Positions 1 through 64,000 of a DNA stretch of 64,000 nt are shown here, piece after piece. Numbering within the stretch: position 1 is the first letter of the stretch; each line of letters begins with the position of its first letter. Origin of the DNA: an uncultured bacterium (GTDB taxonomy: Bacteria > Zhuqueibacterota > QNDG01 > CAYUAG01); contig CAZETW010000004.1 of the NCBI GenBank assembly GCA_964515295.1, positions 4,994-68,993 of the forward strand, given 5' to 3'. The position numbers were made by a program, and so were the translations under genes. The notes under the pieces are model-generated. The model was not told where the DNA came from and made no database searches. It saw only the letters and a list, made by a program, of their open reading frames with translations.

Positions 1-1
1 G

Positions 2-304
2 TTGGAAGGCTATGAAGTGTGTGATTATGTGGCAACCGGAAAAGAAGCTATCCAAAAATCTATCGAACAAAATCCCGATCTGATCTTGATGGATATAAAT
101 TTGCGGGGAGAGATGGACGGCATTACAGCCATGGAAAATATCCGCCGGCAGCAGAAAATTCCTGTCATTTTTATGACCGGATATTCAGGGTTGGAATATA
201 GTGTGAGAGCCGAAAAATTGCAACCACTGGCTTATTTCAAAAAACCGATCGAAGTGGAATTGATCACCCCTGTTATTCGGGAATATTTTAAGGATAATCT
301 TTGA
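2..304 (+). CDS. Response regulator receiver (CheY-like) domain protein, C-terminal part; truncated at window start
   Basis: REC-domain motifs (DLILMD acidic pocket with phospho-acceptor Asp, conserved T and K further on); ORF runs off the 5' edge. Confidence 0.6.
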   Translation: MEGYEVCDYVATGKEAIQKSIEQNPDLILMDINLRGEMDGITAMENIRRQQKIPVIFMTGYSGLEYSVRAEKLQPLAYFKKPIEVELITPVIREYFKDNL

Positions 305-473
305 GATTAGAAGTGAAATGGGAATGAGATATTCCCCAATAATCATAAGTTTGTTCTTTGCCTTGCGCTGTGTTAATTTTTTCAGTCAACCTCATAGAAA
401 AATAAATCTCACACAGAGAAACAAAGGTATAAAGAAAAAGATAAAGGATACAACAAAAATAGATAATATATTA

Positions 474-1856
474 TCATTTCCCTATACAAAACTCCGAGAA
501 AATATAATCCAAAATATCATCAGTTGTTTTTTTGCCAGAGATTTCGCCTAAGGAATCCAACGCCTGCCTGAGATCAAAGGCAATAAATTCCTGAGACATT
601 TTGTCATTCATTGCTTTCAGGGCATGATAAATATGCTCTCTGGTCCGGAAAACTGCCTGTTTATGACGTTCACGGGTTAAGAGCAGTTCGCCTTCCATGG
701 GTAAATCACCGGAAATAACGGTTTGTTTCAGATTGTTAATAAGCATATCAATACCCTTTTTCTTTAGAGCTGAAATAAGTAAAACTTCTTCTGTATTCAG
801 CAGTTTTTTTAATTCATCAGCTGAAATTTGTTGTTTGAGATCAGATTTGTTGATAACTCCCAGCAGTTTTTTTTGTTGTTTCTGGATTCTGCTTATTATT
901 TTTTTATCTTCACTGCTCAGTGTTTTACTCCCGTCAACCACTAATAAAACAATATCTGCCTCTTTTAGAGTCCTCTCTGCTCTTCTGACCCCTTCTTTTT
1001 CTATAGGATCCTGAACTTCTCTTAACCCCGCAGTATCGATAATAGTAAAAAGAACTCCTTCAATGTCCAGTACATCTTCAATGGTATCTCTGGTAGTGCC
1101 GGCAATTTCAGTAACAATTGCCCTTTCCTTTTCTACCAGGCAATTAAGAATACTTGATTTACCTACATTGGGGCTGCCGATAATAGCCATCCTCACCCCT
1201 TCCCTGCATAATCTGCCTCTTTCATAACTGTCCAGAAATTTTTTTAATTCAGCATCAATTTTTTTTAGCATTTTCTGCAGATCATTTAGGGAAGTAAAGT
1301 GAATGTCTTCTTCTGCAAAATCGAGTTCTAGTTCGAGAAAAGAACAGGCCTGAACCAGCTGTTGGGAAAAATCTGCTAATTTTTCAGACAGATTGCCTTC
1401 CAGCTGATACAGAGCAACTCTTCTGGAAGCTTCTGTTTTGGCATGAATAAGATCAGCAACTGCTTCAGCCTGAGAGAGGTCCATTTTCCCATTCAAAAAA
1501 CTTCTTTTGGTGAATTCACCCGGCTCTGCTAACCGGGCTTTATGTTTAATGATCAGATCCAGAATCCTTTTGGTCACAAACGGTGAACCGTGACAGCTTA
1601 TTTCTGCAATATCTTCACCTGTATATGAATGAGGAGAAAAAAAGAAGGTGATCATTACTCTATCGATTTTTTCTCCATTATCTGTAATCCATCCCTGATA
1701 TACTCTGCGATTCCGAAATGAAGATACTTTTTTATCAGTATAAAAAATTTTTTTAATTATGGGCTGAGATTCCTGACCGCTGATACGAATTACTGCAATT
1801 GCTCCTTCGCCCTGAGGAGTGGATACAGCTGTTATTGTATTGTTATTACTATTCAC
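474..1856 (-). CDS. mnmE: tRNA modification GTPase MnmE (TrmE)
   Basis: 460 aa; G1 motif GSPNVGKSS, DTAG, NKSD, C-terminal CIGK tetrapeptide; conserved context with yidC. Confidence 0.93.
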   Translation of the reverse strand: MNSNNNTITAVSTPQGEGAIAVIRISGQESQPIIKKIFYTDKKVSSFRNRRVYQGWITDNGEKIDRVMITFFFSPHSYTGEDIAEISCHGSPFVTKRILDLIIKHKARLAEPGEFTKRSFLNGKMDLSQAEAVADLIHAKTEASRRVALYQLEGNLSEKLADFSQQLVQACSFLELELDFAEEDIHFTSLNDLQKMLKKIDAELKKFLDSYERGRLCREGVRMAIIGSPNVGKSSILNCLVEKERAIVTEIAGTTRDTIEDVLDIEGVLFTIIDTAGLREVQDPIEKEGVRRAERTLKEADIVLLVVDGSKTLSSEDKKIISRIQKQQKKLLGVINKSDLKQQISADELKKLLNTEEVLLISALKKKGIDMLINNLKQTVISGDLPMEGELLLTRERHKQAVFRTREHIYHALKAMNDKMSQEFIAFDLRQALDSLGEISGKKTTDDILDYIFSEFCIGK

Positions 1857-1873
1857 CTGTTATTACCGTGTAT

Positions 1874-1909
1874 AAAAAAACCCCGCCAATTATTAATAGG
1901 TAGACGGGG
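1874..1909 (-). terminator. Candidate Rho-independent terminator between yidC and mnmE
   Basis: On minus strand CCCCGTC..GACGGGG imperfect stem followed by T7 run. Confidence 0.4.
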
Positions 1910-1945
1910 TAATACCTTGTACATAATACTTTGTTCATATCTTTT

Positions 1946-3673
1946 TTAGTTCTTGCCCTTATCCGGAGAAGTAACAGAAGTACCGGACGGTTTTTCTTTT
2001 TTGATTATGAGTTCCTGGGCAATAGTAAAGATGTTAAACATTAAATAGTAAAGATTCAGACCAGAAGAGAGATTAAAAAAGATAAATACCAGAAAAATGG
2101 GCATAAAATAAGCCATGGCCTTTTGTTTAGGATCCTGATTGCTCAGTCTTTGCTGTATGATCATGGTGACACCCATCAGTATAGGAAGCAGATTGAATCC
2201 GCCTAAAATCCCGTCCGGAGCTGAAAGGTCAGGAATGAGCCCGCCTAAAAAAGATGCCTGTCTGAGCATTATGGTAGTGCGGAATAGGTTAAATAATGCA
2301 AACAGGACCGGCATCTGCAAAAGCAGAGGAAGACATCCGCCCATAGGATTTACCCCTTCCTTCTTATACAGTTTCATAGTTTCCTGGTTTAATTTCTGGG
2401 GGTCATCTTTATATTTTTCTTTTAAAGCTGAAATTTTTGGCTGGAGAGACTGCATGGCCCGCATAGATTTATAGCTTTTTCTGGTCAGCGGAAAGAGAAC
2501 TATTTTTATGAGTATTGCCAGAACAATTATGGCCCATCCATAGTTGTGCACTACTTTATCATGTAAAAATTCCAGGGCATAGTAAAAGCCAATACTGATA
2601 GGTTCAATAATAACCCACCCGAAATTCATCAATTTTTCCATTTCACAATTTAAATTTTTTAACTCCTGATAATCCATGGGCCCCATATAGAGAGTTAATA
2701 TGTTCGACTTGCTTTGTGATCCTTTAAAGGGAATATAGAGTTCAGTCATGAATTTTTTCCATTCATAATACTCACTACCATAGTTGAATTGTTTTATCTC
2801 TTCCCCTTTCAGGCGTGCTCCTGCAGCCGGGTTTTCCTGAGTAATCAGAGACATCAGAAAATACTTATTGCGTACAGCTATCCATTTTGTTGAACCTTCT
2901 TTATAATCGGTATCATCCAGTTTGGTTTTAAGCAGCTCATCTCCCTGCAGAGCGTAGGCCATATAGTATCTGTCTTCTTTTTTCGGCTCTTGTTCTGTAG
3001 GCCGTAATCCGGAATTTAACTGAACAGCATAATCTCTGCCTATATCCTCAAAATTCATGGAATGAAATGTTAACTGCAGTTCTACCTGGTATGTATTAGG
3101 CCTCACTATAAATTCTTTCTCAAACTGCTTATTCTTATCGAGAGTACACATAAATCTGTATCTTTTAGTGGTTCCGGCTGTATCGTATACTACTGTGTAC
3201 TCTTGATTGATTAAATCAATTTTTCTGTTTTGTGGTATTACAAAAAGATTACCTCCAGCATCTTCAGGGATCAGTTCAACCAAAATACTATCCTGTTTTT
3301 TCCCCTTTTCTCCGGAATAGTAATCTTTAAGTTTCCAGCTGATTATTGTACCCCCTCCCCGGGTGGAGAGTACACCTCTGAAGAGTGAATTCTCAATCAC
3401 CACACTGTCAGCTTTTGTATCTGAGGATGCAGGTGGAGTAACGGGAATACTCTTTTTATTCTGAATATCTTCAGATTCAGTTTTATAGGAAAAGGGATCA
3501 CTCTCTTGTTTTATTTGTTCAACAGTCTCCGGTTCAGCCTGTTGTTCTGCAGTTGCCTTTTCTGACTGATCAGGTGTTTTCTCAGTATTATAGCCAATTT
3601 TTTTCATATACACCGGCCATAAAATAAATATGATTAGTATTAAAACAATTGCTAAAATTGATTTTTTATCCAT
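1946..3673 (-). CDS. yidC: Membrane protein insertase YidC
   Basis: 575 aa; N-terminal TM, large periplasmic domain, C-terminal 5-TM Oxa1/YidC core; rpmH-rnpA-yidD-yidC-mnmE synteny. Confidence 0.92.
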   Translation of the reverse strand: MDKKSILAIVLILIIFILWPVYMKKIGYNTEKTPDQSEKATAEQQAEPETVEQIKQESDPFSYKTESEDIQNKKSIPVTPPASSDTKADSVVIENSLFRGVLSTRGGGTIISWKLKDYYSGEKGKKQDSILVELIPEDAGGNLFVIPQNRKIDLINQEYTVVYDTAGTTKRYRFMCTLDKNKQFEKEFIVRPNTYQVELQLTFHSMNFEDIGRDYAVQLNSGLRPTEQEPKKEDRYYMAYALQGDELLKTKLDDTDYKEGSTKWIAVRNKYFLMSLITQENPAAGARLKGEEIKQFNYGSEYYEWKKFMTELYIPFKGSQSKSNILTLYMGPMDYQELKNLNCEMEKLMNFGWVIIEPISIGFYYALEFLHDKVVHNYGWAIIVLAILIKIVLFPLTRKSYKSMRAMQSLQPKISALKEKYKDDPQKLNQETMKLYKKEGVNPMGGCLPLLLQMPVLFALFNLFRTTIMLRQASFLGGLIPDLSAPDGILGGFNLLPILMGVTMIIQQRLSNQDPKQKAMAYFMPIFLVFIFFNLSSGLNLYYLMFNIFTIAQELIIKKEKPSGTSVTSPDKGKN

Positions 3674-3689
3674 AATGCATTATCCTTTT

Positions 3690-3905
3690 TTATTTTACTG
3701 GATCATATCCTCCCGGATTAAATGGATGGCATCTTATAATCCGTTTTAGTCCCAGAAATGAGCCTTTGAACAATCCGTATTTCTGCACTGACTGTACAGT
3801 ATATTCAGAACAGGTAGGAAAGAATCGGCAAGTTCGGGGAAATAATGGTGATATTATTTTTTGATATAATCTGATACTATGTATAATTATTTTTTTAATG
3901 ATCAT
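3690..3905 (-). CDS. yidD: Membrane protein insertion efficiency factor YidD
   Basis: 71 aa; conserved CRFxPTCSxY and HPxxxGGxDPV motifs. Confidence 0.9.
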
Positions 3906-4252
3906 TTCTGCTTTTTTAAAAAATTTTGAAAATCATTATAAATATGCTGATATCCTGCAGAGGATGTTAAATTTTTAGCATATAATACTACATGCAGATC
4001 TTTTATATTCTGCCGGTTTTTTCTGTATGTCTCTCTCATTAATCGTTTAATTCGATTTCTGGTCACAGCGTTACCCACTTTTTTGGGAACTAAAAATCCT
4101 GCTTTTTTTTCTTTTGCTTCTAAGATAAAAATATTTATATACTTTCCTTCCCATTGTCTGCCCTGGGTAAGAATTGTTTTAAATTCACTGTTTTTTTTAA
4201 TAATTTCATTTTTCGGCAAACGTTGATCAATATATGATGATTTCTTACCCAT
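3902..4252 (-). CDS. rnpA: Ribonuclease P protein component
   Basis: 116 aa basic protein, KKxGNAVxRNRIKR motif; overlaps yidD start by 4 nt. Confidence 0.9.
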
Positions 4253-4280
4253 ATCAGTGGGTCAGCAACATTATATACAA

Positions 4281-4427
4281 TTATTTCTCATCACTGACAG
4301 TAAGTTTGGCTCTCCCCTTTGCTCTGCGACGTTTCAGTATTGCGCGTCCGTTTTTCGTTTTCATTCTCTCGCGAAATCCGTGTTTATTCTTACGTTTTCT
4401 ATTACTTGGCTGATACGTTCTTTTCAT
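4281..4427 (-). CDS. rpmH: 50S ribosomal protein L34
   Basis: Manual translation of minus strand: [48 protein letters not shown] (48 aa); below ORF-track size cut-off; canonical position upstream of rnpA. Confidence 0.9.
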
Positions 4428-4492
4428 ATAATTAAACCTCCGTAAATTTTATAGAGACCATAAGATACATAACTTTTTATAATAAAATCAAG

Positions 4493-5572
4493 TTATTTTC
4501 TGATTTTTATTAAATTTAATATTCCGCCTGATCCCATAATCAGGTTACCCATCCAGGCTGCTATAAATGGATTTAGTTCTCCTTCTTCCCCCATAGTCTG
4601 CCCTATTCTCACCAGACCGAAATAAATAAAACAAATTGCCAGGCTGATACCAAAACCAACCACCAGGCTTTTTTTCCGTCTGTTGTAAACAAAAGGAATA
4701 CTGAATATAATAATTATAACATTACTCAGGGGGTAGGAAAATCGTATATGCAGCTGTGTATGCCATTTATGCACTTCTCCTCCGGATTTTTTAACTCTGT
4801 CTACAAACCAGAGGAGTTCATTAATACTCATTTGTTCCGGATCAATTTGGGACAGGTACAGTTGGTGGGGTGTGAAATTCAGTTTAATTATTCGTTTACT
4901 GGTGATTGGTTCTGCTTCTTCATGATTTTCTTCAAATTTTCGTTCATATCCATTATATATTATCCAGTTTTCTCCATCCCATTTCATCAGACGGGAATCA
5001 ATTTTTGATACCAGTGTACCTTTTAAATATTGTTCAATTTTTATATTATAGGCTATCTGTCTGTCAAAATTATAACTTTCAATAGAAACAATTTTATTGG
5101 GTGGATCCTGCATAATAACATCACGAATAATTTTTTTACTGCCGGATCCTCTTTTAGTTAGATAATCATTTTTGATATTATCAATTTGTCTGTTGGTGTG
5201 AACGGCAACTGTCTCTGCAAGTAAAAATGAACCGATACTCAGCAATAACCCAATGATTAACAGAATACACATGATACGGTAGAAGCTGTATCCAAGTGCT
5301 TTAAGGGCTACAATCTCATTATGTCTGGCCATGAGACCAATGGAAAAAACCGTGGTCATAAGGGTGGCTACAGGAAGAATAATTATTATAATATAAGGAA
5401 CGAAGTAGATATAATAAATAGTTGTAATATTCCAAGGTACATTATTATCAATGAAACTGTCCAGATTTTCTATCATATCCACTATAATAAATATGACGAT
5501 TATCCCCAGCAGACACAGGGAGAAAATTGACATAAATCTTTTAAATATATAACGCGGAAGAATCGGGATCAT
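4493..5572 (-). CDS. lptG: LPS export ABC transporter permease, LptF/LptG (YjgP/YjgQ) family
   Basis: 359 aa, 6-TM permease fold with periplasmic insert; paired with a second paralog immediately upstream. Confidence 0.8.
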   Translation of the reverse strand: MIPILPRYIFKRFMSIFSLCLLGIIVIFIIVDMIENLDSFIDNNVPWNITTIYYIYFVPYIIIIILPVATLMTTVFSIGLMARHNEIVALKALGYSFYRIMCILLIIGLLLSIGSFLLAETVAVHTNRQIDNIKNDYLTKRGSGSKKIIRDVIMQDPPNKIVSIESYNFDRQIAYNIKIEQYLKGTLVSKIDSRLMKWDGENWIIYNGYERKFEENHEEAEPITSKRIIKLNFTPHQLYLSQIDPEQMSINELLWFVDRVKKSGGEVHKWHTQLHIRFSYPLSNVIIIIFSIPFVYNRRKKSLVVGFGISLAICFIYFGLVRIGQTMGEEGELNPFIAAWMGNLIMGSGGILNLIKIRK

Positions 5573-6942
5573 TACTTGCTCCTGGTAAAAAAATATTTCA
5601 GTTTATCAGTAAGTACATTCCATCGGATAACGGTTACTTCCCGGACAGTATGTATTATTAAATAAACACCTCCCCCTCCAACTACAATATTGGGAAGCCA
5701 CATAGCTAACACAGGATCCATTAATCCTCTGTCAGCAAGTTGTTCTCCGCCGATTAAAAAAGACCAGTAAATGAGAAAAAATACCATGCTGATACCTCCC
5801 CCTACAGCCATTCCTCCCTGTCTGGCCATAATGCCCACCGGAGCTCCGATAAGCACAAATACAATACAGGCAATCGGTATGGAGTATTTTTTGTGTATTT
5901 CAACCAGAACAGCAGCAATGGAAGTATTTATTCCCTTGATTCCCTTGATTTGTGAATGAATGCTTTGTGTAATTTTTTCTAATTTTTTTAAGGTTACTGT
6001 ACGGGAAGTAGTATCACCTGCTGAGGAAAGTTCAGAATGCACCTCCTGCTCAGACCAAAATTGTTTCGGGAAAAATTCCTGAATCATCATCTGTGCCTGT
6101 TTGATGATTATATCTTGTTTTTTGTTAATAGAACTAACATGACGTTTAATATCTTCTTTTAGCATGGGGTTGGTTTTTTCTCTCAATCCTCTTCTCTTGG
6201 AACTGCTTCTCTTTAAAACCATATTGGAAACAGGAATATAAATTTTATGTTTATTAAATTTTAAACGTCTGTAATTTTCAAGATTTGTTTTTTGAACCTC
6301 ATGAACTTCTCCATTTTCAAGAGAAAATACCAAGGTGCTATATTCATCTGAATAATATAATTTTCCTGATTCGGCAAATATAGTTTTATTAAATCTCGGA
6401 TCACTGCTGTCGTTAATGATTATCCCATAAAGTACATCGGTTTCATTATCAATTGAATGCACTAACAGATTATAATTTTCAATATCATCAAAAAAAACAT
6501 TAGGTTCCAGAGTTAAAGTAGGTTTTTTTTTGGATATATCAGAATAAAGTGTACTTAAATGATGATTTGATTCGGGATAAACATAATTATTAAACTGTAT
6601 CATGCCGGCAGCTATTATAACCGATACAATTATTACAGGAGAAATAAGACTGTAAAGATGTACTCCGCTTGCTTTCAAAGCTGTGATTTCATTTTCAGAA
6701 GATAGTCTTCCGAATACCATGAGCGTTGCAATCAGTACAGCCATAGGTATAGCTAAGGCAATTATCCAGGCAAGTTGGTAGACGAAGAATTCGATAATAA
6801 CTTTTATGGGAAGCCCTTTACCGAGTAGTCTGCCCAGGTCTCTGAATAAAATGTTTAATATAAACAGAAATACAATGGTCCCTATACCAAAAATAAATGG
6901 ATTGATATGTTCTTTCAAAATATATTTTGTAATTATCCGCAT
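5572..6942 (-). CDS. lptF: LPS export ABC transporter permease, LptF/LptG (YjgP/YjgQ) family
   Basis: 456 aa, N-terminal 3 TM, large periplasmic domain, C-terminal 3 TM; 1-nt overlap with downstream paralog. Confidence 0.8.
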   Translation of the reverse strand: MRIITKYILKEHINPFIFGIGTIVFLFILNILFRDLGRLLGKGLPIKVIIEFFVYQLAWIIALAIPMAVLIATLMVFGRLSSENEITALKASGVHLYSLISPVIIVSVIIAAGMIQFNNYVYPESNHHLSTLYSDISKKKPTLTLEPNVFFDDIENYNLLVHSIDNETDVLYGIIINDSSDPRFNKTIFAESGKLYYSDEYSTLVFSLENGEVHEVQKTNLENYRRLKFNKHKIYIPVSNMVLKRSSSKRRGLREKTNPMLKEDIKRHVSSINKKQDIIIKQAQMMIQEFFPKQFWSEQEVHSELSSAGDTTSRTVTLKKLEKITQSIHSQIKGIKGINTSIAAVLVEIHKKYSIPIACIVFVLIGAPVGIMARQGGMAVGGGISMVFFLIYWSFLIGGEQLADRGLMDPVLAMWLPNIVVGGGGVYLIIHTVREVTVIRWNVLTDKLKYFFTRSK

Positions 6943-7089
6943 AGTTTACCTATATATATTTTAAGATTATAATATAACAAACTAAAAAGAATTTTGCAAA
7001 CTAAATTATCTAAAAATTTCTTGCTTAAACCGAATATTTTTCTTATATTAAAAAAAATAAAATTTTATGAAGGGAGGTATCAAGAATTT

Positions 7090-7290
7090 ATGCCTGCAGT
7101 GAAGGTCAGAAATAATGAATCATTTGAAAAAGCTTTAAAAAGATTTACCAAACAGTGTGAAAAAGCAGGGTTAATGTCTGATATCAGGAAACATCAGTAT
7201 TATGAAAAACCAAGTCAAAAAAGAAAGCGTAAAGAAGCAGCAGCACGAAGAAAGCAGAGAAAACTCCAAAAAATATTCGGTGAACAATAA
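7090..7290 (+). CDS. rpsU: 30S ribosomal protein S21
   Basis: [28 protein letters not shown]... typical S21; GGGAGG SD 8 nt upstream of this ATG; the longer ORF from 6994 is rejected. Confidence 0.9.
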
Positions 7291-7299
7291 TGTGCTATA

Positions 7300-7761
7300 A
7301 TGCAGAAGGATACAATCATGAGTTTATCTGATACTGTATCAGAAAAAATCAAACAGGCCATGAAGTCTAAAGACAGGGTTGCTGTAGAAGCATACAGGAG
7401 TATAAAGTCTCAATTACAGAATAAAGCAATCGAACAAGGTCGAGAGCTTACAGAACAAGATGAAATTATGGTTTTATCCAAAGAGGTAAAGAAAAGAAAA
7501 GAATCTCTGGAATATTTTAAGGAACAGAAGCGAGATGATCTGGTTGCCCAGGAAGAAAAAGAGTTAAAAATAATAGAATCTTTTTTACCTGAACCCCTTT
7601 CCCGGGAAGAACTTGGAAATATAGTTGATAAAGTGATCAATGAAACCGAAGCAGAATCCATGAGGGATATGGGTAAAGTCATGGGAGCTGTGATGCCTCA
7701 AGTGAAGGGCAGGATTGAGGGGAAAACGGTTCAAGATATTGTAAAAGAAAAGTTGAGCTGA
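7300..7761 (+). CDS. yqeY: GatB/YqeY domain protein
   Basis: 153 aa, YqeY-like helical domain; follows rpsU as in many bacteria; true start may be the ATG at 7318. Confidence 0.8.
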   Translation: MQKDTIMSLSDTVSEKIKQAMKSKDRVAVEAYRSIKSQLQNKAIEQGRELTEQDEIMVLSKEVKKRKESLEYFKEQKRDDLVAQEEKELKIIESFLPEPLSREELGNIVDKVINETEAESMRDMGKVMGAVMPQVKGRIEGKTVQDIVKEKLS

Positions 7762-7835
7762 TCATATTGATTATTTTATGGAAATATTATTCAATACCCT
7801 GTGTTTTATAAAACATGGGGTTTTTTTATATATTT

Positions 7836-8480
7836 ATGAATACTTTTGATATAATTATTCTATTGATACTGGGTTTTTTTTGTATTAAAGGATTATTCAA
7901 GGGGATGGTGCTGGAAGTCTTTACTTTTATAGGGCTTTTAGCAGGATATTTAATCTCATTACGAATTAAAAGTAATGTGGCAGTTTTTATACAGCAATGG
8001 ATACACTTGCCGGATATTATGATCAATACAGTCTCTTTTTTATTGATTTTTGTATTAATAATTATAATTTTCAGAATTATTGCCGTAAGAATCCGGGAGT
8101 TCTTTAAGTGGACATTTTTAGGATGGATCGATAGAGGCGGTGGATTTTTAATAGGACTGCTGAAAGGAGGCCTTATTGCCAGTCTGGTAGTTCTTCTGAT
8201 ATCCATTATTCCATTTTCTGAAAGGGTAAAAAAAGAACAGGAAACTTCTTTTTTGTTTCTGCCTGTCCGTGCTATTGCTCCTGCAGTTTTCAATCTTATA
8301 AAAAAAGCCTATCCCAAAACAGAAGATTTTTATATTGAAGTAAAGCAGGGGCTTACTGCTGAATCTCAAAAGGCTGTGGATAATATTGTGTCGGAAGGAG
8401 TTAAATCTTTAGAGAAAAAAGCTCAGAAAAAAATATCCCAGGAATTAGATAAACAGAAAGAAGAGAAAATTTTTGAATAA
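7836..8480 (+). CDS. cvpA: CvpA family membrane protein (colicin V production protein-like)
   Basis: N-terminus MNTFDIIILLILGFF typical of CvpA, 4 TM; the ORF is open from 7815, but the CvpA consensus starts at this ATG. Confidence 0.75.
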   Translation: MNTFDIIILLILGFFCIKGLFKGMVLEVFTFIGLLAGYLISLRIKSNVAVFIQQWIHLPDIMINTVSFLLIFVLIIIIFRIIAVRIREFFKWTFLGWIDRGGGFLIGLLKGGLIASLVVLLISIIPFSERVKKEQETSFLFLPVRAIAPAVFNLIKKAYPKTEDFYIEVKQGLTAESQKAVDNIVSEGVKSLEKKAQKKISQELDKQKEEKIFE

Positions 8481-10841
8481 ATGAATAAATCATTAGATCT
8501 TAAGACTCTTGAATTTAATATAATCGTGGATTATGTTGTTCAGAATACAGTATCCAGGGAAGGAAAAGAAAAAATCAAGTCTTTTTTTTCATATAAAAAA
8601 AAGAAACATCTGCAAATCGAACTGAATCGGATTACAGAAATGGTGAATGTGCTTAACTATGATGATCCTTTTCCTCTGGAGGGATATGGTGATTTAACCC
8701 TGCATTTAGAGAGAGCGGAAATTGAAGGAAGTTATATTAATCCTGAGGGATTGTTTATTCTATCTCAGTTTTTAAAGATAGTTGAGAAATTAAAAAAATA
8801 TATTACTCAAAGAAAGCAAAAATATCCCTTATTAAAAGAGATTACAAGTGATTTTAACTCTCTGGCATCACTTCAGAATGAGATAAAAAAGATTATAGAT
8901 CCGCATGGAAACATAAAGCCGAAAGCTTCGGATAAATTATATTCTCTTCATCAGACAATAGAAAAAAATAAGGTTACCATTCGTAAAAAACTGGAGTCTA
9001 CATTAAAAACGTATATTTCAAAAGGGTATGCACGGGACAGCAATCTGGTAATTCGTCAGGGACGGCTTGCTCTGCCGATAATTGATACGTACCGCAGCGC
9101 AGTCAAAGGTATTGTGTTAGATCAGTCAGCCAGCGGGTCTACAGTTTTTGTTGAACCTATTGATATAATAGAGCTGAATAATCAGGTACATAAACTGGAA
9201 TCAGAAAAGCAAAGAGAGATTGAAAGGATATTAAAGAAGATCACTGATGTGGTAAGAGAACATATAACATCTATACATGATAATATTGAGGATTTCGGAG
9301 AACTGGATAAAGTCTATGCCAAAGCACAGTTTTCCATAGAGCTTGATTGTTTACCAGCTGAAATAAACTCTCAGGGCAAACTTAAGCTAAAAAACAGCCG
9401 TCATCCTTTACTGCTGCTGCGTGATTCTGAAGAAGATGTTGTCCCTTTATCCATTACAATGGATGATACTGTCAGAACTGTGATTATTACCGGGCCAAAT
9501 GCGGGGGGTAAGACAGTAGCGTTAAAAACTGTAGGGCTGCTTTCTCTTATGCATAATTGCGGATTTCATATACCTGCAGAGGAAGGATCTGCAATTCCGC
9601 TTTTCTCAGGTATTTTTGCTGATATCGGAGACCGTCAGTCAATTCAGCATGATCTTTCTACTTTTTCCTCACATGTTGAACGGCTGAACAGTATACTGGG
9701 GAAAAGCAATGCTGATAGTCTGGTGCTGCTGGATGAAATCGGCGCTTCAACAGATCCTGCCGAAGGAGCTGCCCTGGCAGAGGTAATTTTAGAATACCTG
9801 ACAGCATTAAAGTGTATGACTATTGCAACCACTCATATGGGAGCTTTGAAAGTTTTTGCAAATCAGCATGAACATATTGAAAATGCATCTATGCTTTTTG
9901 ACAGTAACAAACTCTCTCCTTCTTATAAATTTCAAATGGGGCTGCCCGGCTCATCCTATGCTTTTGAGATTGCTGGAAAGTATGGAATGAATGCTAATAT
10001 ACTCAACAAAGCAAGAAAACGGGTAGGTAAACAAAGGGATAAGCTGGATACCCTGATATTACAGCTTGAAAATGAGATACAGAAGTCTTCCCGGTTGTCT
10101 AAAGAAGCTGAAATTAAACATTCCAAACTAAAAGGACTTATTCATTTGTATCAGGAACGGTTGAATAAAATAAAAAAAGAAGGGAAAGAAGAGAAAAAGA
10201 AGATAATTGAACAGGCAGAGTTTTTTTTAAAGAATGCTAATATTGAAATTGAAAATATTGTACGGGAGATAAAAGAAAAACAGGCTGCAAAATCATCGAT
10301 TAAAAAAGCTAAAAAAATCCTGGAGCAAAAAAAACAAAAGATCGGGGAATTACAGGATACACATACATCGGATAAAAAAAAGGCCTTGCAAAAAGGTGAC
10401 AGGGCTTACTGGCATGGGCATACAGGGAAAGGGGAGATAATATCAGATCCGGACACCACAGGAAGAGTTTTAGTTGACTGGAATGGAGTAAGACTCAGAG
10501 TTCCTCAAAATGAGCTGCAGTTATCACCGGAATTTGATCAGGAAGATACTGAAAAACCAGAGTTCTCTGTACACTTTGATGTTGATATTTCAGATACAAT
10601 CAGGGATGAAATTGATCTGAGGGGTATGCGGGCAGAAGATGCGGTTGCAGCAGTAGATAAATATTTAAGTGATGCAGTTATGTCTGGTTTGCATTTGGTT
10701 CGTATTATCCATGGAAAGGGAACAGGTGTGTTGCGGCAGGTGATAGGAAGGCATCTAAAAGATCATAATCTGGTAAAAGATTTTCGGCTGGGCCGCTGGA
10801 ATGAAGGCGATACAGGCGTAACTATTGTAGAGATAAAATGA
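8481..10841 (+). CDS. mutS2: Endonuclease MutS2 (MutS domain V + C-terminal Smr domain)
   Basis: 786 aa; Walker A GPNAGGKT, ABC signature, C-terminal Smr (LVRIIHGKGTG). Confidence 0.92.
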   Translation: MNKSLDLKTLEFNIIVDYVVQNTVSREGKEKIKSFFSYKKKKHLQIELNRITEMVNVLNYDDPFPLEGYGDLTLHLERAEIEGSYINPEGLFILSQFLKIVEKLKKYITQRKQKYPLLKEITSDFNSLASLQNEIKKIIDPHGNIKPKASDKLYSLHQTIEKNKVTIRKKLESTLKTYISKGYARDSNLVIRQGRLALPIIDTYRSAVKGIVLDQSASGSTVFVEPIDIIELNNQVHKLESEKQREIERILKKITDVVREHITSIHDNIEDFGELDKVYAKAQFSIELDCLPAEINSQGKLKLKNSRHPLLLLRDSEEDVVPLSITMDDTVRTVIITGPNAGGKTVALKTVGLLSLMHNCGFHIPAEEGSAIPLFSGIFADIGDRQSIQHDLSTFSSHVERLNSILGKSNADSLVLLDEIGASTDPAEGAALAEVILEYLTALKCMTIATTHMGALKVFANQHEHIENASMLFDSNKLSPSYKFQMGLPGSSYAFEIAGKYGMNANILNKARKRVGKQRDKLDTLILQLENEIQKSSRLSKEAEIKHSKLKGLIHLYQERLNKIKKEGKEEKKKIIEQAEFFLKNANIEIENIVREIKEKQAAKSSIKKAKKILEQKKQKIGELQDTHTSDKKKALQKGDRAYWHGHTGKGEIISDPDTTGRVLVDWNGVRLRVPQNELQLSPEFDQEDTEKPEFSVHFDVDISDTIRDEIDLRGMRAEDAVAAVDKYLSDAVMSGLHLVRIIHGKGTGVLRQVIGRHLKDHNLVKDFRLGRWNEGDTGVTIVEIK

Positions 10842-12643
10842 AAGTTTCTGAAGAAAAGATACAGCAGATCAGGGACAGTGCGGATATTGCTGAGATCGTC
10901 TCTGATTATGTAACTCTTAAGAAAAAAGGTAAATCCCTGATGGGACTTTGTCCTTTTCATCAGGAAAAGACACCCTCATTCAGCGTAGATTCGGGAAAAG
11001 GGTTGTATCATTGTTTTGGATGTGGAGTGGGGGGGGATGTTTTTAATTTTATCATGGAAATAGAGAATATCACCTTTCCGGAAGCAGTAAGAGTTCTGGC
11101 TGAAAAATACGGAATACCTTTACCTCAGTCTCAGATGGATGAAACCTCCTCTTATGAAACAGAGATCCTCTATTATACAAACAACACAGCTAAGGATTTT
11201 TTTATTTCCTGTCTTTTTCAAACCCAGGCCGGAGCAAAAGCCCTCAACTACATTAAACAAAGAGGATTTACCTCTGAAACCATAAAAAAGTTTAATATCG
11301 GATATGCACCAAACAGGTGGGATGGTCTCATCCTCATGGCCAAGAGATCTAATCTTCCTCTCCAGCATCTGGAAAAGGCTGGTTTAATTATTAAACGGAA
11401 AGATAGAGAAGGGTACTATGATCGGTTCAGAGGAAGAATAATTTTTCCCATTTCAAACAGGACCGGAAAGGTAATAGGTTTTGGGGGCAGGATAATAAAA
11501 GAGGGGAAACATCAACCTAAGTACATCAACTCACCGGAAACGTTGATTTATAAAAAAGGAGCTCAGTTGTACGGTCTGGATATTGCTAAGGACGGAATCA
11601 GAAAAAAAGACAAAATACTGCTGGTGGAAGGATACACTGATGTTATGCGCCTTCATCAGAATGAATTTGATAATGCTGTATCGACCCTGGGAACCGCTTT
11701 GACTGAAAAGCAGGCTCAGATACTGGCCCGGTATTCCAAGAATGTCACCTTACTTTTTGATGGTGATTCGGCCGGATTAAAGGCTGCCTTAAGAGGAGTG
11801 GATATATTGTTTAAAACCGGATTAAAAGTTACTATAGCGCTGCTTCCCAAGGGGATAGATCCTGATTCTTTTCTACTCGAAAAAAGTCAAAAATTAATGA
11901 ATGAATATATTGAATCCGCTAAATCATTTGTAGATTTCCATTTACAGCAGTTACAAATCAGGGACAGCCTAAATTCACCTCAGACAAAAGCAGAGACAGC
12001 CAAGAAACTTTTAGATACTGTCAGACATATCAGAGACCCTTTGGAAAGAAATTTTTATATAAAGGATATTTCTGAGAAGTTCGGAATTGATGAAAAATTT
12101 TTACATAATTTGCAGTTCAAAAAAAATGACAGAAACGATAAAAACAGTTATAATACGGGGAAACAACATCCTGAAAATGCTGAGGATATTCTGCTGATTT
12201 TTCTTCTGGAGAATTTTATCAAATGGTCGAAGGTAATATTTGATTTTATAGATGAAGAGGATATTACATCAAATTCTATTTTATTGACAATTTATAAAGA
12301 CTACTCTCAGCATAAAATAAGAGATGAAAATGATATCATGGACAGATTTACTGAAAGGCCTGAAATAAAATCTTATCTTACTGCTCTTGTGGCCAGGAGA
12401 AAGGATACTGTTACCAAAGATGAAGATTATAATAATTTATGCGCAGATTGTATAATTACAATAAAAAAAAGAAATATAAAAAATCGCATTAAAAGATGTC
12501 AGGAACAAATACGCAAGGATCAGAAGTACAATAAAGATGTCAGTCAGTTGCAAAATGAATATTTCAAGTTAAAAAAAGAACTGGTTGGTTTTACCAAAGA
12601 AATGAAAGAAGCAGCGTTAAAAAAAATTGAAAAAAACAGTTGA
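10838..12643 (+). CDS. dnaG: DNA primase DnaG
   Basis: 601 aa; CHC2 zinc finger (CPFHQEKTPSF...CFGCG), TOPRIM motifs (EGYTDV, DGDSAG). Confidence 0.93.
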   Translation: MKVSEEKIQQIRDSADIAEIVSDYVTLKKKGKSLMGLCPFHQEKTPSFSVDSGKGLYHCFGCGVGGDVFNFIMEIENITFPEAVRVLAEKYGIPLPQSQMDETSSYETEILYYTNNTAKDFFISCLFQTQAGAKALNYIKQRGFTSETIKKFNIGYAPNRWDGLILMAKRSNLPLQHLEKAGLIIKRKDREGYYDRFRGRIIFPISNRTGKVIGFGGRIIKEGKHQPKYINSPETLIYKKGAQLYGLDIAKDGIRKKDKILLVEGYTDVMRLHQNEFDNAVSTLGTALTEKQAQILARYSKNVTLLFDGDSAGLKAALRGVDILFKTGLKVTIALLPKGIDPDSFLLEKSQKLMNEYIESAKSFVDFHLQQLQIRDSLNSPQTKAETAKKLLDTVRHIRDPLERNFYIKDISEKFGIDEKFLHNLQFKKNDRNDKNSYNTGKQHPENAEDILLIFLLENFIKWSKVIFDFIDEEDITSNSILLTIYKDYSQHKIRDENDIMDRFTERPEIKSYLTALVARRKDTVTKDEDYNNLCADCIITIKKRNIKNRIKRCQEQIRKDQKYNKDVSQLQNEYFKLKKELVGFTKEMKEAALKKIEKNS

Positions 12644-12668
12644 AAAAGTAAAAAGATTTTATTATAAT
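12642..12668 (+). promoter_or_regulatory. Candidate sigma70-like promoter for tRNA-Met (TTGAAA-15 nt-TATAAT)
   Basis: Hexamers read directly; spacer slightly short, so weak call. Confidence 0.3.
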
Positions 12669-12687
12669 TATAGCTTGGGAAAAAAGA

Positions 12688-12761
12688 GGGCCCATAGCTC
12701 AGTTGGTTAGAGCAACGGACTCATAATCCGTCGGTCGAAGGTTCGAGTCCTTCTGGGCCCA
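12688..12761 (+). tRNA. tRNA with anticodon CAU (elongator Met or lysidine-modified Ile2; 1:72 is a G-C pair so not an initiator)
   Basis: Hand-folded cloverleaf: 7-bp acceptor GGGCCCA/TGGGCCC, anticodon loop CTCATAA, T-arm GGTTCGAGTCC; no encoded CCA. Confidence 0.85.
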
Positions 12762-12854
12762 CATGAGATAAGAATTTCGATAAGGAGGAATATACATTAA
12801 CGGGGTCGGAAAAAAAATACAAACAGAAATTGGTATAAAGCGCAACATATATAA

Positions 12855-12885
12855 AGTGCACCTTATAAGGGGGCACTTTTTTTTA
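12855..12885 (+). terminator. Rho-independent terminator after tRNA-Met
   Basis: AGTGCACC-TTATAA-GGGGGCACT stem-loop followed by T8 run. Confidence 0.6.
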
Positions 12886-12921
12886 TTTTAGAGCAAATAT
12901 AACACGATACAGGAGGCATTT

Positions 12922-13647
12922 TTGCAAGAATTAATAGAATATTTAAAAGAACTTCAGAGTATCGATTCAGAACTACAATTTATCGGGGATTTACGAGGTA
13001 ATCTTCCACATCAGGTTGATATGTTACATAATGAGCTTAACCAAGCAAAGGATATATATACCAATAAAAAAAAGCAATTGGAACAGACAAAAAAAGAAAT
13101 CAGATTAACGCAACTGACTATCGAAGATCTTAAAAAGAAGAAAGAAAAGTATCAGGCTCAATTGTTTGAAGTTACCAATAATAGAGAGTACGACGCAGTT
13201 ACTTCAGAAATTGACAGTGTTGATAATACTATTAGTGATAATGAAGACAAAGTGATTATGTTAATGGAACAGGAAGAACAACTTACTGCTGAACTTGATA
13301 AGGATAAGGAGCAGGTAGATAAATTGCAACAAAATTTAGAAAAAAAAGAAACCGAGTTAGAGAAAAAAAATGCAAAAACTGAAAAAGAGGAATTAACACT
13401 TAAAGATAAAAAGGATAAGCTGATTTCCAGGATTGATCAACGGTATTTATCCATGTATGAACGTATCAGAAAGGCTAAGAATGGATTGGCTGTAGTTCCT
13501 ATCCAGAATGGAGCATGTGGCGGTTGTTCCAAAAGGCTTCCGACTCAGAAGGTATTAGAAATTCGTTCTAAGAAAGGAATGTATGTTTGTGAAGTGTGCG
13601 GTCGAATAATTGTTTCGGATGGTGCTGCATCTTTGAGAAAGAAATGA
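12922..13647 (+). CDS. Zinc-ribbon domain protein (coiled-coil N-terminus, C-terminal C4 zinc ribbon; DUF164-like)
   Basis: 241 aa; TTG start 5 nt after AGGAGG; long K/E-rich coiled coil then CGGCSKRLP...CEVCGR zinc ribbon. Confidence 0.7.
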   Translation: MQELIEYLKELQSIDSELQFIGDLRGNLPHQVDMLHNELNQAKDIYTNKKKQLEQTKKEIRLTQLTIEDLKKKKEKYQAQLFEVTNNREYDAVTSEIDSVDNTISDNEDKVIMLMEQEEQLTAELDKDKEQVDKLQQNLEKKETELEKKNAKTEKEELTLKDKKDKLISRIDQRYLSMYERIRKAKNGLAVVPIQNGACGGCSKRLPTQKVLEIRSKKGMYVCEVCGRIIVSDGAASLRKK

Positions 13648-14066
13648 AACTTTTTTGCTATATTGATGGTTCCTGTATAGGGAACCCAGGTGATGCCGGA
13701 TTTGGGATTATTGTTAAAGATGAAACTGATACTATTCTTGAGATGTATGGAAATTATATCGGGGAGGCTACTAATAATATTGCTGAATATCAGGCATTAA
13801 TTTCCTGTTTAGAGTTGATTGAAAAATATAATATGGACACAGTGGTTATATATTCAGACAGTCAGCTGGTGGTTAATCAAATCAAGGGATTATATAAAGT
13901 AAAAAAAGAACATTTAAAGAAATTATTTGATAAAGTGCAGAATATTATGTATGATGTTTCTTATAAGATAGATATTATTCATATTCCGAGAGAAAAAAAC
14001 AAGGAAGCAGATAAACTGGCCAGAATGGCCATAAAATTAAAAACAAAAGTTACTGAATTTGAGTAA
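13644..14066 (+). CDS. rnhA: Ribonuclease HI
   Basis: MKLFCYIDGSCIGNPGDAGFG... catalytic DEDD residues (D..E..D..D) present; ATGA overlap with upstream stop. Confidence 0.85.
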   Translation: MKLFCYIDGSCIGNPGDAGFGIIVKDETDTILEMYGNYIGEATNNIAEYQALISCLELIEKYNMDTVVIYSDSQLVVNQIKGLYKVKKEHLKKLFDKVQNIMYDVSYKIDIIHIPREKNKEADKLARMAIKLKTKVTEFE

Positions 14067-14073
14067 TGAAACA

Positions 14074-14476
14074 GGGCAGAACAGGTGATCGCGGGGTTGT
14101 GATTTAATAAACTATAACCCTGAGGAAAGTCCGGACTCCACAGGACAGGATGCTCCATGAACAGGAGGCATTCCTCATAAGGAATGACGGAAAGTGCCAC
14201 AGAAAAAAAACCGCTCAATATTACTGTCTCAGTTGTATTGAGTAAGGGTGAAAAGGCGAGGTAAAAGCTCACCGGTTCTGCGGTGACGCAGAACGACATG
14301 GTAAACCCCATCCGGAGCAAGGCCAAATAGATGAGAAAATTTATTACGAAATGGTCCGTTTCGTCTGACTCATGGGTAGGCCGCAGCGAGGATGTCTGCT
14401 AACAGACATCTTCCATAAGATAAATGATCACCATTTCCTCTATGAGGAAAACAGAATCCGGCTTATCGTTCTGCCC
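14074..14476 (+). ncRNA. rnpB: RNase P RNA, bacterial type A (rnpB)
   Basis: Conserved blocks GAGGAAAGTCCGGACTCCACAGG, GAAAGTGCCACAG, GGTAAACCCCATCCGGAGCAAGGCCAAATAG, ACAGAATCCGGCTTA; P1 pairing GGGCAGAAC/GTTCTGCCC at the ends. Confidence 0.88.
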
Positions 14477-14501
14477 CAGTAATTTTGAGGTCTTTAATAA
14501 A

Positions 14502-16193
14502 ATGAAATGGAATATCAAAAAAGCAACCAACAGGAAAGAGGTAAGATATCTTGTCTCCGAATTTGGCATACCCTCTATTATAGCAAACATTTTATTCGAT
14601 CGTAACATTAATGATAAAGAAAAAATTAGATCATTTTTTAAAGGTCACTGGAGTGATTCCTATGATCCCTTTCTTTTAAAAGATATGGATAAAGCAGTTA
14701 CAAGAGTAATAAAAGCAATTAAGGAAAAAGAAAAGATTCTAATTTACGGAGATTATGATGTTGACGGGATTACTTCTGTAAGTTCATTGAAGTTATTTCT
14801 CGATCGATTAGGGGGGGATGTACATTATTATATACCTGACCGACTTAAGGATGGATATGGATTGTCTGATTCAGGAATCAGTAAAGTAGCAGAACAAAAT
14901 GCCACTTTACTTATTACAGTTGACTGCGGCGTTAAAGCTGTCCAGGAAATTAATAGAGCCAGGGATAAAGGCATTGACACCATCATATGCGATCATCATG
15001 AGCCAGGTGCTGTTCTTCCCCGGGCAACGGCAATTTTGAATCCAAAACAAAAAGAATGCAGGTATCCTTTTAAAGAACTGGCTGGTGTAGGGGTGGCTTT
15101 TAAACTCATACAGGGAGTGAATAAATATTTAAATCTGGAATACGAGAAAAGCAAACAATATCTGGATTTAGTGGCACTGGGGACAGCTGCGGATATTGTG
15201 CCTCTTGTTGATGAAAACAGACTTTTTGTTAAAGAGGGACTGAAGAGTATTACTCGGGCTGAAAGAGTTGGTGTCCGGTCTTTGATGGAAATTGCAGGAT
15301 TAACGGGGAGAAGGATCAGTACAGGACAGATTGTTTTTGTTCTAGCTCCGCGTTTAAATGCTGCAGGAAGAGTAGGAAGTGCAGAGAGAGGTGTGAGGTT
15401 ACTCACTACTGAAAATCAGCAGCAGGCGGCAGACCTGGCGCAGATCCTTGAATCGGAAAACAAATTAAGAAAAGATATTGATGAAAAAACTTTTAATGAA
15501 GCACTTGAAATGCTGGAATCAATATATGATGTCCAGGAAGACAGGATAGTAGTGCTGGCAAAAGAAGGATGGCATCCGGGGGTGATAGGTATTGTAGCAT
15601 CCCGTATATCTGAAGAAATAAACCGGCCTGTGGTAATGATCTCTGTTGAGGATTCCGTTGGTAAAGGTTCAGCAAGAAGCATTAGACAATTTGATATGTA
15701 CTCAGCTCTTAGCTTATGTAAGAAAAATTTAATTCAATTTGGCGGACATAAATATGCTGCTGGTTTGACAATAGATGAGTTAAAAATCGATGATTTTCGT
15801 GAACAATTAAAGACGATATCACTGGATATGATTTCAAAGGATGATTTGGTTAAAACCGTTAATATTGATATGGAAATATCGTTATCAGATATTGATGATA
15901 CATTGGTCAAGTATCTTAAACTTTTTGAACCTTACGGACCCAAAAATATGCGTCCTGTTTTTATGTCCCGGAATCTTCAGGTCATAGGAACTCCCCGTAT
16001 AGTCGGCAGGAATCATCTCAAATTTAAAGTACGAGATAAAAATAGAATATTTGATGCCATTGGTTTTAATCTGGGTGATTTGATTTACCGGCTCAGTCCC
16101 GGAGAAAATAATCTTGATATGGTATATATAATAGAAGAGAATCACTGGAATGGAAGGACGCAGACTCAACTCAGGGTTAAAGATATTAAATAA
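14502..16193 (+). CDS. recJ: Single-stranded-DNA-specific exonuclease RecJ
   Basis: DHH motifs (IYGDYDVDGITS, DHH), DHHA1, C-terminal OB fold; start moved to MKWNIKK to clear rnpB. Confidence 0.9.
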   Translation: MKWNIKKATNRKEVRYLVSEFGIPSIIANILFDRNINDKEKIRSFFKGHWSDSYDPFLLKDMDKAVTRVIKAIKEKEKILIYGDYDVDGITSVSSLKLFLDRLGGDVHYYIPDRLKDGYGLSDSGISKVAEQNATLLITVDCGVKAVQEINRARDKGIDTIICDHHEPGAVLPRATAILNPKQKECRYPFKELAGVGVAFKLIQGVNKYLNLEYEKSKQYLDLVALGTAADIVPLVDENRLFVKEGLKSITRAERVGVRSLMEIAGLTGRRISTGQIVFVLAPRLNAAGRVGSAERGVRLLTTENQQQAADLAQILESENKLRKDIDEKTFNEALEMLESIYDVQEDRIVVLAKEGWHPGVIGIVASRISEEINRPVVMISVEDSVGKGSARSIRQFDMYSALSLCKKNLIQFGGHKYAAGLTIDELKIDDFREQLKTISLDMISKDDLVKTVNIDMEISLSDIDDTLVKYLKLFEPYGPKNMRPVFMSRNLQVIGTPRIVGRNHLKFKVRDKNRIFDAIGFNLGDLIYRLSPGENNLDMVYIIEENHWNGRTQTQLRVKDIK

Positions 16194-16245
16194 AGAGCAT
16201 AGATATAAAACTTAAAAAATTGATTTCTTTTGGAGGTGTGCATTT

Positions 16246-17166
16246 ATGGTTTTTAATGAAGAAGCTAAAATATGGAAAAACGGGAAATTTATTAACTGGA
16301 AGGATGCAACTATCCATTTAGCATCACATGTTGTTCATTATGGAACCAGTGTATTCGAAGGGACACGTTGCTACAATACCAGAAATGGCCCTGCTATTTT
16401 CAGATTATCTGATCATAATCAACGGCTTTTAAATTCTGCAAAAATTTACCGAATGAAAATTCCATATACAGTTGAAGATCTTAATAAAGCCTGTAAGGAG
16501 CTGCTCAGGATAAATAAATTTTCTGCAGCCTATATAAGACCGCTTATCTATAGAGGATATAATTCCCTTGGAGTCGATCCGTCTGCATGCCCCATAGAGA
16601 CTGCAATATTGAGCTGGGAGTGGGGTAAATATCTGGGAGAAGATGCACTTGAAAAAGGAGTGGATGTAAGAATTTCTTCCTGGAACCGGCTCTCCCCCAA
16701 TACCATGCCTTCATTAAGCAAATGCGGTGCTAATTATATGAATGCGCAATTAATTAAAATGGAAGCTCTGGAAGACGGGTATATTGAAGGTATTGGCTTA
16801 AGTGCAAAAGGAACGCTTTCTGAAGGAAGCGGCGAAAATGTATTTGTATTGTATAAGAATAAATTATATACACCGCCTGTTGAAGATTCAATTTTACCGG
16901 GAATCACCAGGGATTCTGTGATCATTATCGCTCAGGAGCACGGTATTGAAGTATTAGAAAAGTCTATTCCAAGAGAGATGGTTTATATTGCAGAAGAAGT
17001 ATTTTTTACCGGTACTGCTGCAGAAATCACCCCTATTCGTTCAGTAGACAGAATAGAGATCGGTAAGGGCTCCCGGGGACCTGTCACTGAATCTATACAA
17101 AAAGAATTTTTTGGAATATTGAGCGGTGAACGTAAAGATACATATAACTGGCTTGATTATGTATAA
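16246..17166 (+). CDS. ilvE: Branched-chain amino acid aminotransferase (class IV)
   Basis: 306 aa; N-terminal WKNGKFINWKDATIHLASHVVHYGTSVFEG, PLP-lysine region; typical IlvE length. Confidence 0.9.
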   Translation: MVFNEEAKIWKNGKFINWKDATIHLASHVVHYGTSVFEGTRCYNTRNGPAIFRLSDHNQRLLNSAKIYRMKIPYTVEDLNKACKELLRINKFSAAYIRPLIYRGYNSLGVDPSACPIETAILSWEWGKYLGEDALEKGVDVRISSWNRLSPNTMPSLSKCGANYMNAQLIKMEALEDGYIEGIGLSAKGTLSEGSGENVFVLYKNKLYTPPVEDSILPGITRDSVIIIAQEHGIEVLEKSIPREMVYIAEEVFFTGTAAEITPIRSVDRIEIGKGSRGPVTESIQKEFFGILSGERKDTYNWLDYV

Positions 17167-17181
17167 AAATTTTGATAACAT

Positions 17182-17619
17182 ATGAAAAAAAGAAGACGGG
17201 CCAGAGAATTTGCTCTGCAGACATTGTATGCTCATGAGCTTACTGGAAATGATCTAAAAACACTTCTTGTACAATTAAAAAACAGAACAACTCAGGAAGA
17301 AGTCTATGAGTTTGCTTCCAGTCTGGTGAGAAAAGTGTTGGAAAAAAATGATTTTCTTGATAAACATGTAGCCCTGAGTGTTAAAAACTGGGAATACAAC
17401 CGAATTGCTATAATTGATAAAATTATTTTAAAGATGGCGTTATGTGAACTGCTTTTTTTCGAAGAAATTCCGCCCCGAGTTTCCATTAATGAGGCCATTG
17501 ACCTGGCTAAAATTTTCAGTACACAGAAAAGCGGGAAATTTGTTAATGGAATCATTGATAATCTTTATAAAAAGTTTACAGTGGAGGGGAAAATAAAAAA
17601 GAAAGCAAATGACTGGTGA
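17182..17619 (+). CDS. nusB: Transcription antitermination factor NusB
   Basis: 145 aa; RRxAREFALQxLYAHE N-terminus. Confidence 0.88.
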   Translation: MKKRRRAREFALQTLYAHELTGNDLKTLLVQLKNRTTQEEVYEFASSLVRKVLEKNDFLDKHVALSVKNWEYNRIAIIDKIILKMALCELLFFEEIPPRVSINEAIDLAKIFSTQKSGKFVNGIIDNLYKKFTVEGKIKKKANDW

Positions 17620-17723
17620 ACAAAACTCAATAATAAAAGTATAAAAAAAGAGAGTTTTATTTATAATGATATTATTTTAATTGTAAAGTATACTTTTTAG
17701 TATGAAATAGTACGGAGAAATAT

Positions 17724-20700
17724 ATGTTAAATTTATTAATGGAAAAAATTTTTGGTAATAAACATGAAAAGGAAATTAATAAAATTCAGCCTTTAGTTGA
17801 AGAAACCAACAGTATCTATGCTACACTTCATGAACTTTCCGATGAGGAATTACAAAGCAAGACTGAGGAATTTAAGGAAGTCATTCATAATAAAGTCAAA
17901 AATATTCAGAAACAAACAGATGATTTAAAACAGGAACTGAAGAGTTCTCATGATGATCAAGAGATTGATATCGAAGAAATACGAAAACAGATCTCAGACC
18001 TGGAAGAGGAAGAAAAAGAAATCACAGAAGGAGTACTCCTGGAAATTTTACCGGAAGCTTTTGCAGTGGTTAAAGAGACGTGCCGTCGTCTTGTGGGTAA
18101 GTCCTGGAAAGTAGTGGGAGTAGAAACCAGCTGGAATATGATTCCTTTTGATGTACAGCTTATAGGAGCTATTGTTTTACATCAGGGTAAAATTGCTGAA
18201 ATGGCCACCGGAGAGGGGAAGACACTGGTTGCGACCATGCCCCTGTATCTGAATGCTCTGGTCGGAAAAGGAGCTCATCTGGTAACAGTTAATGATTACC
18301 TGGCCCAGAGAGATTGTGAATGGATGGGGAGAATATTTGAATCTTTAGGACTCAGTGTTTCTTACATTAAAAACGATATGCCAACCAGCGAGCGTAAAAA
18401 GGCATATCAGGCAGATATTACTTATGGTACAAATAATGAATTTGGTTTTGACTATCTCCGGGATAACATGGCTCGTTCTACTGAAGATATGGTACAAAGG
18501 GGGCATCATTACGCTATTATTGATGAGGTTGATTCTGTATTAATTGATGAAGCCAGAACACCGCTCATTATCTCCGGACCGGTTCCCGAATCTCATAATC
18601 AGTTTAATGAGATGAAACCTTTGGTTTCCGAGTTGGTTCGTCAGCAGATTCATCTGATAAACAGACTTGTGAAAGAGGGAAAAGAACTCCTCGAAAATCA
18701 AGAAGATGAAGGAGCGGAATATGAAGCAGGGAAGAAACTACTGAAAGCTCGGCGGGGAGCACCTAAAAATAAAAGATTAACTAAACTGCTGGGTGAGAGT
18801 GGTATACAGAGACTCATTAGAGGAGTGGAAGCAGACTATATGCGGGATAAAAAACTTCACCTTCTTGATGAGGAACTCTATTATGTGATTGATGAAAAAA
18901 ATAATACTATAGATCTTACTGATAAAGGAAGGGAAGCAATTTCTCCCAATAATCCGGAGATGTTTGTTCTTCCGGATATTGCAACTGAATTGACAGAAAT
19001 CGATGAAGATGATTCTCTTTCTTCCCAGGATAAGCAGAAAAAAAGAGAAAAGGTACAGACTGAATTCAGTAATATAAGCGAAAAATTACACAATATAAGT
19101 CAGCTGCTTAAAGCTTTTTCTTTGTTTGAAAAGGATGTTGAATATGTGGTTACTGATGATGGGAAAGTTATGATAGTGGATGAATTTACCGGACGGCTGA
19201 TGCCGGGAAGAAGATTTTCTGATGGACTGCATCAGGCACTGGAGGCAAAAGAAAATGTAAAAGTAGAGAGAGAAACTCAGACTCATGCCACGATAACGCT
19301 GCAGAATTTTTTCCGCCTTTACACCAAACTTGCAGGCATGACAGGAACAGCTGAAACAGAAGCTGATGAATTTGAAGAAATCTACAAACTAAAGGTAGTG
19401 GTTATTCCTACTAATGAACCGGTGAGAAGAGAAGATCACGAAGATATGATATTCAAGAGCAAGCGGGAAAAATTTAAAGCTATTATTCAGGAAATAGAAG
19501 ATTATCATAATGCCGGTCTGCCTGTTCTGGTAGGAACTGTTTCTGTAGAAGTCTCTGAAACACTTTCCCGGATGTTAAAACGGAAAAATATCCGTCACTC
19601 GGTGTTAAATGCAAAGCATCATGCTAAAGAAGCAGAAATAGTGACCAAAGCAGGTGAACCGGGAATGGTAACCATTGCTACCAATATGGCAGGAAGAGGA
19701 ACGGATATAAAACTCGGAGCAGGGGTAATCCGCTATACTGAAGAAGGATATGATCTGTTTGCAGAAGATATTGAAGCATTACTAAACAGAAAAGCAAAAA
19801 TACTGGTTCATGAAATACCTGATTCTTTAATTGATACATTCACTACCATTATTTCGGAAAGGAACGGCAATTTTAAGGTAGTGGAATCTGAAGATCAAAA
19901 AAGAAGTCTGATTACCGATATCGACACCTGGGGTGATCATAATGTGATATGTATTCTAAAATCTAAAGGCAATCCCAGGGATAAGAAAATCAGCAGTGAA
20001 GGAATTACTCATGTTAAAGTAAGAGATTATGCAGAAGGGGGGCTTCATATTATCGGGACTGAACGCCATGATGCGCGCCGGATTGACAGGCAGCTCCGGG
20101 GAAGAAGCGGCCGACAGGGTGATCCCGGTTCTTCACGGTTTTACTTATCACTTGAAGATGATTTAATGAGACTTTTTGCTCCAGATAAAATTATAGGAGT
20201 AATGGACAGGCTCGGACTGGAGGAAGGTGAGGTGATCACTCATTCTATGATCACAAAATCCATAGAAAGAGCTCAGAAAAGAGTGGAAATGAGAAATTTT
20301 GAGATCAGAAGACATTTGCTTGAATATGATGATGTTATGAACAAGCAAAGAGAAATAATATATCAAAGACGTAAAAGAGCTCTGGAAGGAGAAAATCTCA
20401 GGGATAATATTTATATTTTTATTGAGGATTTTATTGATGAACAGGTGGAAATTTTTACAGATAAGGATTACAGTGAGAATTGGGACTGGCAGGGTTTGAG
20501 TAATGTTTTGCTTAAATCAATACTGCTTCCCCTGCCCCTTACACAGAAAGAAAAAGAGGAAATTTCCAAGGAAGAGCTCAAAGATCGTCTTATAGATGCA
20601 GCTATTGATAATTATAAGAGAAAATGTAACAATCTCGGAGATGAAGTAATGGGGCAATTGGAGAAAATTGCCACCCTCCATACGATTGATGAAAAATGGA

Positions 20701-21101
20701 AAGAGCATTTATATGAAATGGATCAGTTAAAAGAAGGTATTAATTGGAGGGCTTATGGTCAGAAAGATCCGTTGATAGAATATAAACATGAAGGATTCAG
20801 GGCATTTAAAGAAATGCTGGAATCAATAAATGATGAAATTCTCGAAATAGTTTTCAAGGCAAATATTGAAGTTGAACATGATCTCAGAGAACAGCAGCAG
20901 AGAGCTGCATCTATAGACATGTCAACCAGGCATGCAGAAACTGTCGGTATGGGATTTGCTGGTCAATCAGAAGAACAGCAGCAGGGCGGCAATGTACGTG
21001 CAGGTAAAAAACAGCCGGTAAACGTAGGGAAAAAAGTGGGTAGAAATGACCCATGTCCCTGCGGAAGCGGTAAAAAATATAAACATTGTTGTGGAAGATA
21101 G
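17724..21101 (+). CDS. secA: Preprotein translocase ATPase SecA (long form with insertion and C-terminal zinc-binding tail)
   Basis: 1125 aa; Walker A MATGEGKT, DEAD-like IIDEVDSVLIDEARTPLIISG, C-terminal CPCGSGKKYKHCCG. Confidence 0.95.
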   Translation: MLNLLMEKIFGNKHEKEINKIQPLVEETNSIYATLHELSDEELQSKTEEFKEVIHNKVKNIQKQTDDLKQELKSSHDDQEIDIEEIRKQISDLEEEEKEITEGVLLEILPEAFAVVKETCRRLVGKSWKVVGVETSWNMIPFDVQLIGAIVLHQGKIAEMATGEGKTLVATMPLYLNALVGKGAHLVTVNDYLAQRDCEWMGRIFESLGLSVSYIKNDMPTSERKKAYQADITYGTNNEFGFDYLRDNMARSTEDMVQRGHHYAIIDEVDSVLIDEARTPLIISGPVPESHNQFNEMKPLVSELVRQQIHLINRLVKEGKELLENQEDEGAEYEAGKKLLKARRGAPKNKRLTKLLGESGIQRLIRGVEADYMRDKKLHLLDEELYYVIDEKNNTIDLTDKGREAISPNNPEMFVLPDIATELTEIDEDDSLSSQDKQKKREKVQTEFSNISEKLHNISQLLKAFSLFEKDVEYVVTDDGKVMIVDEFTGRLMPGRRFSDGLHQALEAKENVKVERETQTHATITLQNFFRLYTKLAGMTGTAETEADEFEEIYKLKVVVIPTNEPVRREDHEDMIFKSKREKFKAIIQEIEDYHNAGLPVLVGTVSVEVSETLSRMLKRKNIRHSVLNAKHHAKEAEIVTKAGEPGMVTIATNMAGRGTDIKLGAGVIRYTEEGYDLFAEDIEALLNRKAKILVHEIPDSLIDTFTTIISERNGNFKVVESEDQKRSLITDIDTWGDHNVICILKSKGNPRDKKISSEGITHVKVRDYAEGGLHIIGTERHDARRIDRQLRGRSGRQGDPGSSRFYLSLEDDLMRLFAPDKIIGVMDRLGLEEGEVITHSMITKSIERAQKRVEMRNFEIRRHLLEYDDVMNKQREIIYQRRKRALEGENLRDNIYIFIEDFIDEQVEIFTDKDYSENWDWQGLSNVLLKSILLPLPLTQKEKEEISKEELKDRLIDAAIDNYKRKCNNLGDEVMGQLEKIATLHTIDEKWKEHLYEMDQLKEGINWRAYGQKDPLIEYKHEGFRAFKEMLESINDEILEIVFKANIEVEHDLREQQQRAASIDMSTRHAETVGMGFAGQSEEQQQGGNVRAGKKQPVNVGKKVGRNDPCPCGSGKKYKHCCGR

Positions 21102-21134
21102 TGTTGAATATATTAAAGTTTAGGAGCGTAACTG

Positions 21135-23345
21135 ATGTCAAAATCGCTGGTTATTGTTGAATCTGATGCAAAATCCAAGACCATAAATAAATTTCTTGGT
21201 AATGACTATAATGTCAAGGCCTCTGTAGGTCATATTAAAAATCTTCCCAAAAATCGTCTTGGGGTGGATATAGAGAACAATTTTTCACCGGAATGGATCA
21301 CTATAAGGGGTAAAGGTAAGATACTTAGCATGCTGAAAAAGGCGGCTTCATCTTCTGACAAAGTATATATTGCAACTGATCCTGACAGAGAAGGAGAAGC
21401 AATTGCTTATCATTTACTGAATGAAATAAAAAAATTCAATACTAATATATACCGGGTTCTTTTTTATGAGATAACAGATAAAGCTGTCAAGGAAGCAATA
21501 AAGAATCCTAAAACTGTAGATCAAAGCAAGGTTGAAGCACAAAAAGCAAGACGGGTACTGGATAGATTAGTCGGGTATAAGATCAGCCCCTTTCTGTGGA
21601 AAACCATTTTCCGGGGACTCTCTGCAGGCAGAGTGCAGTCCGCAGCTCTTCGAATTATCTGTCAGAGAGAAGAAGAAATTATCAGTTTCAGACCGGAAGA
21701 GTACTGGTCTATAGAAGCTGTTTTCAAAACAAAAAGAGATGATATATTCAGGTCCAAACTTATTAAGATTGATGATAAAGAGGTGAATATTCCGGATGAA
21801 AAAACTGCCCGAAAACATACGGATGAGATAAAAAATCAGGAATTTTTTATCACCAATATCAAGAAAACTCAGGTTACCAGAAAACCCTATCCTCCTTATA
21901 CTACCAGTACTTTTCAGCAGGATGCAGCTGTTCGCTGTAAAATGAGTACAAAAAAGATAATGAGAATAGCTCAGCAGCTTTATGAAGGGATTGATTTACC
22001 CGGGGGGAGAACAGGCTTGATTACCTATATGCGAACCGACTCTACCCGGCTATCCTCTGCAGCAGTAGGAGAAACCAGAGAATTTATTGCTAATAATTAT
22101 GGAACTGAATATGTCCCTGAAAAACCTGTCTATTACAAGACCAAAAAAAATGTTCAGGATGCACATGAGGCAATTCGTCCCACATCCATAAAAAGAACTC
22201 CTCAGAGTGTAGCGGCTCATTTAACTTCAGATCAGTTGCAAATCTATACCCTTATCTGGCAGCGTTTTATTGCCTGCCAGATGCGTCCGGCAAAACTATT
22301 ACGTACAATTATAGATATTAACGGAGGACCCTATCAGTTCAGAACCACTGGGTCAATTATTAAATTTAAGGGATTTATGCAGATTTATAATATAGCCAAA
22401 GAAAAAGATTCAGACATTCATCTTCCGGAAGGATTAAAAAAACAGGAATCCCTTTTTCTGGAAAAACTAGATCCTCAGCAGCATTTCACCAAACCGCCCC
22501 CGCGATATACAGAAAGCAGTCTGGTGAAAAAATTAGACAATCTGGGTATCGGACGGCCTTCTACCTATGCTATAACCATCTCAAATCTCCTGAGCAGAAA
22601 ATATGTTAACAAAGAGAGAAGAACTCTTTTTGCTACGGAGCTGGGAATGAATGTTAATCGTATACTGGTTTCTCAGTTTCCTGATATATTTGATATAAAT
22701 TTTACAGCCTATATGGAACAGGAACTTGATCAAATTGAATCAGGAAGTAAGAATCATATAAATGTTTTAAAAGATTTTTATCAGCCCTTTTCTCAATCAC
22801 TGGAAAGAGCGTTATCCAAACAGGAGGATATAAAACAATCACTGCAGGAAAAAATTGATGAGAAATGTCCGGAATGCGGCAGAGAGCTTATTGTAAAATG
22901 GGGCAGGAATGGTAAGTTTATCGGGTGTACTGGATATCCGGAATGTACCTACACACGGCCTCTGGAAGAAGAAGAAACTAAAACTGATGAAGTGTGTGAG
23001 AAATGCGGCGCACCTATGCAAATAAAAGTGGGTAAATTCGGCAGATTTTTAGCTTGTTCAAACTATCCGGAATGTAAGTTCACCAAACCTTATTCTCTGG
23101 GAATTCCCTGTCCGGAAAGAAATTGTGAAGGTGAGATTGTGGAGCGGAAAACCAGACGGGGCAAAGTGTTTTACGGCTGCTCCAGTTATCCCAAATGCAA
23201 ATTTGCCTTATGGAATAAACCGGTTGCACAGGAATGCCCGAAATGCGGATATCCTTTATTAGAGCTCAGACATACAAAATCAAAAGGATCATTCAAGCAA
23301 TGTCCCAACTGTAAACATAGTGTTAAAAAAGAGGATAAAAGCTAA
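21135..23345 (+). CDS. topA: DNA topoisomerase I
   Basis: 736 aa; TOPRIM N-terminus (VIVESDAKSKTI, DPDREGE), active-site Tyr region, four C-terminal C4 zinc ribbons. Confidence 0.93.
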   Translation: MSKSLVIVESDAKSKTINKFLGNDYNVKASVGHIKNLPKNRLGVDIENNFSPEWITIRGKGKILSMLKKAASSSDKVYIATDPDREGEAIAYHLLNEIKKFNTNIYRVLFYEITDKAVKEAIKNPKTVDQSKVEAQKARRVLDRLVGYKISPFLWKTIFRGLSAGRVQSAALRIICQREEEIISFRPEEYWSIEAVFKTKRDDIFRSKLIKIDDKEVNIPDEKTARKHTDEIKNQEFFITNIKKTQVTRKPYPPYTTSTFQQDAAVRCKMSTKKIMRIAQQLYEGIDLPGGRTGLITYMRTDSTRLSSAAVGETREFIANNYGTEYVPEKPVYYKTKKNVQDAHEAIRPTSIKRTPQSVAAHLTSDQLQIYTLIWQRFIACQMRPAKLLRTIIDINGGPYQFRTTGSIIKFKGFMQIYNIAKEKDSDIHLPEGLKKQESLFLEKLDPQQHFTKPPPRYTESSLVKKLDNLGIGRPSTYAITISNLLSRKYVNKERRTLFATELGMNVNRILVSQFPDIFDINFTAYMEQELDQIESGSKNHINVLKDFYQPFSQSLERALSKQEDIKQSLQEKIDEKCPECGRELIVKWGRNGKFIGCTGYPECTYTRPLEEEETKTDEVCEKCGAPMQIKVGKFGRFLACSNYPECKFTKPYSLGIPCPERNCEGEIVERKTRRGKVFYGCSSYPKCKFALWNKPVAQECPKCGYPLLELRHTKSKGSFKQCPNCKHSVKKEDKS

Positions 23346-23350
23346 GATCC

Positions 23351-24268
23351 ATGAGCAAAATATATCAGTACATCAATAATTTTTTACAATATCTTTCTTC
23401 ACATAAACAATATTCACAGCACACCATAGATGCATATAAGAGAGATGTGTTACAGTTTTTTGAATTTTTTAATCTGAATGAATCAGCCAAGCACAAAAAA
23501 ATCAATCAAATAACCAAACAGGATGTCAGAGATTTTATTAGCAGTTTAATTCGTTACGGCATGAGCAAAAAAAGTGCTGAAAGAAAGATTGCTGCTTTAA
23601 AAAGTTATTTTTCTTATTTAAATAAAGAAAATGTGATCCAGAAAAATCCTGTTTCAGGTATTCCTCTACCCAAAAAGGAAAAAGTACTGCCTCAGTTTTT
23701 GCAGGAACATGAAATAAGTAAGATCTTTAACAAAATTGATACAAAAACCCCTTCGGGATTACGGGACCGGGCGATTATTGAATTTTTTTACAGCACCGGT
23801 ATACGGCTTTCTGAACTTTCCGGATTGAATATACATGATATTGATTTACATGCCGGGACAGTTCGAGTATTGGGAAAAGGAGCCAAACAAAGAATAGTAC
23901 CGATCGGGAAATGTGCATCCCGGGCAATAAGAGAATATCTTTCAAAAAAAGAAGAACTTTTTAAGGTGAGAGATGAAAAGGCAGTATTCCTGAATCGATA
24001 TGGAAATCGATTGTCTAACCGGGGCATTCAGTTACGGGTCACCAAATGGCTTACCATGGTTTCTGAAAAAAAAGGATTAAGTCCCCATATTCTCCGTCAT
24101 TCTTTTGCAACTCATTTACTTGACAGAGGAGCGGATCTGCAAGCTGTCAAAGAACTTTTAGGACACAGTAGTTTGTCAACTACCCAGCTGTATACTCATT
24201 TATCAACTTTTAGGCTGAAGAAAATATATGAACAGGCTCATCCCAGAGCAGAGAAGATAGTTAAATAA
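23351..24268 (+). CDS. Tyrosine site-specific recombinase XerC/XerD family
   Basis: 305 aa; catalytic R...HxxR...Y residues (RHSFATHLL, LGHSSLSTTQLYTHL). Confidence 0.85.
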   Translation: MSKIYQYINNFLQYLSSHKQYSQHTIDAYKRDVLQFFEFFNLNESAKHKKINQITKQDVRDFISSLIRYGMSKKSAERKIAALKSYFSYLNKENVIQKNPVSGIPLPKKEKVLPQFLQEHEISKIFNKIDTKTPSGLRDRAIIEFFYSTGIRLSELSGLNIHDIDLHAGTVRVLGKGAKQRIVPIGKCASRAIREYLSKKEELFKVRDEKAVFLNRYGNRLSNRGIQLRVTKWLTMVSEKKGLSPHILRHSFATHLLDRGADLQAVKELLGHSSLSTTQLYTHLSTFRLKKIYEQAHPRAEKIVK

Positions 24269-24300
24269 TATATGTTTAACATCAAAAAAAGGAGGCCTAT

Positions 24301-24633
24301 ATGCAAGTTAAAGTGACTGCCAGACATTTTAAATTATCAGATGAACTGAAAGAATATGCTGAAAATGAGACACTGAAATTAAAAAAATATTATGATGGTA
24401 TAATTGATGGTGAAGTAATTTTAGATTGGGAAAATAAAGATCGTATCGCAGAGATAAATCTCTCTGTAAATAATAAGATTTTGTCAGTGCATAAAAGGTC
24501 AGATGATATGACGAAATCAATAAATGCTTGCATAAATAAATTAAAGAGAAGATTAAAAAAATACAAAGACAGACGTCATAATTTTGAACATGAAAAAGTA
24601 AACATTCATTTAGAAAATGAGGTGGATAAATAA
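24301..24633 (+). CDS. hpf: Ribosome hibernation promoting factor (HPF/RaiA, short form)
   Basis: 110 aa; MQVKVTARHFKLSDELKEYAE typical sigma54-modulation/YfiA fold. Confidence 0.85.
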   Translation: MQVKVTARHFKLSDELKEYAENETLKLKKYYDGIIDGEVILDWENKDRIAEINLSVNNKILSVHKRSDDMTKSINACINKLKRRLKKYKDRRHNFEHEKVNIHLENEVDK

Positions 24634-24683
24634 ATAAATCCAAACTGACAGTTAAAAAATTACTGGAAGAAACAAAACAATTA

Positions 24684-25607
24684 TTGCATTTTAAACTATT
24701 AACTCAGGATGCAGATCTGGAACGGATCATTACTGAAGAATATCTTCACCGGCCCGGAATTGCTTTAACAGGTTTTGTAGACATCTTCACCTATAAGCGA
24801 ATACAAATTTTTGGTAATACTGAACTGGCTTATCTGAAAAGCCTGGATATAAATCAAAGGAAGAAGATATTAAAAAAAATATTTTCTTTTGATATTCCCT
24901 GTGCTATAGTGACCAATGAAAAGAAAACTGTTCCGGAATTAATCCAGCTGGCAAACAGCAGGACAATACCTGTATTAAGTACGGCTCTATCTACTATTCA
25001 GATTTTTGATAACCTTGGATATTATCTGGAAGAAAAATTCGCTCCTGTCACTACTGTGCACGGATGTCTGGTTGATATATACGGAATTGGTATCTTGATA
25101 ACAGGAAGAAGCGGGATTGGAAAGAGTGAACTTGCTCTGGATCTGGTCACCAGGGGACATCGGTTTATATGTGATGATGTGGTGACTATTACCCGAATGT
25201 CAGGTAATATTTTATTAGGGAGAGGTAATGAGAAATTAAAGTACAATATGGAGATCAGGGGACTGGGCATAATCAATATACGATCGATATTTGGAATAAA
25301 AGCAATAAGAAGAAGCAAAAGAATTGAAGTAGAACTTAAACTGGTTGACTGGGAGAAATCTCAAAAATACGAACGTCTTGGAATTGATGAGGAATCCACT
25401 GAAATACTCGGATTAAAAATACCAATAATTCATCTTCCTATATTTCCAGGGAAAAGTATATCCACTATTGCAGAGGTGATCGCTTTAAATGAATTGTGCA
25501 GACTTGATGGACAGTATAATGCTCAGGAATTCAGTGATGAGATCACTCGCTATATGAAAAATGACATCGATTCTCTCAGAAAGTATATAGGCCCTGATTT
25601 TGAGTAA
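24684..25607 (+). CDS. hprK: HPr kinase/phosphorylase
   Basis: P-loop GRSGIGKSELALDLV, signature RGxGIINI; homology to HprK N-terminus continues upstream of the TTG at 24684, so the true start is probably earlier. Confidence 0.85.
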   Translation: MHFKLLTQDADLERIITEEYLHRPGIALTGFVDIFTYKRIQIFGNTELAYLKSLDINQRKKILKKIFSFDIPCAIVTNEKKTVPELIQLANSRTIPVLSTALSTIQIFDNLGYYLEEKFAPVTTVHGCLVDIYGIGILITGRSGIGKSELALDLVTRGHRFICDDVVTITRMSGNILLGRGNEKLKYNMEIRGLGIINIRSIFGIKAIRRSKRIEVELKLVDWEKSQKYERLGIDEESTEILGLKIPIIHLPIFPGKSISTIAEVIALNELCRLDGQYNAQEFSDEITRYMKNDIDSLRKYIGPDFE

Positions 25608-25622
25608 AATAAAGGAAAAAAT

Positions 25623-26483
25623 ATGTTTTCTGAAGGTAAAACAGAAATCTATATAGGTATTGTTGTATTTATAGCTATTCTTTTATTAACCTTTGGTATC
25701 ATATGGGGTAAAAGATTACCTATTTTTACTAAATATAAAGTATATAATGCTGTCTTTAATAATGCTCAGGGAGTGGAAAAAGGAGATCCGGTGATGGTTC
25801 ACGGGATCAAAAAAGGTGAGATTACAGATATAATACTTCTTAAAAATAAGGTAATGATTGAATTTCGCCTTAAAAAGGATGTGCTTGTATTTTCAGATGC
25901 TCAGGTATATTTAGAGATTGAAGAACTTATTGGAGGAAAACAGTTATCCCTTTACCCGGGCAAGAGTAATTTACCTTTAGAAGAGGATGAAACACTTATT
26001 GGTGAAAACAAGGGGGATATCAGAGTTTTCATGGCAAAAAGTATAGTGATTATGGAACAGGTTGATTCTTTATTGAGCAGAGTGAATAATATTGTCACAA
26101 AAAACAAACTCAAACATTTAATCGATAACCTGGAAGATGTTTCTTTACAGACTAAAGAATTACTGGTGGATAACAGAAAAAATATACATTCAGCTATATC
26201 AACACTTAATTTGCTGTCTAAAAAATTTCAAACTGATTCTACCCTAAATAATATAAACACTGCTCTTGATAATCTTACTAATACTGTTGTAGTATTGGAT
26301 ACAACCATTACATTATTACATCCTGTAATAGAGCGTTTAAAAAATGAAGAGAGCACCTTTGGAAAAATGACAGGTGAAAATAAACTTTATGAGCAGCTGG
26401 TGAATACTGCAAATAGTCTGGATTCACTGGTTAAGGATATTAAAAAGAATCCCCGAAAATATTTACACTTTTCCTTGTTTTAA
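25623..26483 (+). CDS. MCE/MlaD family protein
   Basis: 286 aa; N-terminal TM, MCE domain (VYNAVFNNAQGVEKGDPVMVHGIKKGEI), coiled-coil C-terminus. Confidence 0.75.
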   Translation: MFSEGKTEIYIGIVVFIAILLLTFGIIWGKRLPIFTKYKVYNAVFNNAQGVEKGDPVMVHGIKKGEITDIILLKNKVMIEFRLKKDVLVFSDAQVYLEIEELIGGKQLSLYPGKSNLPLEEDETLIGENKGDIRVFMAKSIVIMEQVDSLLSRVNNIVTKNKLKHLIDNLEDVSLQTKELLVDNRKNIHSAISTLNLLSKKFQTDSTLNNINTALDNLTNTVVVLDTTITLLHPVIERLKNEESTFGKMTGENKLYEQLVNTANSLDSLVKDIKKNPRKYLHFSLF

Positions 26484-26529
26484 TCCAGAAAATTATTGAT
26501 AATAAAAAATTATCTGGTTACATTGAATC

Positions 26530-26928
26530 ATGCTGAAAGAATTAACAGTAAAAACTTCTACAAGAACAGAACTTATTCTTGTAGACCGGAAAGTTACCGG
26601 AGCTGTAAAAGAAAGCGGAGTTTCAGAGGGTATTTGTGTTTTATGGGTGCCGCATACAACAGCTGCAGTTACCATAAATGAAAATGCAGATCCGGATGTG
26701 GTACGGGATATTCTCTATGAAACTGAGAAGATAGTCCCTTTTCAGAATGGGTATCACCACAGTGAAGGTAATTCTGCAGCTCATATTAAATCCAGTCTTT
26801 TCAATCCTTTTCTCAGTTTAATTATTAAAAATTCTGAACTTATTCTGGGAACCTGGCAGTCAATATATTTCTGTGAGTTTGACGGGCCGAGAACACGCAG
26901 GCTTCTGGTCAAGATAATGGGGGATTGA
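26530..26928 (+). CDS. yjbQ: YjbQ family protein (UPF0047; secondary thiamine-phosphate synthase-like)
   Basis: 132 aa; conserved LWVPHTTAAVTINENADPDV and HSEGNSAAHIKSSL blocks. Confidence 0.8.
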   Translation: MLKELTVKTSTRTELILVDRKVTGAVKESGVSEGICVLWVPHTTAAVTINENADPDVVRDILYETEKIVPFQNGYHHSEGNSAAHIKSSLFNPFLSLIIKNSELILGTWQSIYFCEFDGPRTRRLLVKIMGD

Positions 26929-27933
26929 GTGACTCTCTCCCGGCTTGGGGAATTTGGTATTATAGAACGTATTAAGAACGTTCAGATAAATCAGTCGTCC
27001 GATGTACACATCAGTATCGGAGATGATGCTGCGGTTTACAAAACCAATTCCCGAAAATGGTCAGTAATCACCACTGATGCCCTGGTTGAAGAAGTGCATT
27101 TTGATCTTTCCTATACTCCGGTTCATTCAATCGGATGGAAGTTAATGGCGATAAATATCAGTGATATTGCTGCCATGGGGGCAGTCCCCAGAAATGCAGT
27201 GGTATCTTTAGCCTTGACTAATAGCTGGTCCCCTGAACATGTTGATCAGTTAGTCCGGGGCATCACAGACTGCTGTAAACAGTACAGTTGTGATCTGATC
27301 GGAGGAGATACGGTCAGCTCTGTGAGTAAGGTTTTTCTTGCAGCCACAGTAACCGGAGAAGTAGAACCGACGTGTTGTATACAACGCAGCGGAGCTGAAA
27401 CCGGAGATCTTATATGTGTTACAGGAGTTCTGGGTAGAGCAAAAGCAGGGTTAGATATTCTTTCTTCATCCCGGGGGAAAAGCAGAGGTGAGGAAGCAGT
27501 TAATCATTTTTTATATCCTGAACCCAGAGTAAGAGAAGCTCGGATACTGGCAAAAGAGGTGGGTATTAATGCTATGATTGATATAAGTGATGGATTGGCT
27601 TCCGAGATACACCACATCTGTTCAAGCAGCGGAAAAGGATGTATACTATACGGAAATAAGATTCCTGCTGCAAAAGAGTTGGAGTTACTGTATAACAGAA
27701 AGAAAAAACTTTTGTTTTTCTATGCGTTGCAGAGCGGTGAGGAGTATGAACTGCTGTTTACCATATCTGAAAAAAATTTTGAAAAATTAAAGAAAAAGAA
27801 CATTTTTAAAAATAATTTTATCAGTGTAATCGGAAAAATAATTGATAAAGAGGATGGATTACAACTCCTCTACGATAATAAAAAAATATCTTTACCAACC
27901 AAGGGATGGGATCATTTTAAAGAAAATGATTAA
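26929..27933 (+). CDS. thiL: Thiamine-monophosphate kinase
   Basis: 334 aa; AIR-synthase-like fold with ISIGDDAAV and DISDGLASE motifs; GTG start abutting yjbQ stop. Confidence 0.85.
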   Translation: MTLSRLGEFGIIERIKNVQINQSSDVHISIGDDAAVYKTNSRKWSVITTDALVEEVHFDLSYTPVHSIGWKLMAINISDIAAMGAVPRNAVVSLALTNSWSPEHVDQLVRGITDCCKQYSCDLIGGDTVSSVSKVFLAATVTGEVEPTCCIQRSGAETGDLICVTGVLGRAKAGLDILSSSRGKSRGEEAVNHFLYPEPRVREARILAKEVGINAMIDISDGLASEIHHICSSSGKGCILYGNKIPAAKELELLYNRKKKLLFFYALQSGEEYELLFTISEKNFEKLKKKNIFKNNFISVIGKIIDKEDGLQLLYDNKKISLPTKGWDHFKEND

Positions 27934-28669
27934 GGTAAAAAATGTTCAGCCGTATAATGGTCTGGCACAGGTTTATGATACGGTTATGGATCATGTTGAT
28001 TATACTGGATGGGCTGATTATATATCCATGATATTCCAAAAATATGGCGATCCGGTTTGTGATGTAGTGGATTGCGGATGCGGGACGGGCAGTCTTATGC
28101 AAAAATTGGGAAAGCTGGGATATTTTGTAGCTGGTTTTGATTGTACTTTAAATATGGTAATAAGAGCAAAATTGAAATCCCATGGAATTCTGTGGCAGGG
28201 TGATCTGAAATCATTGGCATTAAAAAAGCAATGGGATGCAGTGCTCTGTATGTACGATACCATCCAGTATTTAAATGAATATGAGATAAAGACATACATA
28301 CATCAAGTACAGAATATCCTGCATGCTGGCGGATTATTTATTTTTGATATAGCCACTAAAAACAACATCAAAAAATACTGGTTCGATTTTTCCAATAAAG
28401 AAAAAATCAATGGATGGGAGATAAAAAGAAAAAGCTGGTTCGACGAACAAAAAGAACAGCTGCATACCAGCTTTCAATGCATAGATGAGTCTTTACATAT
28501 ACAAACCCGGGAAAATCATATACAATATATTTATGATAAGGAAAAATATAAAAATCTTGTAACCGGTGATGTATGGCAATACATTGGTTGTTTTAATGAG
28601 TTTACATTCAAACCTGCTCATCATGACTCGGAACGGGTGCATTTTGTTTTTATGAAGGAGGGATTGTGA
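27926..28669 (+). CDS. Class I SAM-dependent methyltransferase
   Basis: Motif I VVDCGCGTGSL; start placed at MIKVKNVQ, overlapping thiL stop by 8 nt; the ORF track's 27842 start is rejected. Confidence 0.7.
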   Translation: MIKVKNVQPYNGLAQVYDTVMDHVDYTGWADYISMIFQKYGDPVCDVVDCGCGTGSLMQKLGKLGYFVAGFDCTLNMVIRAKLKSHGILWQGDLKSLALKKQWDAVLCMYDTIQYLNEYEIKTYIHQVQNILHAGGLFIFDIATKNNIKKYWFDFSNKEKINGWEIKRKSWFDEQKEQLHTSFQCIDESLHIQTRENHIQYIYDKEKYKNLVTGDVWQYIGCFNEFTFKPAHHDSERVHFVFMKEGL

Positions 28670-29316
28670 TTGAGTTAAAAGAAGTATGTTATTCAGTAAA
28701 AGGTGAATTGATTTTAGAGGATATAAATTTAAGAGTGGAAGCTGGAGATTTTGTCAGTATTGTTGGCCCCAGCGGAGCCGGTAAAAGTACACTTCTTAAT
28801 CTTATACATATGAAAATTTTCCCGGTAAGCGGCCATCTCAGAGTCATAGATTGTAATGTCTCTACTTTACGTTCCAAAGAAATTCCTTTATTGAGAAGAA
28901 AAGTTGGTATGGTATATCAGGATTTCAAACTTCTTGATGACAGAGATGTTTATGAGAATATTGCCTTTGCATTGTGGGCTACAGGAGTGAAGAGAAATAC
29001 CATAAAAAGAAAGGCATTATATGTTTTGGCTGAAGTGGGATTAAGCCATAAACGATATTCAATGGTAACAGAACTGTCCGGTGGTGAACAGCAGAGAGTA
29101 TCAATTGCCCGAGCCCTGGTCAATGAGCCCTATATTCTTTTAGCTGATGAGCCTACCGGAAATCTTGATCCGGAAACCAGCAGTGAGATAATTGATCTTT
29201 TAAAGAGAATAAACCTGAAAGGAACTGCTGTAATTATGGCTACACATAAATCTGACATAGTAGAGGATCTGCCTGGCAGGATACACAGAATTGATCAGGG
29301 GAGGATTATTGAATGA
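28666..29316 (+). CDS. ftsE: Cell division ATP-binding protein FtsE
   Basis: 216 aa; Walker A GPSGAGKST, signature LSGGEQQRVSIARAL, Walker B LLADEPTGNLD. Confidence 0.9.
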   Translation: MIELKEVCYSVKGELILEDINLRVEAGDFVSIVGPSGAGKSTLLNLIHMKIFPVSGHLRVIDCNVSTLRSKEIPLLRRKVGMVYQDFKLLDDRDVYENIAFALWATGVKRNTIKRKALYVLAEVGLSHKRYSMVTELSGGEQQRVSIARALVNEPYILLADEPTGNLDPETSSEIIDLLKRINLKGTAVIMATHKSDIVEDLPGRIHRIDQGRIIE

Positions 29317-30173
29317 GTTTACATATTTTCTATACAATCAGGGAAGCATTCAAGGGACTGAGCAGGCACAGGTTTTCTTCAGTCATGACCTTGATATCCA
29401 TTACAATAAGCCTTACCATACTGGGCGGTTATCTGGTCATAACCTATAATCTTAAAAGAGGTGTTGAACTTTTTAAGGAAAGACTGGGAGTGGAGGTTTT
29501 TATTGATAACAGTTTACATTCAGAAGAAATCCGACAATTGCAGACACAAATAACCAGCCTCAGAGAAGTTGAAAGAGCGGTTTTTATATCCAAAGAACAG
29601 GCAATGCAGGAGTTTAAAGCAGAGTTTGATCAGGATGTAGTGGAGATCATCGGAGAGAATCCTTTACCGGCTTCAATACGGGTTGAATTGGCAGAACCCT
29701 ACAGAACTGCATCAGAGGTGGAAAAACTTGAGACCAGGATGTTGTCTTTTCGCGGAGTAACAGATGTTACTTACCATGGAGAGATATTTAAAATTGTACA
29801 TAGATACAGTCGGATCGGAATGATAATCTTTATTGGACTTTTTTTGGTTATCCTTTTTGCTTCAGTTTTGCTTATAACCAACACATTGCGTCTGACTATT
29901 CTGTCCCAAAAAAGATTAATATCTATAATGAAGCTGGTTGGAGCCACCAAAGGATTTATACGCCGGCCCTATCTTATACAGGGAGTATTCCATGGATTGA
30001 CAGCCGGGATTATAGCCTGTAGTATTATTCTGTTAATAATGAGACTGGCTAATACTTTTTACGGAGATATACTTGTCATTCCTTTATGGCTGCTTCTAAT
30101 TCCTGTTTTTGCAGGTTTTTTCCTGGGCATCCTGGGCAGTTATATTGGAGTAAAAAAATTTTTAAACACTTAA
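29313..30173 (+). CDS. ftsX: Cell division permease FtsX
   Basis: 286 aa, 4 TM with periplasmic loop; overlaps ftsE by 4 nt. Confidence 0.88.
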   Translation: MSLHIFYTIREAFKGLSRHRFSSVMTLISITISLTILGGYLVITYNLKRGVELFKERLGVEVFIDNSLHSEEIRQLQTQITSLREVERAVFISKEQAMQEFKAEFDQDVVEIIGENPLPASIRVELAEPYRTASEVEKLETRMLSFRGVTDVTYHGEIFKIVHRYSRIGMIIFIGLFLVILFASVLLITNTLRLTILSQKRLISIMKLVGATKGFIRRPYLIQGVFHGLTAGIIACSIILLIMRLANTFYGDILVIPLWLLLIPVFAGFFLGILGSYIGVKKFLNT

Positions 30174-30177
30174 TAGT

Positions 30178-32370
30178 ATGAAGTATCCACACTTAAATAA
30201 AGCGGTGAAAATGAAAAAATATAAAAAGAAGATAATTGATTTTTTTGATAAACATGCAAAAGAAATTTTCAAAAGAAGAACTTTGGCCAAACGTCTGCAT
30301 ATTCCTAATAAACATTATCAGGATTTTAAGCGATTGCTGGATGCATTAGTTGATCAGGGAATTATTCAGCGGCATAAAGGTCATCGGTACGGAAAAATGA
30401 GACGTGATAATATTGTCAGCGGCACTTTGGAGGTTAAAACTGAAGGGTTTGGATTTTTAAAGAGAGATGACGGGGGCGAAGATATATTCATCAGTCAGCG
30501 CAATATGGGGCCGGCTCTGCATAAGGACAGAGTACAGGTAAATTTATGGGCAGTACCCAAACATAAAGGAAAACTCTGTGAAGGAAGAGTACTTAAGGTA
30601 TTAGAACGATATCATAAACGAATTGTGGGCACCTTTACAGAAGGAGAAAAATTGCACTATGTTATTCCTGATGATTTAAAAATCAGTAATGATATTCTTA
30701 TAACTGAAGATAACAGGGCACAGGCCAAACCCGGACAGAAAGTTGTGGTGAAGCTTGAACCTAAAAAAGACACCAGAGAGCCCTTACAAGGCAGAATTGT
30801 TGCCATACTTGGCTATCCTGAAGATAAAGGCGTCGATATAGATTCTATCATATATGATATGGGGATCCGTTTCTCCTTTCCGGATTCGGTAAAAAAAGAA
30901 GCTGAGAAAATAACCGGAGAAATTTCAGAAGCAGAGTATGAGGAGCGTCTGGATTTACGGGGAAAACTGATATTTACCATAGATCCTGATGATGCCGAAG
31001 ATTTTGATGATGCAGTCTCTCTGGAGAGACTGGATAACGGCAATTTTTTATTAGGTGTTCACATAGCAGATGTAAGTCATTGGGTGCAGGTAAACTCCGA
31101 CATCGATCAGGAGGCTCTGGAAAGAGGGAACAGTGTATATCTGGTCGACAGGGTAATCCCCATGCTGCCGGAACAGATTTCCAATCATGTTTGCAGTTTA
31201 CGGCAGGGAGAAGACAGCCTTTGTTACAGTGTTTTAATGGAAGTAAATTCCAATGGAGAAGTGATTGATTATGATTTTAAAGAAAGTATAATAAACAGCA
31301 GATTCAGGTTTTCCTATAAAGAAGTGCAGAATATACTGGATGAACTCCATAAGAAGAATAACGAAACTGTTCAGAAAAACGGAACTGACTATTCAGATAT
31401 TTTAAAGAAAACTATTAATGATATGTATAACTTGAATATGACCTTAAAAGATAAATGGCGCCAGTATGGATTAATAGATTTTACCACCCTGGAACCTGAT
31501 GTGATGCTGGATGCTAATGGAAAACCGTATGATATAAAAGCCCGGGATTCTCTTGAAAGCAATGAAATTATTGAAAGTTTCATGCTTCTGGCCAACAGAA
31601 CTGTAGCTGAGCATATTAAAAAAATCAGAGAAACCCGGGAAGGTAAATTTCCTTTTGTGTATCGTATTCATGAGAAGCCGGACAGGGAAAAAATAACAGA
31701 ACTGAGAAGGTTTGTTGAGGTTTTGGGGTATGAATTTAATGTGGGTAATAGAGTGAAATCGAAAAATTTTCAGCGTCTTATCCAGCAGGTTAAAGGAACC
31801 GATCATGAATATCTGGTAGAAAACATTGCTCTCAGGAGTATGATGAGGGCCAAATATTCCAAAGCCAACCCGGGGCATTTTGGTCTGGGATTTACTCACT
31901 ATACTCATTTTACTTCCCCTATAAGGCGGTTTGCAGATCTTACTGTACACAGGCTGTTAAAATGTTACGGCAGTGATGTTGATGCTCCTCCTGCCCTTCC
32001 TGCTTCTCTTTCTGAAATTTGTAAAATTACCACAGAGTGCGAAATAACTGCGGAAGCTGCAGAAAGAGAATCCATCAAGGCCAAACAGGTGCAGTTCATG
32101 GCCAATAAAATAGGACAGGAGTTTTCCGGAATAATTTCCGGTATTGTTCCCTTTGGATTATTTGTAGAAATTCCGGAATATCTTATTGACGGGCTGATTG
32201 CCATCCGAGATCTGCATGATGATTACTATGTGCATGATGAGGAGCATTACTGTTTGATCGGAGAAAAACGGGGCAGAACTTTCCGTATCGGTGATCCGGT
32301 CAGGGTCAGACTGAAAAGAGTTTTGCTGCAGATGCGGAAGATTGATTTTGATATTGTGTATGAGGAGTGA
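30178..32370 (+). CDS. rnr: Ribonuclease R
   Basis: 730 aa; N-terminal HTH/cold-shock, RNB catalytic domain (DPDDAEDFDDAVS, VYLVDRVIPMLPE), C-terminal S1. Confidence 0.9.
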   Translation: MKYPHLNKAVKMKKYKKKIIDFFDKHAKEIFKRRTLAKRLHIPNKHYQDFKRLLDALVDQGIIQRHKGHRYGKMRRDNIVSGTLEVKTEGFGFLKRDDGGEDIFISQRNMGPALHKDRVQVNLWAVPKHKGKLCEGRVLKVLERYHKRIVGTFTEGEKLHYVIPDDLKISNDILITEDNRAQAKPGQKVVVKLEPKKDTREPLQGRIVAILGYPEDKGVDIDSIIYDMGIRFSFPDSVKKEAEKITGEISEAEYEERLDLRGKLIFTIDPDDAEDFDDAVSLERLDNGNFLLGVHIADVSHWVQVNSDIDQEALERGNSVYLVDRVIPMLPEQISNHVCSLRQGEDSLCYSVLMEVNSNGEVIDYDFKESIINSRFRFSYKEVQNILDELHKKNNETVQKNGTDYSDILKKTINDMYNLNMTLKDKWRQYGLIDFTTLEPDVMLDANGKPYDIKARDSLESNEIIESFMLLANRTVAEHIKKIRETREGKFPFVYRIHEKPDREKITELRRFVEVLGYEFNVGNRVKSKNFQRLIQQVKGTDHEYLVENIALRSMMRAKYSKANPGHFGLGFTHYTHFTSPIRRFADLTVHRLLKCYGSDVDAPPALPASLSEICKITTECEITAEAAERESIKAKQVQFMANKIGQEFSGIISGIVPFGLFVEIPEYLIDGLIAIRDLHDDYYVHDEEHYCLIGEKRGRTFRIGDPVRVRLKRVLLQMRKIDFDIVYEE

Positions 32371-32374
32371 GTAT

Positions 32375-32600
32375 CGTGTAATATGTGGGAAGGCTGGGAG
32401 GAGAAAAAAAGGAGGATGGATGAGACCCCAACAAGGTATGAAGCCACAAAGAGTAAATTAAATAACAAATTATTTAATATTGACCAGTGTATCGTGGTAT
32501 GGGAGTGTCGGAGAAAGAAAATGGAGATGGGTTGTTTTTAAATCCCAAATCCCAAGCATCAAACAAAAAATAATAACCAAATTCCAAATATCAATGGCCA
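32375..32600 (+). repeat. Interspersed/tandem non-coding repeat family, copy A (two sub-copies)
   Basis: GTATCGTG..TGGGAG..GGAGAAAGAAAA..GGAG occurs twice about 115 bp apart; core GGGTTGTTTTTAAATCCCAAATCCCAAGCATCAAAC matches copy B at 36208. Confidence 0.6.
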
Positions 32601-32923
32601 AACTGATCAGCTTACAAACCTGTTCAAAAATTTAAAGCCATGGATGCACCCCGTTGGATAAACGTGTTTCAAAATATAAAACTTGCAACTGCTTAAAACA
32701 TCCTACGGGGTGAACACGGATCAAACACGGAATAATATTATTGTTATCCGTGAGAATACGTGTTAATCCGTGACTGATAAATTTATCATTAATAATTGTT
32801 TATTGTTTTTGTTCTTTTGTCCGATTCCAATATCGTTACTTTTACATTAGTATTTCCTCGGACATCCGGGTGTGGCCATTTTTACATAGTCTCAATGGCT
32901 GGGAATAAAGTGATTACAAATCA

Positions 32924-32956
32924 CAAAAAAATGCCGAAGGTGGGGGCACCTTCGGC
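32924..32956 (-). terminator. Rho-independent terminator of the M16 peptidase gene
   Basis: 10-bp perfect stem GCCGAAGGTG/CACCTTCGGC with GGGG loop, followed on minus strand by T7 run. Confidence 0.8.
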
Positions 32957-33015
32957 ATTAACAGTTTCTTAGCAATGATCTTTTATCGTAATAAGAAAAT
33001 GTATCACATTACTGG

Positions 33016-36006
33016 CTACTTCTCCAGCTTAATGATTTCTCCGAACAGATCTTTTTGCGCTTTTATTATTTCTTCATTTCCATATACACAATAAATATTC
33101 TGTTTCAGTATGTCCTGAACAAAGGACTTCATATTCTGTATATCTTCAGGTGTGGTTTTTAGGACATTATCACGTTCTGTTTGAATATCTTTTCTGGTTA
33201 CGTTTTCCAGATACCAGGAAACAGCCTGATCTCCTTCTCCTGAAGGTGTTAATGGTCTGTCCATGTTGGAGATGGTGCCGATTATGAATCGTGTCATAAG
33301 GTCTTTTTCCGGTTTAAAATTCTGTAGAAATTCAGGTGTATTTTTAAAGTTTTCCAGAGTTTCCTTGAGATTCGGGTCACGATAAGAGCCGAAAAATACC
33401 TGACCGGTAGGAGCAAAGTTGCTGAAACCGCCATATGCTCCCCCTATAACCCTGATCTGTTTATGCAGCCATTCCCGGGAAAGAATTTGATTCAACACTC
33501 TGATTTTACCGTTCCAATCATATCCCAGATCTTTAAAATCATATCCCTGCAGAACATACTGAACTTTCGAGGCAGTTGCTATACCTTCATTGTTCTTTTT
33601 AAAAGAAAAATCCCAGCTGTATTTTTGCAGATCATCCTGAGATAAGGATTGTGCAAATGTTTCAGTTTCTTTTTTGAATGCAGAAAAATCATCTTTATCA
33701 CAGGTTACTGCCACAATGAGATTATTTTTATTAAACAAAGTGGTTGTGGCTTTTTCCATATTACTGATGATTTCATCTGCTTTCTGATCATAATTATCAA
33801 CTAAATCAGTGATAAACCAATAGTATTCCAGTCCTCTGGTGAGTTCATTGAACATTCCCTGATTGGAATAATAGGATGTAAGTCTGGTAAGAGCATATCC
33901 CATCCCGTTTCCTTTTACACTGGCATCCAGTCTGGATTGATGTCTGGTTAACACTGTTTTTAATCGATCCTTGTCATTAAACACAGAACGGTTCAGAATT
34001 TCATTGGTTAATTCAAAAAGTTTATTCACTTTAGCATTCATCGCTTTGGATGAAATTATAAGTGTGGATATCATTTGCTCATCACTTCTGTTTTTAAGAT
34101 AAGTATTCAGATAAGTGTTAAATCCGCCGGTATGGATATTCAGGGCGTTATCCAGATCGCCATAGGAATATTTTTCTGTATTCAGGCTTCCAAGCACTTC
34201 GGTTAATAGAGCAGCATAGGGTATCATTTCCTGGGAAAGCACCCGGGTATCAAAAAGAAATTTGATATAGACAATATCGTTGGTAAAGGCATCATAATAT
34301 AAAACAGGGGTATCTCCGAGCTTTTTTTCTGAAACCTTATACCAGGATGCCTTTGGGTTGATATCGTTTATTTCCAATCTGGGTATGGTAGCAAGTGCTT
34401 CAGGTGAATCTTCTCTTTCCTGAAATTCAATTAATTTCTGCGTATTTTTTATCAATTGTTCTTTTTCTTTCCGGGAAAGACTGTTCTTATACGCGGTTAG
34501 TTCGGTTTTAATTTGTTCATTTATCTTGCTCTCCAGTCCTGGTTTTGGTTTTAAGGTGAATAACAGGGAGTGAGAATTATTCAGCATATGTTCTTCAATA
34601 ATTGCTCCCAGCAGTCTTGTTTCCAGTGCAGTTTTTACTATTTCCAGTGGTTCTTCCCACTCAAGACTCAGGAACGGATCGCCGGTATAAAGCCATCCTT
34701 TACTTGCGTTAAAAAGATATACCAATCCTTTATGGGGAGTGTTGCCTTCCCGGAGGCGGAATTCCATTCTGTTGATAATACCTTCTATGGTTTCTTTATC
34801 CAGGCCTTTTTCTGCTGTCTCTTTCAGTGTTTTCATAACAGTTGATTTAAACTTATCTGTATCAGAAGGATCAGCATTCTGCACCCTGATCTGGAATACA
34901 TTCTGTTTCTGTTCACTGCTGTAGGCTCTGACTTCACGGCCTATTCCGGCTTTCTGCAGAGCCAGACGGACAGGAGCTGATTCATGATTTACCAGAGCTT
35001 CACTTAATATATCCAGAGCCATACATAAATCCCGGTCTCTGCCTTCTCCGATCACCCAGCTTAACGATAAATATGTCTGGTTATCGGTTCTGCTGCCTAC
35101 AGGTACAGGATAGTAACCAGATGCCTCTTTCATCTGTTTAAAAGGTTTCTGAAATGTTATAGAAGCAATATCATCTGACTTCTCATACTGGGACAGGTAT
35201 TTTTCATCAATAAAAGAAAGTTCCTTATCCAGATCAGCATTTCCGTAAAGAAATATATAACTGTTGGAAGGATGGTAGTATTTCCGGTGAAAATCAAGAA
35301 ATTGTTCATAGGTCAGTTCCGGAATAGCTGGCGGATAACCGCCGGAGGACTTACCATAACAGTTATCAGGAAACAGGATTTTATCTATCTGAAAGCCCAG
35401 CTCTCTGGTGGCGCTGGAAAAAGCACCTTTCATTTCATTGTATACCACTCCTCTGTATTCAACCGGTAGGTCCATATCTTTTAATTCATAATGCCAGCCT
35501 TCCTGTTTAAAAATGCGGGGGTCATCATAGATGCGCGGTTTTAATACAGCATCCAGATAAACGTGCATAAGATTGAAAAAGTCTTTATCATTCATGCTCG
35601 CCACCGGATACATGGTAAAATCACTCCCGGTCATAGCATTGAGAAATGTATTCAGTGATCCCTTGGTCAGTACATCAAAAGGGCTTTTGACCGGAAAATT
35701 TTCAGAACCGTTTAATACAGAATGTTCCATAATGTGAGGGGTTCCGCAGTCGGTTTCAGGTGTGGTTTTGAAAGCGATACAGAATGTTTTGTTGGGGTCG
35801 TCCGCTGCGATTTTGAGCAGCCGGGCTCCGCTTTTTACATGTTCGAAATAGTAACAGTCAGCATTCACTTCTTTTACAAAACGTTTTTCAATCAGTTTAA
35901 ATCCATGATAGGTCGAGTCTGTTTTGTACTTGTCGGTCTGACAGGAAAAAAATGAGAAAATAACAACAAGAATGAGCAGATGAGTAATGATTTTTTTGAT
36001 TTTCAT
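33016..36006 (-). CDS. M16 family zinc metallopeptidase (insulinase/pitrilysin-like), predicted lipoprotein
   Basis: 996 aa; lipobox signal (IFSFFSC), inverted zinc motif HIMEH, two M16 halves. Confidence 0.85.
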   Translation of the reverse strand: MKIKKIITHLLILVVIFSFFSCQTDKYKTDSTYHGFKLIEKRFVKEVNADCYYFEHVKSGARLLKIAADDPNKTFCIAFKTTPETDCGTPHIMEHSVLNGSENFPVKSPFDVLTKGSLNTFLNAMTGSDFTMYPVASMNDKDFFNLMHVYLDAVLKPRIYDDPRIFKQEGWHYELKDMDLPVEYRGVVYNEMKGAFSSATRELGFQIDKILFPDNCYGKSSGGYPPAIPELTYEQFLDFHRKYYHPSNSYIFLYGNADLDKELSFIDEKYLSQYEKSDDIASITFQKPFKQMKEASGYYPVPVGSRTDNQTYLSLSWVIGEGRDRDLCMALDILSEALVNHESAPVRLALQKAGIGREVRAYSSEQKQNVFQIRVQNADPSDTDKFKSTVMKTLKETAEKGLDKETIEGIINRMEFRLREGNTPHKGLVYLFNASKGWLYTGDPFLSLEWEEPLEIVKTALETRLLGAIIEEHMLNNSHSLLFTLKPKPGLESKINEQIKTELTAYKNSLSRKEKEQLIKNTQKLIEFQEREDSPEALATIPRLEINDINPKASWYKVSEKKLGDTPVLYYDAFTNDIVYIKFLFDTRVLSQEMIPYAALLTEVLGSLNTEKYSYGDLDNALNIHTGGFNTYLNTYLKNRSDEQMISTLIISSKAMNAKVNKLFELTNEILNRSVFNDKDRLKTVLTRHQSRLDASVKGNGMGYALTRLTSYYSNQGMFNELTRGLEYYWFITDLVDNYDQKADEIISNMEKATTTLFNKNNLIVAVTCDKDDFSAFKKETETFAQSLSQDDLQKYSWDFSFKKNNEGIATASKVQYVLQGYDFKDLGYDWNGKIRVLNQILSREWLHKQIRVIGGAYGGFSNFAPTGQVFFGSYRDPNLKETLENFKNTPEFLQNFKPEKDLMTRFIIGTISNMDRPLTPSGEGDQAVSWYLENVTRKDIQTERDNVLKTTPEDIQNMKSFVQDILKQNIYCVYGNEEIIKAQKDLFGEIIKLEK

Positions 36007-36195
36007 GATTACCTCCTTTAGTGATTGATTTTTTTACTAAAAATTTATATACAAACATATAAGATATATAATGTACGTAAATGAAATGTTTTTGTTGCAT
36101 TTTTATAAAACTTGATTTATAAATAAATTGTCAAGTAATCAGGACTAATTAACATTACGCTCATTCTCCTCTTGAGGGGGAACCATCGGCGTAAC

Positions 36196-36280
36196 CCGGG
36201 AAAGAAAAGGGGTGTCTTGAAACCCCGAATCCCAGGCACCAAATCTAACTAAACCCCAAATAAAAAATACCAAACAACAA
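36196..36280 (+). repeat. Interspersed non-coding repeat family, copy B
   Basis: GGGAAAGAAAAGGGGTGTCTTGAAACCCCGAATCCCAGGCACCAAAT is about 80% identical to copy A core, same orientation. Confidence 0.6.
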
Positions 36281-36551
36281 TTGTACAAAAATCTATATAT
36301 AAATATATTAAAAATCCTTTGGATACAGGATTATGGACTGCATTATTCGGATTTGCATTGTTTACCGGATCATTATATAATCTCATTATTGCAGCAGAAT
36401 TTGTTCTGGTAATGATACCTCATATATGGCTGGAAAACAGGCCAATTCAGCTATCAAAAAAGCAGTGAGCTCATTATGGCAGACTTTGCACATGAGTATG
36501 TGCATAGAACAATACAGATCAATTGAATTTCATAAAAAAATTAAAAAAATC

Positions 36552-36580
36552 TTGACTTTCTTAATTATTTTTGTAAATTA
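36552..36580 (+). promoter_or_regulatory. Candidate sigma70 promoter for tRNA-Asn (TTGACT-16 nt-TAAATT)
   Basis: Near-consensus -35 TTGACT read directly, about 40 nt upstream of tRNA. Confidence 0.4.
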
Positions 36581-36595
36581 TTATCTCTGTATAAA

Positions 36596-36667
36596 TCCGG
36601 AGTAGCTCAATGGTAGAGCGGGTGGCTGTTAACCACTAGGTTGGGGGTTCAAGTCCCTCCTCCGGAG
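36596..36667 (+). tRNA. tRNA-Asn (anticodon GUU)
   Basis: Hand-folded cloverleaf: acceptor TCCGGAG/CTCCGGA, anticodon loop CTGTTAA, T-arm GGGGGTTCAAGTCCCTC. Confidence 0.85.
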
Positions 36668-36671
36668 CTTT

Positions 36672-36700
36672 AAGGCTGGTATGAAATTACCAGCCTTTTT
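36672..36700 (+). terminator. Rho-independent terminator after tRNA-Asn
   Basis: AAGGCTGGTA-tgaaat-TACCAGCCTT perfect 10-bp stem followed by TTTTTG. Confidence 0.8.
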
Positions 36701-36790
36701 GCATTATCTCACATAAAAAAATTTTTTCTATAGATTTTTCATAGTGTTTTTTGTATTTTAATTAATGAAATAAATAATAAGGAACAATGT

Positions 36791-38611
36791 ATGGTACTAG
36801 AAAAGTCAGGTAAATCATTCGTATTATTAATAATTCTTTTTGCATGCATCCCATCATTCCTTGAGGCACAGTCATTGGATCAACAGTTAAATATAGCAAG
36901 AAAACTGGAAAATCAAGGACGTATTCAGAGTGCTCTGGAACTGATGGAAACACTATATAAGAATCATCCTGAAAATATAGCTGTTTTCTCACGATATGCC
37001 AGTGTGCTGATGAAATCCCGTCATTACACTAAGCTTCTTTCTCTTATAAATGAAAAAGAAGAAAGAGGAAGGATTGATTTTGATAACAGCATATTGAAAG
37101 CAAGAGTCTTTTATCGTCAGGGCAGATACGACCAGGCAATGCAAACCTGGAATTCTATTTTAAGGGGATATCCGCAAAACAGAATTATGTATTATAAAGT
37201 TGCCTCCAGTATGATCAATGAACGACTATTAGAAGAGGCATTACAGGTTTACCTGGAGGGGAGAAAAACGTTGAATGACAATGATCTTTTCAGTTTAAAT
37301 ATTGTAAATGTTTATGAGGCCTTGTTAGAATTTGAAAAAGCAACCAAAGAGCTGTTACAATATTTAGAACATAATCCCAAACGATATGCTGTTGTGGAAG
37401 CAAAATTACACCGGTTTAAAGGTTCCGATCAGATTGTATCCACAGTTTCTGCTCTCCTTAAAAAAGCAATAAAAAAAAAGTCTCACAATAAACAATTGAA
37501 AGAATTATTGGTGAAATATTATATTGGAGCAGAATACTTTCAGGAGGGATGGGATGCAGCCCGAAAATTTTTTCCTTCTGATGAACAGGATAATGAAAAT
37601 ATACTGTTTTTATTTGCTGAACATGCTTATAAAGCAGGTTCATCCAGGATGGCGGAAAAGGCGTACAGAAAAATTTTACAGACTGATTCAATTTTTATTC
37701 CGGTTGGAAAAGTTTATTTTGGTCTGGCTCAGACCCTGGAAGTTCAGAAAAAATATGAAAAATCAATTCATTATTATGATCTGGCCTATAAAAATTTGAA
37801 AAATTTTTCCGCTGTTTTACAGTCAAGGTTGCAAAAGGCTCGTATTTTAAAAGACGCACTGAATGAGTTTGAAAAGGCAGAAAAAATGTACAGGACACTG
37901 ATCAATCAGCCTCTTAATCCACAGCAGCTGTATAATTGTTATTTTTCTTTGGGAGAATGTCTGATTGCTCAGGGAAAAATTAGCGAAGCTGAAAAAATTT
38001 ATTTAAAAACAGCTGATGAATTTTCTGAAGAAAAGAATACATACTGGATAAAAGCAATTGTATCATTGGGCAGGATGTTTTATTTCAAAGGAGAATTTGA
38101 TACATCACTAACCTATCTCAATCAGCTTTCCAGTACTGATATTAATGAGGAATATCTCAATGAAGAATCCCTGAATGACGGATTGGAATTAAGAATGCTG
38201 ATCAAACAAAATCTCAGAAATTCAGAGAAACCGTTAAGGCTTCTGGCACGGGCTGAATATCATGAGGAAAGGAAAGGATATGAAAAGGCCGTTGCGGTTC
38301 TTGATACTCTTATTGAAGGCTGTTCTGACAGTACTATGATCCGATACGGTTTATTTAAAAAAGGAACAGTTCTTATACGGTTACAGCAATATAAAGCAAG
38401 TATAAATGTTTTTAACGAATTTATAGAAAAATATCCTGCGGATCAATTGACTGATCAAGCTCTGGAAAGAACGGGCTGGGCATACCAAAAAGTCGGGAAT
38501 CCTGAAATAGCAGCTGCATACTATGAAAATCTTCTTACCAATTTCCCCCACAGCTTACTAAAGGAGGAGGTAAGAATGAGAATACGCAGTATAGAAGAAG
38601 AGGAAAAGTAA
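36791..38611 (+). CDS. Tetratricopeptide-repeat protein with signal peptide
   Basis: 606 aa; N-terminal signal, multiple TPR-like helical repeats. Confidence 0.7.
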   Translation: MVLEKSGKSFVLLIILFACIPSFLEAQSLDQQLNIARKLENQGRIQSALELMETLYKNHPENIAVFSRYASVLMKSRHYTKLLSLINEKEERGRIDFDNSILKARVFYRQGRYDQAMQTWNSILRGYPQNRIMYYKVASSMINERLLEEALQVYLEGRKTLNDNDLFSLNIVNVYEALLEFEKATKELLQYLEHNPKRYAVVEAKLHRFKGSDQIVSTVSALLKKAIKKKSHNKQLKELLVKYYIGAEYFQEGWDAARKFFPSDEQDNENILFLFAEHAYKAGSSRMAEKAYRKILQTDSIFIPVGKVYFGLAQTLEVQKKYEKSIHYYDLAYKNLKNFSAVLQSRLQKARILKDALNEFEKAEKMYRTLINQPLNPQQLYNCYFSLGECLIAQGKISEAEKIYLKTADEFSEEKNTYWIKAIVSLGRMFYFKGEFDTSLTYLNQLSSTDINEEYLNEESLNDGLELRMLIKQNLRNSEKPLRLLARAEYHEERKGYEKAVAVLDTLIEGCSDSTMIRYGLFKKGTVLIRLQQYKASINVFNEFIEKYPADQLTDQALERTGWAYQKVGNPEIAAAYYENLLTNFPHSLLKEEVRMRIRSIEEEEK

Positions 38612-39873
38612 TGATAAAAAATAAAATTAGTGTTATCATTTTATTGATAATTTGTTCGTCTCTGCGGGCTGAAAGTATTCTTATTCCCATGGATCTGGAA
38701 CAGAATAATCACCTTAAAGCGTATGGAGCTGCTTACTGGACTCTAAAACAGGGTATAGATGTACGCTGGCTTCTGAATTACAGGGGCGGTTCTTTTCTCA
38801 TAGAGTCGGTAGAAACTGTAAAACGCAGATGCAGCATACTTGGCGTTTCATTTGAAATCATTTCCGGATCTGCAGTTACTTCTATCCTGCATACAATTGA
38901 AAATAACAATATGGAGGTAATTCTTCTGGAAAAGGCGCCCTCTATTGCTGTATATGTACCGCCCAATCATGTGCCCTGGGATGATGCTGTTACGTTATCT
39001 CTCACCTATGCTGAAATACCTTATGATAAAGTCTGGGATCAGGAAATTCTGGAGGGGAATCTATCACAGTATGACTGGCTTCATCTTCACCATGAAGATT
39101 TTACAGGTCAGTATGGTAAATTTTATGGATCATATCGGAATGCACCATGGTATATACAACAGCAGCAGCTGTATGAAAAAGAGGCCAAACGACTTGGATT
39201 TTCCAAAGTATCCGAACTAAAACTTTCTGTGGCTTTGAATATTAAAGAGTATATCCGTAAAGGAGGTTTTCTTTTTGCTATGTGTTCTGCAACAGATTCT
39301 TATGATATTGCTCTGGCAGCTCAGAATACGGATATCTGCGATGTGGTTTTTGACGGAGATCCTCTGGATCCTCATTATAAAGATAAACTGGATTTTACCC
39401 AGTGTCTTGCCTTTGAAAACTTTGAGCTTATCACTCAGCCGACAATCTATGAATATTCAAATGTTGATACAACCCCCCTGGACCAGACTGCAGTACAGAC
39501 CGGAAAAGATGATTATTTTACTCTTTTTGAATTTTCTGCCAAATATGATCCTGTACCGACAATGTTAACTCAGAATCATGTTTCAGTTATTCATAATTTT
39601 ATGGGACAGACTACTGCCTATAATAAAAATGTTATTAAAAAAGAGGTGGTGATAATAGCAGAAAAAAAAGGGGCTAATGAAGTTAAATATATCCATGGAA
39701 ATCATGGAAAAGGTACTTTTACTTTTCTGGGAGGACATGATCCGGAGGATTACAGACACTTTGTAGGTGATCCGCCTACTGATCTTAATCTTCATAAAAA
39801 TTCTCCGGGATATAGATTGATCTTAAATAATATATTATTTCCGGCAGCGAAAAAGAAAAAACTGAAAACATAA
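38611..39873 (+). CDS. Secreted hypothetical protein (possible class I glutamine-amidotransferase-like/ThuA-like fold)
   Basis: 420 aa; signal peptide; GGFLFAMCSATDSYD motif resembles a nucleophile-elbow Cys; translationally coupled to upstream TPR gene (stop/start overlap). Confidence 0.45.
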   Translation: MIKNKISVIILLIICSSLRAESILIPMDLEQNNHLKAYGAAYWTLKQGIDVRWLLNYRGGSFLIESVETVKRRCSILGVSFEIISGSAVTSILHTIENNNMEVILLEKAPSIAVYVPPNHVPWDDAVTLSLTYAEIPYDKVWDQEILEGNLSQYDWLHLHHEDFTGQYGKFYGSYRNAPWYIQQQQLYEKEAKRLGFSKVSELKLSVALNIKEYIRKGGFLFAMCSATDSYDIALAAQNTDICDVVFDGDPLDPHYKDKLDFTQCLAFENFELITQPTIYEYSNVDTTPLDQTAVQTGKDDYFTLFEFSAKYDPVPTMLTQNHVSVIHNFMGQTTAYNKNVIKKEVVIIAEKKGANEVKYIHGNHGKGTFTFLGGHDPEDYRHFVGDPPTDLNLHKNSPGYRLILNNILFPAAKKKKLKT

Positions 39874-39911
39874 TTAGGAACATTTTAGATAAATGCTGGT
39901 GATGTGATTTT

Positions 39912-41294
39912 ATGTCAGATAAAAAATTAGATGAAATATATAAGCGGCTTTTCCGTATTGGGGCTGCAATTGAGAAAACAGGAGGAAACACACTGCACAG
40001 CGGGAACCTTTCTCTGCGCGATCCTGATGATCCGGATATATTTTATATTACGGCCAGTGGTTCACAATGCGGAGCTTTGAACCCTGCTGATATTGTTCAG
40101 CTTAGATTTTCCCGGAGGAGCAGCAATGATAACCGTGCGTCTACTGAAACTCCAACTCACAGAAAGGTACTTAATATAAAAGGAGTCAAGGCAGTAGTAC
40201 ACGCACATTGTTTTAACAGTACACTTATATCTTTTGATACTGGAGAGCAGCAGCTTTTTCTGCAGTATCTGGGTAAAGACCGAAAAGGAAGAGATGAATT
40301 TCTGTTCCTGCCTGTAGATCTTTATGGTTCTTTTTGCATTGGGAAAGTGCCAGTGAACAGTTACATTGAACCGGTAGGATCTGCAGAAATGGAGGAGAGA
40401 ATCCCTCACTATCTGGCTGAGAATACATGTACCATTGTTCAGACACATGGTCCCTTTATTAGGGAAGATTCGCCTGAGAAGGCATTTCATTTTCTCTCAA
40501 TACTGGACATTAGTGCAGAGATGGTACTCTGTCTCAGGCGCCGGGGTATAGATGTAATTAAGATCCAAAAAATATTAAAGTTTAAAGGCAGGGCAACATT
40601 TTTCCCCGTACAGCCTCATCGATTTCAGGATATTGACTTTACCTGCTGTGATATTAAAGAAAAGCCAGTTATTCAGGATTTCAAGCAAAGACTTATATAT
40701 AATTTTAATCATCGACTGAGCGGTTTTGCAACCGGGTCCATGAGTCTGAAAGTATCGGATACTGACATGATATACTGTCCTCTGTCTGCTCTTCCTGAAG
40801 GATTCAGTATTCCTTTGCTTAAAAAATCCATAAAGTCTGATTCAGAAGAAAATTTTGATCTAAGGATACATAAAATGATCTATCAGAATACTGATCAGAC
40901 CAGCTGCATGATTACAATCAGTCCCCGGGCAGTAGCTGAAGGAATGGCAGTTCTAGCTGAAAAATATGGTATAGAGGTCCTGTGCGGTAATGGAGCTATG
41001 ATCTCTTACACGAACAGAGGACATCCTGTAATTACTGCTGTTGATGCAGAAGCCAGGTACTGCAGTCCTGAACTGGGAGTGGTTGATATAACGCAGCTTT
41101 CTGATCTGAGGTCTGATAATCCTATTCTGGACATGCTGAGAGAGTATAAGGGGTGTTGTGTAGTGGCAAACTATGGTGTTATTTCTACCAGCCGGAACGG
41201 TCTGGAACAGGCTGCCTGTAAAGCTTTTTTGGCGGAGCGTATAGCTGGTTTCAGACAGGAAGCAGGGATCACAATCAGATCAATACAGCTGTAA
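39912..41294 (+). CDS. Tandem class II aldolase/adducin-fold protein (N-terminal domain intact, C-terminal domain degenerate)
   Basis: 460 aa; domain 1 has SGNLSLR, Glu-His (STETPTHR), VVHAHC and VQTHG metal-ligand motifs; domain 2 keeps the fold signature (GSMSLKV, ANYGVI) but lacks the His ligands. Confidence 0.6.
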   Translation: MSDKKLDEIYKRLFRIGAAIEKTGGNTLHSGNLSLRDPDDPDIFYITASGSQCGALNPADIVQLRFSRRSSNDNRASTETPTHRKVLNIKGVKAVVHAHCFNSTLISFDTGEQQLFLQYLGKDRKGRDEFLFLPVDLYGSFCIGKVPVNSYIEPVGSAEMEERIPHYLAENTCTIVQTHGPFIREDSPEKAFHFLSILDISAEMVLCLRRRGIDVIKIQKILKFKGRATFFPVQPHRFQDIDFTCCDIKEKPVIQDFKQRLIYNFNHRLSGFATGSMSLKVSDTDMIYCPLSALPEGFSIPLLKKSIKSDSEENFDLRIHKMIYQNTDQTSCMITISPRAVAEGMAVLAEKYGIEVLCGNGAMISYTNRGHPVITAVDAEARYCSPELGVVDITQLSDLRSDNPILDMLREYKGCCVVANYGVISTSRNGLEQAACKAFLAERIAGFRQEAGITIRSIQL

Positions 41295-41351
41295 ATTTAC
41301 ATTCATGTATTGATGTTATGTAATTCAAAGAACTTAAAGGAGGTAACAGAT

Positions 41352-41909
41352 ATGACTGATTTTAAGAAAATTCCAATCGACTCTGCTCACAGATTAATAA
41401 ATCATGGCCCCACTGTTCTAATTTCTACCAGGGATCAAGAAGGGAATTACAACCTTGCCCCCATAGCCTGGAACACACCGGCAGGAAAGAATCCCCCTAC
41501 ATTTCTGACAGTCATAGGGAAAAGCCATAAAACCAATGAAAACATAATAGAAACCAATGAATTTATAGTTTGTATACCTCATAAAAAGCAGACAGAAATG
41601 CTTCTCAAAACAGGTAAAATTTCCGGTTATGAAGTGAATAAATTTAATGAATTTAATATTGATACAATCAGGGCTGATAGGGTAGGAGCTCTGGTACCGG
41701 TTGACTGCATAGGCTACAGTGAATGTACGGTGCGAAAGGTGGTGAAGTTAGAAAAAGTAAATATATTTATTGCTTCAGTTATACAAGCCTGGGCACAAAA
41801 GGATGTTTTTACCGACAGATTATTAGTTGAAAAAGAGGCGGCAAAAACAATACATCATTTGGGTGGGCATCTATTTTCTGTTCCGGATTCAGATATTGTT
41901 AATCTGTAA
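41352..41909 (+). CDS. Flavin reductase-like (FMN-binding split-barrel) protein
   Basis: AGGAGG SD 9 nt upstream of this ATG; LINHGPTVLISTRDQEGNYNLAPIAW typical flavin reductase domain. Confidence 0.7.
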   Translation: MTDFKKIPIDSAHRLINHGPTVLISTRDQEGNYNLAPIAWNTPAGKNPPTFLTVIGKSHKTNENIIETNEFIVCIPHKKQTEMLLKTGKISGYEVNKFNEFNIDTIRADRVGALVPVDCIGYSECTVRKVVKLEKVNIFIASVIQAWAQKDVFTDRLLVEKEAAKTIHHLGGHLFSVPDSDIVNL

Positions 41910-41924
41910 ATGTAGTGACTTATA

Positions 41925-42332
41925 TTAAAATTGAAGGTCCATAGCCCAGGTGGGGCAGGCAGTAATACATAATTCACAGGCCAGACATTGCGTGTCATCA
42001 AATTCAATTTTTCTGTTTACAGGATTTACTTTTAAGGCATCAGTAGGGCATACTCCCACACATAAACCGCAATGGGTGCACCTTTTTTTATCACGTACAA
42101 CATCTTTTTGAAGCGGCTTAATACTGAGTCCCAGTTTTTTCAGATAATCAAGACCGGATTTATAATCATTATTATTACCTTTTATCTCAAGAACAAGCAC
42201 TCCTTCTTCCTTTGGAGTTATAGCTGCTTTTAAAATATTAAATTCCAGATTATAATCTTTTACCAGCTGACATGCTATGGGCTGATCAACTAATGTTGGC
42301 GGAAATTTTACAACTATGCGTTTTGTAATCAT
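41925..42332 (-). CDS. NIL-domain ferredoxin with two [4Fe-4S] clusters
   Basis: 135 aa; N-terminal NIL domain, C-terminal CTHCGLCVGVCP and CLACELCITACP cluster motifs. Confidence 0.8.
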   Translation of the reverse strand: MITKRIVVKFPPTLVDQPIACQLVKDYNLEFNILKAAITPKEEGVLVLEIKGNNNDYKSGLDYLKKLGLSIKPLQKDVVRDKKRCTHCGLCVGVCPTDALKVNPVNRKIEFDDTQCLACELCITACPTWAMDLQF

Positions 42333-42381
42333 TAAGAACCCTTTTATATTTTTATAAATAAATCTGTAAATATAATTTCAT

Positions 42382-43551
42382 TTACTCTTTTTCTGAACCA
42401 GGAATGTAAGCAACCGGATTGGTTAACAAAAACTCTCCCTTTTTTATCCATTCTTTTAAGGATTCGGCGATTTCCACTGCTTTAGGATAGCTTGATAACG
42501 ATGCTGTTTTTATTCTTTTTTTATTTATTGTTATTTCTCCTGATTTTAGTTCTGCGTATGATACTGTTCCCAAAATTTTGTTTTTCCCCTGTGGATAATC
42601 ACTCCCGTAGTCCACAACCGGTGCGTAGATATCTTCATCTCTGACTGCTGTATACCTGGCCATTTGTTCGTTAATTATTGGTATGGGAATACCGATGCTC
42701 ACCATTAAGGTTGCTCCGTATCCTGACATGGACAGTCCCACAAGCCAGGAAGGTTTCATTTTCTTTAAATTACCGATGACTGCCAAAGTACCTGCCGGAA
42801 CCCGTGGGACCTGGCTTTTTGTCCTGGGTACATCGGGTTTATGCTGGGTCCCGGGCCATGCAATGTAACCTCGGTCACCTCCCAGGAAAATTTTGGTTCC
42901 GATCCCTATAGTCTGATATAGGGGATCATTCAGCAGGGGAGAGAGCTGTCCTGCTGAACAATAGGTAGCATTATTCATATTCGGTTTCAGCATACCCATA
43001 TATGTATAAATATTCTTGTCTGTACGGTTTACTGCCACGTTATAATTCTGATATGCATTCCTGGGATTAAATAACACAGCATCATTGACATTTTTAATAT
43101 TAATAATTGTTTCATATTTTCTCCCGGGATAGCAGTCAGTTCCATAAGAGTATGCACGGAGTTCTATATCTTTACCTGAAACAAAATCTTCAATAACATG
43201 TCCGCCGCCATATCTGAACTCACCGGGATGTATTTTATTTTTCGGATCATCTTCAGTAAGCTGAGAACAGCCGAGTAAAATGTCTGCTGCAGCAAATCCG
43301 GTATAAGCAGGAACATTATTCAGATAGCAAATTCCTCCGCCCAGTTTAATTTTTGGTTTTGACTGTGCAATGTTAAAATAAGCTCCACTGGAACACATGG
43401 GTCCGAATGTACCTGTAGTAACAACATCCACCTCCTCTGCTGCTGCCTTTGTACCGTTTTCCTTTACAATAGAAATCATTTCCTCAGCAGTAACAACAAC
43501 AGCTTCTTTTTTTTTGATTTTCTGGTTGATTTCTGCAATAGTCTTTGCCAT
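42382..43551 (-). CDS. DUF39 family protein (L-aspartate-semialdehyde sulfurtransferase-like; homocysteine biosynthesis), lacking CBS domains
   Basis: 389 aa; DUF39 family recalled from sequence features; paired with NIL-ferredoxin as in methanogen MA1821/MA1822. Confidence 0.6.
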   Translation of the reverse strand: MAKTIAEINQKIKKKEAVVVTAEEMISIVKENGTKAAAEEVDVVTTGTFGPMCSSGAYFNIAQSKPKIKLGGGICYLNNVPAYTGFAAADILLGCSQLTEDDPKNKIHPGEFRYGGGHVIEDFVSGKDIELRAYSYGTDCYPGRKYETIINIKNVNDAVLFNPRNAYQNYNVAVNRTDKNIYTYMGMLKPNMNNATYCSAGQLSPLLNDPLYQTIGIGTKIFLGGDRGYIAWPGTQHKPDVPRTKSQVPRVPAGTLAVIGNLKKMKPSWLVGLSMSGYGATLMVSIGIPIPIINEQMARYTAVRDEDIYAPVVDYGSDYPQGKNKILGTVSYAELKSGEITINKKRIKTASLSSYPKAVEIAESLKEWIKKGEFLLTNPVAYIPGSEKE

Positions 43552-43725
43552 GTGTTTTTCCTTTTTTAATTATACAGTCTTTGTTTCATGTATACTTGAG
43601 ATTAGTAAATTGCATAAAAATTAACTAATTAAAAATTAATTGTCAAGTGTTTAATCTTTTTGTAAATTAAAAATTCTGATAATAATAAAAAAAGAGGTTG
43701 TTTCAGTTAATTATTTATGATCCGA

Positions 43726-46700
43726 CTATAGAACCTGTTTACGCAGAGTCTGCTGCATTCTTTTAATTCTTTCAAACAGGTCTCTTCTTTCCGGTGTTCG
43801 TTTTAATACTTCATTCCATTGAAAAACAGCCTTTTTATATTCCCCCCTGTTTGCATAAATTACTCCCAGATTTTCAGCAACTGTAAGATTATCAGGCTGT
43901 ACACGACGGACTTTATCATAGTAATATTCTGATTTATCTAAATTACCGATCTTGAAATAAGCATCTCCAAGATAATGCAGGGCATTTAAATTTGTGGGAT
44001 CTTCATTCAGAACTTTTTTAATCGCAATGATAGCTTTTTCATATGATCCCTGTTTATAAAACCATTTTCCGGATTTTAAAAAGCGCTGAATCCTTTTTTC
44101 TCTGATCCTTTTTTCTTCTTCCGGGTTTGGTTTTTTTTCTTCAGGTACTCTTTTTCTTTTTTGGACATCCAGGCCTTCTGACATCTTAAGAAAACTGGTT
44201 TCTTCCTCCTCTTGTTTATCTTTACCATATTCAATGTCTTCATGTTGTTCTTCATCCAGCAATTCATCTGCTGTAAAAGAAGCTATCTCTTCTTCTACAT
44301 CCTGTTCGTCAAAGACATCAGAGTAATATATATCTTTATGATCAAGTGTTTCTTCAATTTCCTCAAGTTCATCAATTTCTTCTTCACTTTCTTGCGGAAT
44401 TTCTTTTACAATATCCTGTTTTTGTTCTTCTTTTTCTTCAAGAGATTCAGCCGGCGCTTCCTCTTCTGATTCAGGAGTGATAATGTCTTCATCTTCAGAA
44501 CTGCCTATAAAATCATTTAAAATATGATCGGTTTTTTCGTGTATTTCACTTTCATGTTCAGAAATAACTTCTTCAGGTTCTTCAGAGATAACCTCTTCGA
44601 AATCTTTTTCTTCTTCTTTGATTACTTTTCTGTCTTCATCCTCAACGTCAACAGACTGCTCAACGATTGTAGGTTTATTAACAATTTTTCCGTCCAAGGT
44701 AACAAAAGGAGTACCTGGTTTCTTTAGAGCTTTGCGTCCGCCTTTTTCAATAAAAGCCAAACGTAATTCTTTGGTATTTAATTTGCTTTTTACTAATTCA
44801 TCGTAAATTCTTTTTTCATCAATTTCTACATTATCATATTTATCACTCTTTAATTCCTCACTAATTCTTTTTGCTCCATAATCAGGATTATTTTTAATAA
44901 TGTCGATAATTTTGGCTCTGTCTTCAATGCTTATATGTTTATCTTCAATTTTTGTAATTTTCCTTCCGTCATATAATCCTTCTTTTCCCTTTTTATTGTA
45001 TTTCTTTCTGTATTTATAATATGTTGAGGTAGAAACATTTTCCCTTTTACATGCTTCTTTAACACTTAATCCTTTTTTATCAACTAATTTCATCAACCGT
45101 AATCTGTGATTAAATAATACATCCTCAGCTTTCAATTTTTCTCTTATAGCCACCAGGGTAATATCATCAGTTTGCGCAAAACCTTCGGAAAAGATGATTA
45201 TTTCATCTCTGATCTTATTTACAAATGGTTCTACATTTAAGTCTCCATATTCTCTTATGACCGAAAGAAACCGTTCATCACCAAAGCGTTCTCTGTTGTG
45301 ATTCATGGCTTCGGTAATACCATCAGTATAGACGATCAGCGAATCTTCGGGTCTTAAATGCAGAGTGTCAGATTCAATTGTTTTATTAAACAGAGAATCA
45401 TCGGGCAGTTTAATTCCTATGGGAAATCCTTTCGGATTCAGGTAGTAACTTTTTTTGGTAGATCCTCTATAGAGAATCATGGGATTATGTCCGGCACTGG
45501 CGTAATTTATAGATCTTTTCTTGGAATCAAGAATTACATAAAATATAGTAACAAACATTCCGCGTTTCATATCTTTCATGACAAAACTGTTTACTTTAGC
45601 CAGTACATCAGCAGCATTTTTATTGCCGCGCGCTTCAGTACGAAGTGCTGTTCGGATCATGGTCATTACCAGGGAACCAGGAACTCCTTTACCTGAAACG
45701 TCTGCAACCACAATACCCAGAGTATCATTATCTACCTCCACAAAATCAAAGTAATCTCCGCCCACTTCTTTTGCTGCTTCATAGTATGTAGATATCTCAT
45801 ATCCTTCAATATCCGGAAAAGAAGCCGGGAGCAGTGTTTGCTGTATATCCTGGGCAACCTGTACTTCTTTTTGCAGTCTTTCCTGTTCTGCTAAATGTTC
45901 CTGAGTTTCACGAAATTTTTCTGTAATATCATTAAAAGCTTGAGCTATTTCGCCCACTTCATCTGAATTATCGAATTCCATCACATCTTCTGCTTCTCCC
46001 CGTCCCAAAGCTTTAACCCAGTGAGATAATTTTTTAAAAGGACTCATAGTAGTATATACAAGTACAAAAACTCCTATGCAGCCGCTTACTAATATAACCA
46101 AAGATCTCCAGAAAATACTTTTTCTCTTTTGTGCAACGTTACCGTCAACAAAGCTTTTATTCAACATGATATGGACTGAGCCTAAAATATACCTGTTATC
46201 ATCAATTTCAAATTCAGCGGGTTTATTTATGTCATATACACTGCCCACACCAGCATAGTCATATACATATAAACTATCAGATTTTTTTCTGTATTTTCGT
46301 GGGAGTGAAAATGGTTTTAACAGGTTCTCCATATTCACTGCACCCTGAATACTGCCAGTGCTGTCTACAATAATTATTTCTGAAACCAGTGGAGTATGAT
46401 TATGCTGTAATTCAGCTGAAATTCTTGCTAATTCCCAGGTTTCTTCATTAGCAAGAAATTCGGCGGAATTCTGCACTACAGTTGAAGCCAGTTTTTGTCC
46501 TTCTTCAAGATAGGTGTTAAATACTTTTTTCCCTTGATAAATATAATTCCAGATCGAGAATATTAGTATTAAAAAGGTTAATATACCAGAGGCAATCAAC
46601 GAATATCGGGTTTTCATGGAAAAGCTCAACTCTGGTATGGAAAATTTTTTGGAAACATCTAATTCACGAATTTTTGTCAGACGTAATTCATTTCCCTCTA

Positions 46701-47082
46701 CTGTTTTTCTATAGTCGATCTCATCAATGACCTTGCGCATTATAAATATTCCCAAACCGCCTTTTTTTCCGATATTCACATATCTGTCAAGGTCAGGATT
46801 TTTTACTTTTCTGGGATCAAAAGTTTTCCCCTGATCAATGAGAGAAACAGTAACATTCTGTTCTCTTATTATCATCCTGACTGTTATAAAACCTTCCCAG
46901 TCACGATAAGCATGACGGATTATATTTGTACCTGCTTCATCTATGGCCATTTTAAAGGCATTGATGATGTTTTCACTGACACCATATTTTCTGCCTACTT
47001 TGGTGATAAAATCACGCATTTCGCCCAGATTTCCAATATCAGCGGGTACTTTTAATTCTTTTTTCTTTACTTTTTTAAACAT
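43726..47082 (-). CDS. Multidomain signalling protein: RsbW-like GHKL serine kinase + 2 TM with extracytoplasmic sensor + HAMP + PP2C (RsbU/SpoIIE) phosphatase + transposase-type HTH + acidic tract + C-terminal TPRs
   Basis: 1118 aa; DEAGTNIIRHAY and GGLGIFIMRKVIDEI (HATPase_c_2); two TM helices; GDYFDF...TDGITEA...DDITLVAIR (PP2C-SIG); LSVKEACKRENVSTSTYYKYRKKY and PDYGAKRISEEL (IS481/IS3 OrfA-like HTH); E/D-rich region; 3 TPRs. Confidence 0.8.
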   Translation of the reverse strand: MFKKVKKKELKVPADIGNLGEMRDFITKVGRKYGVSENIINAFKMAIDEAGTNIIRHAYRDWEGFITVRMIIREQNVTVSLIDQGKTFDPRKVKNPDLDRYVNIGKKGGLGIFIMRKVIDEIDYRKTVEGNELRLTKIRELDVSKKFSIPELSFSMKTRYSLIASGILTFLILIFSIWNYIYQGKKVFNTYLEEGQKLASTVVQNSAEFLANEETWELARISAELQHNHTPLVSEIIIVDSTGSIQGAVNMENLLKPFSLPRKYRKKSDSLYVYDYAGVGSVYDINKPAEFEIDDNRYILGSVHIMLNKSFVDGNVAQKRKSIFWRSLVILVSGCIGVFVLVYTTMSPFKKLSHWVKALGRGEAEDVMEFDNSDEVGEIAQAFNDITEKFRETQEHLAEQERLQKEVQVAQDIQQTLLPASFPDIEGYEISTYYEAAKEVGGDYFDFVEVDNDTLGIVVADVSGKGVPGSLVMTMIRTALRTEARGNKNAADVLAKVNSFVMKDMKRGMFVTIFYVILDSKKRSINYASAGHNPMILYRGSTKKSYYLNPKGFPIGIKLPDDSLFNKTIESDTLHLRPEDSLIVYTDGITEAMNHNRERFGDERFLSVIREYGDLNVEPFVNKIRDEIIIFSEGFAQTDDITLVAIREKLKAEDVLFNHRLRLMKLVDKKGLSVKEACKRENVSTSTYYKYRKKYNKKGKEGLYDGRKITKIEDKHISIEDRAKIIDIIKNNPDYGAKRISEELKSDKYDNVEIDEKRIYDELVKSKLNTKELRLAFIEKGGRKALKKPGTPFVTLDGKIVNKPTIVEQSVDVEDEDRKVIKEEEKDFEEVISEEPEEVISEHESEIHEKTDHILNDFIGSSEDEDIITPESEEEAPAESLEEKEEQKQDIVKEIPQESEEEIDELEEIEETLDHKDIYYSDVFDEQDVEEEIASFTADELLDEEQHEDIEYGKDKQEEEETSFLKMSEGLDVQKRKRVPEEKKPNPEEEKRIREKRIQRFLKSGKWFYKQGSYEKAIIAIKKVLNEDPTNLNALHYLGDAYFKIGNLDKSEYYYDKVRRVQPDNLTVAENLGVIYANRGEYKKAVFQWNEVLKRTPERRDLFERIKRMQQTLRKQVL

Positions 47083-47097
47083 AAAATTTATTTATAA

Positions 47098-49008
47098 TTA
47101 TTTATTTTTACGGAATGATTTAATTTTGTTTTTCGCTCCTTCAATTGCCTTTAATAATTTAATATTATATGGATCCAATTGCAAGGCTTCTTCCCATCGC
47201 TCTAAAGCTTTTTTATAATGACCCTGTCTGTAAAGAATAATACCCTGATTAAACATTGTTCGTACTTCTTCTGTCATTTCCTGAGTTGCACCTTTAGCAT
47301 GGGCAAGAGCAGTTCTGTAGTAATTTTTTGCCTCACCGTGATCGGGCTGAATGTCCAGGGCTTTCCTGAAATATTGTACAGCAGAAGTGTAATTTTCTTC
47401 ATCAAAATATTCTTTACCTTTCTGGAAATTAGTGGCGAAATCTATACTCTTATTAAGACTATTAATCTGGTTTACGACTCTTCTATAAATTCTTTCATTA
47501 TCCCGGGATTGTTGCTTGGCCTGATTCAGTATATCATATGCTCTGGATACTTCTCCCTGGTTTATTAATTTTTGTGCTCTAGTAAGTGATATATTGATCT
47601 GGTTTACTAAATTATCCTCAGCATTTTTTATGTATTTTTTCAGTTTGGTATTCTGGGGATCTCTTTCCAGGCCTTCTTCCCATTTTTCTATTGCTTCACG
47701 ATAATTTCTATTTTCCAGCGCTTCAATACCTTCAGTTAATTTTTTATGAACAAATGTGCTGTCTTTTCTGTTACTTACTTTTACTCTCTCCTTTTCAAGA
47801 AGCTGATTTTGCTCTCTTTCTTCGGCTAAACGCTGTCTTTCTATTGCTTCCTGTAATAATTCTTGTGCTTTTTTGTTGTCTTCATCTATTTTAAGTATTT
47901 TTGAAAATTCAACTCTGGCATTATAGAAATCACCTTTTTCAAGATAAGATCTACCGTTTTGAAGACTTTCATTGATTTCTCTTAATCTTTCAGCCTGTAC
48001 TCTCTCATTAAACCTTCTTTGTATCTCTAAACGTCGTTTTTCTTCTAAAAGTTCCTTTTGTTCCTCAATAGTCTTTCCAAAATATAATTTCAAGGAAAAC
48101 AGATTACTAACAGGGAAATATTTTGCATCTCCTATAGATTTAATACCATAATCAATTTGCAGATTTTTAAAAAGCAGCCCCACACCTGCGGTTAACTGTT
48201 CTTTCTCATATCCTCCTCGTATAAAGACCATGTTGCCTAATCCCACCTCCATTCCGAAATGATATTCATTTTCTTTGAATTCAGAATGATCAATATCAGC
48301 CATTAGTAATAAATAGTATTTATTGCTGAAAGTGAATATTTTTGCCATTCCGGCTTTAATTTTATAGGGAAGTATATCCTGCTCAGTGTCCATTTTTAAA
48401 CTCGGTTGTAAGAGATTATACATAGTACATCCGAAATGAAGATCATTTAATATGTTTCTGCTGGTTATCCCATAGTGAATTCCGGCATCCAGACCAAATC
48501 CGTTAGCAGAATACTCTCCTAACTCATCTCTGTAAGCATTACCGTTTATACCTACTGAAAACCCTTTAAAGAGTGTAAGGGCATATGATAGGGTTAATTT
48601 AGCTTTCCAGAAGTTAAATGTTCCTCTGTCAACGGGAATATTATTTACATCGTCATAAAAATTTATATCATCAACCCCAAATCGTGCTATTCCAAAACCG
48701 AATGTTCCAATATTTAAAGTCGGATGAATATATCCGATTTGATGATACTGTACTCCTTCAAATAAAGTAAAGAGAGAGAACCCAAGCTGTTTTTGCTGTA
48801 CTACATTCATGCCAGCCGGATTCCAGGCAAAGGCATAGGCATCATTTGGATATGCTGCTGCAGCGTTCCCCATACTTAATTGCTTTGCTCCGGAACCAAT
48901 TCGCAAAAACAAAGATTCTGCTCCTGCATTACCTTGTTTCTGTTGAGCAAAACATGTACCGGCTATTATAAAAATTATTAGAAAAAATTTTATAATTTTA
49001 CTGTTCAT
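47098..49008 (-). CDS. Outer-membrane FadL/PorV-like beta-barrel fused to C-terminal TPR/coiled-coil domain
   Basis: 636 aa; signal peptide; N-terminal motif GSGAKQLSMGNAAAAYPNDAYAFAWNPAGM characteristic of FadL/PorV superfamily; alternating-hydrophobic beta strands; C-terminal half helical TPR-like. Confidence 0.6.
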   Translation of the reverse strand: MNSKIIKFFLIIFIIAGTCFAQQKQGNAGAESLFLRIGSGAKQLSMGNAAAAYPNDAYAFAWNPAGMNVVQQKQLGFSLFTLFEGVQYHQIGYIHPTLNIGTFGFGIARFGVDDINFYDDVNNIPVDRGTFNFWKAKLTLSYALTLFKGFSVGINGNAYRDELGEYSANGFGLDAGIHYGITSRNILNDLHFGCTMYNLLQPSLKMDTEQDILPYKIKAGMAKIFTFSNKYYLLLMADIDHSEFKENEYHFGMEVGLGNMVFIRGGYEKEQLTAGVGLLFKNLQIDYGIKSIGDAKYFPVSNLFSLKLYFGKTIEEQKELLEEKRRLEIQRRFNERVQAERLREINESLQNGRSYLEKGDFYNARVEFSKILKIDEDNKKAQELLQEAIERQRLAEEREQNQLLEKERVKVSNRKDSTFVHKKLTEGIEALENRNYREAIEKWEEGLERDPQNTKLKKYIKNAEDNLVNQINISLTRAQKLINQGEVSRAYDILNQAKQQSRDNERIYRRVVNQINSLNKSIDFATNFQKGKEYFDEENYTSAVQYFRKALDIQPDHGEAKNYYRTALAHAKGATQEMTEEVRTMFNQGIILYRQGHYKKALERWEEALQLDPYNIKLLKAIEGAKNKIKSFRKNK

Positions 49009-52000
49009 CTATTTTACCACAGCAATTTTTGTTTTTACTATATTGTCGTCTGTATCCATAACCAATATATATACACCGTTAAGTACTGTGTTTCCATTAT
49101 CATTGGTGCCGTTCCATTCAACCTGATTACTCCCCCTTGAATGAAGTCCTTTTCTTCCTTCCGGATCAGTACTGCTGAAAGATTCTGACCAGACTAATTC
49201 TCCGATTAAATTATAAATGCTGAAATTTACATTTGTATCCTTGTCTAAATAGTAAACAATGGTTGTAGTTTTTTTACCCGGTGAACCGAATGGATTGGGA
49301 AAATTCAGTAGATATGCTTTATCGTCTGTTCCCACATCTTCACTTGATATCACCTGTTTTTGCCAGTTGCTCTTTAACTCAAATCTATCTCCTGAAGGAG
49401 ATAACACCGGCAGTGAAACATAAGGGACATACTCATCAACAGCTGTAATATAGGTGCTGTCAGGCATTTCCAGCATAAAATTCACTGTCTTTTCTGTTGT
49501 ATGCATGTCTGCAAGGAGAGCGATTTTCAGTGTATCCTGAGTCTTAATCGGGTTCATATGATCAATTAAAATGTTAACCGGATTTTCGGCAGGTATTTGT
49601 GATGAAGACAGTGTAGCCAGACAGCTGTCTTTATTATAATAATATCTTCCATTCTTCTTTATTAATTTGCATAGTTTGATTTTCTTATAAATAGAAGAAG
49701 GATTTAATGGCTGGTGAGAAAAGTCTAGAAGATTAAATTTTATTTTTGTCAGTAATACTCCATTCGCACCTGCTTCACCTCTGTTGATCATTTCAAATCC
49801 TGTTAGCCAGACATTATTTTGCCCGCTTATTACTTGACTTGAAATAGAATCCGGCTGGTCTAATTCTGTAACGGAAAGCCAGGTTCCCACTGTTGTTACC
49901 CCGATATCTGCACTTACTTTACTTGCATATGCTTCTTCAGATGTATTCTGATCCCAGGGAATTTTTGAAATATAAGCTGAGATAGTGGCAGTTTCGCCTG
50001 TGGAGTAGGGAGGTGCTTTAATCATCCAGTTTGTTTTTTCCTGTGTCGCATAATGAACCGGAGATTCTTTTGTTGTATATCCTTCAGGTAATTGTTCCAG
50101 AGTAATCATAGCAGTACCAAGAGTATCAGCTTCTCCTTTGTTTTCTATCTCTGCATACAGGATAAATTCCTGAGAGGGAGAAACAGATTTGTCATCAATG
50201 TTAAGGTTCAATGCCAGATCAGCTTTTTTTACAGTTTGTATCTCAATACCTTTCTGTTCTGCAGATATTATTACATCCTCTTGCTGAAGTGCATCGTAGC
50301 CGGATGCATTTACATAAATAGTTCTTTTATCTGTTGCTCCTTTGGGCGCTCTGATTTGCCAGGTTACTTCATTTGATATCACTTTTTTATCCAGGTTATC
50401 CGAGGTGGTATATCCGGTTGGCAATGTTATGGAGGCAGTGATATCCCTTACATAATTCCAGGTCAGACTTGCTCTTACTACAAAATACTGATCGGATGAT
50501 ACTTTTTGATTAACTGCTCCGGGCGGTGAGGCTATACCCAATGAACTGGTAAGAAAACTTTTATGAGTTATTACAGATATTTTTTCTGTCTTTTTTTCAA
50601 TTTTTGCAACTTGTCCGGTGTTTCTGGCTAAAGGAGGTTTATACAGAGTAACATTTATTGTTTGCCAGTCTGTGGCAATATTGGGCGATTTGATTTCCCA
50701 GGTTGCAGGTGAATTAAGAGTAATGGAATTATTAACTGATCCGCTGAGTGTATAGGGAGAAGGAAGAGTTATTCTTATTTTTCCGGTAGTATCAATAGCA
50801 CCAGATCCATGATTTTCCAGATGTGCGGTGAGGATAAAAACCTGGTTGGTTGTAAATTCTCCTATGGGATTGCTTAATTTCAGTTTTATTGAGAGGTCTG
50901 CCGGTTTCTGAATATAAGCAAAAGCTACAGGATCTAAAGCCGGACCAACAGGTACCTCTGAATCATCCTTTTTGGCACTTGTTATAGAAGCAGTAAATTG
51001 TTCTCCGGAAATATTTTCCACTGCTGATGCGGTAAGGTAAAATATTACAGAATCTCTTTGGGATGGTGACAGAGAAAGTATGGTTAAATCTGAATTTTCT
51101 ATATTTGATATTTCGCTTTCCAAATGAACATTAATATTCTTGACTGCATGACCTAATCCGTTTTCTACTGATACAATAACTTTAAATTCCTGGTTTGTAT
51201 CCAAATACGCATTGCCTCCCTCGGTTGTATTATAAGCATCGATCACAGTTGATACAATTCTAAAGGCCGGATTGGACTGCACTGATATTAAGGCTGATGC
51301 ATTATTCTGTTTTATGTTTCCGGTGTTTTTTTCAACTCCCTGGATATTGGTTTTAACTTCTACCTCTCCGCCGTATAGTCCGGTTAGTTTAACTTTGTAT
51401 ACTAATGTATCCCTTGTTCCGCTTTTCAGGCTGATATTTTTGGTGGTACATTCTGTAATATAATCTGTGAGTTTTAGATCTTCATGCCAGAAACTGATAT
51501 TTGATTTCAGGGTATCTATCTGAATTTCTGCATAATAATCTATAGGGGCCTGACTTTGCCCGTTAGCAAGTACAACTTTAACAAACCAGGGTTCAGTCTG
51601 ACCTCCCATTACTTTATTTGTGGAAGTGATAATTTTTTCAATGGACAGAGTTCCTGGCTGTTGTACATGTACTTTGGTTGTGTCATCAACAGGATTTTTA
51701 CTTGTCAGAGAATCATTCTTATTATCAGTCCATCCGCCGCCGCTTACTGTAAAGATTTCATTGTACAGATAGGTTTGAAAGGCATTACCTGTTACTGTGA
51801 TAACAGAAGTTTCACCGCCCTCAAGAGGATCAACAGGGATACGGGTAGGGAAATTAAACCAGGGATGTTCTGAAGTTAAATGTAATCCGATGTCATGTAA
51901 TCCATCTCCGCCTGTATTGGCTATTTTAATGTTCATGTCAAATTCCTGATTGATATTAACATAGGGTGCATTGGGAGCCATATTTGTAAGTTCGAGAATT

Positions 52001-55000
52001 TTTAATTCCGCTTCTTCTTCAATAATTACTGTTCCCCATCCTGCATTATCAGTGTTGTCAGAAACCTGTAATTCTGTATTTATTTCAGTACCTGAAACAG
52101 AGGCGTTTATTTTACATTCTCCAGTGCTGTTTTCTCCTGTATGAATAACCTGATAGTTCAGACTGTCGATAGTTTCACCTTCAAGAATCCATCCTCCTTT
52201 AGCAAGAGAATCCGGTCGTATTACTGCCCAATTATCTCCAATACTGAAAGAAAGAGAAGTGTTTACAGCAGCCGAAACAGAATCAATCAACACACTGCTT
52301 TCACCCCGGTTACTCAGTACTACTGCTATTGACCAGTTTGTGTCCTGAGCAACTGTTACTTCATTCTGGGAGGTGATGATTTCATTGACAATCAAATCAG
52401 CCGGCGTCTGTACATTAACTGAAGTCCAGGCTTGATCAGTTAATTGTTCACCAGCGATAGTGGAAGTATATAAAAATCCCTGTATGAGTGCTGAGCCTTT
52501 ATCCGCACCGGTACTGTCTATGGTTACAACTAATGTATCTGTAGAATAACCGGATAATATTTTTGTACCACTATTCTTAAATGTATCAGGAATTGATATT
52601 TGATAATCATTTTTCAGTATCCCGTCAGTTTTTATATTTAACCCGATACTGTCAAGAGTAACATTGTTGCTGCTCAGGTTTTCCACAGTCATAATAAGGA
52701 ACCAGTCTTTGTTTTGATTTGCAGTTATATGCTGTACAAGAGTAGAGTAATCATTTTTTACCGGTTTAAAATCCAAAATTCTCAGCCCCGGTGCATTTAT
52801 AACATTAAAACTATTAGAAACTCCACTGGGTGCAGGTTCCTCTGCACCTGTTTCTGTAACTGTAATAACATTACCTGAGTATTGGGTGTTCACTGTAACG
52901 CTTCCATTCCATATACCGTTAACAAAATTCGAACTTTTTTGCGGTTGTATAGTAGCGGAAGAATCAGTGATATCAACAGTACCGGTAAAATTGGATTTGA
53001 CATTATCATTTTCATCATAGGTAGTGATATTTAACGGAAACGGCTGACCTGTTACCTGAGTATTGATCAAGCCTATTTCAAAATAAGACACTTGTCCGGG
53101 AATAACTATAATGGAACCGGTATGAGCTGATATATCAGTTTGTGGTTTATGTGTCTTTATATTGCCGCTTCCCGGTTTACTGGGGATATAGGTGATGTCA
53201 GATTTATTTGAGATGTTAACTGCAGGAGTTAATCCCTGGGAACTCCAATCTACAATTTCAGTTCCTCTGAAGTTTCCATAGCCGTCATATCCTACAGAAT
53301 AAAGATCCAGACTTTCTCCTACACTTAAGGTGTCGTTAATTATTTCTTCTCCTTCATGAATAGGAACATTTTTTATCTTAAGCTGAGACAGAGTTCCTGG
53401 ATTTACTAAAATATCACTCACAACAGAAGAAATATCGTTTACCTGGCCTTTCAGCGCAACTCCGCTTTCTGCTTTTACTAATATCTGATTAGCCTGCCCT
53501 GAACCGTTTATCACCTGAATATCATTGAAAATCGGAGACGACCCATTGGGAGAATTCCCTCCCAGATTATTACAGGTTACAGTAACCATACCTGACCAAT
53601 TATTCTGATATTTATCCTGTGCATCAGTTAGTGTTAAGGGAAATGGTATTCCTGCCGTTTGAATTGAGCCGCAATTCAAGGCAAATGTGTCTATGGAAGC
53701 ATACGTGACCGTAATACTGCTGCTGGTCTTACTTATTTCTCCATCAGTAACAGTTACGGTTTGTTGGGGGGAATTATATAAAATAAAAGATGAACCGAAG
53801 AATACTTTTTGTCCGTTATTCCATCCGGTTCCGTTATCAACCGGCAGTGTTGCCGGATATGGTTCTTTATCTGAAGAACTCCAGATAATAATTCCTTCAT
53901 AATCGGTTTTTTTATTTTTATAGCTGTCAAATGCAGTTACCGTAACCCCGTAGGAGAAAGGCTGTCCGGCACGCCTGGTTTCAGGTAATCCTTCTATAGT
54001 AAAATCACCAAGTTCGCCAGGGAGGACCAGGATTGAATGACTGGTTCTGCTTACTGTCCCGTCAATTACTTTGATTGTCTGGGAGGGTGCATTAAATAAA
54101 AGAAAAGAAGAACCACTAAACGTTTTGCTTCCATTTACCCAGCCTGTTCTGTCATCTGTAGGTAATGCTGCAGGGTAAGGAGTGCCGTCAGAAGAATTCC
54201 AGATAACAATTCCGGAATAATTAGTTTTTAAATTATTATATTCATCAAAAGCAGAGACGGTAACATTACTATTGAATTGCTGACCTGCAATAGTACTGGA
54301 TGGAACTCCGCTTAACTCAAATCTGTCAAGATCTGTTGCATATACAGTAATCGGATCTGATGTTTCGATGACGCTCCCGTCCTGAACTGTAACAGTTTGT
54401 TCAGTGGTATTGTAGAGTTTAAATGAAGTTCCCGGAAAAGTCTTTTTTCCCCCACTCCATCCGGTTCCGTCATCTTCCGGAAGATCAGCAGGATATGGAA
54501 TACCGTCACTGGATACCCAGTCCACTGTACCCTGGTAGTCATTTTTGACATTTCCATAAAAATCATAAGCAGTAATTTCAATATCATTGTTAAAAACAGA
54601 ACCTGCTTCAACGCTGCCGGGGATTCCGCTTATCTTAAAACTATCAAGCGCTGCCGGTTCAACTGTTACATTATATGTAGTACTGGTTATAGAGCCATCT
54701 GATACAGAAAGCCATTGAGTACCTGCTGTACATAATTTGAATAGGGCACCACTGAATTTTTTTGATCCGTTATTCCATTCACTGCCGTCATCAGTGGGAA
54801 GTAAGACTTTTTCGTTAGTATCAGATGTATGCCAGGTGACAGTACCGTTATATGTATCTTCAATTTGCCCGTATTGATTATAGGCAGTCACTTCAATACT
54901 GTCAGGGAACTGCTGGCCTGCTTGAACAGTAGCTGGTACATTTGTTAGCTCCAATCTGGCTAAAGTCCCGGCATTTGTTTCAGGTGCTTTTAAAGGGTGA

Positions 55001-55098
55001 TTAACTTGTGCCCCCAACGTTTTATTGACATAAAAATTAAGTGTCACCCCCGAAAGGAATACTGCGGTCAAAAAGATTTTTTTCAAGGATATATTCAT
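49009..55098 (-). CDS. Giant secreted repeat protein with T9SS (Por) C-terminal sorting domain
   Basis: 2029 aa; signal peptide; at least 4.5 tandem ~105-aa repeats near N-terminus; C-terminal ~90 aa NFPNPFGSPG...IYNLIGELV...GVYILVM...KIAVVK matches T9SS CTD. Confidence 0.85.
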   Translation of the reverse strand: MNISLKKIFLTAVFLSGVTLNFYVNKTLGAQVNHPLKAPETNAGTLARLELTNVPATVQAGQQFPDSIEVTAYNQYGQIEDTYNGTVTWHTSDTNEKVLLPTDDGSEWNNGSKKFSGALFKLCTAGTQWLSVSDGSITSTTYNVTVEPAALDSFKISGIPGSVEAGSVFNNDIEITAYDFYGNVKNDYQGTVDWVSSDGIPYPADLPEDDGTGWSGGKKTFPGTSFKLYNTTEQTVTVQDGSVIETSDPITVYATDLDRFELSGVPSSTIAGQQFNSNVTVSAFDEYNNLKTNYSGIVIWNSSDGTPYPAALPTDDRTGWVNGSKTFSGSSFLLFNAPSQTIKVIDGTVSRTSHSILVLPGELGDFTIEGLPETRRAGQPFSYGVTVTAFDSYKNKKTDYEGIIIWSSSDKEPYPATLPVDNGTGWNNGQKVFFGSSFILYNSPQQTVTVTDGEISKTSSSITVTYASIDTFALNCGSIQTAGIPFPLTLTDAQDKYQNNWSGMVTVTCNNLGGNSPNGSSPIFNDIQVINGSGQANQILVKAESGVALKGQVNDISSVVSDILVNPGTLSQLKIKNVPIHEGEEIINDTLSVGESLDLYSVGYDGYGNFRGTEIVDWSSQGLTPAVNISNKSDITYIPSKPGSGNIKTHKPQTDISAHTGSIIVIPGQVSYFEIGLINTQVTGQPFPLNITTYDENDNVKSNFTGTVDITDSSATIQPQKSSNFVNGIWNGSVTVNTQYSGNVITVTETGAEEPAPSGVSNSFNVINAPGLRILDFKPVKNDYSTLVQHITANQNKDWFLIMTVENLSSNNVTLDSIGLNIKTDGILKNDYQISIPDTFKNSGTKILSGYSTDTLVVTIDSTGADKGSALIQGFLYTSTIAGEQLTDQAWTSVNVQTPADLIVNEIITSQNEVTVAQDTNWSIAVVLSNRGESSVLIDSVSAAVNTSLSFSIGDNWAVIRPDSLAKGGWILEGETIDSLNYQVIHTGENSTGECKINASVSGTEINTELQVSDNTDNAGWGTVIIEEEAELKILELTNMAPNAPYVNINQEFDMNIKIANTGGDGLHDIGLHLTSEHPWFNFPTRIPVDPLEGGETSVITVTGNAFQTYLYNEIFTVSGGGWTDNKNDSLTSKNPVDDTTKVHVQQPGTLSIEKIITSTNKVMGGQTEPWFVKVVLANGQSQAPIDYYAEIQIDTLKSNISFWHEDLKLTDYITECTTKNISLKSGTRDTLVYKVKLTGLYGGEVEVKTNIQGVEKNTGNIKQNNASALISVQSNPAFRIVSTVIDAYNTTEGGNAYLDTNQEFKVIVSVENGLGHAVKNINVHLESEISNIENSDLTILSLSPSQRDSVIFYLTASAVENISGEQFTASITSAKKDDSEVPVGPALDPVAFAYIQKPADLSIKLKLSNPIGEFTTNQVFILTAHLENHGSGAIDTTGKIRITLPSPYTLSGSVNNSITLNSPATWEIKSPNIATDWQTINVTLYKPPLARNTGQVAKIEKKTEKISVITHKSFLTSSLGIASPPGAVNQKVSSDQYFVVRASLTWNYVRDITASITLPTGYTTSDNLDKKVISNEVTWQIRAPKGATDKRTIYVNASGYDALQQEDVIISAEQKGIEIQTVKKADLALNLNIDDKSVSPSQEFILYAEIENKGEADTLGTAMITLEQLPEGYTTKESPVHYATQEKTNWMIKAPPYSTGETATISAYISKIPWDQNTSEEAYASKVSADIGVTTVGTWLSVTELDQPDSISSQVISGQNNVWLTGFEMINRGEAGANGVLLTKIKFNLLDFSHQPLNPSSIYKKIKLCKLIKKNGRYYYNKDSCLATLSSSQIPAENPVNILIDHMNPIKTQDTLKIALLADMHTTEKTVNFMLEMPDSTYITAVDEYVPYVSLPVLSPSGDRFELKSNWQKQVISSEDVGTDDKAYLLNFPNPFGSPGKKTTTIVYYLDKDTNVNFSIYNLIGELVWSESFSSTDPEGRKGLHSRGSNQVEWNGTNDNGNTVLNGVYILVMDTDDNIVKTKIAVVK
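53570..54966 (-). repeat. Tandem ~310-bp coding repeats (~105-aa units) inside the giant T9SS cargo gene
   Basis: Protein-level repeats LxxFxIxGxPxxxxAGQxF...VTAxDxYGNxKxxYxGxVxWxSSD...LPxDxGTGWxxGxKxFxGxSFxLxNxxxQTVTVxDG...TSxxITV observed four to five times. Confidence 0.7.
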
Positions 55099-55414
55099 AA
55101 ACTATTTTTTTTCATAGACCTATACTTTACATATTACTCCGTATTATATTTGGCTTTTTTAATACGGGCAAATAATATACCATAATTACAAAATTAATTT
55201 ATAATCTTATAATTCCATAAAAAACAAAAGTTTGTAAAAATGGTGATTTTTAAGTTAATAAAAATATTATTTAAATGGTATTATACTGGATGATTTTCAA
55301 CCACTTACTGAAAAAGGGGAATAGTTAATTTGTTCAGTGAAGTCAGACTTTATTTATATACTATATAAAGAGGGGGATTTTATATAGTGTATTGTTTAAA
55401 AAAATTTATTTTTA

Positions 55415-56401
55415 TTACTTCTCATCAGCAAGTAATGATGTAATAGCTGCAGTGTGTACAATATCGTCTGTACTGCACCCCCGGGATAAATCATTAATCG
55501 GTTTTCTTAATCCCTGAACAACAGGTCCGACAGCCTCGGCTTTTGCAAATCGTTGAACAAGTTTGTATCCGATATTTCCTGCATTCAGGTCAGGGAAAAT
55601 GAGAACATTTGCATTTCCTGCAACCACACTCCCGGGTGCCTTCTTTTTAGCAATCTCAGGTATAACAGCTGTATCAACCTGCAGTTCTCCATCAATTTTT
55701 AATATAGGATTTCGTGATTTTGCAATCTTGGTTGCCTCAACAACTTTATCTGTCAGTTCATGTTTTGAACTTCCATAGGTAGAAAATGACAGCATTGCTA
55801 TAATAGGTTCTGTATCAGTGAGTTTTTCATAGGTTTTCGCGGAAGAAATTGCTATACTTGCCAGTCCTTCAGCATCAGGATCAGGAACTACTGCACTGTC
55901 AGCAAAAATTATCATTCTATTCCATCCGGGAATGATCATAAGAAATGCCCCTGAAACTATAGATACCCCTTCGGCAATACCAACACAATGAAGTGCAGAA
56001 CGTATGACATCCCCGGTAGTATTATTTGATCCGGCAACGCTTCCATGGACCTCATCATTCCGGACCATCATTGCTCCGAAAAAAAGAGGATTGGAAACAA
56101 TATTCTCAGCTTCTTTTTCTGATATTCCTTTATGTTTTCTTAATTCATAATATTCTGAAATATATTTATCCAGATGCGGGGAATTTTGGGGATTTATTAT
56201 TTTTATATCATCAAGATCAATGTTTTCTTTTGATATTTTTTTCGAAATATCATCTTCATTACCGAGAATAGTTACTCTGCAGACTTCTTTTTTCCTGAGT
56301 AGTGCAGCTGCTTTTATAATCCGCTCGTCAAATCCTTCAGGTAACACTATATGATTATTTTTTTGGGAAGCTTTATAAAGAATATCCCTTAAGAATTCCA
56401 T
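55415..56401 (-). CDS. pta: Phosphate acetyltransferase / phosphate butyryltransferase (short Pta/Ptb type)
   Basis: Start at MEFLRD with AAGGAG SD 8 nt upstream (the ORF track's earlier ATG would overlap coaD); 328 aa phosphotransacylase fold. Confidence 0.8.
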   Translation of the reverse strand: MEFLRDILYKASQKNNHIVLPEGFDERIIKAAALLRKKEVCRVTILGNEDDISKKISKENIDLDDIKIINPQNSPHLDKYISEYYELRKHKGISEKEAENIVSNPLFFGAMMVRNDEVHGSVAGSNNTTGDVIRSALHCVGIAEGVSIVSGAFLMIIPGWNRMIIFADSAVVPDPDAEGLASIAISSAKTYEKLTDTEPIIAMLSFSTYGSSKHELTDKVVEATKIAKSRNPILKIDGELQVDTAVIPEIAKKKAPGSVVAGNANVLIFPDLNAGNIGYKLVQRFAKAEAVGPVVQGLRKPINDLSRGCSTDDIVHTAAITSLLADEK

Positions 56402-56420
56402 GAATATCGTCTCCTTTCGG

Positions 56421-56900
56421 TTAATAATCAAATTTATTTTTTATAGCCTCAGTAACATTTGGTGGTAAAAAAAGATGTACATCCCCTTTCATTGCCGCTA
56501 CTTCTTTGGCAATAGAGGAATTTATATAAATATATTCTTCATTTGGCATTAAATATACGGTTTCAAGTGAAGGTTTAAGTTTTCTGTTCATTAAAGCCAT
56601 TTGAAATTCATATTCAAAATCCGATACTGCTCTTAATCCTCTGATAATTGCATGTGCACCTTTGTCTTCAGCATATTCCACTAATAGGCCACTGAATGAT
56701 TCAACAGTTACGTTATCAATATTCTTGATTGCTCCGGTAATTAAATCCTTACGTTCTTGCAGGGAAAAGAGGGGTGTTTTCTTTATATTAGTGGAAACAG
56801 CAATAATAACATGATCAAAAAGTTGACCGGCGCGTTTAATAATGTCTAAATGCCCTTTGGTGATAGGATCAAATGTGCCGGGATAAATTGCGGTTTTCAT
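56421..56900 (-). CDS. coaD: Phosphopantetheine adenylyltransferase
   Basis: 159 aa; MKTAIYPGTFDPITKGHLDII (T/HxGH nucleotidyltransferase motif). Confidence 0.92.
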   Translation of the reverse strand: MKTAIYPGTFDPITKGHLDIIKRAGQLFDHVIIAVSTNIKKTPLFSLQERKDLITGAIKNIDNVTVESFSGLLVEYAEDKGAHAIIRGLRAVSDFEYEFQMALMNRKLKPSLETVYLMPNEEYIYINSSIAKEVAAMKGDVHLFLPPNVTEAIKNKFDY

Positions 56901-56902
56901 GG

Positions 56903-57472
56903 TTAAATTCCTTCATTATCTATGATTGGACTGTAAATTGATATGACATTAATTCCAAAAGTTCTTTGCTTAATCATTTTTATTGTATGACTATCTTTAT
57001 CATTATCTTTTTTACCATGTTTTAGTATAAGTAATCCATTATCCTTTAACAGTTTGTATCTATCTATATAATTTACAATTTTTTCTCTTAGATTGTGTTT
57101 AAAAGGAGGATCGGCAAATATTATATCAAAATCATATCTCTTTTCCCCCAGTCTGATTAATTGGGTAAAGACATTTCCCTTTATTATCAATCCCTTACGG
57201 CTAAAATTACATAATTGTATGTTTTTTTTTATTATATTTATACTATATTGTGATCTGTCAATAAAATTTGCTCTAAAAGCACCGCGGCTAAGTGCTTCAA
57301 TACCCAGAGCTCCGCTTCCGGCAAAAAGATCAAGAACAACGGCATTTTCAATTTTATATTGTAGATAAGAGAAGATAAATTCTTTGACTATTCCTGTAGT
57401 AGGTCTGAATTTATGTCCAGAAGGACCATATAATTTTCTTCCCTTAGCTTGACCTCCTATAATTCTAATCAC
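56903..57472 (-). CDS. rsmD: 16S rRNA (guanine966-N2)-methyltransferase RsmD
   Basis: 189 aa; DLFAGSGALGIEALSRGA and FADPPF motifs. Confidence 0.88.
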   Translation of the reverse strand: MIRIIGGQAKGRKLYGPSGHKFRPTTGIVKEFIFSYLQYKIENAVVLDLFAGSGALGIEALSRGAFRANFIDRSQYSINIIKKNIQLCNFSRKGLIIKGNVFTQLIRLGEKRYDFDIIFADPPFKHNLREKIVNYIDRYKLLKDNGLLILKHGKKDNDKDSHTIKMIKQRTFGINVISIYSPIIDNEGI

Positions 57473-57499
57473 TACAATGTACCGTATATAAAATTTATA

Positions 57500-58777
57500 T
57501 TAAGATCTTAAGGTTAAATCTATCACAAACTTAATAGTTTCACCTTTGAAGTCTTTAACATTTACAGGGGTAATAATCATTTTGTCTACACTATATTTAC
57601 CACTGTTTCTCAATAATATGGTTAGATATGTTATTAAGTTATTACTATTCCCTTCAACATTAATACGTACCGGAATGGTAGTTTCACCGGATTGTGTATT
57701 TGCTGGAAAGGTCTTACTATCTTTAAATACTAAAGAATTATTTTGTGCTGTTCTTTGCAACCATTGTTGTAATAATTGAGCTGAATTAAAATTTTTAGCT
57801 GAAACGGGCTGACTTATTACCGAACCAGGTAATTCTCCGGAAATTACTCCCCAGTATCGCATCTCTCCATTAGTCCTAAAGCCATCTTCCGGAGATGTCT
57901 CATATTTTCCGGTATTGAAAATTGTTTTAATTTTCTCTGCCATTTCACCAGAAACATTAGGCTGTAATGAGGCATATCCGGCTCTGAAGTATTTATCTTT
58001 AATATCGATAATGATAGTACCAAGACAGTTGTTCTGAGAAAAATAGTTGATCAGAGAACCTGTGTTTTTTGCTAATTCAGTAGTTTGTATTGCTGTGCCA
58101 GGAGCACTTACTTTTTCTGTTGTTTCACCTGGTTTGACGGGTTGTTTTTCTGAATCAGGAGCAGTTACTCCGGTACTGGATGTAGTGTCTTTTTTCCCTG
58201 CAGCTAATTGCTTACGTTGCTGTTCAATCAATTCCTCAATATCAGGTTTTTCCGGAATATTATTTTGTATATCCCTGAGAGCTTCAACTTTTGGTTTATA
58301 CACAAATTGATATCCCAGCGCAACTATCACTACAATCCCCAATAGTATTAACAGAAATGGAGAGACACCTTTTTTCTTTACTTCACCATAGGTATAATCT
58401 TCATCTTTACTATCTTTAGCAGGTCCTTCCAAGTCAGGAATTTCTTCTTCGTTGTCTAACTCGTCATCTAAAAATTCTTCATCATCTAAAGAAGATACAT
58501 CGTCCAATTCACTGTCAATATCTTTATCAATATCAGATCCGGTGTCTTCGTCTAATCCGTCTTCAAATTCATCGTCTAAATCCAAATCCATATTTTGATT
58601 TTTATTGAAATCTCCACCAAGTTTTTCCTCATCGTTAAAACTTAATTTCTCATCAAAATCACCACCTAAATCCTCTTTGTCTTCTTGAGAATCATCCCTT
58701 GCATTTTTTTCTTTTTTTCCTTTTTCCTCTTCCTTTTCCTCTTCATCATCATCTTTAAAAAGATTAATGTCTACCAT
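57500..58777 (-). CDS. PilN-like inner-membrane protein with long acidic cytoplasmic insertion
   Basis: 425 aa; N-terminal MVDINLF resembles the PilN INLLP PilM-binding motif; ~130-aa D/E-rich tract; single TM; ~270-aa periplasmic domain. Confidence 0.45.
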   Translation of the reverse strand: MVDINLFKDDDEEEKEEEKGKKEKNARDDSQEDKEDLGGDFDEKLSFNDEEKLGGDFNKNQNMDLDLDDEFEDGLDEDTGSDIDKDIDSELDDVSSLDDEEFLDDELDNEEEIPDLEGPAKDSKDEDYTYGEVKKKGVSPFLLILLGIVVIVALGYQFVYKPKVEALRDIQNNIPEKPDIEELIEQQRKQLAAGKKDTTSSTGVTAPDSEKQPVKPGETTEKVSAPGTAIQTTELAKNTGSLINYFSQNNCLGTIIIDIKDKYFRAGYASLQPNVSGEMAEKIKTIFNTGKYETSPEDGFRTNGEMRYWGVISGELPGSVISQPVSAKNFNSAQLLQQWLQRTAQNNSLVFKDSKTFPANTQSGETTIPVRINVEGNSNNLITYLTILLRNSGKYSVDKMIITPVNVKDFKGETIKFVIDLTLRS

Positions 58778-58837
58778 GATATAATTCCTCCCTTAAATTC
58801 TCAATAATGTAACCCCTCTTCCTCATTCCTAAAAATT

Positions 58838-59788
58838 TTATTTGAATTGTTTTAATGCTACCCCGATAGATGATGTAAATTTTTCAGGATTTTCTCTGAA
58901 TTTTTCATTATTTGAAATTGATTGTGAAATTGCAATTTTAGAAAATGGATTCAGTATTTCAATGGGCACTTGTATATTTTTAGTCAGTTGATTCTGGAAA
59001 TCATAAATTAAATCACGTCCGGTTAAATAAATTTTTTCAAAATCTTCAATTTTATTGACTATTTTATGACCAAAAATTAATCTTTTTAATTCTTTTAATA
59101 ATAAATCGCTTATTTCTGAAACACTTACTATGGTTGAATTATCTTTATTTTTTAATGAAATATTATATGATAAATAGAATTCTTCATCCTTAATAAAAAT
59201 AATACAAATATATTCTCTTTGTAAATCAATTAAAATATTGATCCCTTCACTTAGTTGGTAATTTTCAACTAATGAGCGGATATTTGAAAAAACATCAACG
59301 TCTATATCCTTTAAAATCATGCCGGTCTTATGTATGAGTTTTCTGATCATAGACAAAAATTTTTTTCTAAGTAAGACAACAACATATAAAGGATTACCAG
59401 AAAATGTCTGGAACGGCAACCGCTGATAATCAACAATATAGTCATCTAAAGAAGAAATAACAAACTGTTGTGATTCCCAATAGAGTTGCTGTTGTATAAA
59501 ATTTTTATCAAGACCAAGGGCAATAGGGATTCGTTTGATCAAAACACAACCGCTATATATTGAAACACCTACTTCTTTACCAGCTCCTAAATCTTTATAC
59601 AGATCTTTTAAAATAACACTCTGCGTGTCCAGAAAATTATTTTGAGACATCATTGTTTCCATATCAAAAGATTGTAATAGATGTTTGGAAACAAGATTCT
59701 GGACACTCTTATTTTTCATCAAAACAAGGCACATTTGATCTGGGTATATAGATAACCCAATATAAGGATTTTCAGAGTGCTTTTTCAC
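58838..59788 (-). CDS. PilM-like actin-fold protein (type IV pilus/competence assembly)
   Basis: 316 aa; N-terminal IGLSIYPDQMCLVLM and C-terminal NPF...SSIGVALKQF resemble PilM termini. Confidence 0.5.
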   Translation of the reverse strand: MKKHSENPYIGLSIYPDQMCLVLMKNKSVQNLVSKHLLQSFDMETMMSQNNFLDTQSVILKDLYKDLGAGKEVGVSIYSGCVLIKRIPIALGLDKNFIQQQLYWESQQFVISSLDDYIVDYQRLPFQTFSGNPLYVVVLLRKKFLSMIRKLIHKTGMILKDIDVDVFSNIRSLVENYQLSEGINILIDLQREYICIIFIKDEEFYLSYNISLKNKDNSTIVSVSEISDLLLKELKRLIFGHKIVNKIEDFEKIYLTGRDLIYDFQNQLTKNIQVPIEILNPFSKIAISQSISNNEKFRENPEKFTSSIGVALKQFK

Positions 59789-59809
59789 TTAAATATTTTT
59801 TTATGACCT

Positions 59810-61558
59810 CTATTCGTCCCAACTTTTTGAGCCAACATCTGCTTTACCGTGATTTCTTATTTTACGTCCACCGAATACTTTTTCTATAAAAGGAACAGTA
59901 ATTTTTTTATATGTGGTGTCGTTATTTACCGGATCAATAATCATAATTTTTTTAACTTCTTCAGTGTCGACTATGGGACATTTGATCTCGAATTCCGGTG
60001 GAGAAACAGTATCATTATAGCTTACTAAATATTTTTCTTTAGCTACAGGGCAAATATCGACTGATTTTAACAGAGTTCCACTGAATAAAGGAACAATCCC
60101 TAAATCGTATAATATGGAATTTGTTTTTGATTCAGTATTAACTATGATATTCCACAGCTCTTTGTTATTAGGAAGATCAAGGTTATTTACAATTTCAGCA
60201 GTTTTGTCTTTTCCTAATATTTTCATCCATTTAACAGAGGCATCAAGTTTTTTCAGAGCAGTATTTTTCTGCTCTAATTTTTCTTTTTCTTTTTCCCACA
60301 ATACATCTTGTTCCTGTCTCCACATCAGATCTTTAATTTCATACCAAAATTCTTCTTCATTCTTTTCTTGTTCAGTAATCCATTCCTGATAGGCTTCATC
60401 TTCCCAGGTTAATCTTCTGTCACTGAGAAACAGATCCTTTTTAACATCCTGAACATAATTTTTATTATGATCCAACCATTTCTCATATTCTTTTTCTTTC
60501 AGGCTGTCGACAATGGTGTTCCAAAGAGAATCTTTCTGGGCTTCAAAAGTTTCCTGTAAAGAATCCGGAACAGTTGCAAGTTTGTTCTCCAGCCATTCTT
60601 TTTTTCTTTCCAATGTCCACCTTTTGTCCAGAATTCTCTTCCACACTTCAGAATTTTCTTCTAACCATTGTTGACCTTCTTTTTTCCAGAGTTTATCGCG
60701 GACTTCTTTCCATTTTAATTCTTTCCTGTTACTCCACAATACCCTTTTTTGCTCATCAATAATGGAATCTTTTTTTGCCTGGGAGAGTGTGTCAAGCTTT
60801 TCTGACCATTGAGGTCTCTTAACTGTTTCCCAGGTATCACGATCTCTACCTTCTTCCCCGCCCCAGATATCTTTGCTTAATGCAAAGTTTACAGAATTTG
60901 CCAGTTCTTCATAAAAATATGGTCTATAGTGATCCCAATAGCGTGTATCTTCCAGATCTGTGTTTCTTCTGAATTCCCGTACGGTATATCTTCGCATATA
61001 GGTTGAGGTAGCCTGATCTTCAAGGATATCCTGTACGTTTTTTCTGGGTAATAAAGTGTTCCATGCCACTGCATTATCAATCACTTCTTTACTTTTTACA
61101 GAATCAGGGCTGGTTATATATTGTTTTAAGCCTTCAACAAGTTTATATCGTAATGAATCCCAATGAGAAAGATTTGATACCGGCTCTCCATTTTCTAACT
61201 TCGTTAATATCAGATTACTCAGGTCCTCCGGAAGATTTTTCTGCATTACAAGAGTTTTCAGTTTATCTTTTTGTATCACTTTATCCCAATATAATACAGA
61301 ATCCAATCTTGCCAGAGCAGTACTATCTTCCACAACATTATTAATTAATTTGGGGATGCTGTCAGAATAAGTACGATAATTATTATAATACTGATATTGG
61401 TAATTCTGAAGTGCATCCATGCGCGCCCTGCATATCTGCTGTAAATTTTCCTGCTTTTCCCAAATATTTTTTGGATAAAGAATTGCCCAAAGAAGAACGA
61501 TTATTAATACTACAATGATCACTTCTAAAATAAAACTCCCCTTTGAATTTTTAATCAT
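59810..61558 (-). CDS. Prepilin-like protein with tryptophan-periodic K/E-rich repeats
   Basis: 582 aa; class III signal MIKNSKG|SFILEVIIVVLIIVLL with Glu at +5; body contains ~10-residue-period W repeats (WEKQE..., LWSNRKELKWKEVRDKLWKKEGQQWLEENSEVWKRILDKRW...). Confidence 0.55.
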   Translation of the reverse strand: MIKNSKGSFILEVIIVVLIIVLLWAILYPKNIWEKQENLQQICRARMDALQNYQYQYYNNYRTYSDSIPKLINNVVEDSTALARLDSVLYWDKVIQKDKLKTLVMQKNLPEDLSNLILTKLENGEPVSNLSHWDSLRYKLVEGLKQYITSPDSVKSKEVIDNAVAWNTLLPRKNVQDILEDQATSTYMRRYTVREFRRNTDLEDTRYWDHYRPYFYEELANSVNFALSKDIWGGEEGRDRDTWETVKRPQWSEKLDTLSQAKKDSIIDEQKRVLWSNRKELKWKEVRDKLWKKEGQQWLEENSEVWKRILDKRWTLERKKEWLENKLATVPDSLQETFEAQKDSLWNTIVDSLKEKEYEKWLDHNKNYVQDVKKDLFLSDRRLTWEDEAYQEWITEQEKNEEEFWYEIKDLMWRQEQDVLWEKEKEKLEQKNTALKKLDASVKWMKILGKDKTAEIVNNLDLPNNKELWNIIVNTESKTNSILYDLGIVPLFSGTLLKSVDICPVAKEKYLVSYNDTVSPPEFEIKCPIVDTEEVKKIMIIDPVNNDTTYKKITVPFIEKVFGGRKIRNHGKADVGSKSWDE

Positions 61559-61968
61559 CTGTTTTCCTCCATAGTTATATTTGTGTTAATTAGATTTATT
61601 TTTAAAAAAGGTTTTAATTGTTCAATTGTTTTCTCCCCAATTCCTTTAACATTTTTCAGTTCATTTATGGAAGTAAAATATCCTTTTGTTTTTCTGTATT
61701 GTACAATTCTTTCTGCTTTTACAGGACCAATTCCTGGTAATGTTTTAAAATCATCCAGGTTTGCTTTATTTATGTTAACACATGTAACTTGATTATCTTT
61801 TTCTGTGACTGTTTCATCATTAACGGTGACATCATTATTCATTACCAGGGATGGAGTTTCCGGTAATGATTTCCATTTAATTTGAAAAATACGGATACAC
61901 AGTCCAGCTAAAAAAGTTAATAGCAGGAATATGATAAATTTACTTTCTTTAGGAGTAAAACCCAGCAT
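61555..61968 (-). CDS. comEA: ComEA family DNA-binding protein (helix-hairpin-helix)
   Basis: 137 aa; N-terminal TM; INKANLDDFKTLPGIGPVKAERIV and LKNVKGIGEKTIEQL HhH motifs. Confidence 0.85.
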   Translation of the reverse strand: MLGFTPKESKFIIFLLLTFLAGLCIRIFQIKWKSLPETPSLVMNNDVTVNDETVTEKDNQVTCVNINKANLDDFKTLPGIGPVKAERIVQYRKTKGYFTSINELKNVKGIGEKTIEQLKPFLKINLINTNITMEENR

Positions 61969-63068
61969 TACTGCACCTTTGGATATATTTCTTTCATATG
62001 GGAAAGATCCTTAAAAAGTTTTTTTGTCGTTTTGGAAATTTTCTCCGGTGTCCATATAATCACCCTTACCAATTGATCACCTTTGCGTTTTGAATGCAAA
62101 TGTGGAATCCCCTTATTTCGCATCCGTAATATTTTACCTGATTGAGTTCCGGGATCAATATACAGTTTTGCTTTACCATCTAACGTTGGAATTTCCACTT
62201 CATCACCTAAAACAGCCTGAGTTATACTTATATACAGTATATATAGTATATCCTCTCCATGTCTTTCAAAATTTTCATCTTTTTTTTCTTCAAACACTAC
62301 ATGAACATCGCCGGGTGGTCCGCCTTTGGGCCCGACATCACCTTTGCCTCTTATAGTCAAATAATTACCTGGTGAAACCCCTGGTGGAATTTTTACATTT
62401 ATTTTTGTTGTTCCTTTTTTTCTTCCTTCACCTCTGCAGTCAGGACATGGATCGGTAATTATGTTCCCTTCACCTCCACATCGGGGACAGGTTTTAATAT
62501 TGACAAACTGCCCCAGTAAAGATTGACTTACCTGACGTATTTGTCCTGAACCCTTACATTCAGGACAGGTAGAAATTGAATTTTTATCTTTTGCACCTGC
62601 TCCATTACATGTTTCACAGGTTACTTTTCTTTTTATATTTAATTGTTTCTCAGCTCCTTTTGCGATTTCCTGTAAAGAAAGCTGTAGTTTTAACTGTAAA
62701 TCATTGCCTCGTAAAGAGCCTCCTCTTTTTCTCTCTCTTCCAAAGAAATCACCGAATCCTCCCAGTCCGCCGAATCCTTCCATAAAGGTACGTAATGCAT
62801 CAGAAAGATCAAAATCAAAACCGCCGAATCCTGCTCCTGCACCCTTAACACCTGCATGTCCGAATCGGTCATATCTTTCCTTTTTCTGGGGATTACTGAG
62901 AATTTCGTATGCTTCTGCAGCTTCTTTAAATTTTTCTTCAGCATCCTTATTATCCGGATTTTTGTCAGGATGATATTTTATTGCTAATTTACGATAAGCC
63001 TTTTTTATTTCTTCTGTATTTGCATTTCTGCTGACTTCTAAGACTTTGTAATAATCGCGTTTCGTCAT
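61968..63068 (-). CDS. dnaJ: Molecular chaperone DnaJ
   Basis: 366 aa; J domain with HPD, G/F region, four CxxCxGxG repeats. Confidence 0.95.
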
Positions 63069-63088
63069 GTCAATTTCCCCTTAAAGCA

Positions 63089-63619
63089 TTATTTACTCAC
63101 TACGACTTTGGCATGACGTAATACAGTTCCATCTAAGAAATATCCTTTCTGATGTTCTTCCAACACAATATCTGGTTCTACACCCTCCTTTTTTACCTGC
63201 ATTATTGCATCATGAAAATCGACCTCAAAAGGCTCACCCTTAGCATGCATAGGTTCCAGGCCTTGTTCTTCAAGCGTACTTAATAAATTTTTAAAAATCA
63301 ATTCTATTCCTTTGTATAACTCTGCATCCTTGTTTTTTGTGTGTTCGGGATCCAGAGATCTTTCCAAATCATCAATGATCGGCAGTAATTTTTTGATCAG
63401 ATCAGCATTTGCATTCTTAATAATCCGGGTAACCTCTCTTTCAGTGCGTTTTTTATAATTATCGAGATCTGCTCTGGCTCTCAATAGTGTATCTTTTAAA
63501 AATTCATTTTCTTTTTTCAGCTTTTGTAATTCCTCTCTCAGTTCTTTATTCGTCTTAGTTTTACTGCTTTTTGTATCTTTTGTTTTTTCTGTTGTTGTAT
63601 TATTTTTCTTTTTGGCCAT
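63089..63619 (-). CDS. grpE: Nucleotide exchange factor GrpE
   Basis: 176 aa; coiled-coil N-terminus, C-terminal GrpE beta domain. Confidence 0.9.
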   Translation of the reverse strand: MAKKKNNTTTEKTKDTKSSKTKTNKELREELQKLKKENEFLKDTLLRARADLDNYKKRTEREVTRIIKNANADLIKKLLPIIDDLERSLDPEHTKNKDAELYKGIELIFKNLLSTLEEQGLEPMHAKGEPFEVDFHDAIMQVKKEGVEPDIVLEEHQKGYFLDGTVLRHAKVVVSK

Positions 63620-63652
63620 TATGAGTAATCTTTATTTTAAAAATAATTATAT

Positions 63653-64000
63653 CAGCTTAGATAATAATTAATGGTTTCTGTAACACAATCTACTAACGGC
63701 AGAATGGTATCATATCGTAATCTGGTCGGCCCGATTACTCCCAGTGTCCCATAATCTTTACCCCGTTGATAGTTACTCTTAATCACTGTAAAATTTTTTA
63801 ATTTTTCGTTCTCATTTTCAGTTCCGATTGTAATTTCTGTTTTTTCTATTTTTCTGTTAAACAGGGTAATTAATTTTTTCTTATCATCAATTAGATAAAA
63901 GAATTGCCCCAGTAAGTTTGTATCTGAAAATTCCGGTTGATTAATAATATTATATGTACCCCAGGTATGGATATCCAGAGGTTCAGAAAAATTAAATAGA
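63653..64000 (-). CDS. hrcA: Heat-inducible transcription repressor HrcA, C-terminal part (truncated by window end)
   Basis: Manual translation ends ...YQRGKDYGTLGVIGPTRLRYDTILPLVDCVTETINYYLS*, matching HrcA C-terminus (GVIGPTRM.Y); position upstream of grpE. Confidence 0.6.

What the first reader, a model, noticed from the sequence alone, without database searches (positions are those of the whole stretch)
43726..47082. Single polypeptide fusing an RsbW-like anti-sigma kinase, a transmembrane sensor, HAMP, an RsbU/SpoIIE PP2C phosphatase, a transposase-derived HTH, an acidic tract and TPRs
Partner-switching modules normally split the GHKL serine kinase (RsbW/SpoIIAB) and the PP2C phosphatase (RsbU/SpoIIE) between separate proteins that act antagonistically on a STAS anti-anti-sigma factor. 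Here both catalytic domains sit in one 1118-aa membrane protein, with topology kinase-TM-sensor-TM-HAMP-PP2C. It also carries an IS481/IS3 OrfA-like helix-turn-helix pair, which looks like a domesticated transposase DNA-binding domain with no DDE domain. That is followed by a ~130-residue Glu/Asp-rich tract and three C-terminal TPRs. No STAS-domain substrate or sigma factor is adjacent. The architecture suggests a self-contained switch that could act directly on DNA or on the neighbouring TPR and outer-membrane proteins. I do not recognise this arrangement as a described family.
Basis: partly seen in the sequence, partly recalled or inferred. Interest (0 to 1): 0.85.

Follow-up and report, generated by a model that had tools for sequence, protein, structure and literature searches.

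The report
Membrane sensor fusing kinase and phosphatase
This is a real, widely conserved but unstudied membrane signalling protein that carries both the kinase and the phosphatase of a bacterial "partner-switching" circuit; its substrate does exist, but in this lineage that gene has moved elsewhere in the genome, so the protein is an interesting variant of a known design rather than a new kind of switch.

Summary
The 1118-aa ORF (43726-47082, minus strand) is real. An independent assembly gives the identical ORF. More than 100 full-length homologs share the layout, and the catalytic motifs of both enzymes are invariant.

It is not self-contained. In relatives down to about 45% identity, a 205-240-aa STAS protein with a phosphorylatable Ser is encoded directly downstream. 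In Latescibacterota it is fused to the protein. Its C-terminal module is homologous to the second HTH of the enzyme. In the window's clade this gene has moved: a MAG carrying an 83%-identical homolog holds it on another contig.

The gene is the third in a conserved operon: a giant protein with a T9SS-type tail, then a PorV-family barrel with TPRs, then this protein. A conserved sigma-54-type promoter precedes the operon.

Kinase/PP2C fusions are already described (SypE, HsbR/CrsR, Rv1364c). The best reading is a membrane-bound, SypE-like bifunctional enzyme that sets the phosphorylation state of a STAS-HTH regulator. It is a new variant of a known kind.

The parts
43726..47082 (-). Whole gene: 1118-aa bifunctional kinase/phosphatase membrane sensor
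   Evidence: ORF list and translation. The identical ORF appears in an independent assembly. Full-length homologs are colinear.
46672..47049 (-). RsbW/SpoIIAB-type GHKL serine kinase domain (residues 12-137), cytoplasmic
   Evidence: Pfam HATPase_c_2, E 3.7e-26. The best PDB match is RsbW 6m36, E 1.2e-12. The N-box E49/N53, D83xG85 and G105-G111 are invariant in 76 homologs.
46537..46611 (-). Transmembrane helix 1 (residues 158-182)
   Evidence: Kyte-Doolittle 19-residue window, maximum 2.07. Helical in the AF2 model.
46120..46536 (-). Periplasmic sensor domain (residues 183-321), PDC/Cache-like, the most variable part of the family
   Evidence: AF2 gives a long helix plus about six strands at pLDDT 85-90. 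The Latescibacterota homolog hits sCache_3_2 at 2.8e-6, 27.9 bits, just under the 28.4 cutoff. Conservation in A1 is low.
46036..46119 (-). Transmembrane helix 2 (residues 322-349)
   Evidence: Kyte-Doolittle maximum 2.33.
45916..46062 (-). HAMP domain (residues 341-389), followed by a coiled-coil linker to about residue 417
   Evidence: Pfam HAMP, 26.3 bits against a cutoff of 25. Helix 375-417 in the AF2 model.
45142..45729 (-). PP2C/SpoIIE-type serine phosphatase domain (residues 452-647)
   Evidence: Pfam SpoIIE, E 2e-48. PDB matches are the RssB PP2C domain, Rv1364c and SiaA. The metal-site motifs GGD443, D461VSGKG, T586-D587-G588 and D639-D640 are invariant.
44737..45132 (-). Bipartite HTH block (residues 651-782): HTH_23/28-type followed by HTH_32/21-type, basic (pI 9.7)
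   Evidence: Pfam and NCBIfam hits. AF2 gives eight helices at pLDDT about 85-90. pI. Residues 710-780 are homologous to the C-terminus of the STAS partner (hhalign 97.5%, E 6e-12).
44203..44667 (-). Acidic disordered linker (residues 806-960; 44% D/E, pI 4.05), variable in length and sequence across the family
   Evidence: Composition. pLDDT about 30. Large indels in A1.
43732..44124 (-). C-terminal TPR domain (residues 987-1117; three TPRs plus a capping helix), cytoplasmic
   Evidence: Pfam TPR_2, three stretches. AF2 gives seven helices at pLDDT above 90. Conserved in the KSB1 and Calditrichota homologs.
47098..49008 (-). Upstream operon partner: 636-aa PorV/PorQ-family outer-membrane barrel with C-terminal TPRs; its stop lies 15 nt before the start of the target gene
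   Evidence: NCBIfam NF033709, 116 bits against a cutoff of 90. Pfam PorV/UPF0164 plus TPR. Found directly upstream of the fused homologs wherever that flank is readable.
49009..55098 (-). First operon gene: 2029-aa secreted giant protein with a signal peptide, N-terminal repeats of about 100 aa and a T9SS type-A/FlgD_ig-like C-terminal tail (sub-threshold)
   Evidence: TIGR04183, 18.9 bits against a cutoff of 23; FlgD_ig weak. Sequence. Homologs sit at the same position in eight loci; L089 holds a cut upstream gene with only a faint FlgD_ig hit.
55168..55182 (-). Sigma-54-type -24/-12 promoter candidate, TGGTATATTATTTGC, ending 69 nt upstream of the giant gene's ATG
   Evidence: 0.39 matches expected by chance in the window. 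11 of 18 strict matches in all sequence held lie at this position, in seven independent loci including KSB1 and Eisenbacteria.
55287..55303 (.). 17-bp dyad TGGTTGAAAATCATCCA, about 120 nt upstream of the promoter candidate; a possible enhancer or operator
   Evidence: The same or a related dyad lies at the same offset in L082, L084/85 and L088, and closer in L086.

Best explanation
The protein is the enzyme component of a partner-switching-type phosphorylation circuit, built like a membrane-bound SypE. It has an N-terminal RsbW-type serine kinase and a C-terminal-side PP2C phosphatase. Where SypE has a receiver domain between the two, this protein has a transmembrane Cache-like sensor plus HAMP.

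Its substrate is a dedicated STAS protein of about 205-240 aa, with the conserved phospho-acceptor motif VDYISSAGWG. That protein carries a C-terminal HTH-like module homologous to the second HTH of the enzyme.

Proposed working (inferred, not shown): a periplasmic cue sensed by the 183-321 domain passes through TM2, HAMP and the coiled coil and shifts the balance between kinase and phosphatase. That balance sets the phosphorylation state of the STAS-HTH protein. The STAS-HTH protein, and possibly the enzyme's own basic bipartite HTH, then acts on transcription. The most economical target is the sigma-54-type-promoted operon that encodes the giant T9SS-type surface protein, the PorV-like barrel and the enzyme itself.

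Shown here: the domains, the intact catalytic motifs, the conserved operon, the STAS partner and its relocation in this clade, the shared HTH module, and the conserved -24/-12-type promoter motif.

Inferred: both enzymatic activities, the identity of the signal, DNA binding and the regulated target.
For: Domains and topology.

Catalytic competence: the kinase N-box E49/N53 and the G-boxes, and the PP2C motifs GGD443, D461VSGKG, T586-D587-G588 and D639-D640, are invariant in 76 homologs of 44-85% identity. They align with RsbW, SpoIIAB, RssB and Rv1364c.

Substrate: a STAS ORF lies immediately downstream in L004, L005, L008, L009, L010 and L075, and downstream at a longer gap in L012. It is also downstream in L084-L086, L088 and L089. 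It is fused as three STAS domains in L006; L007 and L011 are similar long STAS-containing ORFs. It scores above the TIGR00377 cutoff. S60 and S61 are invariant, and S61 aligns with the Ser of the DSAG motif of TM1442.

Relocation: the STAS-HTH protein P0123 is on contig 12 of MAG GCA_964554015.1. That MAG's contig 10 carries the 83%-identical enzyme P0003. Both also occur in JGI sample 3300031255.

Shared module: hhalign 97.5% probability, E 6e-12, enzyme residues 710-780 against the STAS partner's C-terminus.

Operon and promoter.

Precedents:
- SypE is a dual kinase/phosphatase on the STAS protein SypA (PMC10120452, PMC8256260).
- HsbR/CrsR (PMC6482189).
- HAMP-to-PP2C signalling through crossing helical linkers (PMC12143880).
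- CapK/CapS, in which a GHKL kinase phosphorylates a STAS-wHTH repressor (PMC13373217).
Against: - No biochemical data exist for any member of the family.
- In this window the substrate gene is absent. I could not identify the window's own assembly, so the presence of the orphan STAS-HTH gene in this very genome is inferred from an 83%-identical relative.
- DNA binding by either HTH is untested. Foldseek against the PDB gave no significant match for the HTH model (best E 0.1).
- A sigma-54 promoter normally needs an AAA+ enhancer-binding protein. None is in the cluster or the window, so the STAS-HTH protein may not be the regulator of this operon.
- The roles of the acidic tract and the TPRs remain unexplained.
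Confidence: 0.7

Rival explanations
1. It is a classical anti-sigma partner switch. The N-terminal RsbW-like domain sequesters an alternative sigma factor encoded elsewhere, the STAS protein relieves that sequestration, and the HTH modules are accessory.
For: The domain is most similar to RsbW and SpoIIAB, which are anti-sigma factors. HsbR and CrsR combine kinase activity with binding of RpoS (PMC6482189).
Against: No sigma-factor gene appears within about 10 kb in any of the six loci listed with Pfam annotation, or in the window. The operon promoter is sigma-54-like, and no RsbW-type anti-sigma factor is known for that class. The STAS partner carries its own conserved HTH-like output module.
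Confidence: 0.15
2. The shared HTH-like module is a protein-protein docking device rather than a DNA binder. It tethers the STAS substrate to the enzyme or to a common partner, and the output is post-transcriptional, for example control of secretion or assembly of the giant surface protein. This would resemble SypA, whose target is unknown and not a sigma factor.
For: The same module of about 70 aa is present on both the enzyme and the substrate. SypA acts on an unknown, non-sigma target (PMC8256260). Foldseek gives no significant DNA-binding match. The cluster is tightly linked to envelope proteins.
Against: The block matches DNA-binding HTH families, including the IS481 N-terminus at E 5.7e-15, and is basic, pI 9.7. 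The top-ranked structural neighbours are bipartite DNA-binding domains: TnsB, Pax and CENP-B. CapS shows that a STAS-wHTH protein can be a repressor (PMC13373217).
Confidence: 0.2
3. The ORF is an artefact: a frameshift or assembly join that fuses two or three adjacent genes. Alternatively it is a decaying gene whose domains are no longer functional.
For: GC falls to 0.28-0.30 around 44500-45250, which could suggest a junction.
Against: The low-GC stretch covers the second HTH and the start of the GAA/GAT-rich acidic tract. An independent assembly yields the identical ORF. More than 100 homologs from NCBI, JGI, ENA and Logan are colinear at 1076-1475 aa. The catalytic motifs are invariant.
Confidence: 0.01

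Closest known systems
SypE of Vibrio fischeri (with its STAS substrate SypA)
   Same: One polypeptide has an N-terminal RsbW-like serine kinase, a central signal-input module and a C-terminal PP2C phosphatase. It acts in both directions on a STAS protein whose output is not a known sigma factor (PMC10120452, PMC8256260).
   Different: The central module here is TM/Cache-like sensor/TM/HAMP rather than a cytoplasmic receiver domain. There is an extra bipartite HTH, an acidic linker and a TPR tail. The substrate carries an HTH-like C-terminal module. The genomic context is a T9SS-type cargo and a PorV-like operon, not a polysaccharide locus. No close sequence relationship was shown here.
HsbR (Pseudomonas aeruginosa) and CrsR (Shewanella oneidensis), with HsbA and CrsA
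   Same: They are bifunctional PP2C plus GHKL kinase proteins that control the phosphorylation state of a STAS antagonist (PMC6482189).
   Different: The domain order is REC-PP2C-kinase. They are soluble response regulators that bind RpoS. They have no HTH or TPR, and their substrate is a STAS-only protein.
Rv1364c of Mycobacterium tuberculosis
   Same: It is a multidomain fusion of sensor, PP2C, GHKL kinase and STAS (PMC7693655). Its PP2C domain is among the best PDB matches (3ke6, E 1.6e-13). The Latescibacterota relatives of the window protein also fuse STAS domains.
   Different: The order is PAS-PP2C-kinase-STAS. It is cytoplasmic and has no HTH or TPR. In the window protein the kinase comes first and STAS is a separate gene.
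CapK/CapS (controller of adjacent immune operons)
   Same: A GHKL anti-sigma-type kinase that carries an HTH phosphorylates a STAS-wHTH protein, which is a DNA-binding repressor of an adjacent operon (PMC13373217). This is the best precedent for a STAS-HTH output without a sigma factor.
   Different: CapK is HTH-STAS-GHKL, soluble, activated by ssDNA and has no phosphatase. CapS has a winged HTH. The context is anti-phage operons. A profile of the STAS partner found only classical anti-sigma antagonists in the PDB at E<=0.01; I could not confirm whether CapS is in that copy.
HAMP-PP2C (RsbU-family) membrane phosphatases
   Same: The TM sensor, HAMP, coiled coil and PPM phosphatase are arranged as in the general linker-mediated activation model (PMC12143880).
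   Different: Those proteins lack the N-terminal kinase and the HTH and TPR tail. In Ignavibacteria and Bacteroidota loci the corresponding kinase, STAS and HAMP-PP2C are separate genes.
IS481/IS3/IS630 transposase N-terminal DNA-binding region
   Same: Residues 659-769 match positions 1-108 of the IS481 transposase profile (E 5.7e-15), along with HTH_23/28/32 and HTH_Tnp_1.
   Different: There is no DDE/rve domain. Outside the family, seven of the ten near relatives I sampled are DDE-less proteins with two HTH pairs, one has a single HTH pair, one is fused to a glycosyltransferase, and one is a true IS481-like transposase.

Membership tests
Partner-switching module (RsbW/RsbU/RsbV type) | GHKL serine kinase (HATPase_c_2) with an intact N-box and G-boxes | tested here: met
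   Pfam E 3.7e-26. Alignment to RsbW 6m36. E49, N53, D83, G85 and G105-G111 are invariant.
Partner-switching module (RsbW/RsbU/RsbV type) | PP2C/SpoIIE phosphatase with metal-binding aspartates | tested here: met
   Pfam E 2e-48. D443, D461, D587, D639 and D640 are invariant and align with Rv1364c and RssB.
Partner-switching module (RsbW/RsbU/RsbV type) | Cognate STAS-domain substrate with a phosphorylatable Ser | tested here: inconclusive
   None is in the window. It is present downstream or fused in most relatives, and elsewhere in the same MAG as the 83%-identical homolog. For this exact genome its presence is inferred, not shown.
Partner-switching module (RsbW/RsbU/RsbV type) | A sigma factor held by the kinase/anti-sigma domain | tested here: not met
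   No sigma-factor gene is in the window or within about 10 kb in six annotated related loci. A distant sigma factor cannot be excluded.
Partner-switching module (RsbW/RsbU/RsbV type) | Demonstrated phosphorylation and dephosphorylation of the STAS protein | not testable with these tools
   This needs biochemistry.
SypE-like dual kinase/phosphatase | N-terminal RsbW-like kinase and C-terminal PP2C in one polypeptide | tested here: met
   Kinase at 12-137 and PP2C at 452-647 in one ORF. Conserved in the 120 best homologs.
SypE-like dual kinase/phosphatase | Central receiver (REC) domain that sets the direction of the switch | tested here: not met
   There is no REC hit. The central module is TM/sensor/TM/HAMP.
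Rv1364c-like fusion | Order sensor-PP2C-kinase-STAS in one cytoplasmic protein | tested here: not met
   The kinase precedes the PP2C, the protein is membrane-bound and it has no STAS domain.
IS481/IS3 transposase | DDE (rve) catalytic domain after the N-terminal HTH | tested here: not met
   Only profile positions 1-108 of 284 are matched, and there is no rve hit.
CapK/CapS | HTH-STAS-GHKL kinase paired with a STAS-wHTH repressor upstream of an immune operon | tested here: not met
   The architecture and the context differ. The resemblance is functional only (PMC13373217).
PorV/PorQ family (neighbour gene 47098-49008) | Score above the NCBIfam NF033709 cutoff | tested here: met
   116 bits against a cutoff of 90.
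T9SS type-A sorting-domain cargo (neighbour gene 49009-55098) | Score above the TIGR04183 cutoff | tested here: inconclusive
   18.9 bits against a cutoff of 23, and a weak FlgD_ig hit. The C-terminal sequence looks typical. Whether the genome has T9SS core genes was not testable.
Sigma-54-dependent promoter | GG-N10-GC elements (TGGCAC-N5-TTGC consensus, from established knowledge) at a fixed short distance upstream of the gene, conserved among orthologous loci | tested here: met
   TGGTATATTATTTGC ends 69 nt before the ATG. The motif recurs at the same place in seven independent loci, accounting for 11 of 18 strict matches in 3.36 Mb. Dependence on RpoN and on an activator was not testable.

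The most novel reading that the evidence does not exclude
The four genes form an undescribed, sigma-factor-independent envelope-surveillance circuit, widespread in candidate phyla of and near the FCB group (KSB1, Calditrichota, Latescibacterota, Zixibacteria, Eisenbacteria and others). The genes are a giant T9SS-type surface protein, a PorV-like barrel with TPRs, the membrane kinase/phosphatase and the STAS-HTH protein, all behind a sigma-54-type promoter. In this reading the periplasmic sensor monitors the state of the co-encoded surface protein and PorV-like complex. It then toggles a STAS-HTH transcription factor. The enzyme's own basic HTH, masked by its acidic tail, and the substrate's homologous HTH would compete or cooperate on the upstream dyad. 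This would be the first link between partner switching and type IX-style secretion.
Probability: 0.25. Interest if true: 0.7.

Novelty: new variant of a known kind. Interest (0 to 1): 0.55.

Why it matters
Partner-switching circuits are best known as sigma-factor regulators in cultured Firmicutes, Actinobacteria and Proteobacteria.

Here the same chemistry is packaged as a single membrane sensor. Its substrate carries its own HTH-like output module. The genes are hard-wired into an operon for a giant surface protein and a PorV-family outer-membrane protein, across many uncultured phyla.

About 2200 clusters (at 90% identity) of the STAS partner family were recovered at E<=1e-10; the 120 listed are 203-241 aa. 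If the proposed working is right, the family gives a tractable, bioinformatically well-defined handle on how these little-known bacteria regulate a major cell-surface structure. It would also add a third example, after SypA and CapS, of STAS proteins that signal without a sigma factor.

For genome annotation, the practical lesson is that an 'orphan' fused kinase/phosphatase should prompt a genome-wide search for a relocated STAS partner.

Tried and rejected
- **STAS gene or remnant in the window.** I used phmmer with SpoIIAA, RsbV and TM1442 seeds written from memory, an HMM of the partner family, and tblastn with four partners. The only hit was the enzyme's own second HTH. A pseudogenised downstream STAS is therefore rejected.
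- **Identity of the window's own assembly.** I tried exact-protein look-ups.
- **Structural neighbours of the HTH block.** Foldseek against the PDB found nothing significant, best E 0.1. A sequence search of the PDB found only a weak hit to an HTH protein, 2lvs, E 0.034.
- **Frameshift or chimera.** Rejected.
- **Recent transposase domestication.** Not supported by the nearest relatives of the HTH block.
- **Literature.** No paper links partner switching with type IX secretion or describes this architecture.
- **Terminators and sigma-70 promoters.** The scans around the operon found no more sites than shuffled sequence.
- **Sigma factor or enhancer-binding protein.** None is in the window.

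Full report
**1.

The ORF on the minus strand at 43726-47082 starts with ATG and encodes 1118 residues. Pfam finds:
- HATPase_c_2 at residues 12-137 (E 3.7e-26);
- HAMP at 341-389 (26.3 bits, cutoff 25);
- SpoIIE/PP2C at 452-647 (E 2e-48);
- overlapping HTH_23, HTH_28, HTH_32 and HTH_Tnp_1 hits at 659-760;
- three TPR_2 repeats at 1002-1098.

NCBIfam ranks RsbW first for the N-terminus. It matches only positions 1-108 of the 284-position IS481 transposase model at residues 659-769 (E 5.7e-15), so the HTH part is matched and the DDE part is not.

Two hydrophobic segments, 158-182 and 322-349, bracket a stretch of about 140 residues. Residues 806-960 are 44% Asp+Glu, pI 4.05.

An AlphaFold2 model built on 76 homologs is confident for five parts:
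- the kinase;
- a sensor domain made of a long helix plus about six strands (PDC/Cache-like);
- the PP2C domain;
- an eight-helix HTH block at 652-780;
- a seven-helix TPR domain at 987-1117.

It is disordered at 782-985.

Because the kinase needs ATP and there are two TM helices, every domain except 183-321 is cytoplasmic.

**2. It is not an artefact and not a one-off**

A Logan assembly of sequencing run SRR7048220 yields the identical 1118-aa ORF with the same neighbours. A search of 5.8 billion proteins returns 1897 hits at E<=1e-5. The 120 best score at least 932 bits. Apart from two shorter entries, one of them annotated as partial, they are 1076-1475 aa long with the same domain set. 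Their sources label them only 'SpoIIE family protein phosphatase' or 'RsbU / anti-sigma regulatory factor'.

In alignments of 18 and 76 sequences (44-85% identity to the window protein), the following are invariant:
- the kinase N-box (E49, N53) and G-boxes (D83xG85, G105-G111);
- the PP2C metal-site motifs GGD443, D461-VSGKG, T586-D587-G588 and D639-D640.

These line up with RsbW (6m36), SpoIIAB, the PP2C domain of RssB and Rv1364c.

The HTH block and the TPR block are also conserved in the KSB1 and Cloacimonas-type members, where the precomputed Pfam annotation lists no HTH family. The sensor domain and the acidic linker are the variable parts. The low-GC stretch around 44500-45250 covers the second HTH and the start of the GAA/GAT-rich acidic tract. 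It is not a junction.

**3. Distribution**

Among GTDB species representatives, the layout varies by lineage.

| Layout | Lineages |
|---|---|
| Full-length, including TPRs | Calditrichota, KSB1 and unclassified MAGs |
| Kinase to HTH, without the TPR tail | Two further Calditrichota-lineage MAGs (L004, L005), Latescibacterota, Eisenbacteria, Omnitrophota, one Ignavibacteria MAG |
| Kinase to PP2C only | One Spirochaetia MAG |
| Kinase, STAS and HAMP-PP2C as separate adjacent genes | Ignavibacteria, Bacteroidota |

The organism of the window itself could not be named. Its nearest GTDB relatives are only 45-49% identical.

**4. The missing substrate**

A screen of all ORFs in the window and 81 loci, using three classical STAS sequences, found no STAS in the window. 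It did find one directly downstream of, or fused to, the homolog in most related loci. Homologs of 51-65% identity (P0006, P0007, P0026, P0035) have a STAS gene of 208-224 aa a short distance downstream. In Latescibacterota the enzyme is extended by three STAS domains, giving 1468 aa with an sCache_3_2-like sensor.

The partner protein scores above the curated cutoff for anti-sigma factor antagonists (TIGR00377, 63.3 against 53.45). Its STAS domain is almost invariant across 41 members. It carries the motif VDYISSAGWG, in which S61 aligns with the Ser of the DSAG motif of TM1442. From established knowledge of SpoIIAA (S58) and RsbV (S56), this is the phospho-acceptor position.

After a variable linker comes a C-terminal module of about 60 residues (NPxWGxxKIxKELNTEKYGF...). 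This module is homologous to residues 710-780 of the enzyme, its second HTH (hhalign probability 97.5%, E 6e-12). It weakly matches HTH_32, HTH_21 and the IS481 N-terminus.

**5. Why the window lacks it**

tblastn finds no STAS remnant in the window or in the locus of the 83%-identical homolog P0003. A search with the partner of P0006 recovers about 2200 clusters at E<=1e-10. Among them is a distinct subgroup, P0122-P0130, of 203-207 aa and 67-70% identity.

One of these, P0123, lies on contig CAZKMO010000012 of MAG GCA_964554015.1. P0003 lies on contig CAZKMO010000010 of the same MAG. Both also occur in JGI sample 3300031255.

In four assemblies this orphan STAS gene sits between a signal peptidase gene and a gene for a 1043-1048-aa Tricorn-like peptidase. 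In the P0006 locus the equivalent peptidase gene (1042 aa) follows the STAS gene directly. A rearrangement therefore cut between the enzyme gene and the STAS gene in the ancestor of the window's clade.

The substrate has moved rather than been lost. For the window's own genome this is an inference.

**6. Conserved operon**

The enzyme gene starts 15 nt after a gene for a 636-aa protein. That protein is a PorV/PorQ-family outer-membrane barrel (NF033709, 116 bits, cutoff 90) with C-terminal TPRs.

The barrel gene in turn abuts a gene for a 2029-aa protein. That protein has a signal peptide, N-terminal repeats of about 100 residues and a C-terminal tail resembling T9SS type-A/FlgD_ig sorting domains. 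The tail scores below threshold, 18.9 against 23 bits.

The order giant protein, then PorV-TPR, then enzyme recurs in Calditrichota, KSB1, Latescibacterota and Ignavibacteria loci and in the loci of the closer homologs. Eisenbacteria and Omnitrophota loci keep a longer PorV-TPR-like gene upstream, and the Spirochaetia locus keeps one too.

**7. A sigma-54-type promoter**

The sequence TGGTATATTATTTGC (55168-55182, minus strand) ends 69 nt upstream of the giant gene's ATG. It has the exact GG-N10-GC spacing of the sigma-54 consensus TGGCAC-N5-TTGC, which I take from established knowledge. The pattern TGGYAY-N5-TTGC is expected 0.39 times in the window by chance.

Across all sequence held, 3.36 Mb counting both strands, there are 18 strict matches. 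Eleven of them, in seven independent loci, lie just upstream of the orthologous giant gene. These include KSB1 (TGGTATAGTTTTTGC) and Eisenbacteria (TGGCATGCCTCTTGC).

About 120-130 nt further upstream lies a 17-bp dyad, TGGTTGAAAATCATCCA (window 55287-55303). The identical dyad is in L082, and related versions are in L084/85 and L088. L086 has one about 70 nt upstream.

No enhancer-binding protein, sigma factor or STAS gene is in the window, which otherwise holds housekeeping genes.

**8. The HTH block**

It is predicted to fold (pLDDT about 85-90) and is basic (pI 9.7).

A search of 1.84 billion representative proteins finds 433 hits at E<=0.001. The best 100 or so are mostly the family itself or fragments of it. 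I scanned ten of the weaker, non-family hits against Pfam:
- seven are DDE-less proteins with two tandem HTH pairs;
- one has a single HTH pair;
- one is fused to a glycosyltransferase;
- one is an IS481-like transposase with an rve domain.

Foldseek against the PDB gives no significant match (best E 0.1). The top-ranked entries are the bipartite DNA-binding regions of TnsB transposases, Pax paired domains and CENP-B.

The module is therefore of the transposase/paired type. A specific domestication event cannot be shown.

**9. How it most likely works**

The arrangement of kinase, input module and PP2C is that of SypE. SypE is a dual kinase/phosphatase on the STAS protein SypA, and its central receiver domain decides which activity prevails (PMC10120452, PMC8256260).

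In the window protein the receiver is replaced by a transmembrane Cache-like sensor and HAMP. This is the usual input for RsbU-family phosphatases, which are switched by crossing helical linkers (PMC12143880).

I therefore propose that a periplasmic cue shifts the kinase/phosphatase balance and sets the phosphorylation state of the STAS-HTH protein.

For the output, the closest precedent is CapK/CapS. There a GHKL kinase that itself carries an HTH phosphorylates a STAS-wHTH repressor and so de-represses an adjacent operon (PMC13373217). The conserved dyad upstream of the sigma-54-type promoter is a candidate site.

The acidic tail next to a basic HTH could act as an intramolecular mask. That is speculation.

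What is shown: the anatomy, the conservation, the operon, the partner, the shared module and the promoter motif. What is inferred: the enzymatic activities, the signal, DNA binding and the target.

**10. Rivals**

- A classical anti-sigma function for the kinase domain remains possible. No sigma gene is linked to the cluster.
- The shared HTH-like module could be a docking device, with a post-transcriptional output as proposed for SypA.
- The artefact hypothesis is refuted.

**11. Comparison with what is known, and verdict**

Fusions of a kinase with a PP2C are described:
- SypE;
- HsbR/CrsR, with the order REC-PP2C-kinase (PMC6482189);
- Rv1364c, with the order PAS-PP2C-kinase-STAS (PMC7693655).

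I found the following described nowhere:
- the membrane-embedded version with a bipartite HTH, an acidic linker and a TPR tail;
- a STAS substrate that shares the enzyme's HTH module;
- the conserved linkage to a PorV-family protein and a giant T9SS-type protein behind a sigma-54-type promoter, across many uncultured phyla.

I rate it a new variant of a known kind, of moderate interest.

Noticed in passing
window 55168-55182 (- strand): A sigma-54-type -24/-12 motif, TGGTATATTATTTGC, ends 69 nt upstream of the 2029-aa gene. The same motif with identical spacing lies upstream of the orthologous giant gene in seven independent loci, including KSB1 and Eisenbacteria. These account for 11 of 18 strict matches in 3.36 Mb.
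   Followed up: partly
window 55287-55303: A 17-bp dyad, TGGTTGAAAATCATCCA, lies about 120 nt upstream of the sigma-54-type motif. The identical dyad is at the same offset in L082, and related dyads are in L084/85 and L088. L086 has one closer to the promoter. It is a candidate enhancer or operator.
   Followed up: partly
L006:9974-14380, L007:2003-6316, L011:10007-14269 (Latescibacterota and unclassified MAGs): Here the enzyme homolog is a long ORF of 1420-1468 aa. The L006 protein carries three fused STAS domains by Pfam, and the L007 and L011 ORFs also match the STAS seeds. Two or three further stand-alone STAS genes lie 2-3 kb downstream. This is a much expanded substrate set.
   Followed up: partly
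L082:21030-22010 and L095:1-654: The window's clade encodes a protein of about 326-331 aa that combines a rubrerythrin domain with a SpoIIE/PP2C domain. In L095 it lies about 7 kb upstream of the orphan STAS-HTH gene, among rubrerythrin, rubredoxin and Msr genes. It could be a redox-sensing second phosphatase for the same STAS protein.
   Followed up: no
L090-L095 around position 8001-8624: In the window's clade the linker of the relocated STAS-HTH protein is basic (pI about 10.7 in P0123). In other clades it is visibly Asp/Glu-rich. This is the same region in which the enzyme has its long acidic tract.
   Followed up: no
window 44772-44786 (+ strand): A second exact match to TGGYAY-N5-TTGC lies antisense inside the target gene, within the part that codes for the second HTH. 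It is not conserved in the 83%-identical locus L082, so it is probably chance.
   Followed up: partly
window 57500-61558 (- strand): This gene row has weak type IV pilus or T2SS-like signatures: a PilM_2 C-terminus, GspM-like (T2SSM_b), and a 582-aa protein with a pseudopilin-like N-terminus. Two of these proteins have no Pfam hit at the 1e-6 cutoff, and the 582-aa one has none even at 0.01.
   Followed up: no
window 24301-25607 (+ strand): An HPF gene ('sigma-54 modulation protein' family) is followed by HPr kinase. In many bacteria this pair sits next to rpoN. Here it follows xerD and topA, and no rpoN is in the window.
   Followed up: no
window 17724-21101 (+ strand): SecA is 1125 aa long. 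The 290-position SecA_DEAD profile is spread over residues 6-551, which implies an insertion of about 250 residues in the first nucleotide-binding domain.
   Followed up: no
window 42382-43551 and 41925-42332 (- strand): An HcyBio (homocysteine biosynthesis, sulfur incorporation) gene and a NIL+4Fe-4S ferredoxin gene lie directly downstream of the target, where relatives have the STAS gene. This marks the rearrangement breakpoint. No terminator-like site was found in the 174-nt gap.
   Followed up: partly

What the first reader, a model, noticed from the sequence alone, without database searches (positions are those of the whole stretch)
43726..55098. Compact three-gene minus-strand operon: giant T9SS cargo, then PorV/FadL-like barrel-TPR, then kinase/phosphatase/HTH signalling protein
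The three ORFs are separated by only 0 and 15 nt (49008/49009 and 47082/47098), implying co-transcription from a promoter in the 55099-55414 gap. This couples a 2029-aa surface or secreted repeat protein carrying a T9SS C-terminal sorting signal to a dedicated FadL/PorV-like outer-membrane barrel, the family that shuttles CTD cargo in Bacteroidota T9SS. It also couples them to an inner-membrane sensor with opposing kinase and phosphatase outputs and TPR interaction domains. A cargo, shuttle and envelope-spanning regulator in one operon would be an unusual self-regulating adhesin or surface-layer export unit.
Basis: inference. Interest (0 to 1): 0.8.

Follow-up and report, generated by a model that had tools for sequence, protein, structure and literature searches.

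The report
Giant surface protein, carrier barrel, sensor
Three tightly packed genes encode a giant surface protein with a secretion tail, an outer-membrane barrel likely to carry or anchor it, and a membrane sensor with opposing kinase and phosphatase activities; the trio recurs in many uncultured bacteria but has not been described.

Summary
Three minus-strand ORFs (2029, 636 and 1118 aa) lie 0 and 15 nt apart.

- **Giant.** It ends in a conserved ~100-aa T9SS-type sorting domain. Scanned alone, this scores 31.4 bits on TIGR04183 (cut-off 23).
- **Middle protein.** It belongs to the PorV/PorQ family (116 bits, cut-off 90). The best solved fold match is chain 8gl6_F of the F. johnsoniae T9SS–RemA-CTD complex, which I take to be PorV. 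A ~320-aa helical/TPR extension, probably periplasmic, follows the barrel.
- **Third protein.** It is not a histidine kinase. It fuses an RsbW-type serine kinase, two TM helices around a Cache-like loop, HAMP, a PP2C phosphatase, an HTH, an acidic linker and TPRs.

The order giant → barrel-TPR → kinase/phosphatase holds in every one of 25 distinct loci where the contig reaches far enough. These include KSB1-type, Calditrichota and GN15 MAGs and one locus with unfused components.

Most relatives add a STAS(-HTH) substrate gene and a 375-aa TPR gene. This window's clade lacks both at this locus.

Whether the genome has a T9SS core could not be tested.

Most likely reading: a cargo with its own carrier or anchor, coupled to a partner-switching envelope sensor. 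This is a new variant of known kinds.

The parts
55099..55414 (-). AT-rich 316-nt intergenic gap between pta and the giant gene; presumed promoter region. In most relatives a 375-aa TPR gene sits here.
   Evidence: Sequence read. Promoter-like matches are not above chance. TPR375 is present in relatives and absent here.
49009..55098 (-). Giant secreted or surface protein, 2029 aa. It has an N-terminal signal-like segment, then about 7 Ig-like repeats of ~106 aa (aa ~43-770), then two further repeat types (aa ~770-1400 and ~1376-1760), then the C-terminal sorting domain.
   Evidence: internal repeats. Relatives show only faint or weak Big_1 and CARDB Pfam hits. No PDB sequence match.
49012..49311 (-). 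C-terminal sorting domain (CTD) of the giant, aa 1930-2029: PNPF..., GELVW, W(D/N)G.N..G..VLNGVY, K.KIAVVK.
   Evidence: This is the best-conserved part of the giant across 19 orthologues. Scanned alone: TIGR04183 31.4 bits (cut-off 23), with 17 of 18 orthologues matching; FlgD_ig 28.7 (cut-off 27); CHU_C 26.1 and Por_Secre_tail 21.0 (both cut-off 27). Scanned within the whole protein: TIGR04183 only 18.9 bits.
47098..49008 (-). Outer-membrane PorV/PorQ-family barrel fused to a helical/TPR domain, 636 aa, with a signal peptide at aa 1-21.
   Evidence: NF033709 PorV/PorQ family 116 bits (cut-off 90). AF2 model with pLDDT 77. Foldseek top hit 8gl6_F, E 1.1e-13, then FadL and TodX.
48073..48936 (-). 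Beta-barrel part, aa ~25-312. It includes the conserved N-terminal segment and about 14-15 strands between aa 73 and 310.
47104..48069 (-). Long helices (aa 314-358 and 379-432) followed by TPR repeats to aa 635. Inferred to be periplasmic.
   Evidence: TPR_2 78.8 bits and other TPR families. Secondary structure from the AF2 model. The periplasmic location is inferred from general beta-barrel topology.
43726..47082 (-). Bifunctional partner-switching sensor, 1118 aa.
46672..47049 (-). RsbW/SpoIIAB-type serine kinase domain (HATPase_c_2), aa 12-137. The N-box (E49, N53, H57), G1 (D83, G85) and G2 (G105-G111) residues are invariant in 24 orthologues.
   Evidence: HATPase_c_2 92 bits. RsbW models. 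PDB RsbW 6m36. Invariant columns.
46120..46536 (-). Periplasmic loop, aa 183-321, between TM helices 158-182 and 322-349. The predicted fold is Cache/PDC-like and the sequence is poorly conserved.
   Evidence: TM segments. AF2 shows a helix followed by a 6-7-strand sheet. The unfused homologue in L033 has sCache_3_2 at 45.9 bits and aligns with aa 231-647. One orthologue gives a weak sCache_3_2 hit.
45916..46062 (-). HAMP domain, aa 341-389.
   Evidence: 26.3 bits in the whole protein and 28.0 bits on the excised segment, cut-off 25.
45142..45729 (-). PP2C/SpoIIE phosphatase domain, aa 452-647. The metal-binding residues D443, D461, D587 and D639/D640 are invariant.
   Evidence: SpoIIE 165.4 bits. 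Invariant columns. Fold and sequence matches to Rv1364c, RssB and SiaA PP2C.
44758..45108 (-). Homeodomain-like HTH region, aa ~659-775. It is homologous to the C-terminal HTH of the STAS proteins of relatives.
   Evidence: HTH_23 35.2 bits, HTH_32, HTH_28. 35-39% identity to the STAS C-termini.
44128..44739 (-). Acidic linker predicted to be disordered, aa 782-985 (36% D+E measured over aa 780-990).
43753..44094 (-). C-terminal TPR domain, aa 997-1110, inferred to be cytoplasmic.
   Evidence: TPR_2 57.1 bits. AF2 pLDDT of about 90 in this region.

Best explanation
This is a conserved envelope module, so far undescribed, with three roles.

1. **Cargo.** The giant repeat protein is exported through Sec. 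It is then handled through its C-terminal T9SS-type sorting domain.
2. **Carrier or anchor.** The PorV/PorQ-family barrel encoded immediately downstream is the giant's own carrier or anchor. It would bind the CTD at the cell surface, as PorV binds type A CTDs, PorQ holds the retained CTD of PorZ, and PorP/SprF proteins hold type B cargo encoded next to them. Its ~320-aa helical/TPR tail hangs into the periplasm.
3. **Sensor.** The third protein sits in the inner membrane. A Cache-like periplasmic loop feeds through HAMP into a PP2C phosphatase, and an RsbW-type serine kinase is fused at the N-terminus. Together the two activities set the phosphorylation state of a STAS protein. In most relatives that STAS protein is encoded next door and carries its own HTH.

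The output is probably a change in expression, or in export and assembly, of the surface protein in response to envelope or surface state.

**Shown:** the gene arrangement, the domain identities, the conserved catalytic residues and the conserved gene order.
**Inferred:** CTD-barrel binding, contact between the TPR tail and the sensor loop, the identity of the signal and of the output, and T9SS dependence.

In this window's clade the STAS-HTH and TPR375 genes are not at the locus. The substrate must therefore be encoded elsewhere, or this part of the circuit has been lost.
For: - **Arrangement.** ORFs and junctions are as described.
- **Sorting domain.** The CTD is the best-conserved part of the giant. 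TIGR04183 scores 31.4 bits on the isolated domain (cut-off 23), and 17 of 18 orthologues match. It also matches the CTD regions of the PorU model (18 of 18) and the PorZ model (15 of 18).
- **Barrel.** PorV/PorQ family 116 bits (cut-off 90). The AF2 barrel's best PDB match is 8gl6_F, a 367-residue chain of the F. johnsoniae T9SS–RemA-CTD complex that I take to be PorV (the output does not name the chain), at E 1.1e-13 and TM 0.65; FadL follows.
- **Conserved order.** Giant, then barrel-TPR, then kinase/phosphatase in 24 of 24 assessable loci on each side, including Calditrichota (29% identity), GN15 (26%) and more distant lineages, with different flanking genes.
- **The cargo-barrel pair is general.** Five of five short PorV/PorQ-like barrels in other FCB MAGs are directly preceded by a protein with the same CTD.
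- **Unfused version.** L033 has sCache_3_2-HAMP-SpoIIE, then HATPase_c_2, then STAS, directly after the same cargo-barrel pair. This shows that the fused protein combines an RsbU-like and an RsbW-like part.
- **Active sites and substrate.** Kinase and PP2C catalytic residues are invariant in 24 orthologues. The STAS proteins of relatives pass TIGR00377 (58.6 and 67.7 bits, cut-off 53.45) and carry the invariant segment DYISSAGWG.
- **Literature.** PorV binds the CTD with its extracellular loops (PMC10994853). Cognate PorV-like barrels hold retained CTDs, and type B cargo genes cluster with their PorP/SprF genes (PMC10202324). SypE is a kinase-REC-PP2C protein acting on the STAS protein SypA (PMC3610818).
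Against: - No T9SS core gene (SprA/Sov, PorK/L/M/N, PorU, PorZ) lies in the 64-kb window, which is otherwise housekeeping. I could not search the rest of the genome.
- The Caldithrix abyssi genome paper reports that Bacteroidetes-type gliding machinery was not found (PMC5317091).
- Scanned as a whole protein, the giant is below the TIGR04183 cut-off (18.9 bits against 23). Pfam does not separate FlgD_ig, CHU_C and Por_Secre_tail for this domain.
- The barrel is far below the equivalog cut-offs for PorV (45.8 against 250), PorQ (69 against 220) and PorV2 (83.4 against 325).
- No STAS gene lies in the window.
- No sigma factor is adjacent in any locus examined.
- No physical interaction was tested.
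- A 1176-aa barrel-TPR variant (L035) lacks both kinds of neighbour.
Confidence: 0.6

Rival explanations
1. T9SS-independent surface signalling. The C-terminal domain is only an Ig-like (FlgD_ig-type) fold that plugs the giant into its FadL-like barrel. The barrel-TPR passes the state of the surface protein across the periplasm to the Cache-HAMP sensor. This would be a cell-surface signalling pathway whose output is the STAS-HTH protein, and no SprA-type translocon would be involved.
For: - FlgD_ig scores as well as the T9SS models on this domain.
- No T9SS core gene lies in the window.
- Gliding-type machinery was reported absent from Caldithrix abyssi.
- The sensor, the barrel-TPR and the giant are always linked.
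- The barrel carries long periplasmic helices of 45 and 54 residues.
- The HTH is present in both the sensor and the STAS protein, or in neither.
Against: - On NCBIfam the domain matches TIGR04183 and the CTDs of PorU and PorZ, and the barrel's best fold match is a chain of the T9SS translocon complex that I take to be PorV.
- A 2000-5000-aa protein needs some outer-membrane translocon, and a barrel of about 14 strands is too small to pass it.
- T9SS has been reported or suspected in several other FCB phyla (PMC11285876).
Confidence: 0.2
2. The barrel-TPR is the organism's general PorV or PorQ orthologue, a housekeeping T9SS component that serves many cargoes. Its position next to one giant cargo would then be inherited synteny rather than a dedicated partnership.
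For: - The locus lies in a housekeeping region and is syntenic with rsmD-coaD-pta across the KSB1-type relatives.
- The family-level assignment is PorV/PorQ.
Against: - The equivalog cut-offs for PorV, PorQ and PorV2 are all missed by a wide margin.
- The adjacency persists across phylum-level lineages whose flanking genes differ.
- Short paralogous PorV-like barrels in other bacteria are each likewise paired with a CTD protein, which points to one-to-one partnerships.
Confidence: 0.12
3. The kinase/phosphatase gene is functionally unrelated to the cargo-barrel pair. It would be a general stress partner-switching regulator that happens to lie downstream.
For: - No interaction was tested.
- Partner-switching systems usually control sigma factors or other cytoplasmic targets.
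- The STAS partner is absent from this window.
Against: - The gene is immediately downstream in 24 of 24 assessable loci, with gaps of 3-101 nt.
- The link holds even where the system is split into three genes (L033) and where the HTH and TPR parts are missing (GN15).
- Short PorV-like pairs without a fused TPR lack it, so it travels with the TPR-bearing barrel.
Confidence: 0.08

Closest known systems
T9SS carrier/anchor barrels and their cargo: PorV with type A CTDs, PorQ with PorZ, PorP/SprF with adjacent type B cargo such as SprB-SprF
   Same: - The cargo ends in a ~100-aa beta-sandwich-type sorting domain.
- A PorV-like, FadL-fold outer-membrane barrel is encoded right after its cargo, as with type B cargo and PorP/SprF.
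- The best fold match of the barrel is a chain of the substrate-bound translocon complex that I take to be PorV.
   Different: - The barrel belongs to the PorV/PorQ family rather than PorP/SprF, and no PorP/SprF model was listed for it.
- It misses the PorV, PorQ and PorV2 equivalog cut-offs.
- It carries a ~320-aa coiled-helix/TPR extension that canonical PorV, PorQ and PorP proteins, as I know them, do not have.
- It occurs in KSB1-type, Calditrichota and GN15 lineages, where I found no report of a T9SS.
- It is always linked to a partner-switching sensor.
Bifunctional partner-switching regulators: SypE/SypA (Vibrio fischeri), HsbR/HsbA (P. aeruginosa), Rv1364c (M. tuberculosis)
   Same: - An RsbW-type serine kinase and a PP2C phosphatase lie in one polypeptide and act, by inference, on a single-domain STAS protein.
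- As in SypE, the kinase is N-terminal and the phosphatase C-terminal.
- The top fold match is the RsbU-RsbW part of Rv1364c.
   Different: - The central receiver domain of SypE is replaced by TM, Cache-like loop, TM and HAMP, so the input comes from the periplasm.
- An HTH, an acidic linker and TPRs are added.
- The STAS partner of relatives carries an HTH.
- The genomic partners are a giant CTD protein and an outer-membrane barrel, not polysaccharide genes.
- HsbR details are from my own knowledge and were not checked here.
SiaABCD (P. aeruginosa) and membrane RsbU-type phosphatases
   Same: The segment from the membrane anchor through HAMP to the PP2C domain matches the SiaA model (60.5 bits, aa 328-647) and the SiaA PP2C structure 6k4e. 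Like SiaA/SiaB/SiaC, the system is a phosphatase, kinase and STAS-type switch tied to cell-surface behaviour.
   Different: - The score is far below the SiaA equivalog cut-off of 700.
- The kinase is fused rather than separate.
- No diguanylate cyclase gene was seen next to the module in any locus examined.
TPR-plus-barrel outer-membrane exporters: Slam, PgaA, BcsC, PelB
   Same: A periplasmic TPR domain is fused to an outer-membrane beta-barrel involved in putting a large product on the cell surface. There is a weak TPR_Slam hit (27.9 bits, cut-off 35.2).
   Different: - The domain order is reversed, with the barrel first and the TPRs last.
- The barrel is of the FadL/PorV type, not DUF560 or a porin of the PgaA or BcsC type.
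- All hits to these families are to the TPR part only and are below cut-off.

Membership tests
T9SS cargo with type A C-terminal sorting domain | C-terminal domain matching TIGR04183 or PF18962 above the curated cut-off | tested here: inconclusive
   The isolated last 100 aa score 31.4 bits on TIGR04183 (cut-off 23), and 17 of 18 orthologues match. The whole protein scores only 18.9 bits. Pfam PF18962 scores 21.0 bits, below its cut-off of 27.
T9SS cargo with type A C-terminal sorting domain | N-terminal Sec signal peptide | tested here: inconclusive
   The sequence MNISLKKIFLTAVFLSGVTLNF... looks like a signal peptide. No signal-peptide predictor was available, and my hydropathy threshold did not flag it.
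T9SS cargo with type A C-terminal sorting domain | The genome encodes the T9SS core (SprA/Sov, PorK/L/M/N, PorU, PorV, PorZ) | not testable with these tools
   Only 64 kb of the genome is available and none of these genes is in it. A 52-aa query for a PorU-like neighbour in L033 found nothing.
T9SS cargo with type B C-terminal sorting domain | C-terminal domain matching CHU_C (PF13585) or TIGR04131, with a PorP/SprF partner encoded next to it | tested here: not met
   CHU_C scores 26.1 bits, just under its cut-off of 27, and 13 of 18 orthologues give weak hits. No type B NCBIfam model was listed. The adjacent barrel belongs to the PorV/PorQ family, not PorP/SprF.
PorV/PorQ family (NF033709) | Score above the family cut-off | tested here: met
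   116 bits against a cut-off of 90, covering aa 34-291.
PorV/PorQ family (NF033709) | FadL-like outer-membrane beta-barrel fold closest to PorV | tested here: met
   AF2 model with pLDDT 77 and about 14-15 strands. Foldseek against PDB: 8gl6_F, a 367-residue chain of the T9SS substrate complex that I take to be PorV, at E 1.1e-13 and TM 0.65; FadL and TodX follow.
PorV, PorQ or PorV2 orthologue (equivalog models) | Score above the equivalog cut-off | tested here: not met
   PorV 45.8 against 250, PorQ 69 against 220, PorV2 83.4 against 325.
Partner-switching system (RsbU/RsbV/RsbW type) | RsbW/SpoIIAB-type serine kinase domain with intact ATP-binding motifs | tested here: met
   HATPase_c_2 92 bits (cut-off 27.4). 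The N-box, G1 and G2 residues are invariant in 24 orthologues. PDB RsbW 6m36 matches at E 3.4e-11.
Partner-switching system (RsbU/RsbV/RsbW type) | PP2C (SpoIIE/RsbU-type) phosphatase with metal-binding aspartates | tested here: met
   SpoIIE 165.4 bits. D443, D461, D587 and D639/D640 are invariant. Fold matches to Rv1364c, RssB and SiaA.
Partner-switching system (RsbU/RsbV/RsbW type) | STAS-domain substrate (anti-sigma antagonist type) with a phosphorylatable serine | tested here: not met
   No STAS gene lies in the 64-kb window (tblastn). One is present directly downstream in 17 related loci, where it passes TIGR00377 (58.6 and 67.7 bits against 53.45) and carries the invariant segment DYISSAGWG. 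It may be encoded elsewhere in this genome.
Partner-switching system (RsbU/RsbV/RsbW type) | A sigma factor or other defined target of the kinase/anti-sigma domain | tested here: inconclusive
   No sigma factor gene was seen next to the module in any locus examined. The HTH on the STAS protein suggests a direct transcriptional output, but this is an inference.
SypE-type bifunctional regulator | N-terminal RsbW-like kinase, central receiver domain, C-terminal PP2C | tested here: not met
   The kinase and PP2C domains are in the same order as in SypE. No receiver domain is present; TM, Cache-like loop, TM and HAMP take its place.
Two-component sensor histidine kinase | HisKA/DHp phospho-acceptor domain next to the ATPase domain | tested here: not met
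   No HisKA-type domain was listed. The ATPase domain is of the HATPase_c_2 type and sits N-terminal to the membrane segments. Hits to histidine-kinase models cover only the TM and HAMP region and are far below cut-off.
Operon (co-transcribed unit) | Same strand, minimal spacing, no internal terminator, conserved order | tested here: met
   Gaps of 0 and 15 nt. No terminator at either junction. The order is conserved in 25 loci. Transcription itself was not tested.

The most novel reading that the evidence does not exclude
The module is a new kind of trans-envelope surface-sensing pathway. A giant surface protein is held by its CTD in a PorV-like barrel. The barrel's long periplasmic helix/TPR stalk touches the Cache-like loop of an inner-membrane protein that fuses kinase and phosphatase. 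That protein sets the phosphorylation of a STAS-HTH transcription factor. The cell would thereby read the presence, load or integrity of its main surface protein and adjust gene expression without a sigma factor. It would be core equipment of several uncultured FCB phyla, possibly in lineages that lack a canonical T9SS.
Probability: 0.3. Interest if true: 0.8.

Novelty: new variant of a known kind. Interest (0 to 1): 0.62.

Why it matters
Each component belongs to a known family: a T9SS-type CTD, the PorV/PorQ barrels, and RsbW/PP2C/STAS partner switching. The combination appears to be undescribed, and it has four features of interest.

- A PorV-family barrel carries a large periplasmic TPR stalk.
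- That barrel is always encoded right after one giant CTD protein.
- It is always followed by a membrane-bound partner-switching sensor.
- The trio sits in the core chromosome of at least three phylum-level lineages.

If the coupling is functional, it has three consequences.

- The "one cargo, one cognate carrier" rule, known so far for type B cargo, would extend to the PorV/PorQ branch.
- It would be, as far as I know, the first link between partner-switching signalling and T9SS-type surface display.
- Calditrichota include a cultured species, so the idea of how bacteria monitor a major surface protein across the envelope could be tested experimentally.

It also gives annotators a reason to stop labelling these genes only as "TPR protein" and "SpoIIE family phosphatase".

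Tried and rejected
- **Promoter and terminator scans.** Sigma-70 promoter and intrinsic-terminator scans across 43300-55700 were not above shuffled expectation, so they say nothing either way about transcription.
- **Solved relatives of the giant.** phmmer of the giant against PDB sequences found no match. A first self-BLAST printed nothing, so I repeated it with chopped windows.
- **The missing genes.** tblastn found neither a STAS nor a TPR375 gene in the window. The only hit was the sensor's own HTH.
- **T9SS core.**
  - Literature searches for KSB1 or Calditrichota together with type IX secretion returned nothing. The Zhuqueibacterota paper does not mention secretion.
  - I tried to recover the Peptidase_C25/FlgD_ig (PorU-like?) neighbour in L033 from its 52-aa C-terminal fragment.
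- **Provenance.** An exact-sequence cluster look-up gave no names or accessions.
- **Histidine kinase.** Rejected, because there is no HisKA domain and the ATPase is of the RsbW type.
- **Slam, PgaA or BcsC-type exporter.** Rejected as a membership, because only the TPRs match, below cut-off, and the domain order is reversed.
- **TPR-TPR contact between the two smaller proteins.** Rejected on topology, because one set is periplasmic and the other cytoplasmic.
- **Mobile or accessory island.** Rejected, because the surroundings are housekeeping genes (MnmE, YidC, LptFG, DnaG, RecJ, SecA, TopA, RNase R, DnaJ/GrpE) and the locus is syntenic in relatives.
- **Long barrel-TPR variant.** A 1176-aa variant (L035) lacks the cargo and sensor neighbours, so the rule applies to the ~600-680-aa form.

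Full report

Yes. The ORF table lists 49009-55098 (-) 2029 aa, 47098-49008 (-) 636 aa and 43726-47082 (-) 1118 aa, all starting with ATG. At the first junction the giant's TAG is followed directly by the ATG of the next gene. At the second, TAA is followed by 15 nt and then ATG. Upstream lies a 316-nt AT-rich gap after pta.

Consensus promoter and terminator scans were no better than shuffled sequence and showed no terminator at either junction. They neither support nor contradict co-transcription. All genes from about 63.6 kb down to 41.9 kb are on the minus strand, so the true transcript limits are unknown.

**2. What the three proteins are**

*Giant (2029 aa).* Whole-protein scans gave only sub-threshold hits at the C-terminus: FlgD_ig 20.6 bits (cut-off 27) and TIGR04183 18.9 bits (cut-off 23). 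Internally it is built from repeats:
- about seven ~106-aa units in aa 43-770, up to 54% identical to each other;
- a second repeat type in aa ~770-1400;
- a third repeat type in aa ~1376-1760.

Relatives carry faint or weak Big_1 and CARDB hits. No solved structure matches by sequence.

The last ~100 aa are the best-conserved part of the protein in all 19 orthologues aligned, with the motifs PNPF, GELVW, WDG.N..G..VLNGVY and K.KIAVVK. Scanned as an isolated domain:
- TIGR04183, the T9SS type A sorting domain, scores 31.4 bits (cut-off 23), and 17 of 18 orthologues match.
- The CTD portions of the PorU model (18 of 18) and the PorZ model (15 of 18) also match.
- Pfam is less decisive: FlgD_ig 28.7 (cut-off 27), CHU_C, the type B signal, 26.1 (cut-off 27), and Por_Secre_tail 21.0 (cut-off 27).

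I therefore call it a divergent T9SS-type CTD whose class is not settled.

*Middle protein (636 aa).*
- It passes the NCBIfam PorV/PorQ family model (116 bits, cut-off 90, aa 34-291).
- It is far below the equivalog cut-offs for PorV, PorQ and "PorV2".
- TPR models cover aa ~350-625.
- An AF2 model built on 19 orthologues (pLDDT 77) shows a barrel of about 14-15 strands in aa 73-310. Two very long helices follow (314-358 and 379-432), then TPR-like helices to the end.
- The best solved match is chain 8gl6_F of the F. johnsoniae T9SS–RemA-CTD complex, at E 1.1e-13 and TM 0.65 on the target. It is a 367-residue chain that I take to be the PorV carrier; the output does not name the chain. FadL and TodX follow.
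- By general beta-barrel topology the C-terminal TPR domain should be periplasmic. This is an inference.

*Third protein (1118 aa).*
- aa 12-137: HATPase_c_2 (92 bits), with RsbW and SpoIIAB models as the best NCBIfam matches and RsbW 6m36 in PDB.
- aa 158-182 and 322-349: two TM helices.
- aa 341-389: HAMP.
- aa 452-647: SpoIIE/PP2C (165 bits).
- aa ~659-775: homeodomain-like HTH.
- aa 782-985: a disordered stretch with 36% D+E.
- aa 997-1110: TPRs.

In 24 orthologues the kinase N-box, G1 and G2 residues and the PP2C metal-binding aspartates are invariant, while the periplasmic loop is poorly conserved. AF2 predicts a long helix plus a 6-7-strand sheet for that loop. An unfused homologue has sCache_3_2 at this position (45.9 bits), and it aligns with aa 231-647 of the window protein. 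The top fold matches are the RsbU-RsbW part of M. tuberculosis Rv1364c, the RssB PP2C and the SiaA PP2C.

This is a membrane-bound, bifunctional partner-switching enzyme, not a histidine kinase.

**3. Context and conservation**

The window is ordinary chromosome. It carries MnmE, YidC, LptF/G, MutS2, DnaG, RNase P RNA, RecJ, SecA, TopA, RNase R, PreP, HcyBio, pta, coaD, rsmD, DnaJ and GrpE. It carries no T9SS core gene.

The exact proteins occur only on metagenome contigs. Some homologues are labelled candidate division KSB1.

A protein search found 21 full-length barrel-TPR orthologues at 37-100% identity. A genome-collection scan added Calditrichota (29%) and GN15 (26%). A profile search of 1.84 billion cluster representatives found 978 proteins at E<=1e-30, and most of the top 150 are barrel-plus-TPR proteins of 540-690 aa.

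I examined 25 distinct loci.
- **Giant upstream.** A CTD-bearing giant of 921 to more than 5000 aa lies directly upstream in all 24 loci where the contig reaches that far.
- **Sensor downstream.** The kinase/phosphatase lies directly downstream in all 24 loci where the contig reaches that far.
- **Spacing.** Gaps are mostly 0-106 nt.
- **Flanks.** The outer flanks differ: aconitase/IDH, BioY, HcyBio and others.
- **Conservation gradient.** It runs sensor (43-57% identity), then barrel-TPR (26-44%), then giant (23-47%), with the giant's CTD far better kept than the rest of it.

Three further findings sharpen the picture.

1. Seventeen relatives encode a STAS protein directly after the sensor. 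It is highly conserved (50-73%), passes the anti-sigma-antagonist model, and carries the invariant segment DYISSAGWG. Most of those examined have a C-terminal HTH homologous to the sensor's own HTH; the short STAS proteins of GN15 (150 aa) and L033 (129 aa) do not. Ten relatives encode a 375-aa TPR protein just before the giant, or downstream of the module in GN15. The window and its closest relatives (L007, L008) lack both genes at this locus, and neither is anywhere in the 64 kb.
2. In GN15 the sensor stops after the PP2C domain and the STAS protein has no HTH. The HTH is thus present in both or in neither.
3. In a more distant lineage (L033) the same cargo-barrel-TPR pair is followed by three separate genes: sCache_3_2-HAMP-SpoIIE, HATPase_c_2 and STAS. 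A Peptidase_C25/FlgD_ig protein lies two genes upstream. This shows that the fused protein is RsbU-like plus RsbW-like, and that the link to the cargo pair predates the fusion.

The cargo-barrel pair on its own is more general still. Five of five short (276-347 aa) PorV/PorQ-like barrels in other FCB MAGs, one of them labelled Cytophagia, are directly preceded by a protein with the same CTD. None has a sensor gene next to it.

One 1176-aa barrel-TPR variant has neither neighbour.

**4. How it most likely works**

*Shown:* the domain identities, the intact catalytic motifs, and the strict and ancient gene linkage.

*Inferred:*
- The giant crosses the inner membrane through Sec and reaches the surface through its CTD.
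- The barrel encoded downstream is its cognate carrier or anchor. PorV binds CTDs with its extracellular loops (PMC10994853). Cognate PorV-like barrels such as PorQ and PorP/SprF keep their partners' CTDs and anchor them, and type B cargo genes cluster with their PorP/SprF genes (PMC10202324). The resemblance of this CTD to the retained CTDs of PorU and PorZ fits an uncleaved, barrel-bound state.
- The barrel's periplasmic helix/TPR stalk is well placed to contact the sensor's Cache-like loop.
- The sensor then shifts the balance between its kinase and its phosphatase on the STAS(-HTH) protein. This changes transcription, or export and assembly.

The closest mechanistic precedents are SypE/SypA (kinase-REC-PP2C acting on a STAS protein to control a biofilm matrix; PMC3610818) and SiaA/B/C.

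The sensor's C-terminal TPRs are cytoplasmic.

**5. Main uncertainties**

- I could not test whether this genome, or KSB1 and Calditrichota genomes in general, encode a T9SS translocon and motor. Reviews list several other FCB phyla as possible T9SS holders (PMC11285876). The Caldithrix abyssi genome paper says that Bacteroidetes-type gliding machinery was not found. I found no paper linking these phyla to T9SS.
- The STAS substrate is missing from this window.
- No interaction or transcript was tested.

**6. Comparison and novelty**

Each part belongs to a known family. The combination is not described in anything I could find: a PorV/PorQ-family barrel with a large periplasmic TPR extension, paired one-to-one with a giant CTD protein, and always followed by a partner-switching sensor.

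I rate it a new variant of known kinds, of moderate to high interest. It is real, ancient and widespread in uncultured FCB lineages, and it makes a testable proposal for trans-envelope monitoring of a surface protein. Its function rests on inference.

Noticed in passing
window 57500-61558 (-): A type IV pilus/T2SS-like trio lies just upstream of rsmD-coaD-pta. It consists of a PilM-like 316-aa protein (58838-59788), a 425-aa single-TM protein with a weak GspM/T2SSM_b-like C-terminus (57500-58777), and a 582-aa N-terminally anchored protein with no family hit (59810-61558). The 425-aa gene keeps this position in relatives L007, L008, L009 and L024.
   Followed up: partly
window 14073-14481 (+): A bacterial RNase P RNA, class A (259 bits), overlaps the first ~58 nt of the longest RecJ ORF (14424-16193). 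The real RecJ start must therefore lie further downstream.
   Followed up: no
window 12688-12762 (+) and 36596-36668 (+): tRNA-Met (CAT) and tRNA-Asn (GTT) genes.
   Followed up: no
window 36791-39873 (+): A 606-aa all-TPR protein is followed, with stop and start sharing a base, by a 420-aa ORF that has no Pfam or NCBIfam hit. This looks like a coupled pair of unknown function.
   Followed up: no
L003:15535-16194 and the equivalent genes in 16 other loci; window 44758-45108 (-): The STAS proteins of relatives carry a C-terminal HTH_21/32-like domain that is 35-39% identical to the HTH inside the sensor. In the GN15 locus L023 both proteins lack it. A STAS domain fused to an HTH suggests a transcription factor controlled directly by phosphorylation, without a sigma factor.
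   Followed up: partly
L025-L029 (other FCB MAGs, one labelled Cytophagia): Short PorV/PorQ-like barrels (276-347 aa, best model "PorV2") are each directly preceded by a protein ending in the same type of CTD. L026, L027 and L029 also have a 1211-1219-aa TPR protein a few genes downstream. L025 has a canonical Por_Secre_tail protein (46.7 bits) nearby.
   Followed up: partly
L033:1-15903: A distant version of the module has separate sCache_3_2-HAMP-SpoIIE, HATPase_c_2 and STAS genes, followed by a HisKA histidine kinase gene. A 1538-aa Propeptide_C25/Peptidase_C25/FlgD_ig protein (gingipain- or PorU-like) lies two genes upstream of the giant. I could not retrieve its full sequence.
   Followed up: partly
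L003:1695-2822 (TPR375 gene of relatives): The conserved 375-aa TPR protein encoded before the giant in relatives has no obvious signal peptide. Its N-terminus gives a weak, sub-threshold match to the RomY N-terminal domain (28 bits, cut-off 50).
   Followed up: no
L035:10001-13531: A 1176-aa variant with an N-terminal PorV-like barrel and many more TPRs sits in a different context, with no CTD cargo upstream and no partner-switching genes.
   Followed up: partly
window 41925-43551 (-): Directly downstream of the module lie an HcyBio homocysteine-synthesis gene (502 bits) and a NIL-ferredoxin gene. This pair replaces the STAS-aconitase-IDH genes found at this position in relatives.
   Followed up: no

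What the first reader, a model, noticed from the sequence alone, without database searches (positions are those of the whole stretch)
47098..49008. FadL/PorV-like outer-membrane beta-barrel fused to a ~320-residue periplasmic TPR/coiled-coil domain
The N-terminus carries the hallmark G-x-x-x-x-M-G-x-A-x-A...D-A-x-A...W-N-P-A-G motif of the FadL/PorV superfamily, followed by amphipathic beta-strand periodicity for about 300 residues. The C-terminal half is all-helical with TPR-like repeats and K/E/R-rich coiled coil. PorV-type shuttles are not normally fused to TPR domains. The fusion would place a protein-interaction scaffold in the periplasm directly under the barrel, next to the TPR tail of the downstream signalling protein.
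Basis: partly seen in the sequence, partly recalled or inferred. Interest (0 to 1): 0.6.

Follow-up and report, generated by a model that had tools for sequence, protein, structure and literature searches.

The report
PorV-like barrel with periplasmic TPR arm
This gene encodes an outer-membrane barrel of the PorV/PorQ secretion-carrier family carrying a long helical arm in the periplasm; across several uncultivated phyla it sits between a giant surface protein and a membrane-bound signalling phosphatase, which hints at an undescribed link between surface-protein display and signalling.

Summary
Window 47098-49008 (-) is a 636-aa ORF with three parts:
- a Sec signal peptide;
- a 325-aa all-helical tail with five spaced TPR units.

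The tail starts exactly where stand-alone relatives end, so it should be periplasmic.

The fusion is not a one-off. At least 138 of the 149 newly found best-scoring representative clusters (50% identity) have barrel then TPR, always in that order. Labelled members come from KSB1, Calditrichota and GN15 MAGs.

The gene order is conserved. A giant protein ending in a T9SS type-A-like CTD comes first, then the PorV-TPR gene, then a two-pass membrane HAMP-PP2C phosphatase (SiaA/RsbU-like, here fused to an RsbW-like kinase). The phosphatase gene follows 27 of 31 tailed loci. Two others are followed by a HAMP histidine kinase and two by neither. It is found near none of 25 tail-less loci.

Most likely the barrel is the dedicated carrier or anchor for the giant protein, and the tail couples it to the sensor's periplasmic loop. 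That is inferred, not shown.

I rate this a new variant of a known kind.

The parts
47098..49008 (-). Whole ORF, 636 aa plus stop: PorV/PorQ-family barrel fused to a TPR tail
   Evidence: 21 full-length orthologues at 36-81% identity.
48946..49008 (-). Sec signal peptide, aa 1-21, with likely cleavage after C-F-A
   Evidence: Read directly from the sequence. Hydrophobic segment 1-23. AF2 helix 2-19 followed by a low-confidence linker.
48799..48921 (-). Conserved N-terminal segment, aa 30-70, carrying the G..MG.A.A / DA.A / WNPAG motif. It corresponds to the FadL/PorV N-terminal in-barrel ('hatch') region.
   Evidence: Invariant columns. Short helices at 33-69 in the model. That it sits inside the barrel is inferred from the FadL/PorV fold match.
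48076..48798 (-). Beta-barrel strands, aa 71-311, ending in the beta-signal-like last strand NLFSLKLYF
47101..48075 (-). All-helical C-terminal tail, aa 312-636, predicted periplasmic
   Evidence: Helices 314-635. TPR_2 78.8 bits and TPR_1 55.7 bits. The tail is nearly as conserved as the barrel: 32-82% identity against 38-85%.
47857..47976 (-). TPR-like unit 1, aa ~345-384, preceded by a 30-residue charged helix
   Evidence: Fis1_TPR_C/TPR-type hits at 352-405. Helix pair 314-358 and 361-374.
47638..47748 (-). TPR-like unit 2, aa ~421-457
   Evidence: TPR_16 at 424-453. Helices 379-432 and 436-449.
47479..47589 (-). TPR-like unit 3, aa ~474-510 (degenerate)
   Evidence: ANAPC3 at 476-502. Helices 454-483 and 487-500.
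47329..47436 (-). TPR unit 4, aa ~525-560
   Evidence: TPR_1 at 529-557 and TPR_8 at 527-557.
47155..47262 (-). TPR unit 5, aa ~583-618
   Evidence: TPR_2 at 584-615 and TPR_14 at 591-620.
49009..55098 (-). Upstream gene: 2029-aa secreted giant protein. Its stop codon TAG abuts the ATG of the PorV-TPR gene.
   Evidence: Orthologues lie directly upstream of the fusion in the fusion loci whose upstream sequence is held, most with whole-protein matches and the most distant ones (L022, L024) matching only in the CTD. Four tandem repeats of about 106 aa at aa 60-410.
49012..49341 (-). C-terminal domain of the giant protein (last ~110 aa): T9SS type-A-like sorting domain
   Evidence: TIGR04183 30.1 bits (cutoff 23) when scanned alone. 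It also matches the CTDs of PorU and PorZ. The profile hits the PorU 6za2 and PorZ 5m11 CTDs and FlgD Ig domains.
43726..47082 (-). Downstream gene, 15 nt after the fusion: 1118-aa membrane signalling protein. Order of domains: RsbW-like kinase, TM, loop, TM, HAMP, PP2C (SpoIIE), HTH, acidic linker, TPR.
   Evidence: SpoIIE 165 bits, HATPase_c_2 92 bits, HAMP; SiaA model E 1e-16. TM segments at 158-182 and 322-349.
46120..46536 (-). Predicted periplasmic loop (aa 183-321) of the signalling protein. It is the only part of that protein the tail could touch.
   Evidence: Topology is inferred from the two TM segments and the cytoplasmic nature of the HATPase, HAMP and PP2C domains. Conserved in orthologues. 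No recognisable family or solved relative.

Best explanation
The protein is a Sec-exported outer-membrane protein in two parts.

The N-terminal ~280 residues form a FadL-fold barrel of the PorV/PorQ family. This is shown by profile and fold matches.

The C-terminal 325 residues form an elongated helical arm of five spaced TPR units. The arm hangs from the periplasmic end of the last strand. The structure is predicted; the location is inferred from topology.

The gene is the middle one of a conserved three-gene unit.

Inferred mechanism:
1. The upstream giant protein is exported with a T9SS type-A-like C-terminal domain.
2. The barrel acts as that protein's dedicated carrier or surface anchor by binding this domain. 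PorV and PorQ bind cargo, PorU and PorZ CTDs in the same way, and SprF-type shuttles are likewise encoded next to their own cargo.
3. The periplasmic TPR arm docks the barrel onto the periplasmic loop of the co-encoded two-pass HAMP-PP2C phosphatase. The state of the surface protein (exported, loaded or strained) is thereby passed to a cytoplasmic partner-switching (RsbU/RsbW/STAS, SiaABC-like) output.

Step 3 is the least certain.
For: Family and fold:
- PorV_fam 116 bits against a cutoff of 90.
- A profile of the orthologues hits PorV 6h3i_F at E 5.5e-8.

Tail position:
- Stand-alone relatives end at aligned positions 310-324, right after the shared last strand.

Cargo pairing:
- The stop codon of the giant gene abuts the start codon of this gene.
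- A homologous CTD ends between a 4-nt overlap and about 130 nt upstream of the PorV-like gene in all fusion loci and in many tail-less loci.
- 28 of 30 such CTDs match TIGR04183 and the PorU CTD.
- Cognate shuttle-cargo gene pairs are established for type B CTDs (PMC12618676).

Link to the sensor:
- An HMM of the HAMP-PP2C region finds a gene immediately downstream in 25 of the 31 tailed loci. Two more (L006, L010) are cut off inside the first 78-122 residues of that gene, which one search detects, giving 27 of 31.
- A HAMP histidine kinase takes its place in L024 and L028.
- There is no HAMP-PP2C hit within +-10 kb in 25 tail-less loci.
- The sensor varies in form: a fused RsbW-HAMP-PP2C, separate HAMP-PP2C plus RsbW plus STAS genes, or a histidine kinase. 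In the forms checked for topology (TM segments in the window's protein; a Cache domain before HAMP in the L024 kinase) it is a membrane protein with an extracytoplasmic segment before HAMP.
- In two Bacteroidia MAGs the barrel and a small signal-peptide-bearing TPR protein are separate adjacent genes.

Precedent for a TPR element beside PorV in the periplasm:
- SprE/PorW and SkpA contact the translocon near PorV (PMC10994853).
Against: - No T9SS core gene (SprA/Sov, PorK/L/M/N, PorU) lies in this 64-kb window. Whether the genome has one could not be checked.
- The barrel fails the equivalog cutoffs for PorV (45.8 against 250), PorQ (69 against 220) and PorV2 (83 against 325), and Pfam PorV (22.6 against 27).
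- It is shorter than PorV, so the CTD-binding loops may differ.
- Two tailed lineages (L054, L055) have no sensor next door.
- In this window no STAS partner is adjacent.
- A mirror-tree test gave a tail versus sensor-loop partial correlation of r 0.40 (p 0.003). The physically impossible pair, tail versus cytoplasmic RsbW domain, scored r 0.45, so the test is uninformative.
- No physical contact has been modelled or measured.
Confidence: 0.45

Rival explanations
1. Cargo-specific carrier or anchor only. The barrel serves the giant CTD protein as above. The TPR arm is a structural docking or assembly element: it would tether the barrel to the T9SS periplasmic scaffold, to peptidoglycan or to a chaperone, playing in cis the role SprE/PorW or the small TPR proteins play in trans. 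On this reading the neighbouring phosphatase merely regulates the operon and never touches the arm.
For: - TPR lipoprotein SprE and SkpA sit at the periplasmic face next to PorV in the solved extended translocon (PMC10994853).
- A split arrangement, barrel plus a separate small periplasmic TPR protein with no sensor nearby, occurs in L040 and L050.
- Tailed members L054 and L055 lack a sensor neighbour.
- Other tail-less loci carry a conserved lipoprotein as third gene instead.
Against: It does not explain why a membrane HAMP sensor follows 29 of 31 tailed loci and none of 25 tail-less loci, nor why two unrelated output types (PP2C and histidine kinase) fill that slot.
Confidence: 0.3
2. FadL-type uptake channel. 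The barrel imports a hydrophobic small molecule by lateral diffusion, the TPR arm hands it to periplasmic partners, and the link to the giant protein is incidental.
Against: - PorV is the best match by every measure.
- The gene is translationally abutted to a CTD-bearing protein across phyla.
- No lipid or aromatic catabolism genes are conserved around it.
Confidence: 0.05
3. BAM accessory subunit. The protein is a BamG-like FadL-fold barrel that, with a BamD-like TPR arm, helps insert or assemble outer-membrane or surface proteins.
Against: - It scores lower than PorV and FadL.
- No bamA or bamD is nearby.
- The TPR hits are generic.
- The specific cargo-CTD neighbourhood argues for a dedicated partner rather than a general machine.
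Confidence: 0.05

Closest known systems
PorV (T9SS outer-membrane carrier/shuttle; F. johnsoniae 6H3I/8GL6 chain F; P. gingivalis PorV/LptO)
   Different: - It has a 325-aa periplasmic TPR tail that PorV lacks.
- Its barrel is shorter.
- It fails the PorV equivalog cutoff (45.8 against 250).
- It appears dedicated to one neighbouring cargo, whereas PorV is a general carrier for all type A substrates (PMC12618676).
- The host lies outside Bacteroidota.
PorQ (outer-membrane partner of PorZ in the P. gingivalis attachment complex)
   Same: It belongs to the same subfamily model. PorQ is the second-best equivalog hit (69 bits here, 99 bits in L024). From established knowledge, PorQ holds one specific CTD protein, PorZ, at the surface. 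That is the behaviour proposed here, and the giant protein's CTD resembles the PorZ and PorU CTDs.
   Different: It scores below the PorQ cutoff (220). It carries the TPR tail. No PorZ or PorU homologue is nearby.
PorP/SprF-type specialised shuttles encoded next to their type B CTD cargo (SprB-SprF)
   Same: The genetic logic is the same: a very large surface protein gene is immediately followed by the gene for its own outer-membrane barrel partner (PMC12618676, PMC9143113).
   Different: It belongs to a different barrel family, PorV/PorQ rather than PorP/SprF; only a marginal PorP_SprF hit was seen, in L024. The CTD is type-A-like, not type B. It has the TPR tail.
SprE/PorW (TPR lipoprotein of the extended T9SS translocon) and small periplasmic TPR proteins
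   Same: Both place a periplasmic TPR scaffold beside a PorV-type barrel (PMC10994853). In L040 and L050 such a TPR protein is a separate gene directly after the barrel gene.
   Different: Here the TPR element is covalently fused to the barrel's C-terminus. There is no specific sequence relationship to SprE/PorW beyond generic TPR similarity.
SiaABCD and RsbU/RsbV/RsbW partner-switching modules (these resemble the neighbouring gene, not the fusion itself)
   Same: The downstream protein has a HAMP plus PP2C core that matches the SiaA model (E 1e-16), together with an RsbW-like kinase. Related loci add STAS proteins and, in two cases, GGDEF and Wza/Wzc genes. This parallels SiaA-SiaB-SiaC-SiaD control of aggregation (PMC7647112, PMC8457831).
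   Different: No known Sia or Rsb system is tied to an outer-membrane barrel or a T9SS-type cargo. Here kinase and phosphatase are fused in one membrane protein that also carries HTH and TPR domains.
Barrel-TPR outer-membrane proteins PgaA, BcsC, PelB and Slam
   Different: In those proteins the TPR domain comes before a C-terminal barrel of a different fold. Here the order is reversed, with the barrel first and its beta-signal internal, and the barrel is FadL/PorV-type.

Membership tests
PorV/PorQ family (NCBIfam NF033709, subfamily level) | Whole-protein score at or above the curated cutoff of 90 bits | tested here: met
   116 bits over aa 34-291. Orthologues L021 and L024 score 141 and 187 bits.
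PorV/PorQ family | 14-stranded FadL-type outer-membrane barrel with an N-terminal in-barrel segment | tested here: met
PorV proper (NF033710 equivalog; Pfam PF19572) | Score at or above the equivalog cutoff (250 bits) or the Pfam gathering score (27 bits) | tested here: not met
   45.8 bits and 22.6 bits respectively.
PorQ (NF033711 equivalog) | Score at or above 220 bits | tested here: not met
   69 bits.
PorV2 (NF052325 equivalog) | Score at or above 325 bits | tested here: not met
   83.4 bits. The tail-less relatives tested also fail, at 74-112 bits.
T9SS carrier/shuttle (functional class) | Binds the C-terminal sorting domain of T9SS cargo through its extracellular loops | not testable with these tools
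   The support is indirect only: a type-A-like CTD protein is encoded immediately upstream in all fusion loci and in many tail-less loci.
T9SS carrier/shuttle (functional class) | The genome encodes the T9SS translocon and motor (SprA/Sov, PorK/L/M/N, PorU) | not testable with these tools
   None lies in this 64-kb window. The rest of the genome is not available.
FadL/TodX outer-membrane transport family (Pfam PF03349) | Significant match to the Toluene_X profile | tested here: not met
   The window protein has no hit at E <= 0.1. Only the GN15 orthologue gives a sub-threshold 26.6 bits against 29.7. The fold-level similarity is real.
TPR repeat proteins (Pfam TPR_1/TPR_2) | Repeats scoring above the gathering thresholds, with helix-turn-helix pairs | tested here: met
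   TPR_2 78.8 bits (cutoff 27), TPR_1 55.7 bits (cutoff 27.8). Paired helices in the model. The spacing of 49-73 aa between units is longer than the canonical 34.
Coiled coil | Heptad-based oligomerising helices | not tested
   Only long charged helices (314-358, 379-432) are predicted. No coiled-coil or oligomer prediction was run.

The most novel reading that the evidence does not exclude
The three genes form an undescribed trans-envelope signalling device. A giant T9SS-type surface protein is held by its own PorV-like barrel. The barrel's periplasmic TPR arm reports the occupancy or mechanical state of that protein to the periplasmic loop of a HAMP-PP2C phosphatase. This drives a partner-switching output (STAS, HTH, and in some lineages GGDEF and polysaccharide export). 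In effect it would be a surface-contact or adhesin-load sensor built from a secretion carrier, spread across KSB1, Calditrichota, GN15 and related uncultivated phyla.
Probability: 0.3. Interest if true: 0.8.

Novelty: new variant of a known kind. Interest (0 to 1): 0.6.

Why it matters
PorV-type barrels are currently understood as free carriers that pick up T9SS cargo at the translocon in Bacteroidota.

This family shows three things:
- In several other, mostly uncultivated phyla, a PorV/PorQ-like barrel is hard-wired to one giant cargo gene.
- The barrel carries its own periplasmic protein-interaction arm.
- That arm co-occurs almost perfectly with a membrane phosphatase or kinase sensor.

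If the arm really talks to the sensor, this would be a new way for diderm bacteria to pass information from a surface protein across the outer membrane. It would be conceptually comparable to TonB-dependent transducers, but built on secretion hardware. It would also connect T9SS-type display to partner-switching and c-di-GMP or exopolysaccharide control.

Even on the conservative reading, the family extends the cargo-specific shuttle idea from type B CTD/PorP-SprF pairs to type-A-like CTD/PorV-like pairs, and to hosts outside Bacteroidota.

Tried and rejected
- A homologue search with the tail alone (aa 313-636) returned nothing, not even the protein itself. I treat this as a limitation of the word index on a TPR-rich, charged query. 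The full-profile search and local HMMs replaced it.
- The AFDB50 fold library was unavailable.
- A single-sequence AF2 model of the sensor's periplasmic loop was useless, with pLDDT 33. A 15-sequence profile of that loop found no solved relative, so its fold remains unknown.
- A mirror-tree / partial Mantel test of co-evolution between the tail and the sensor loop looked positive (r 0.40, p 0.003). The impossible control pair, tail versus the cytoplasmic RsbW domain, was just as strong (r 0.45). I reject it as evidence.
- I looked for a STAS partner and for the 374-aa TPR gene seen in KSB1 loci. Neither is in this window.
- I looked for T9SS core genes in the window. None is present; the neighbours are housekeeping genes.
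- Literature searches found no description of a PorV-TPR fusion, of T9SS in KSB1 or Calditrichota, or of a partner-switching link.
- The promoter and terminator scan was no better than shuffled sequence.
- The organism could not be named.
Full report
**What is there**

Window 47098-49008 (minus strand) is a single 636-aa ORF. It opens with a typical Sec signal peptide, MNSKIIKFFLIIFIIAGTCFA|QQ. The hydrophobic segment runs from 1 to 23 and AF2 places a helix at 2-19. Orthologues have no conserved lipobox cysteine.

It is among the most conserved parts of the family. F34, G38, N63 and P64 stay invariant even when 26 stand-alone PorV-family proteins are added to the alignment.

**The barrel**

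- NCBIfam's PorV/PorQ subfamily model scores 116 bits over aa 34-291, against a cutoff of 90.
- The equivalog models are not reached: PorV 45.8 against 250, PorQ 69 against 220, PorV2 83 against 325. Pfam PorV is just below threshold at 22.6 against 27.
- A profile of the 21 orthologues hits the solved F. johnsoniae PorV (6h3i_F) at E 5.5e-8.
- An AF2 model built on 47 sequences has mean pLDDT 84.3, with strand segments from 73 to 310.
- Foldseek ranks PorV 8gl6_F and 6h3i_F first (E 8e-11 and 9e-10), then FadL and TodX.

The N-terminal half is therefore a FadL-superfamily barrel closest to PorV. It belongs to the family only at the broad PorV/PorQ level.

**The tail**

Residues 314-635 are entirely helical in the model. 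They carry significant TPR matches: TPR_2 78.8 bits and TPR_1 55.7 bits.

Read against the model, the tail consists of five TPR-like hairpins, at about aa 345-384, 421-457, 474-510, 525-560 and 583-618. Long helices join them, so the units lie 49-73 residues apart instead of the canonical 34. Oligomerisation was not tested.

Across orthologues the tail is almost as conserved as the barrel (32-82% against 38-85% identity). It has no large indels, and total length stays at 624-650 aa.

**Where the tail sits**

Stand-alone PorV-family relatives end at aligned positions 310-324, immediately after the shared last-strand motif YS(N/H)xFSLK. The C-terminal strand of an outer-membrane barrel ends at the periplasmic face; this is established OMP topology, and FadL and PorV have 14 strands with both termini periplasmic. 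The tail should therefore be periplasmic. This is an inference, because I could not inspect coordinates.

**How common the fusion is**

The first homologue search found 21 full-length orthologues (36-81% identity) and then a gap to 350-400-aa stand-alone proteins.

An exhaustive profile search of 1.84 billion cluster representatives returned 150 best hits down to E 4e-61. Local HMMs for barrel and tail show that 138 of the 149 new ones contain both, always barrel first. A few are 1100-1440 aa, with more TPRs.

Named sources include candidate division KSB1, Calditrichota and GN15 MAGs. Two MAGs are labelled Clostridia, which is probably a mislabel.

It does not hold for sequence space at large.

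**The gene neighbourhood**

This is the most informative result.

*Upstream.* A 2029-aa secreted protein lies directly upstream, and its TAG stop abuts the ATG of this gene. Its last ~110 residues, scanned alone, pass the T9SS type A sorting-domain model (TIGR04183, 30.1 bits against 23). They also match the CTDs of PorU and PorZ. A profile of 30 such CTDs hits the PorU (6za2) and PorZ (5m11) CTDs and FlgD Ig domains in the PDB.

A homologous CTD ends between a 4-nt overlap and about 130 nt upstream of the PorV-like gene. This holds in every fusion locus and also in many loci with tail-less PorV-like genes from Bacteroidota-type MAGs. It resembles the established cargo-next-to-its-own-shuttle arrangement of type B CTD proteins and PorP/SprF barrels (PMC12618676, PMC9143113). 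Here, though, it involves a type-A-like CTD and a PorV/PorQ-like barrel.

*Downstream.* An 1118-aa protein starts 15 nt downstream. Its domains, in order, are:
- an RsbW-like HATPase_c_2 domain;
- two TM segments (158-182 and 322-349);
- HAMP;
- a SpoIIE/PP2C phosphatase (165 bits), whose HAMP-PP2C core also matches the SiaA model at E 1e-16;
- an HTH;
- an acidic linker;
- three TPRs.

An HMM of its HAMP-PP2C region finds a gene immediately downstream of the fusion in 25 of the 31 tailed loci held. Two more (L006, L010) are cut off inside the start of that gene, which one search detects. These loci include Calditrichota, GN15 and four deeply divergent metagenomic members. In two of those four (L053, L056), phosphatase, RsbW-like kinase and STAS are separate genes. 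In the other two (L052, L057), a fused RsbW-HAMP-PP2C is followed by GGDEF and Wza/Wzc-type genes.

Two further tailed loci carry a HAMP histidine kinase in that position; in L024 it has a periplasmic Cache domain. Two tailed loci have neither. None of 25 tail-less loci has a HAMP-PP2C hit within +-10 kb.

In two Bacteroidia MAGs the tail-less barrel is instead followed by a separate small TPR protein with a signal peptide, which is a split form of the fusion.

**Interpretation**

- *Shown:* the domain architecture, the family and fold, the conservation and the gene linkage.
- *Inferred, moderately strong:* the barrel is the dedicated carrier or anchor of the upstream giant protein through its CTD.
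- *Inferred, weaker:* the TPR arm contacts the sensor's periplasmic loop (aa 183-321) and so couples the state of the surface protein to a partner-switching output, analogous in output to SiaABCD (PMC7647112, PMC8457831).

That cannot be right, because that tail follows HAMP and PP2C and must be cytoplasmic.

The main rival is that the arm only docks the barrel to periplasmic T9SS scaffolding. SprE/PorW and SkpA sit beside PorV in this way in the extended translocon (PMC10994853). On that reading the sensor merely regulates the operon. FadL-like uptake and BamG-like roles are structurally possible but fit the neighbourhood poorly.

**Weak points**

- No T9SS core genes lie in the window, and the genome could not be searched.
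- No STAS gene is adjacent here.
- The co-evolution test was non-specific.
- The fold of the sensor loop is unknown.
- No literature describes this architecture or module.

**Verdict**

The protein is a new variant of a known kind: a PorV/PorQ-family barrel with a fused periplasmic TPR arm. It belongs to a large uncharacterised family with a conserved and suggestive cargo-barrel-sensor gene order.

Noticed in passing
window 49009-55098 (-), aa 60-410: The giant upstream protein has four tandem repeats of about 106 aa sharing the motif AGQ.F....(I/V).(I/V)TA(Y/F)D.Y.N....Y.G.V.W.SSD. Apart from the C-terminal sorting domain it matches no Pfam or NCBIfam family. It is T/S/N-rich and has only 7 Cys.
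   Followed up: partly
window 43726-47082 (-), aa ~650-1118: After its PP2C domain the signalling protein carries a transposase-type HTH (HTH_23/HTH_32, with IS481/IS630-like hits), a ~200-aa highly acidic low-complexity linker and three TPRs. The STAS proteins in KSB1 and Calditrichales loci (L003, L004, L021) end in a segment that aligns to this HTH region.
   Followed up: partly
L029, L033, L034, L036, L047 (gene after the tail-less PorV-like gene): In these tail-less loci the third gene is a homologous family of 265-300-aa predicted lipoproteins with no Pfam match. This suggests a general unit of giant CTD protein, PorV-like barrel and periplasmic or outer-membrane partner.
   Followed up: partly
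L052 8041-13018 and L057 11001-15332: In two divergent fusion loci the sensor is followed by GGDEF, Poly_export (Wza-like) and Wzz/GNVR genes. L052 additionally has a ParA-like ATPase and a STAS gene. This points to c-di-GMP or exopolysaccharide output in those lineages.
   Followed up: no
L024, L028, L035, L036: MAGs labelled Clostridia (L024, L028) and Alphaproteobacteria (L035, L036) carry PorV-like outer-membrane barrels next to proteins with T9SS-type CTDs. The taxonomic labels or the binning are probably wrong.
   Followed up: no
L003-L005 (1615-2822): KSB1 loci have an extra ~374-aa TPR protein gene upstream of the giant gene and a STAS gene after the sensor. Both are missing from this window, where phosphotransacetylase and HcyBio/ferredoxin genes flank the trio.
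   Followed up: yes
window 36791-39873 (+): A 606-aa TPR protein with a weak, far sub-threshold PorW/SprE match (43.7 bits against a cutoff of 250) is followed by a 420-aa protein with no family match. It is too weak to call a T9SS component.
   Followed up: partly
window 57500-61558 (-): A PilM-like gene (58838-59788) is flanked by two proteins of 425 and 582 aa with no family match, next to a ComEA-like gene. This may be a type IV pilus or competence cluster.
   Followed up: no
window 41925-43551 (-): A NIL-ferredoxin gene and an HcyBio (methanogenesis-marker-16-like) gene lie immediately downstream of the trio. They form a homocysteine-biosynthesis-type pair and are not conserved with the trio in other lineages.
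   Followed up: no
tool behaviour: The word-indexed homologue search with the tail alone (324 aa) returned no hit at E <= 1e-5, not even the identical parent protein that is in the database.
   Followed up: partly
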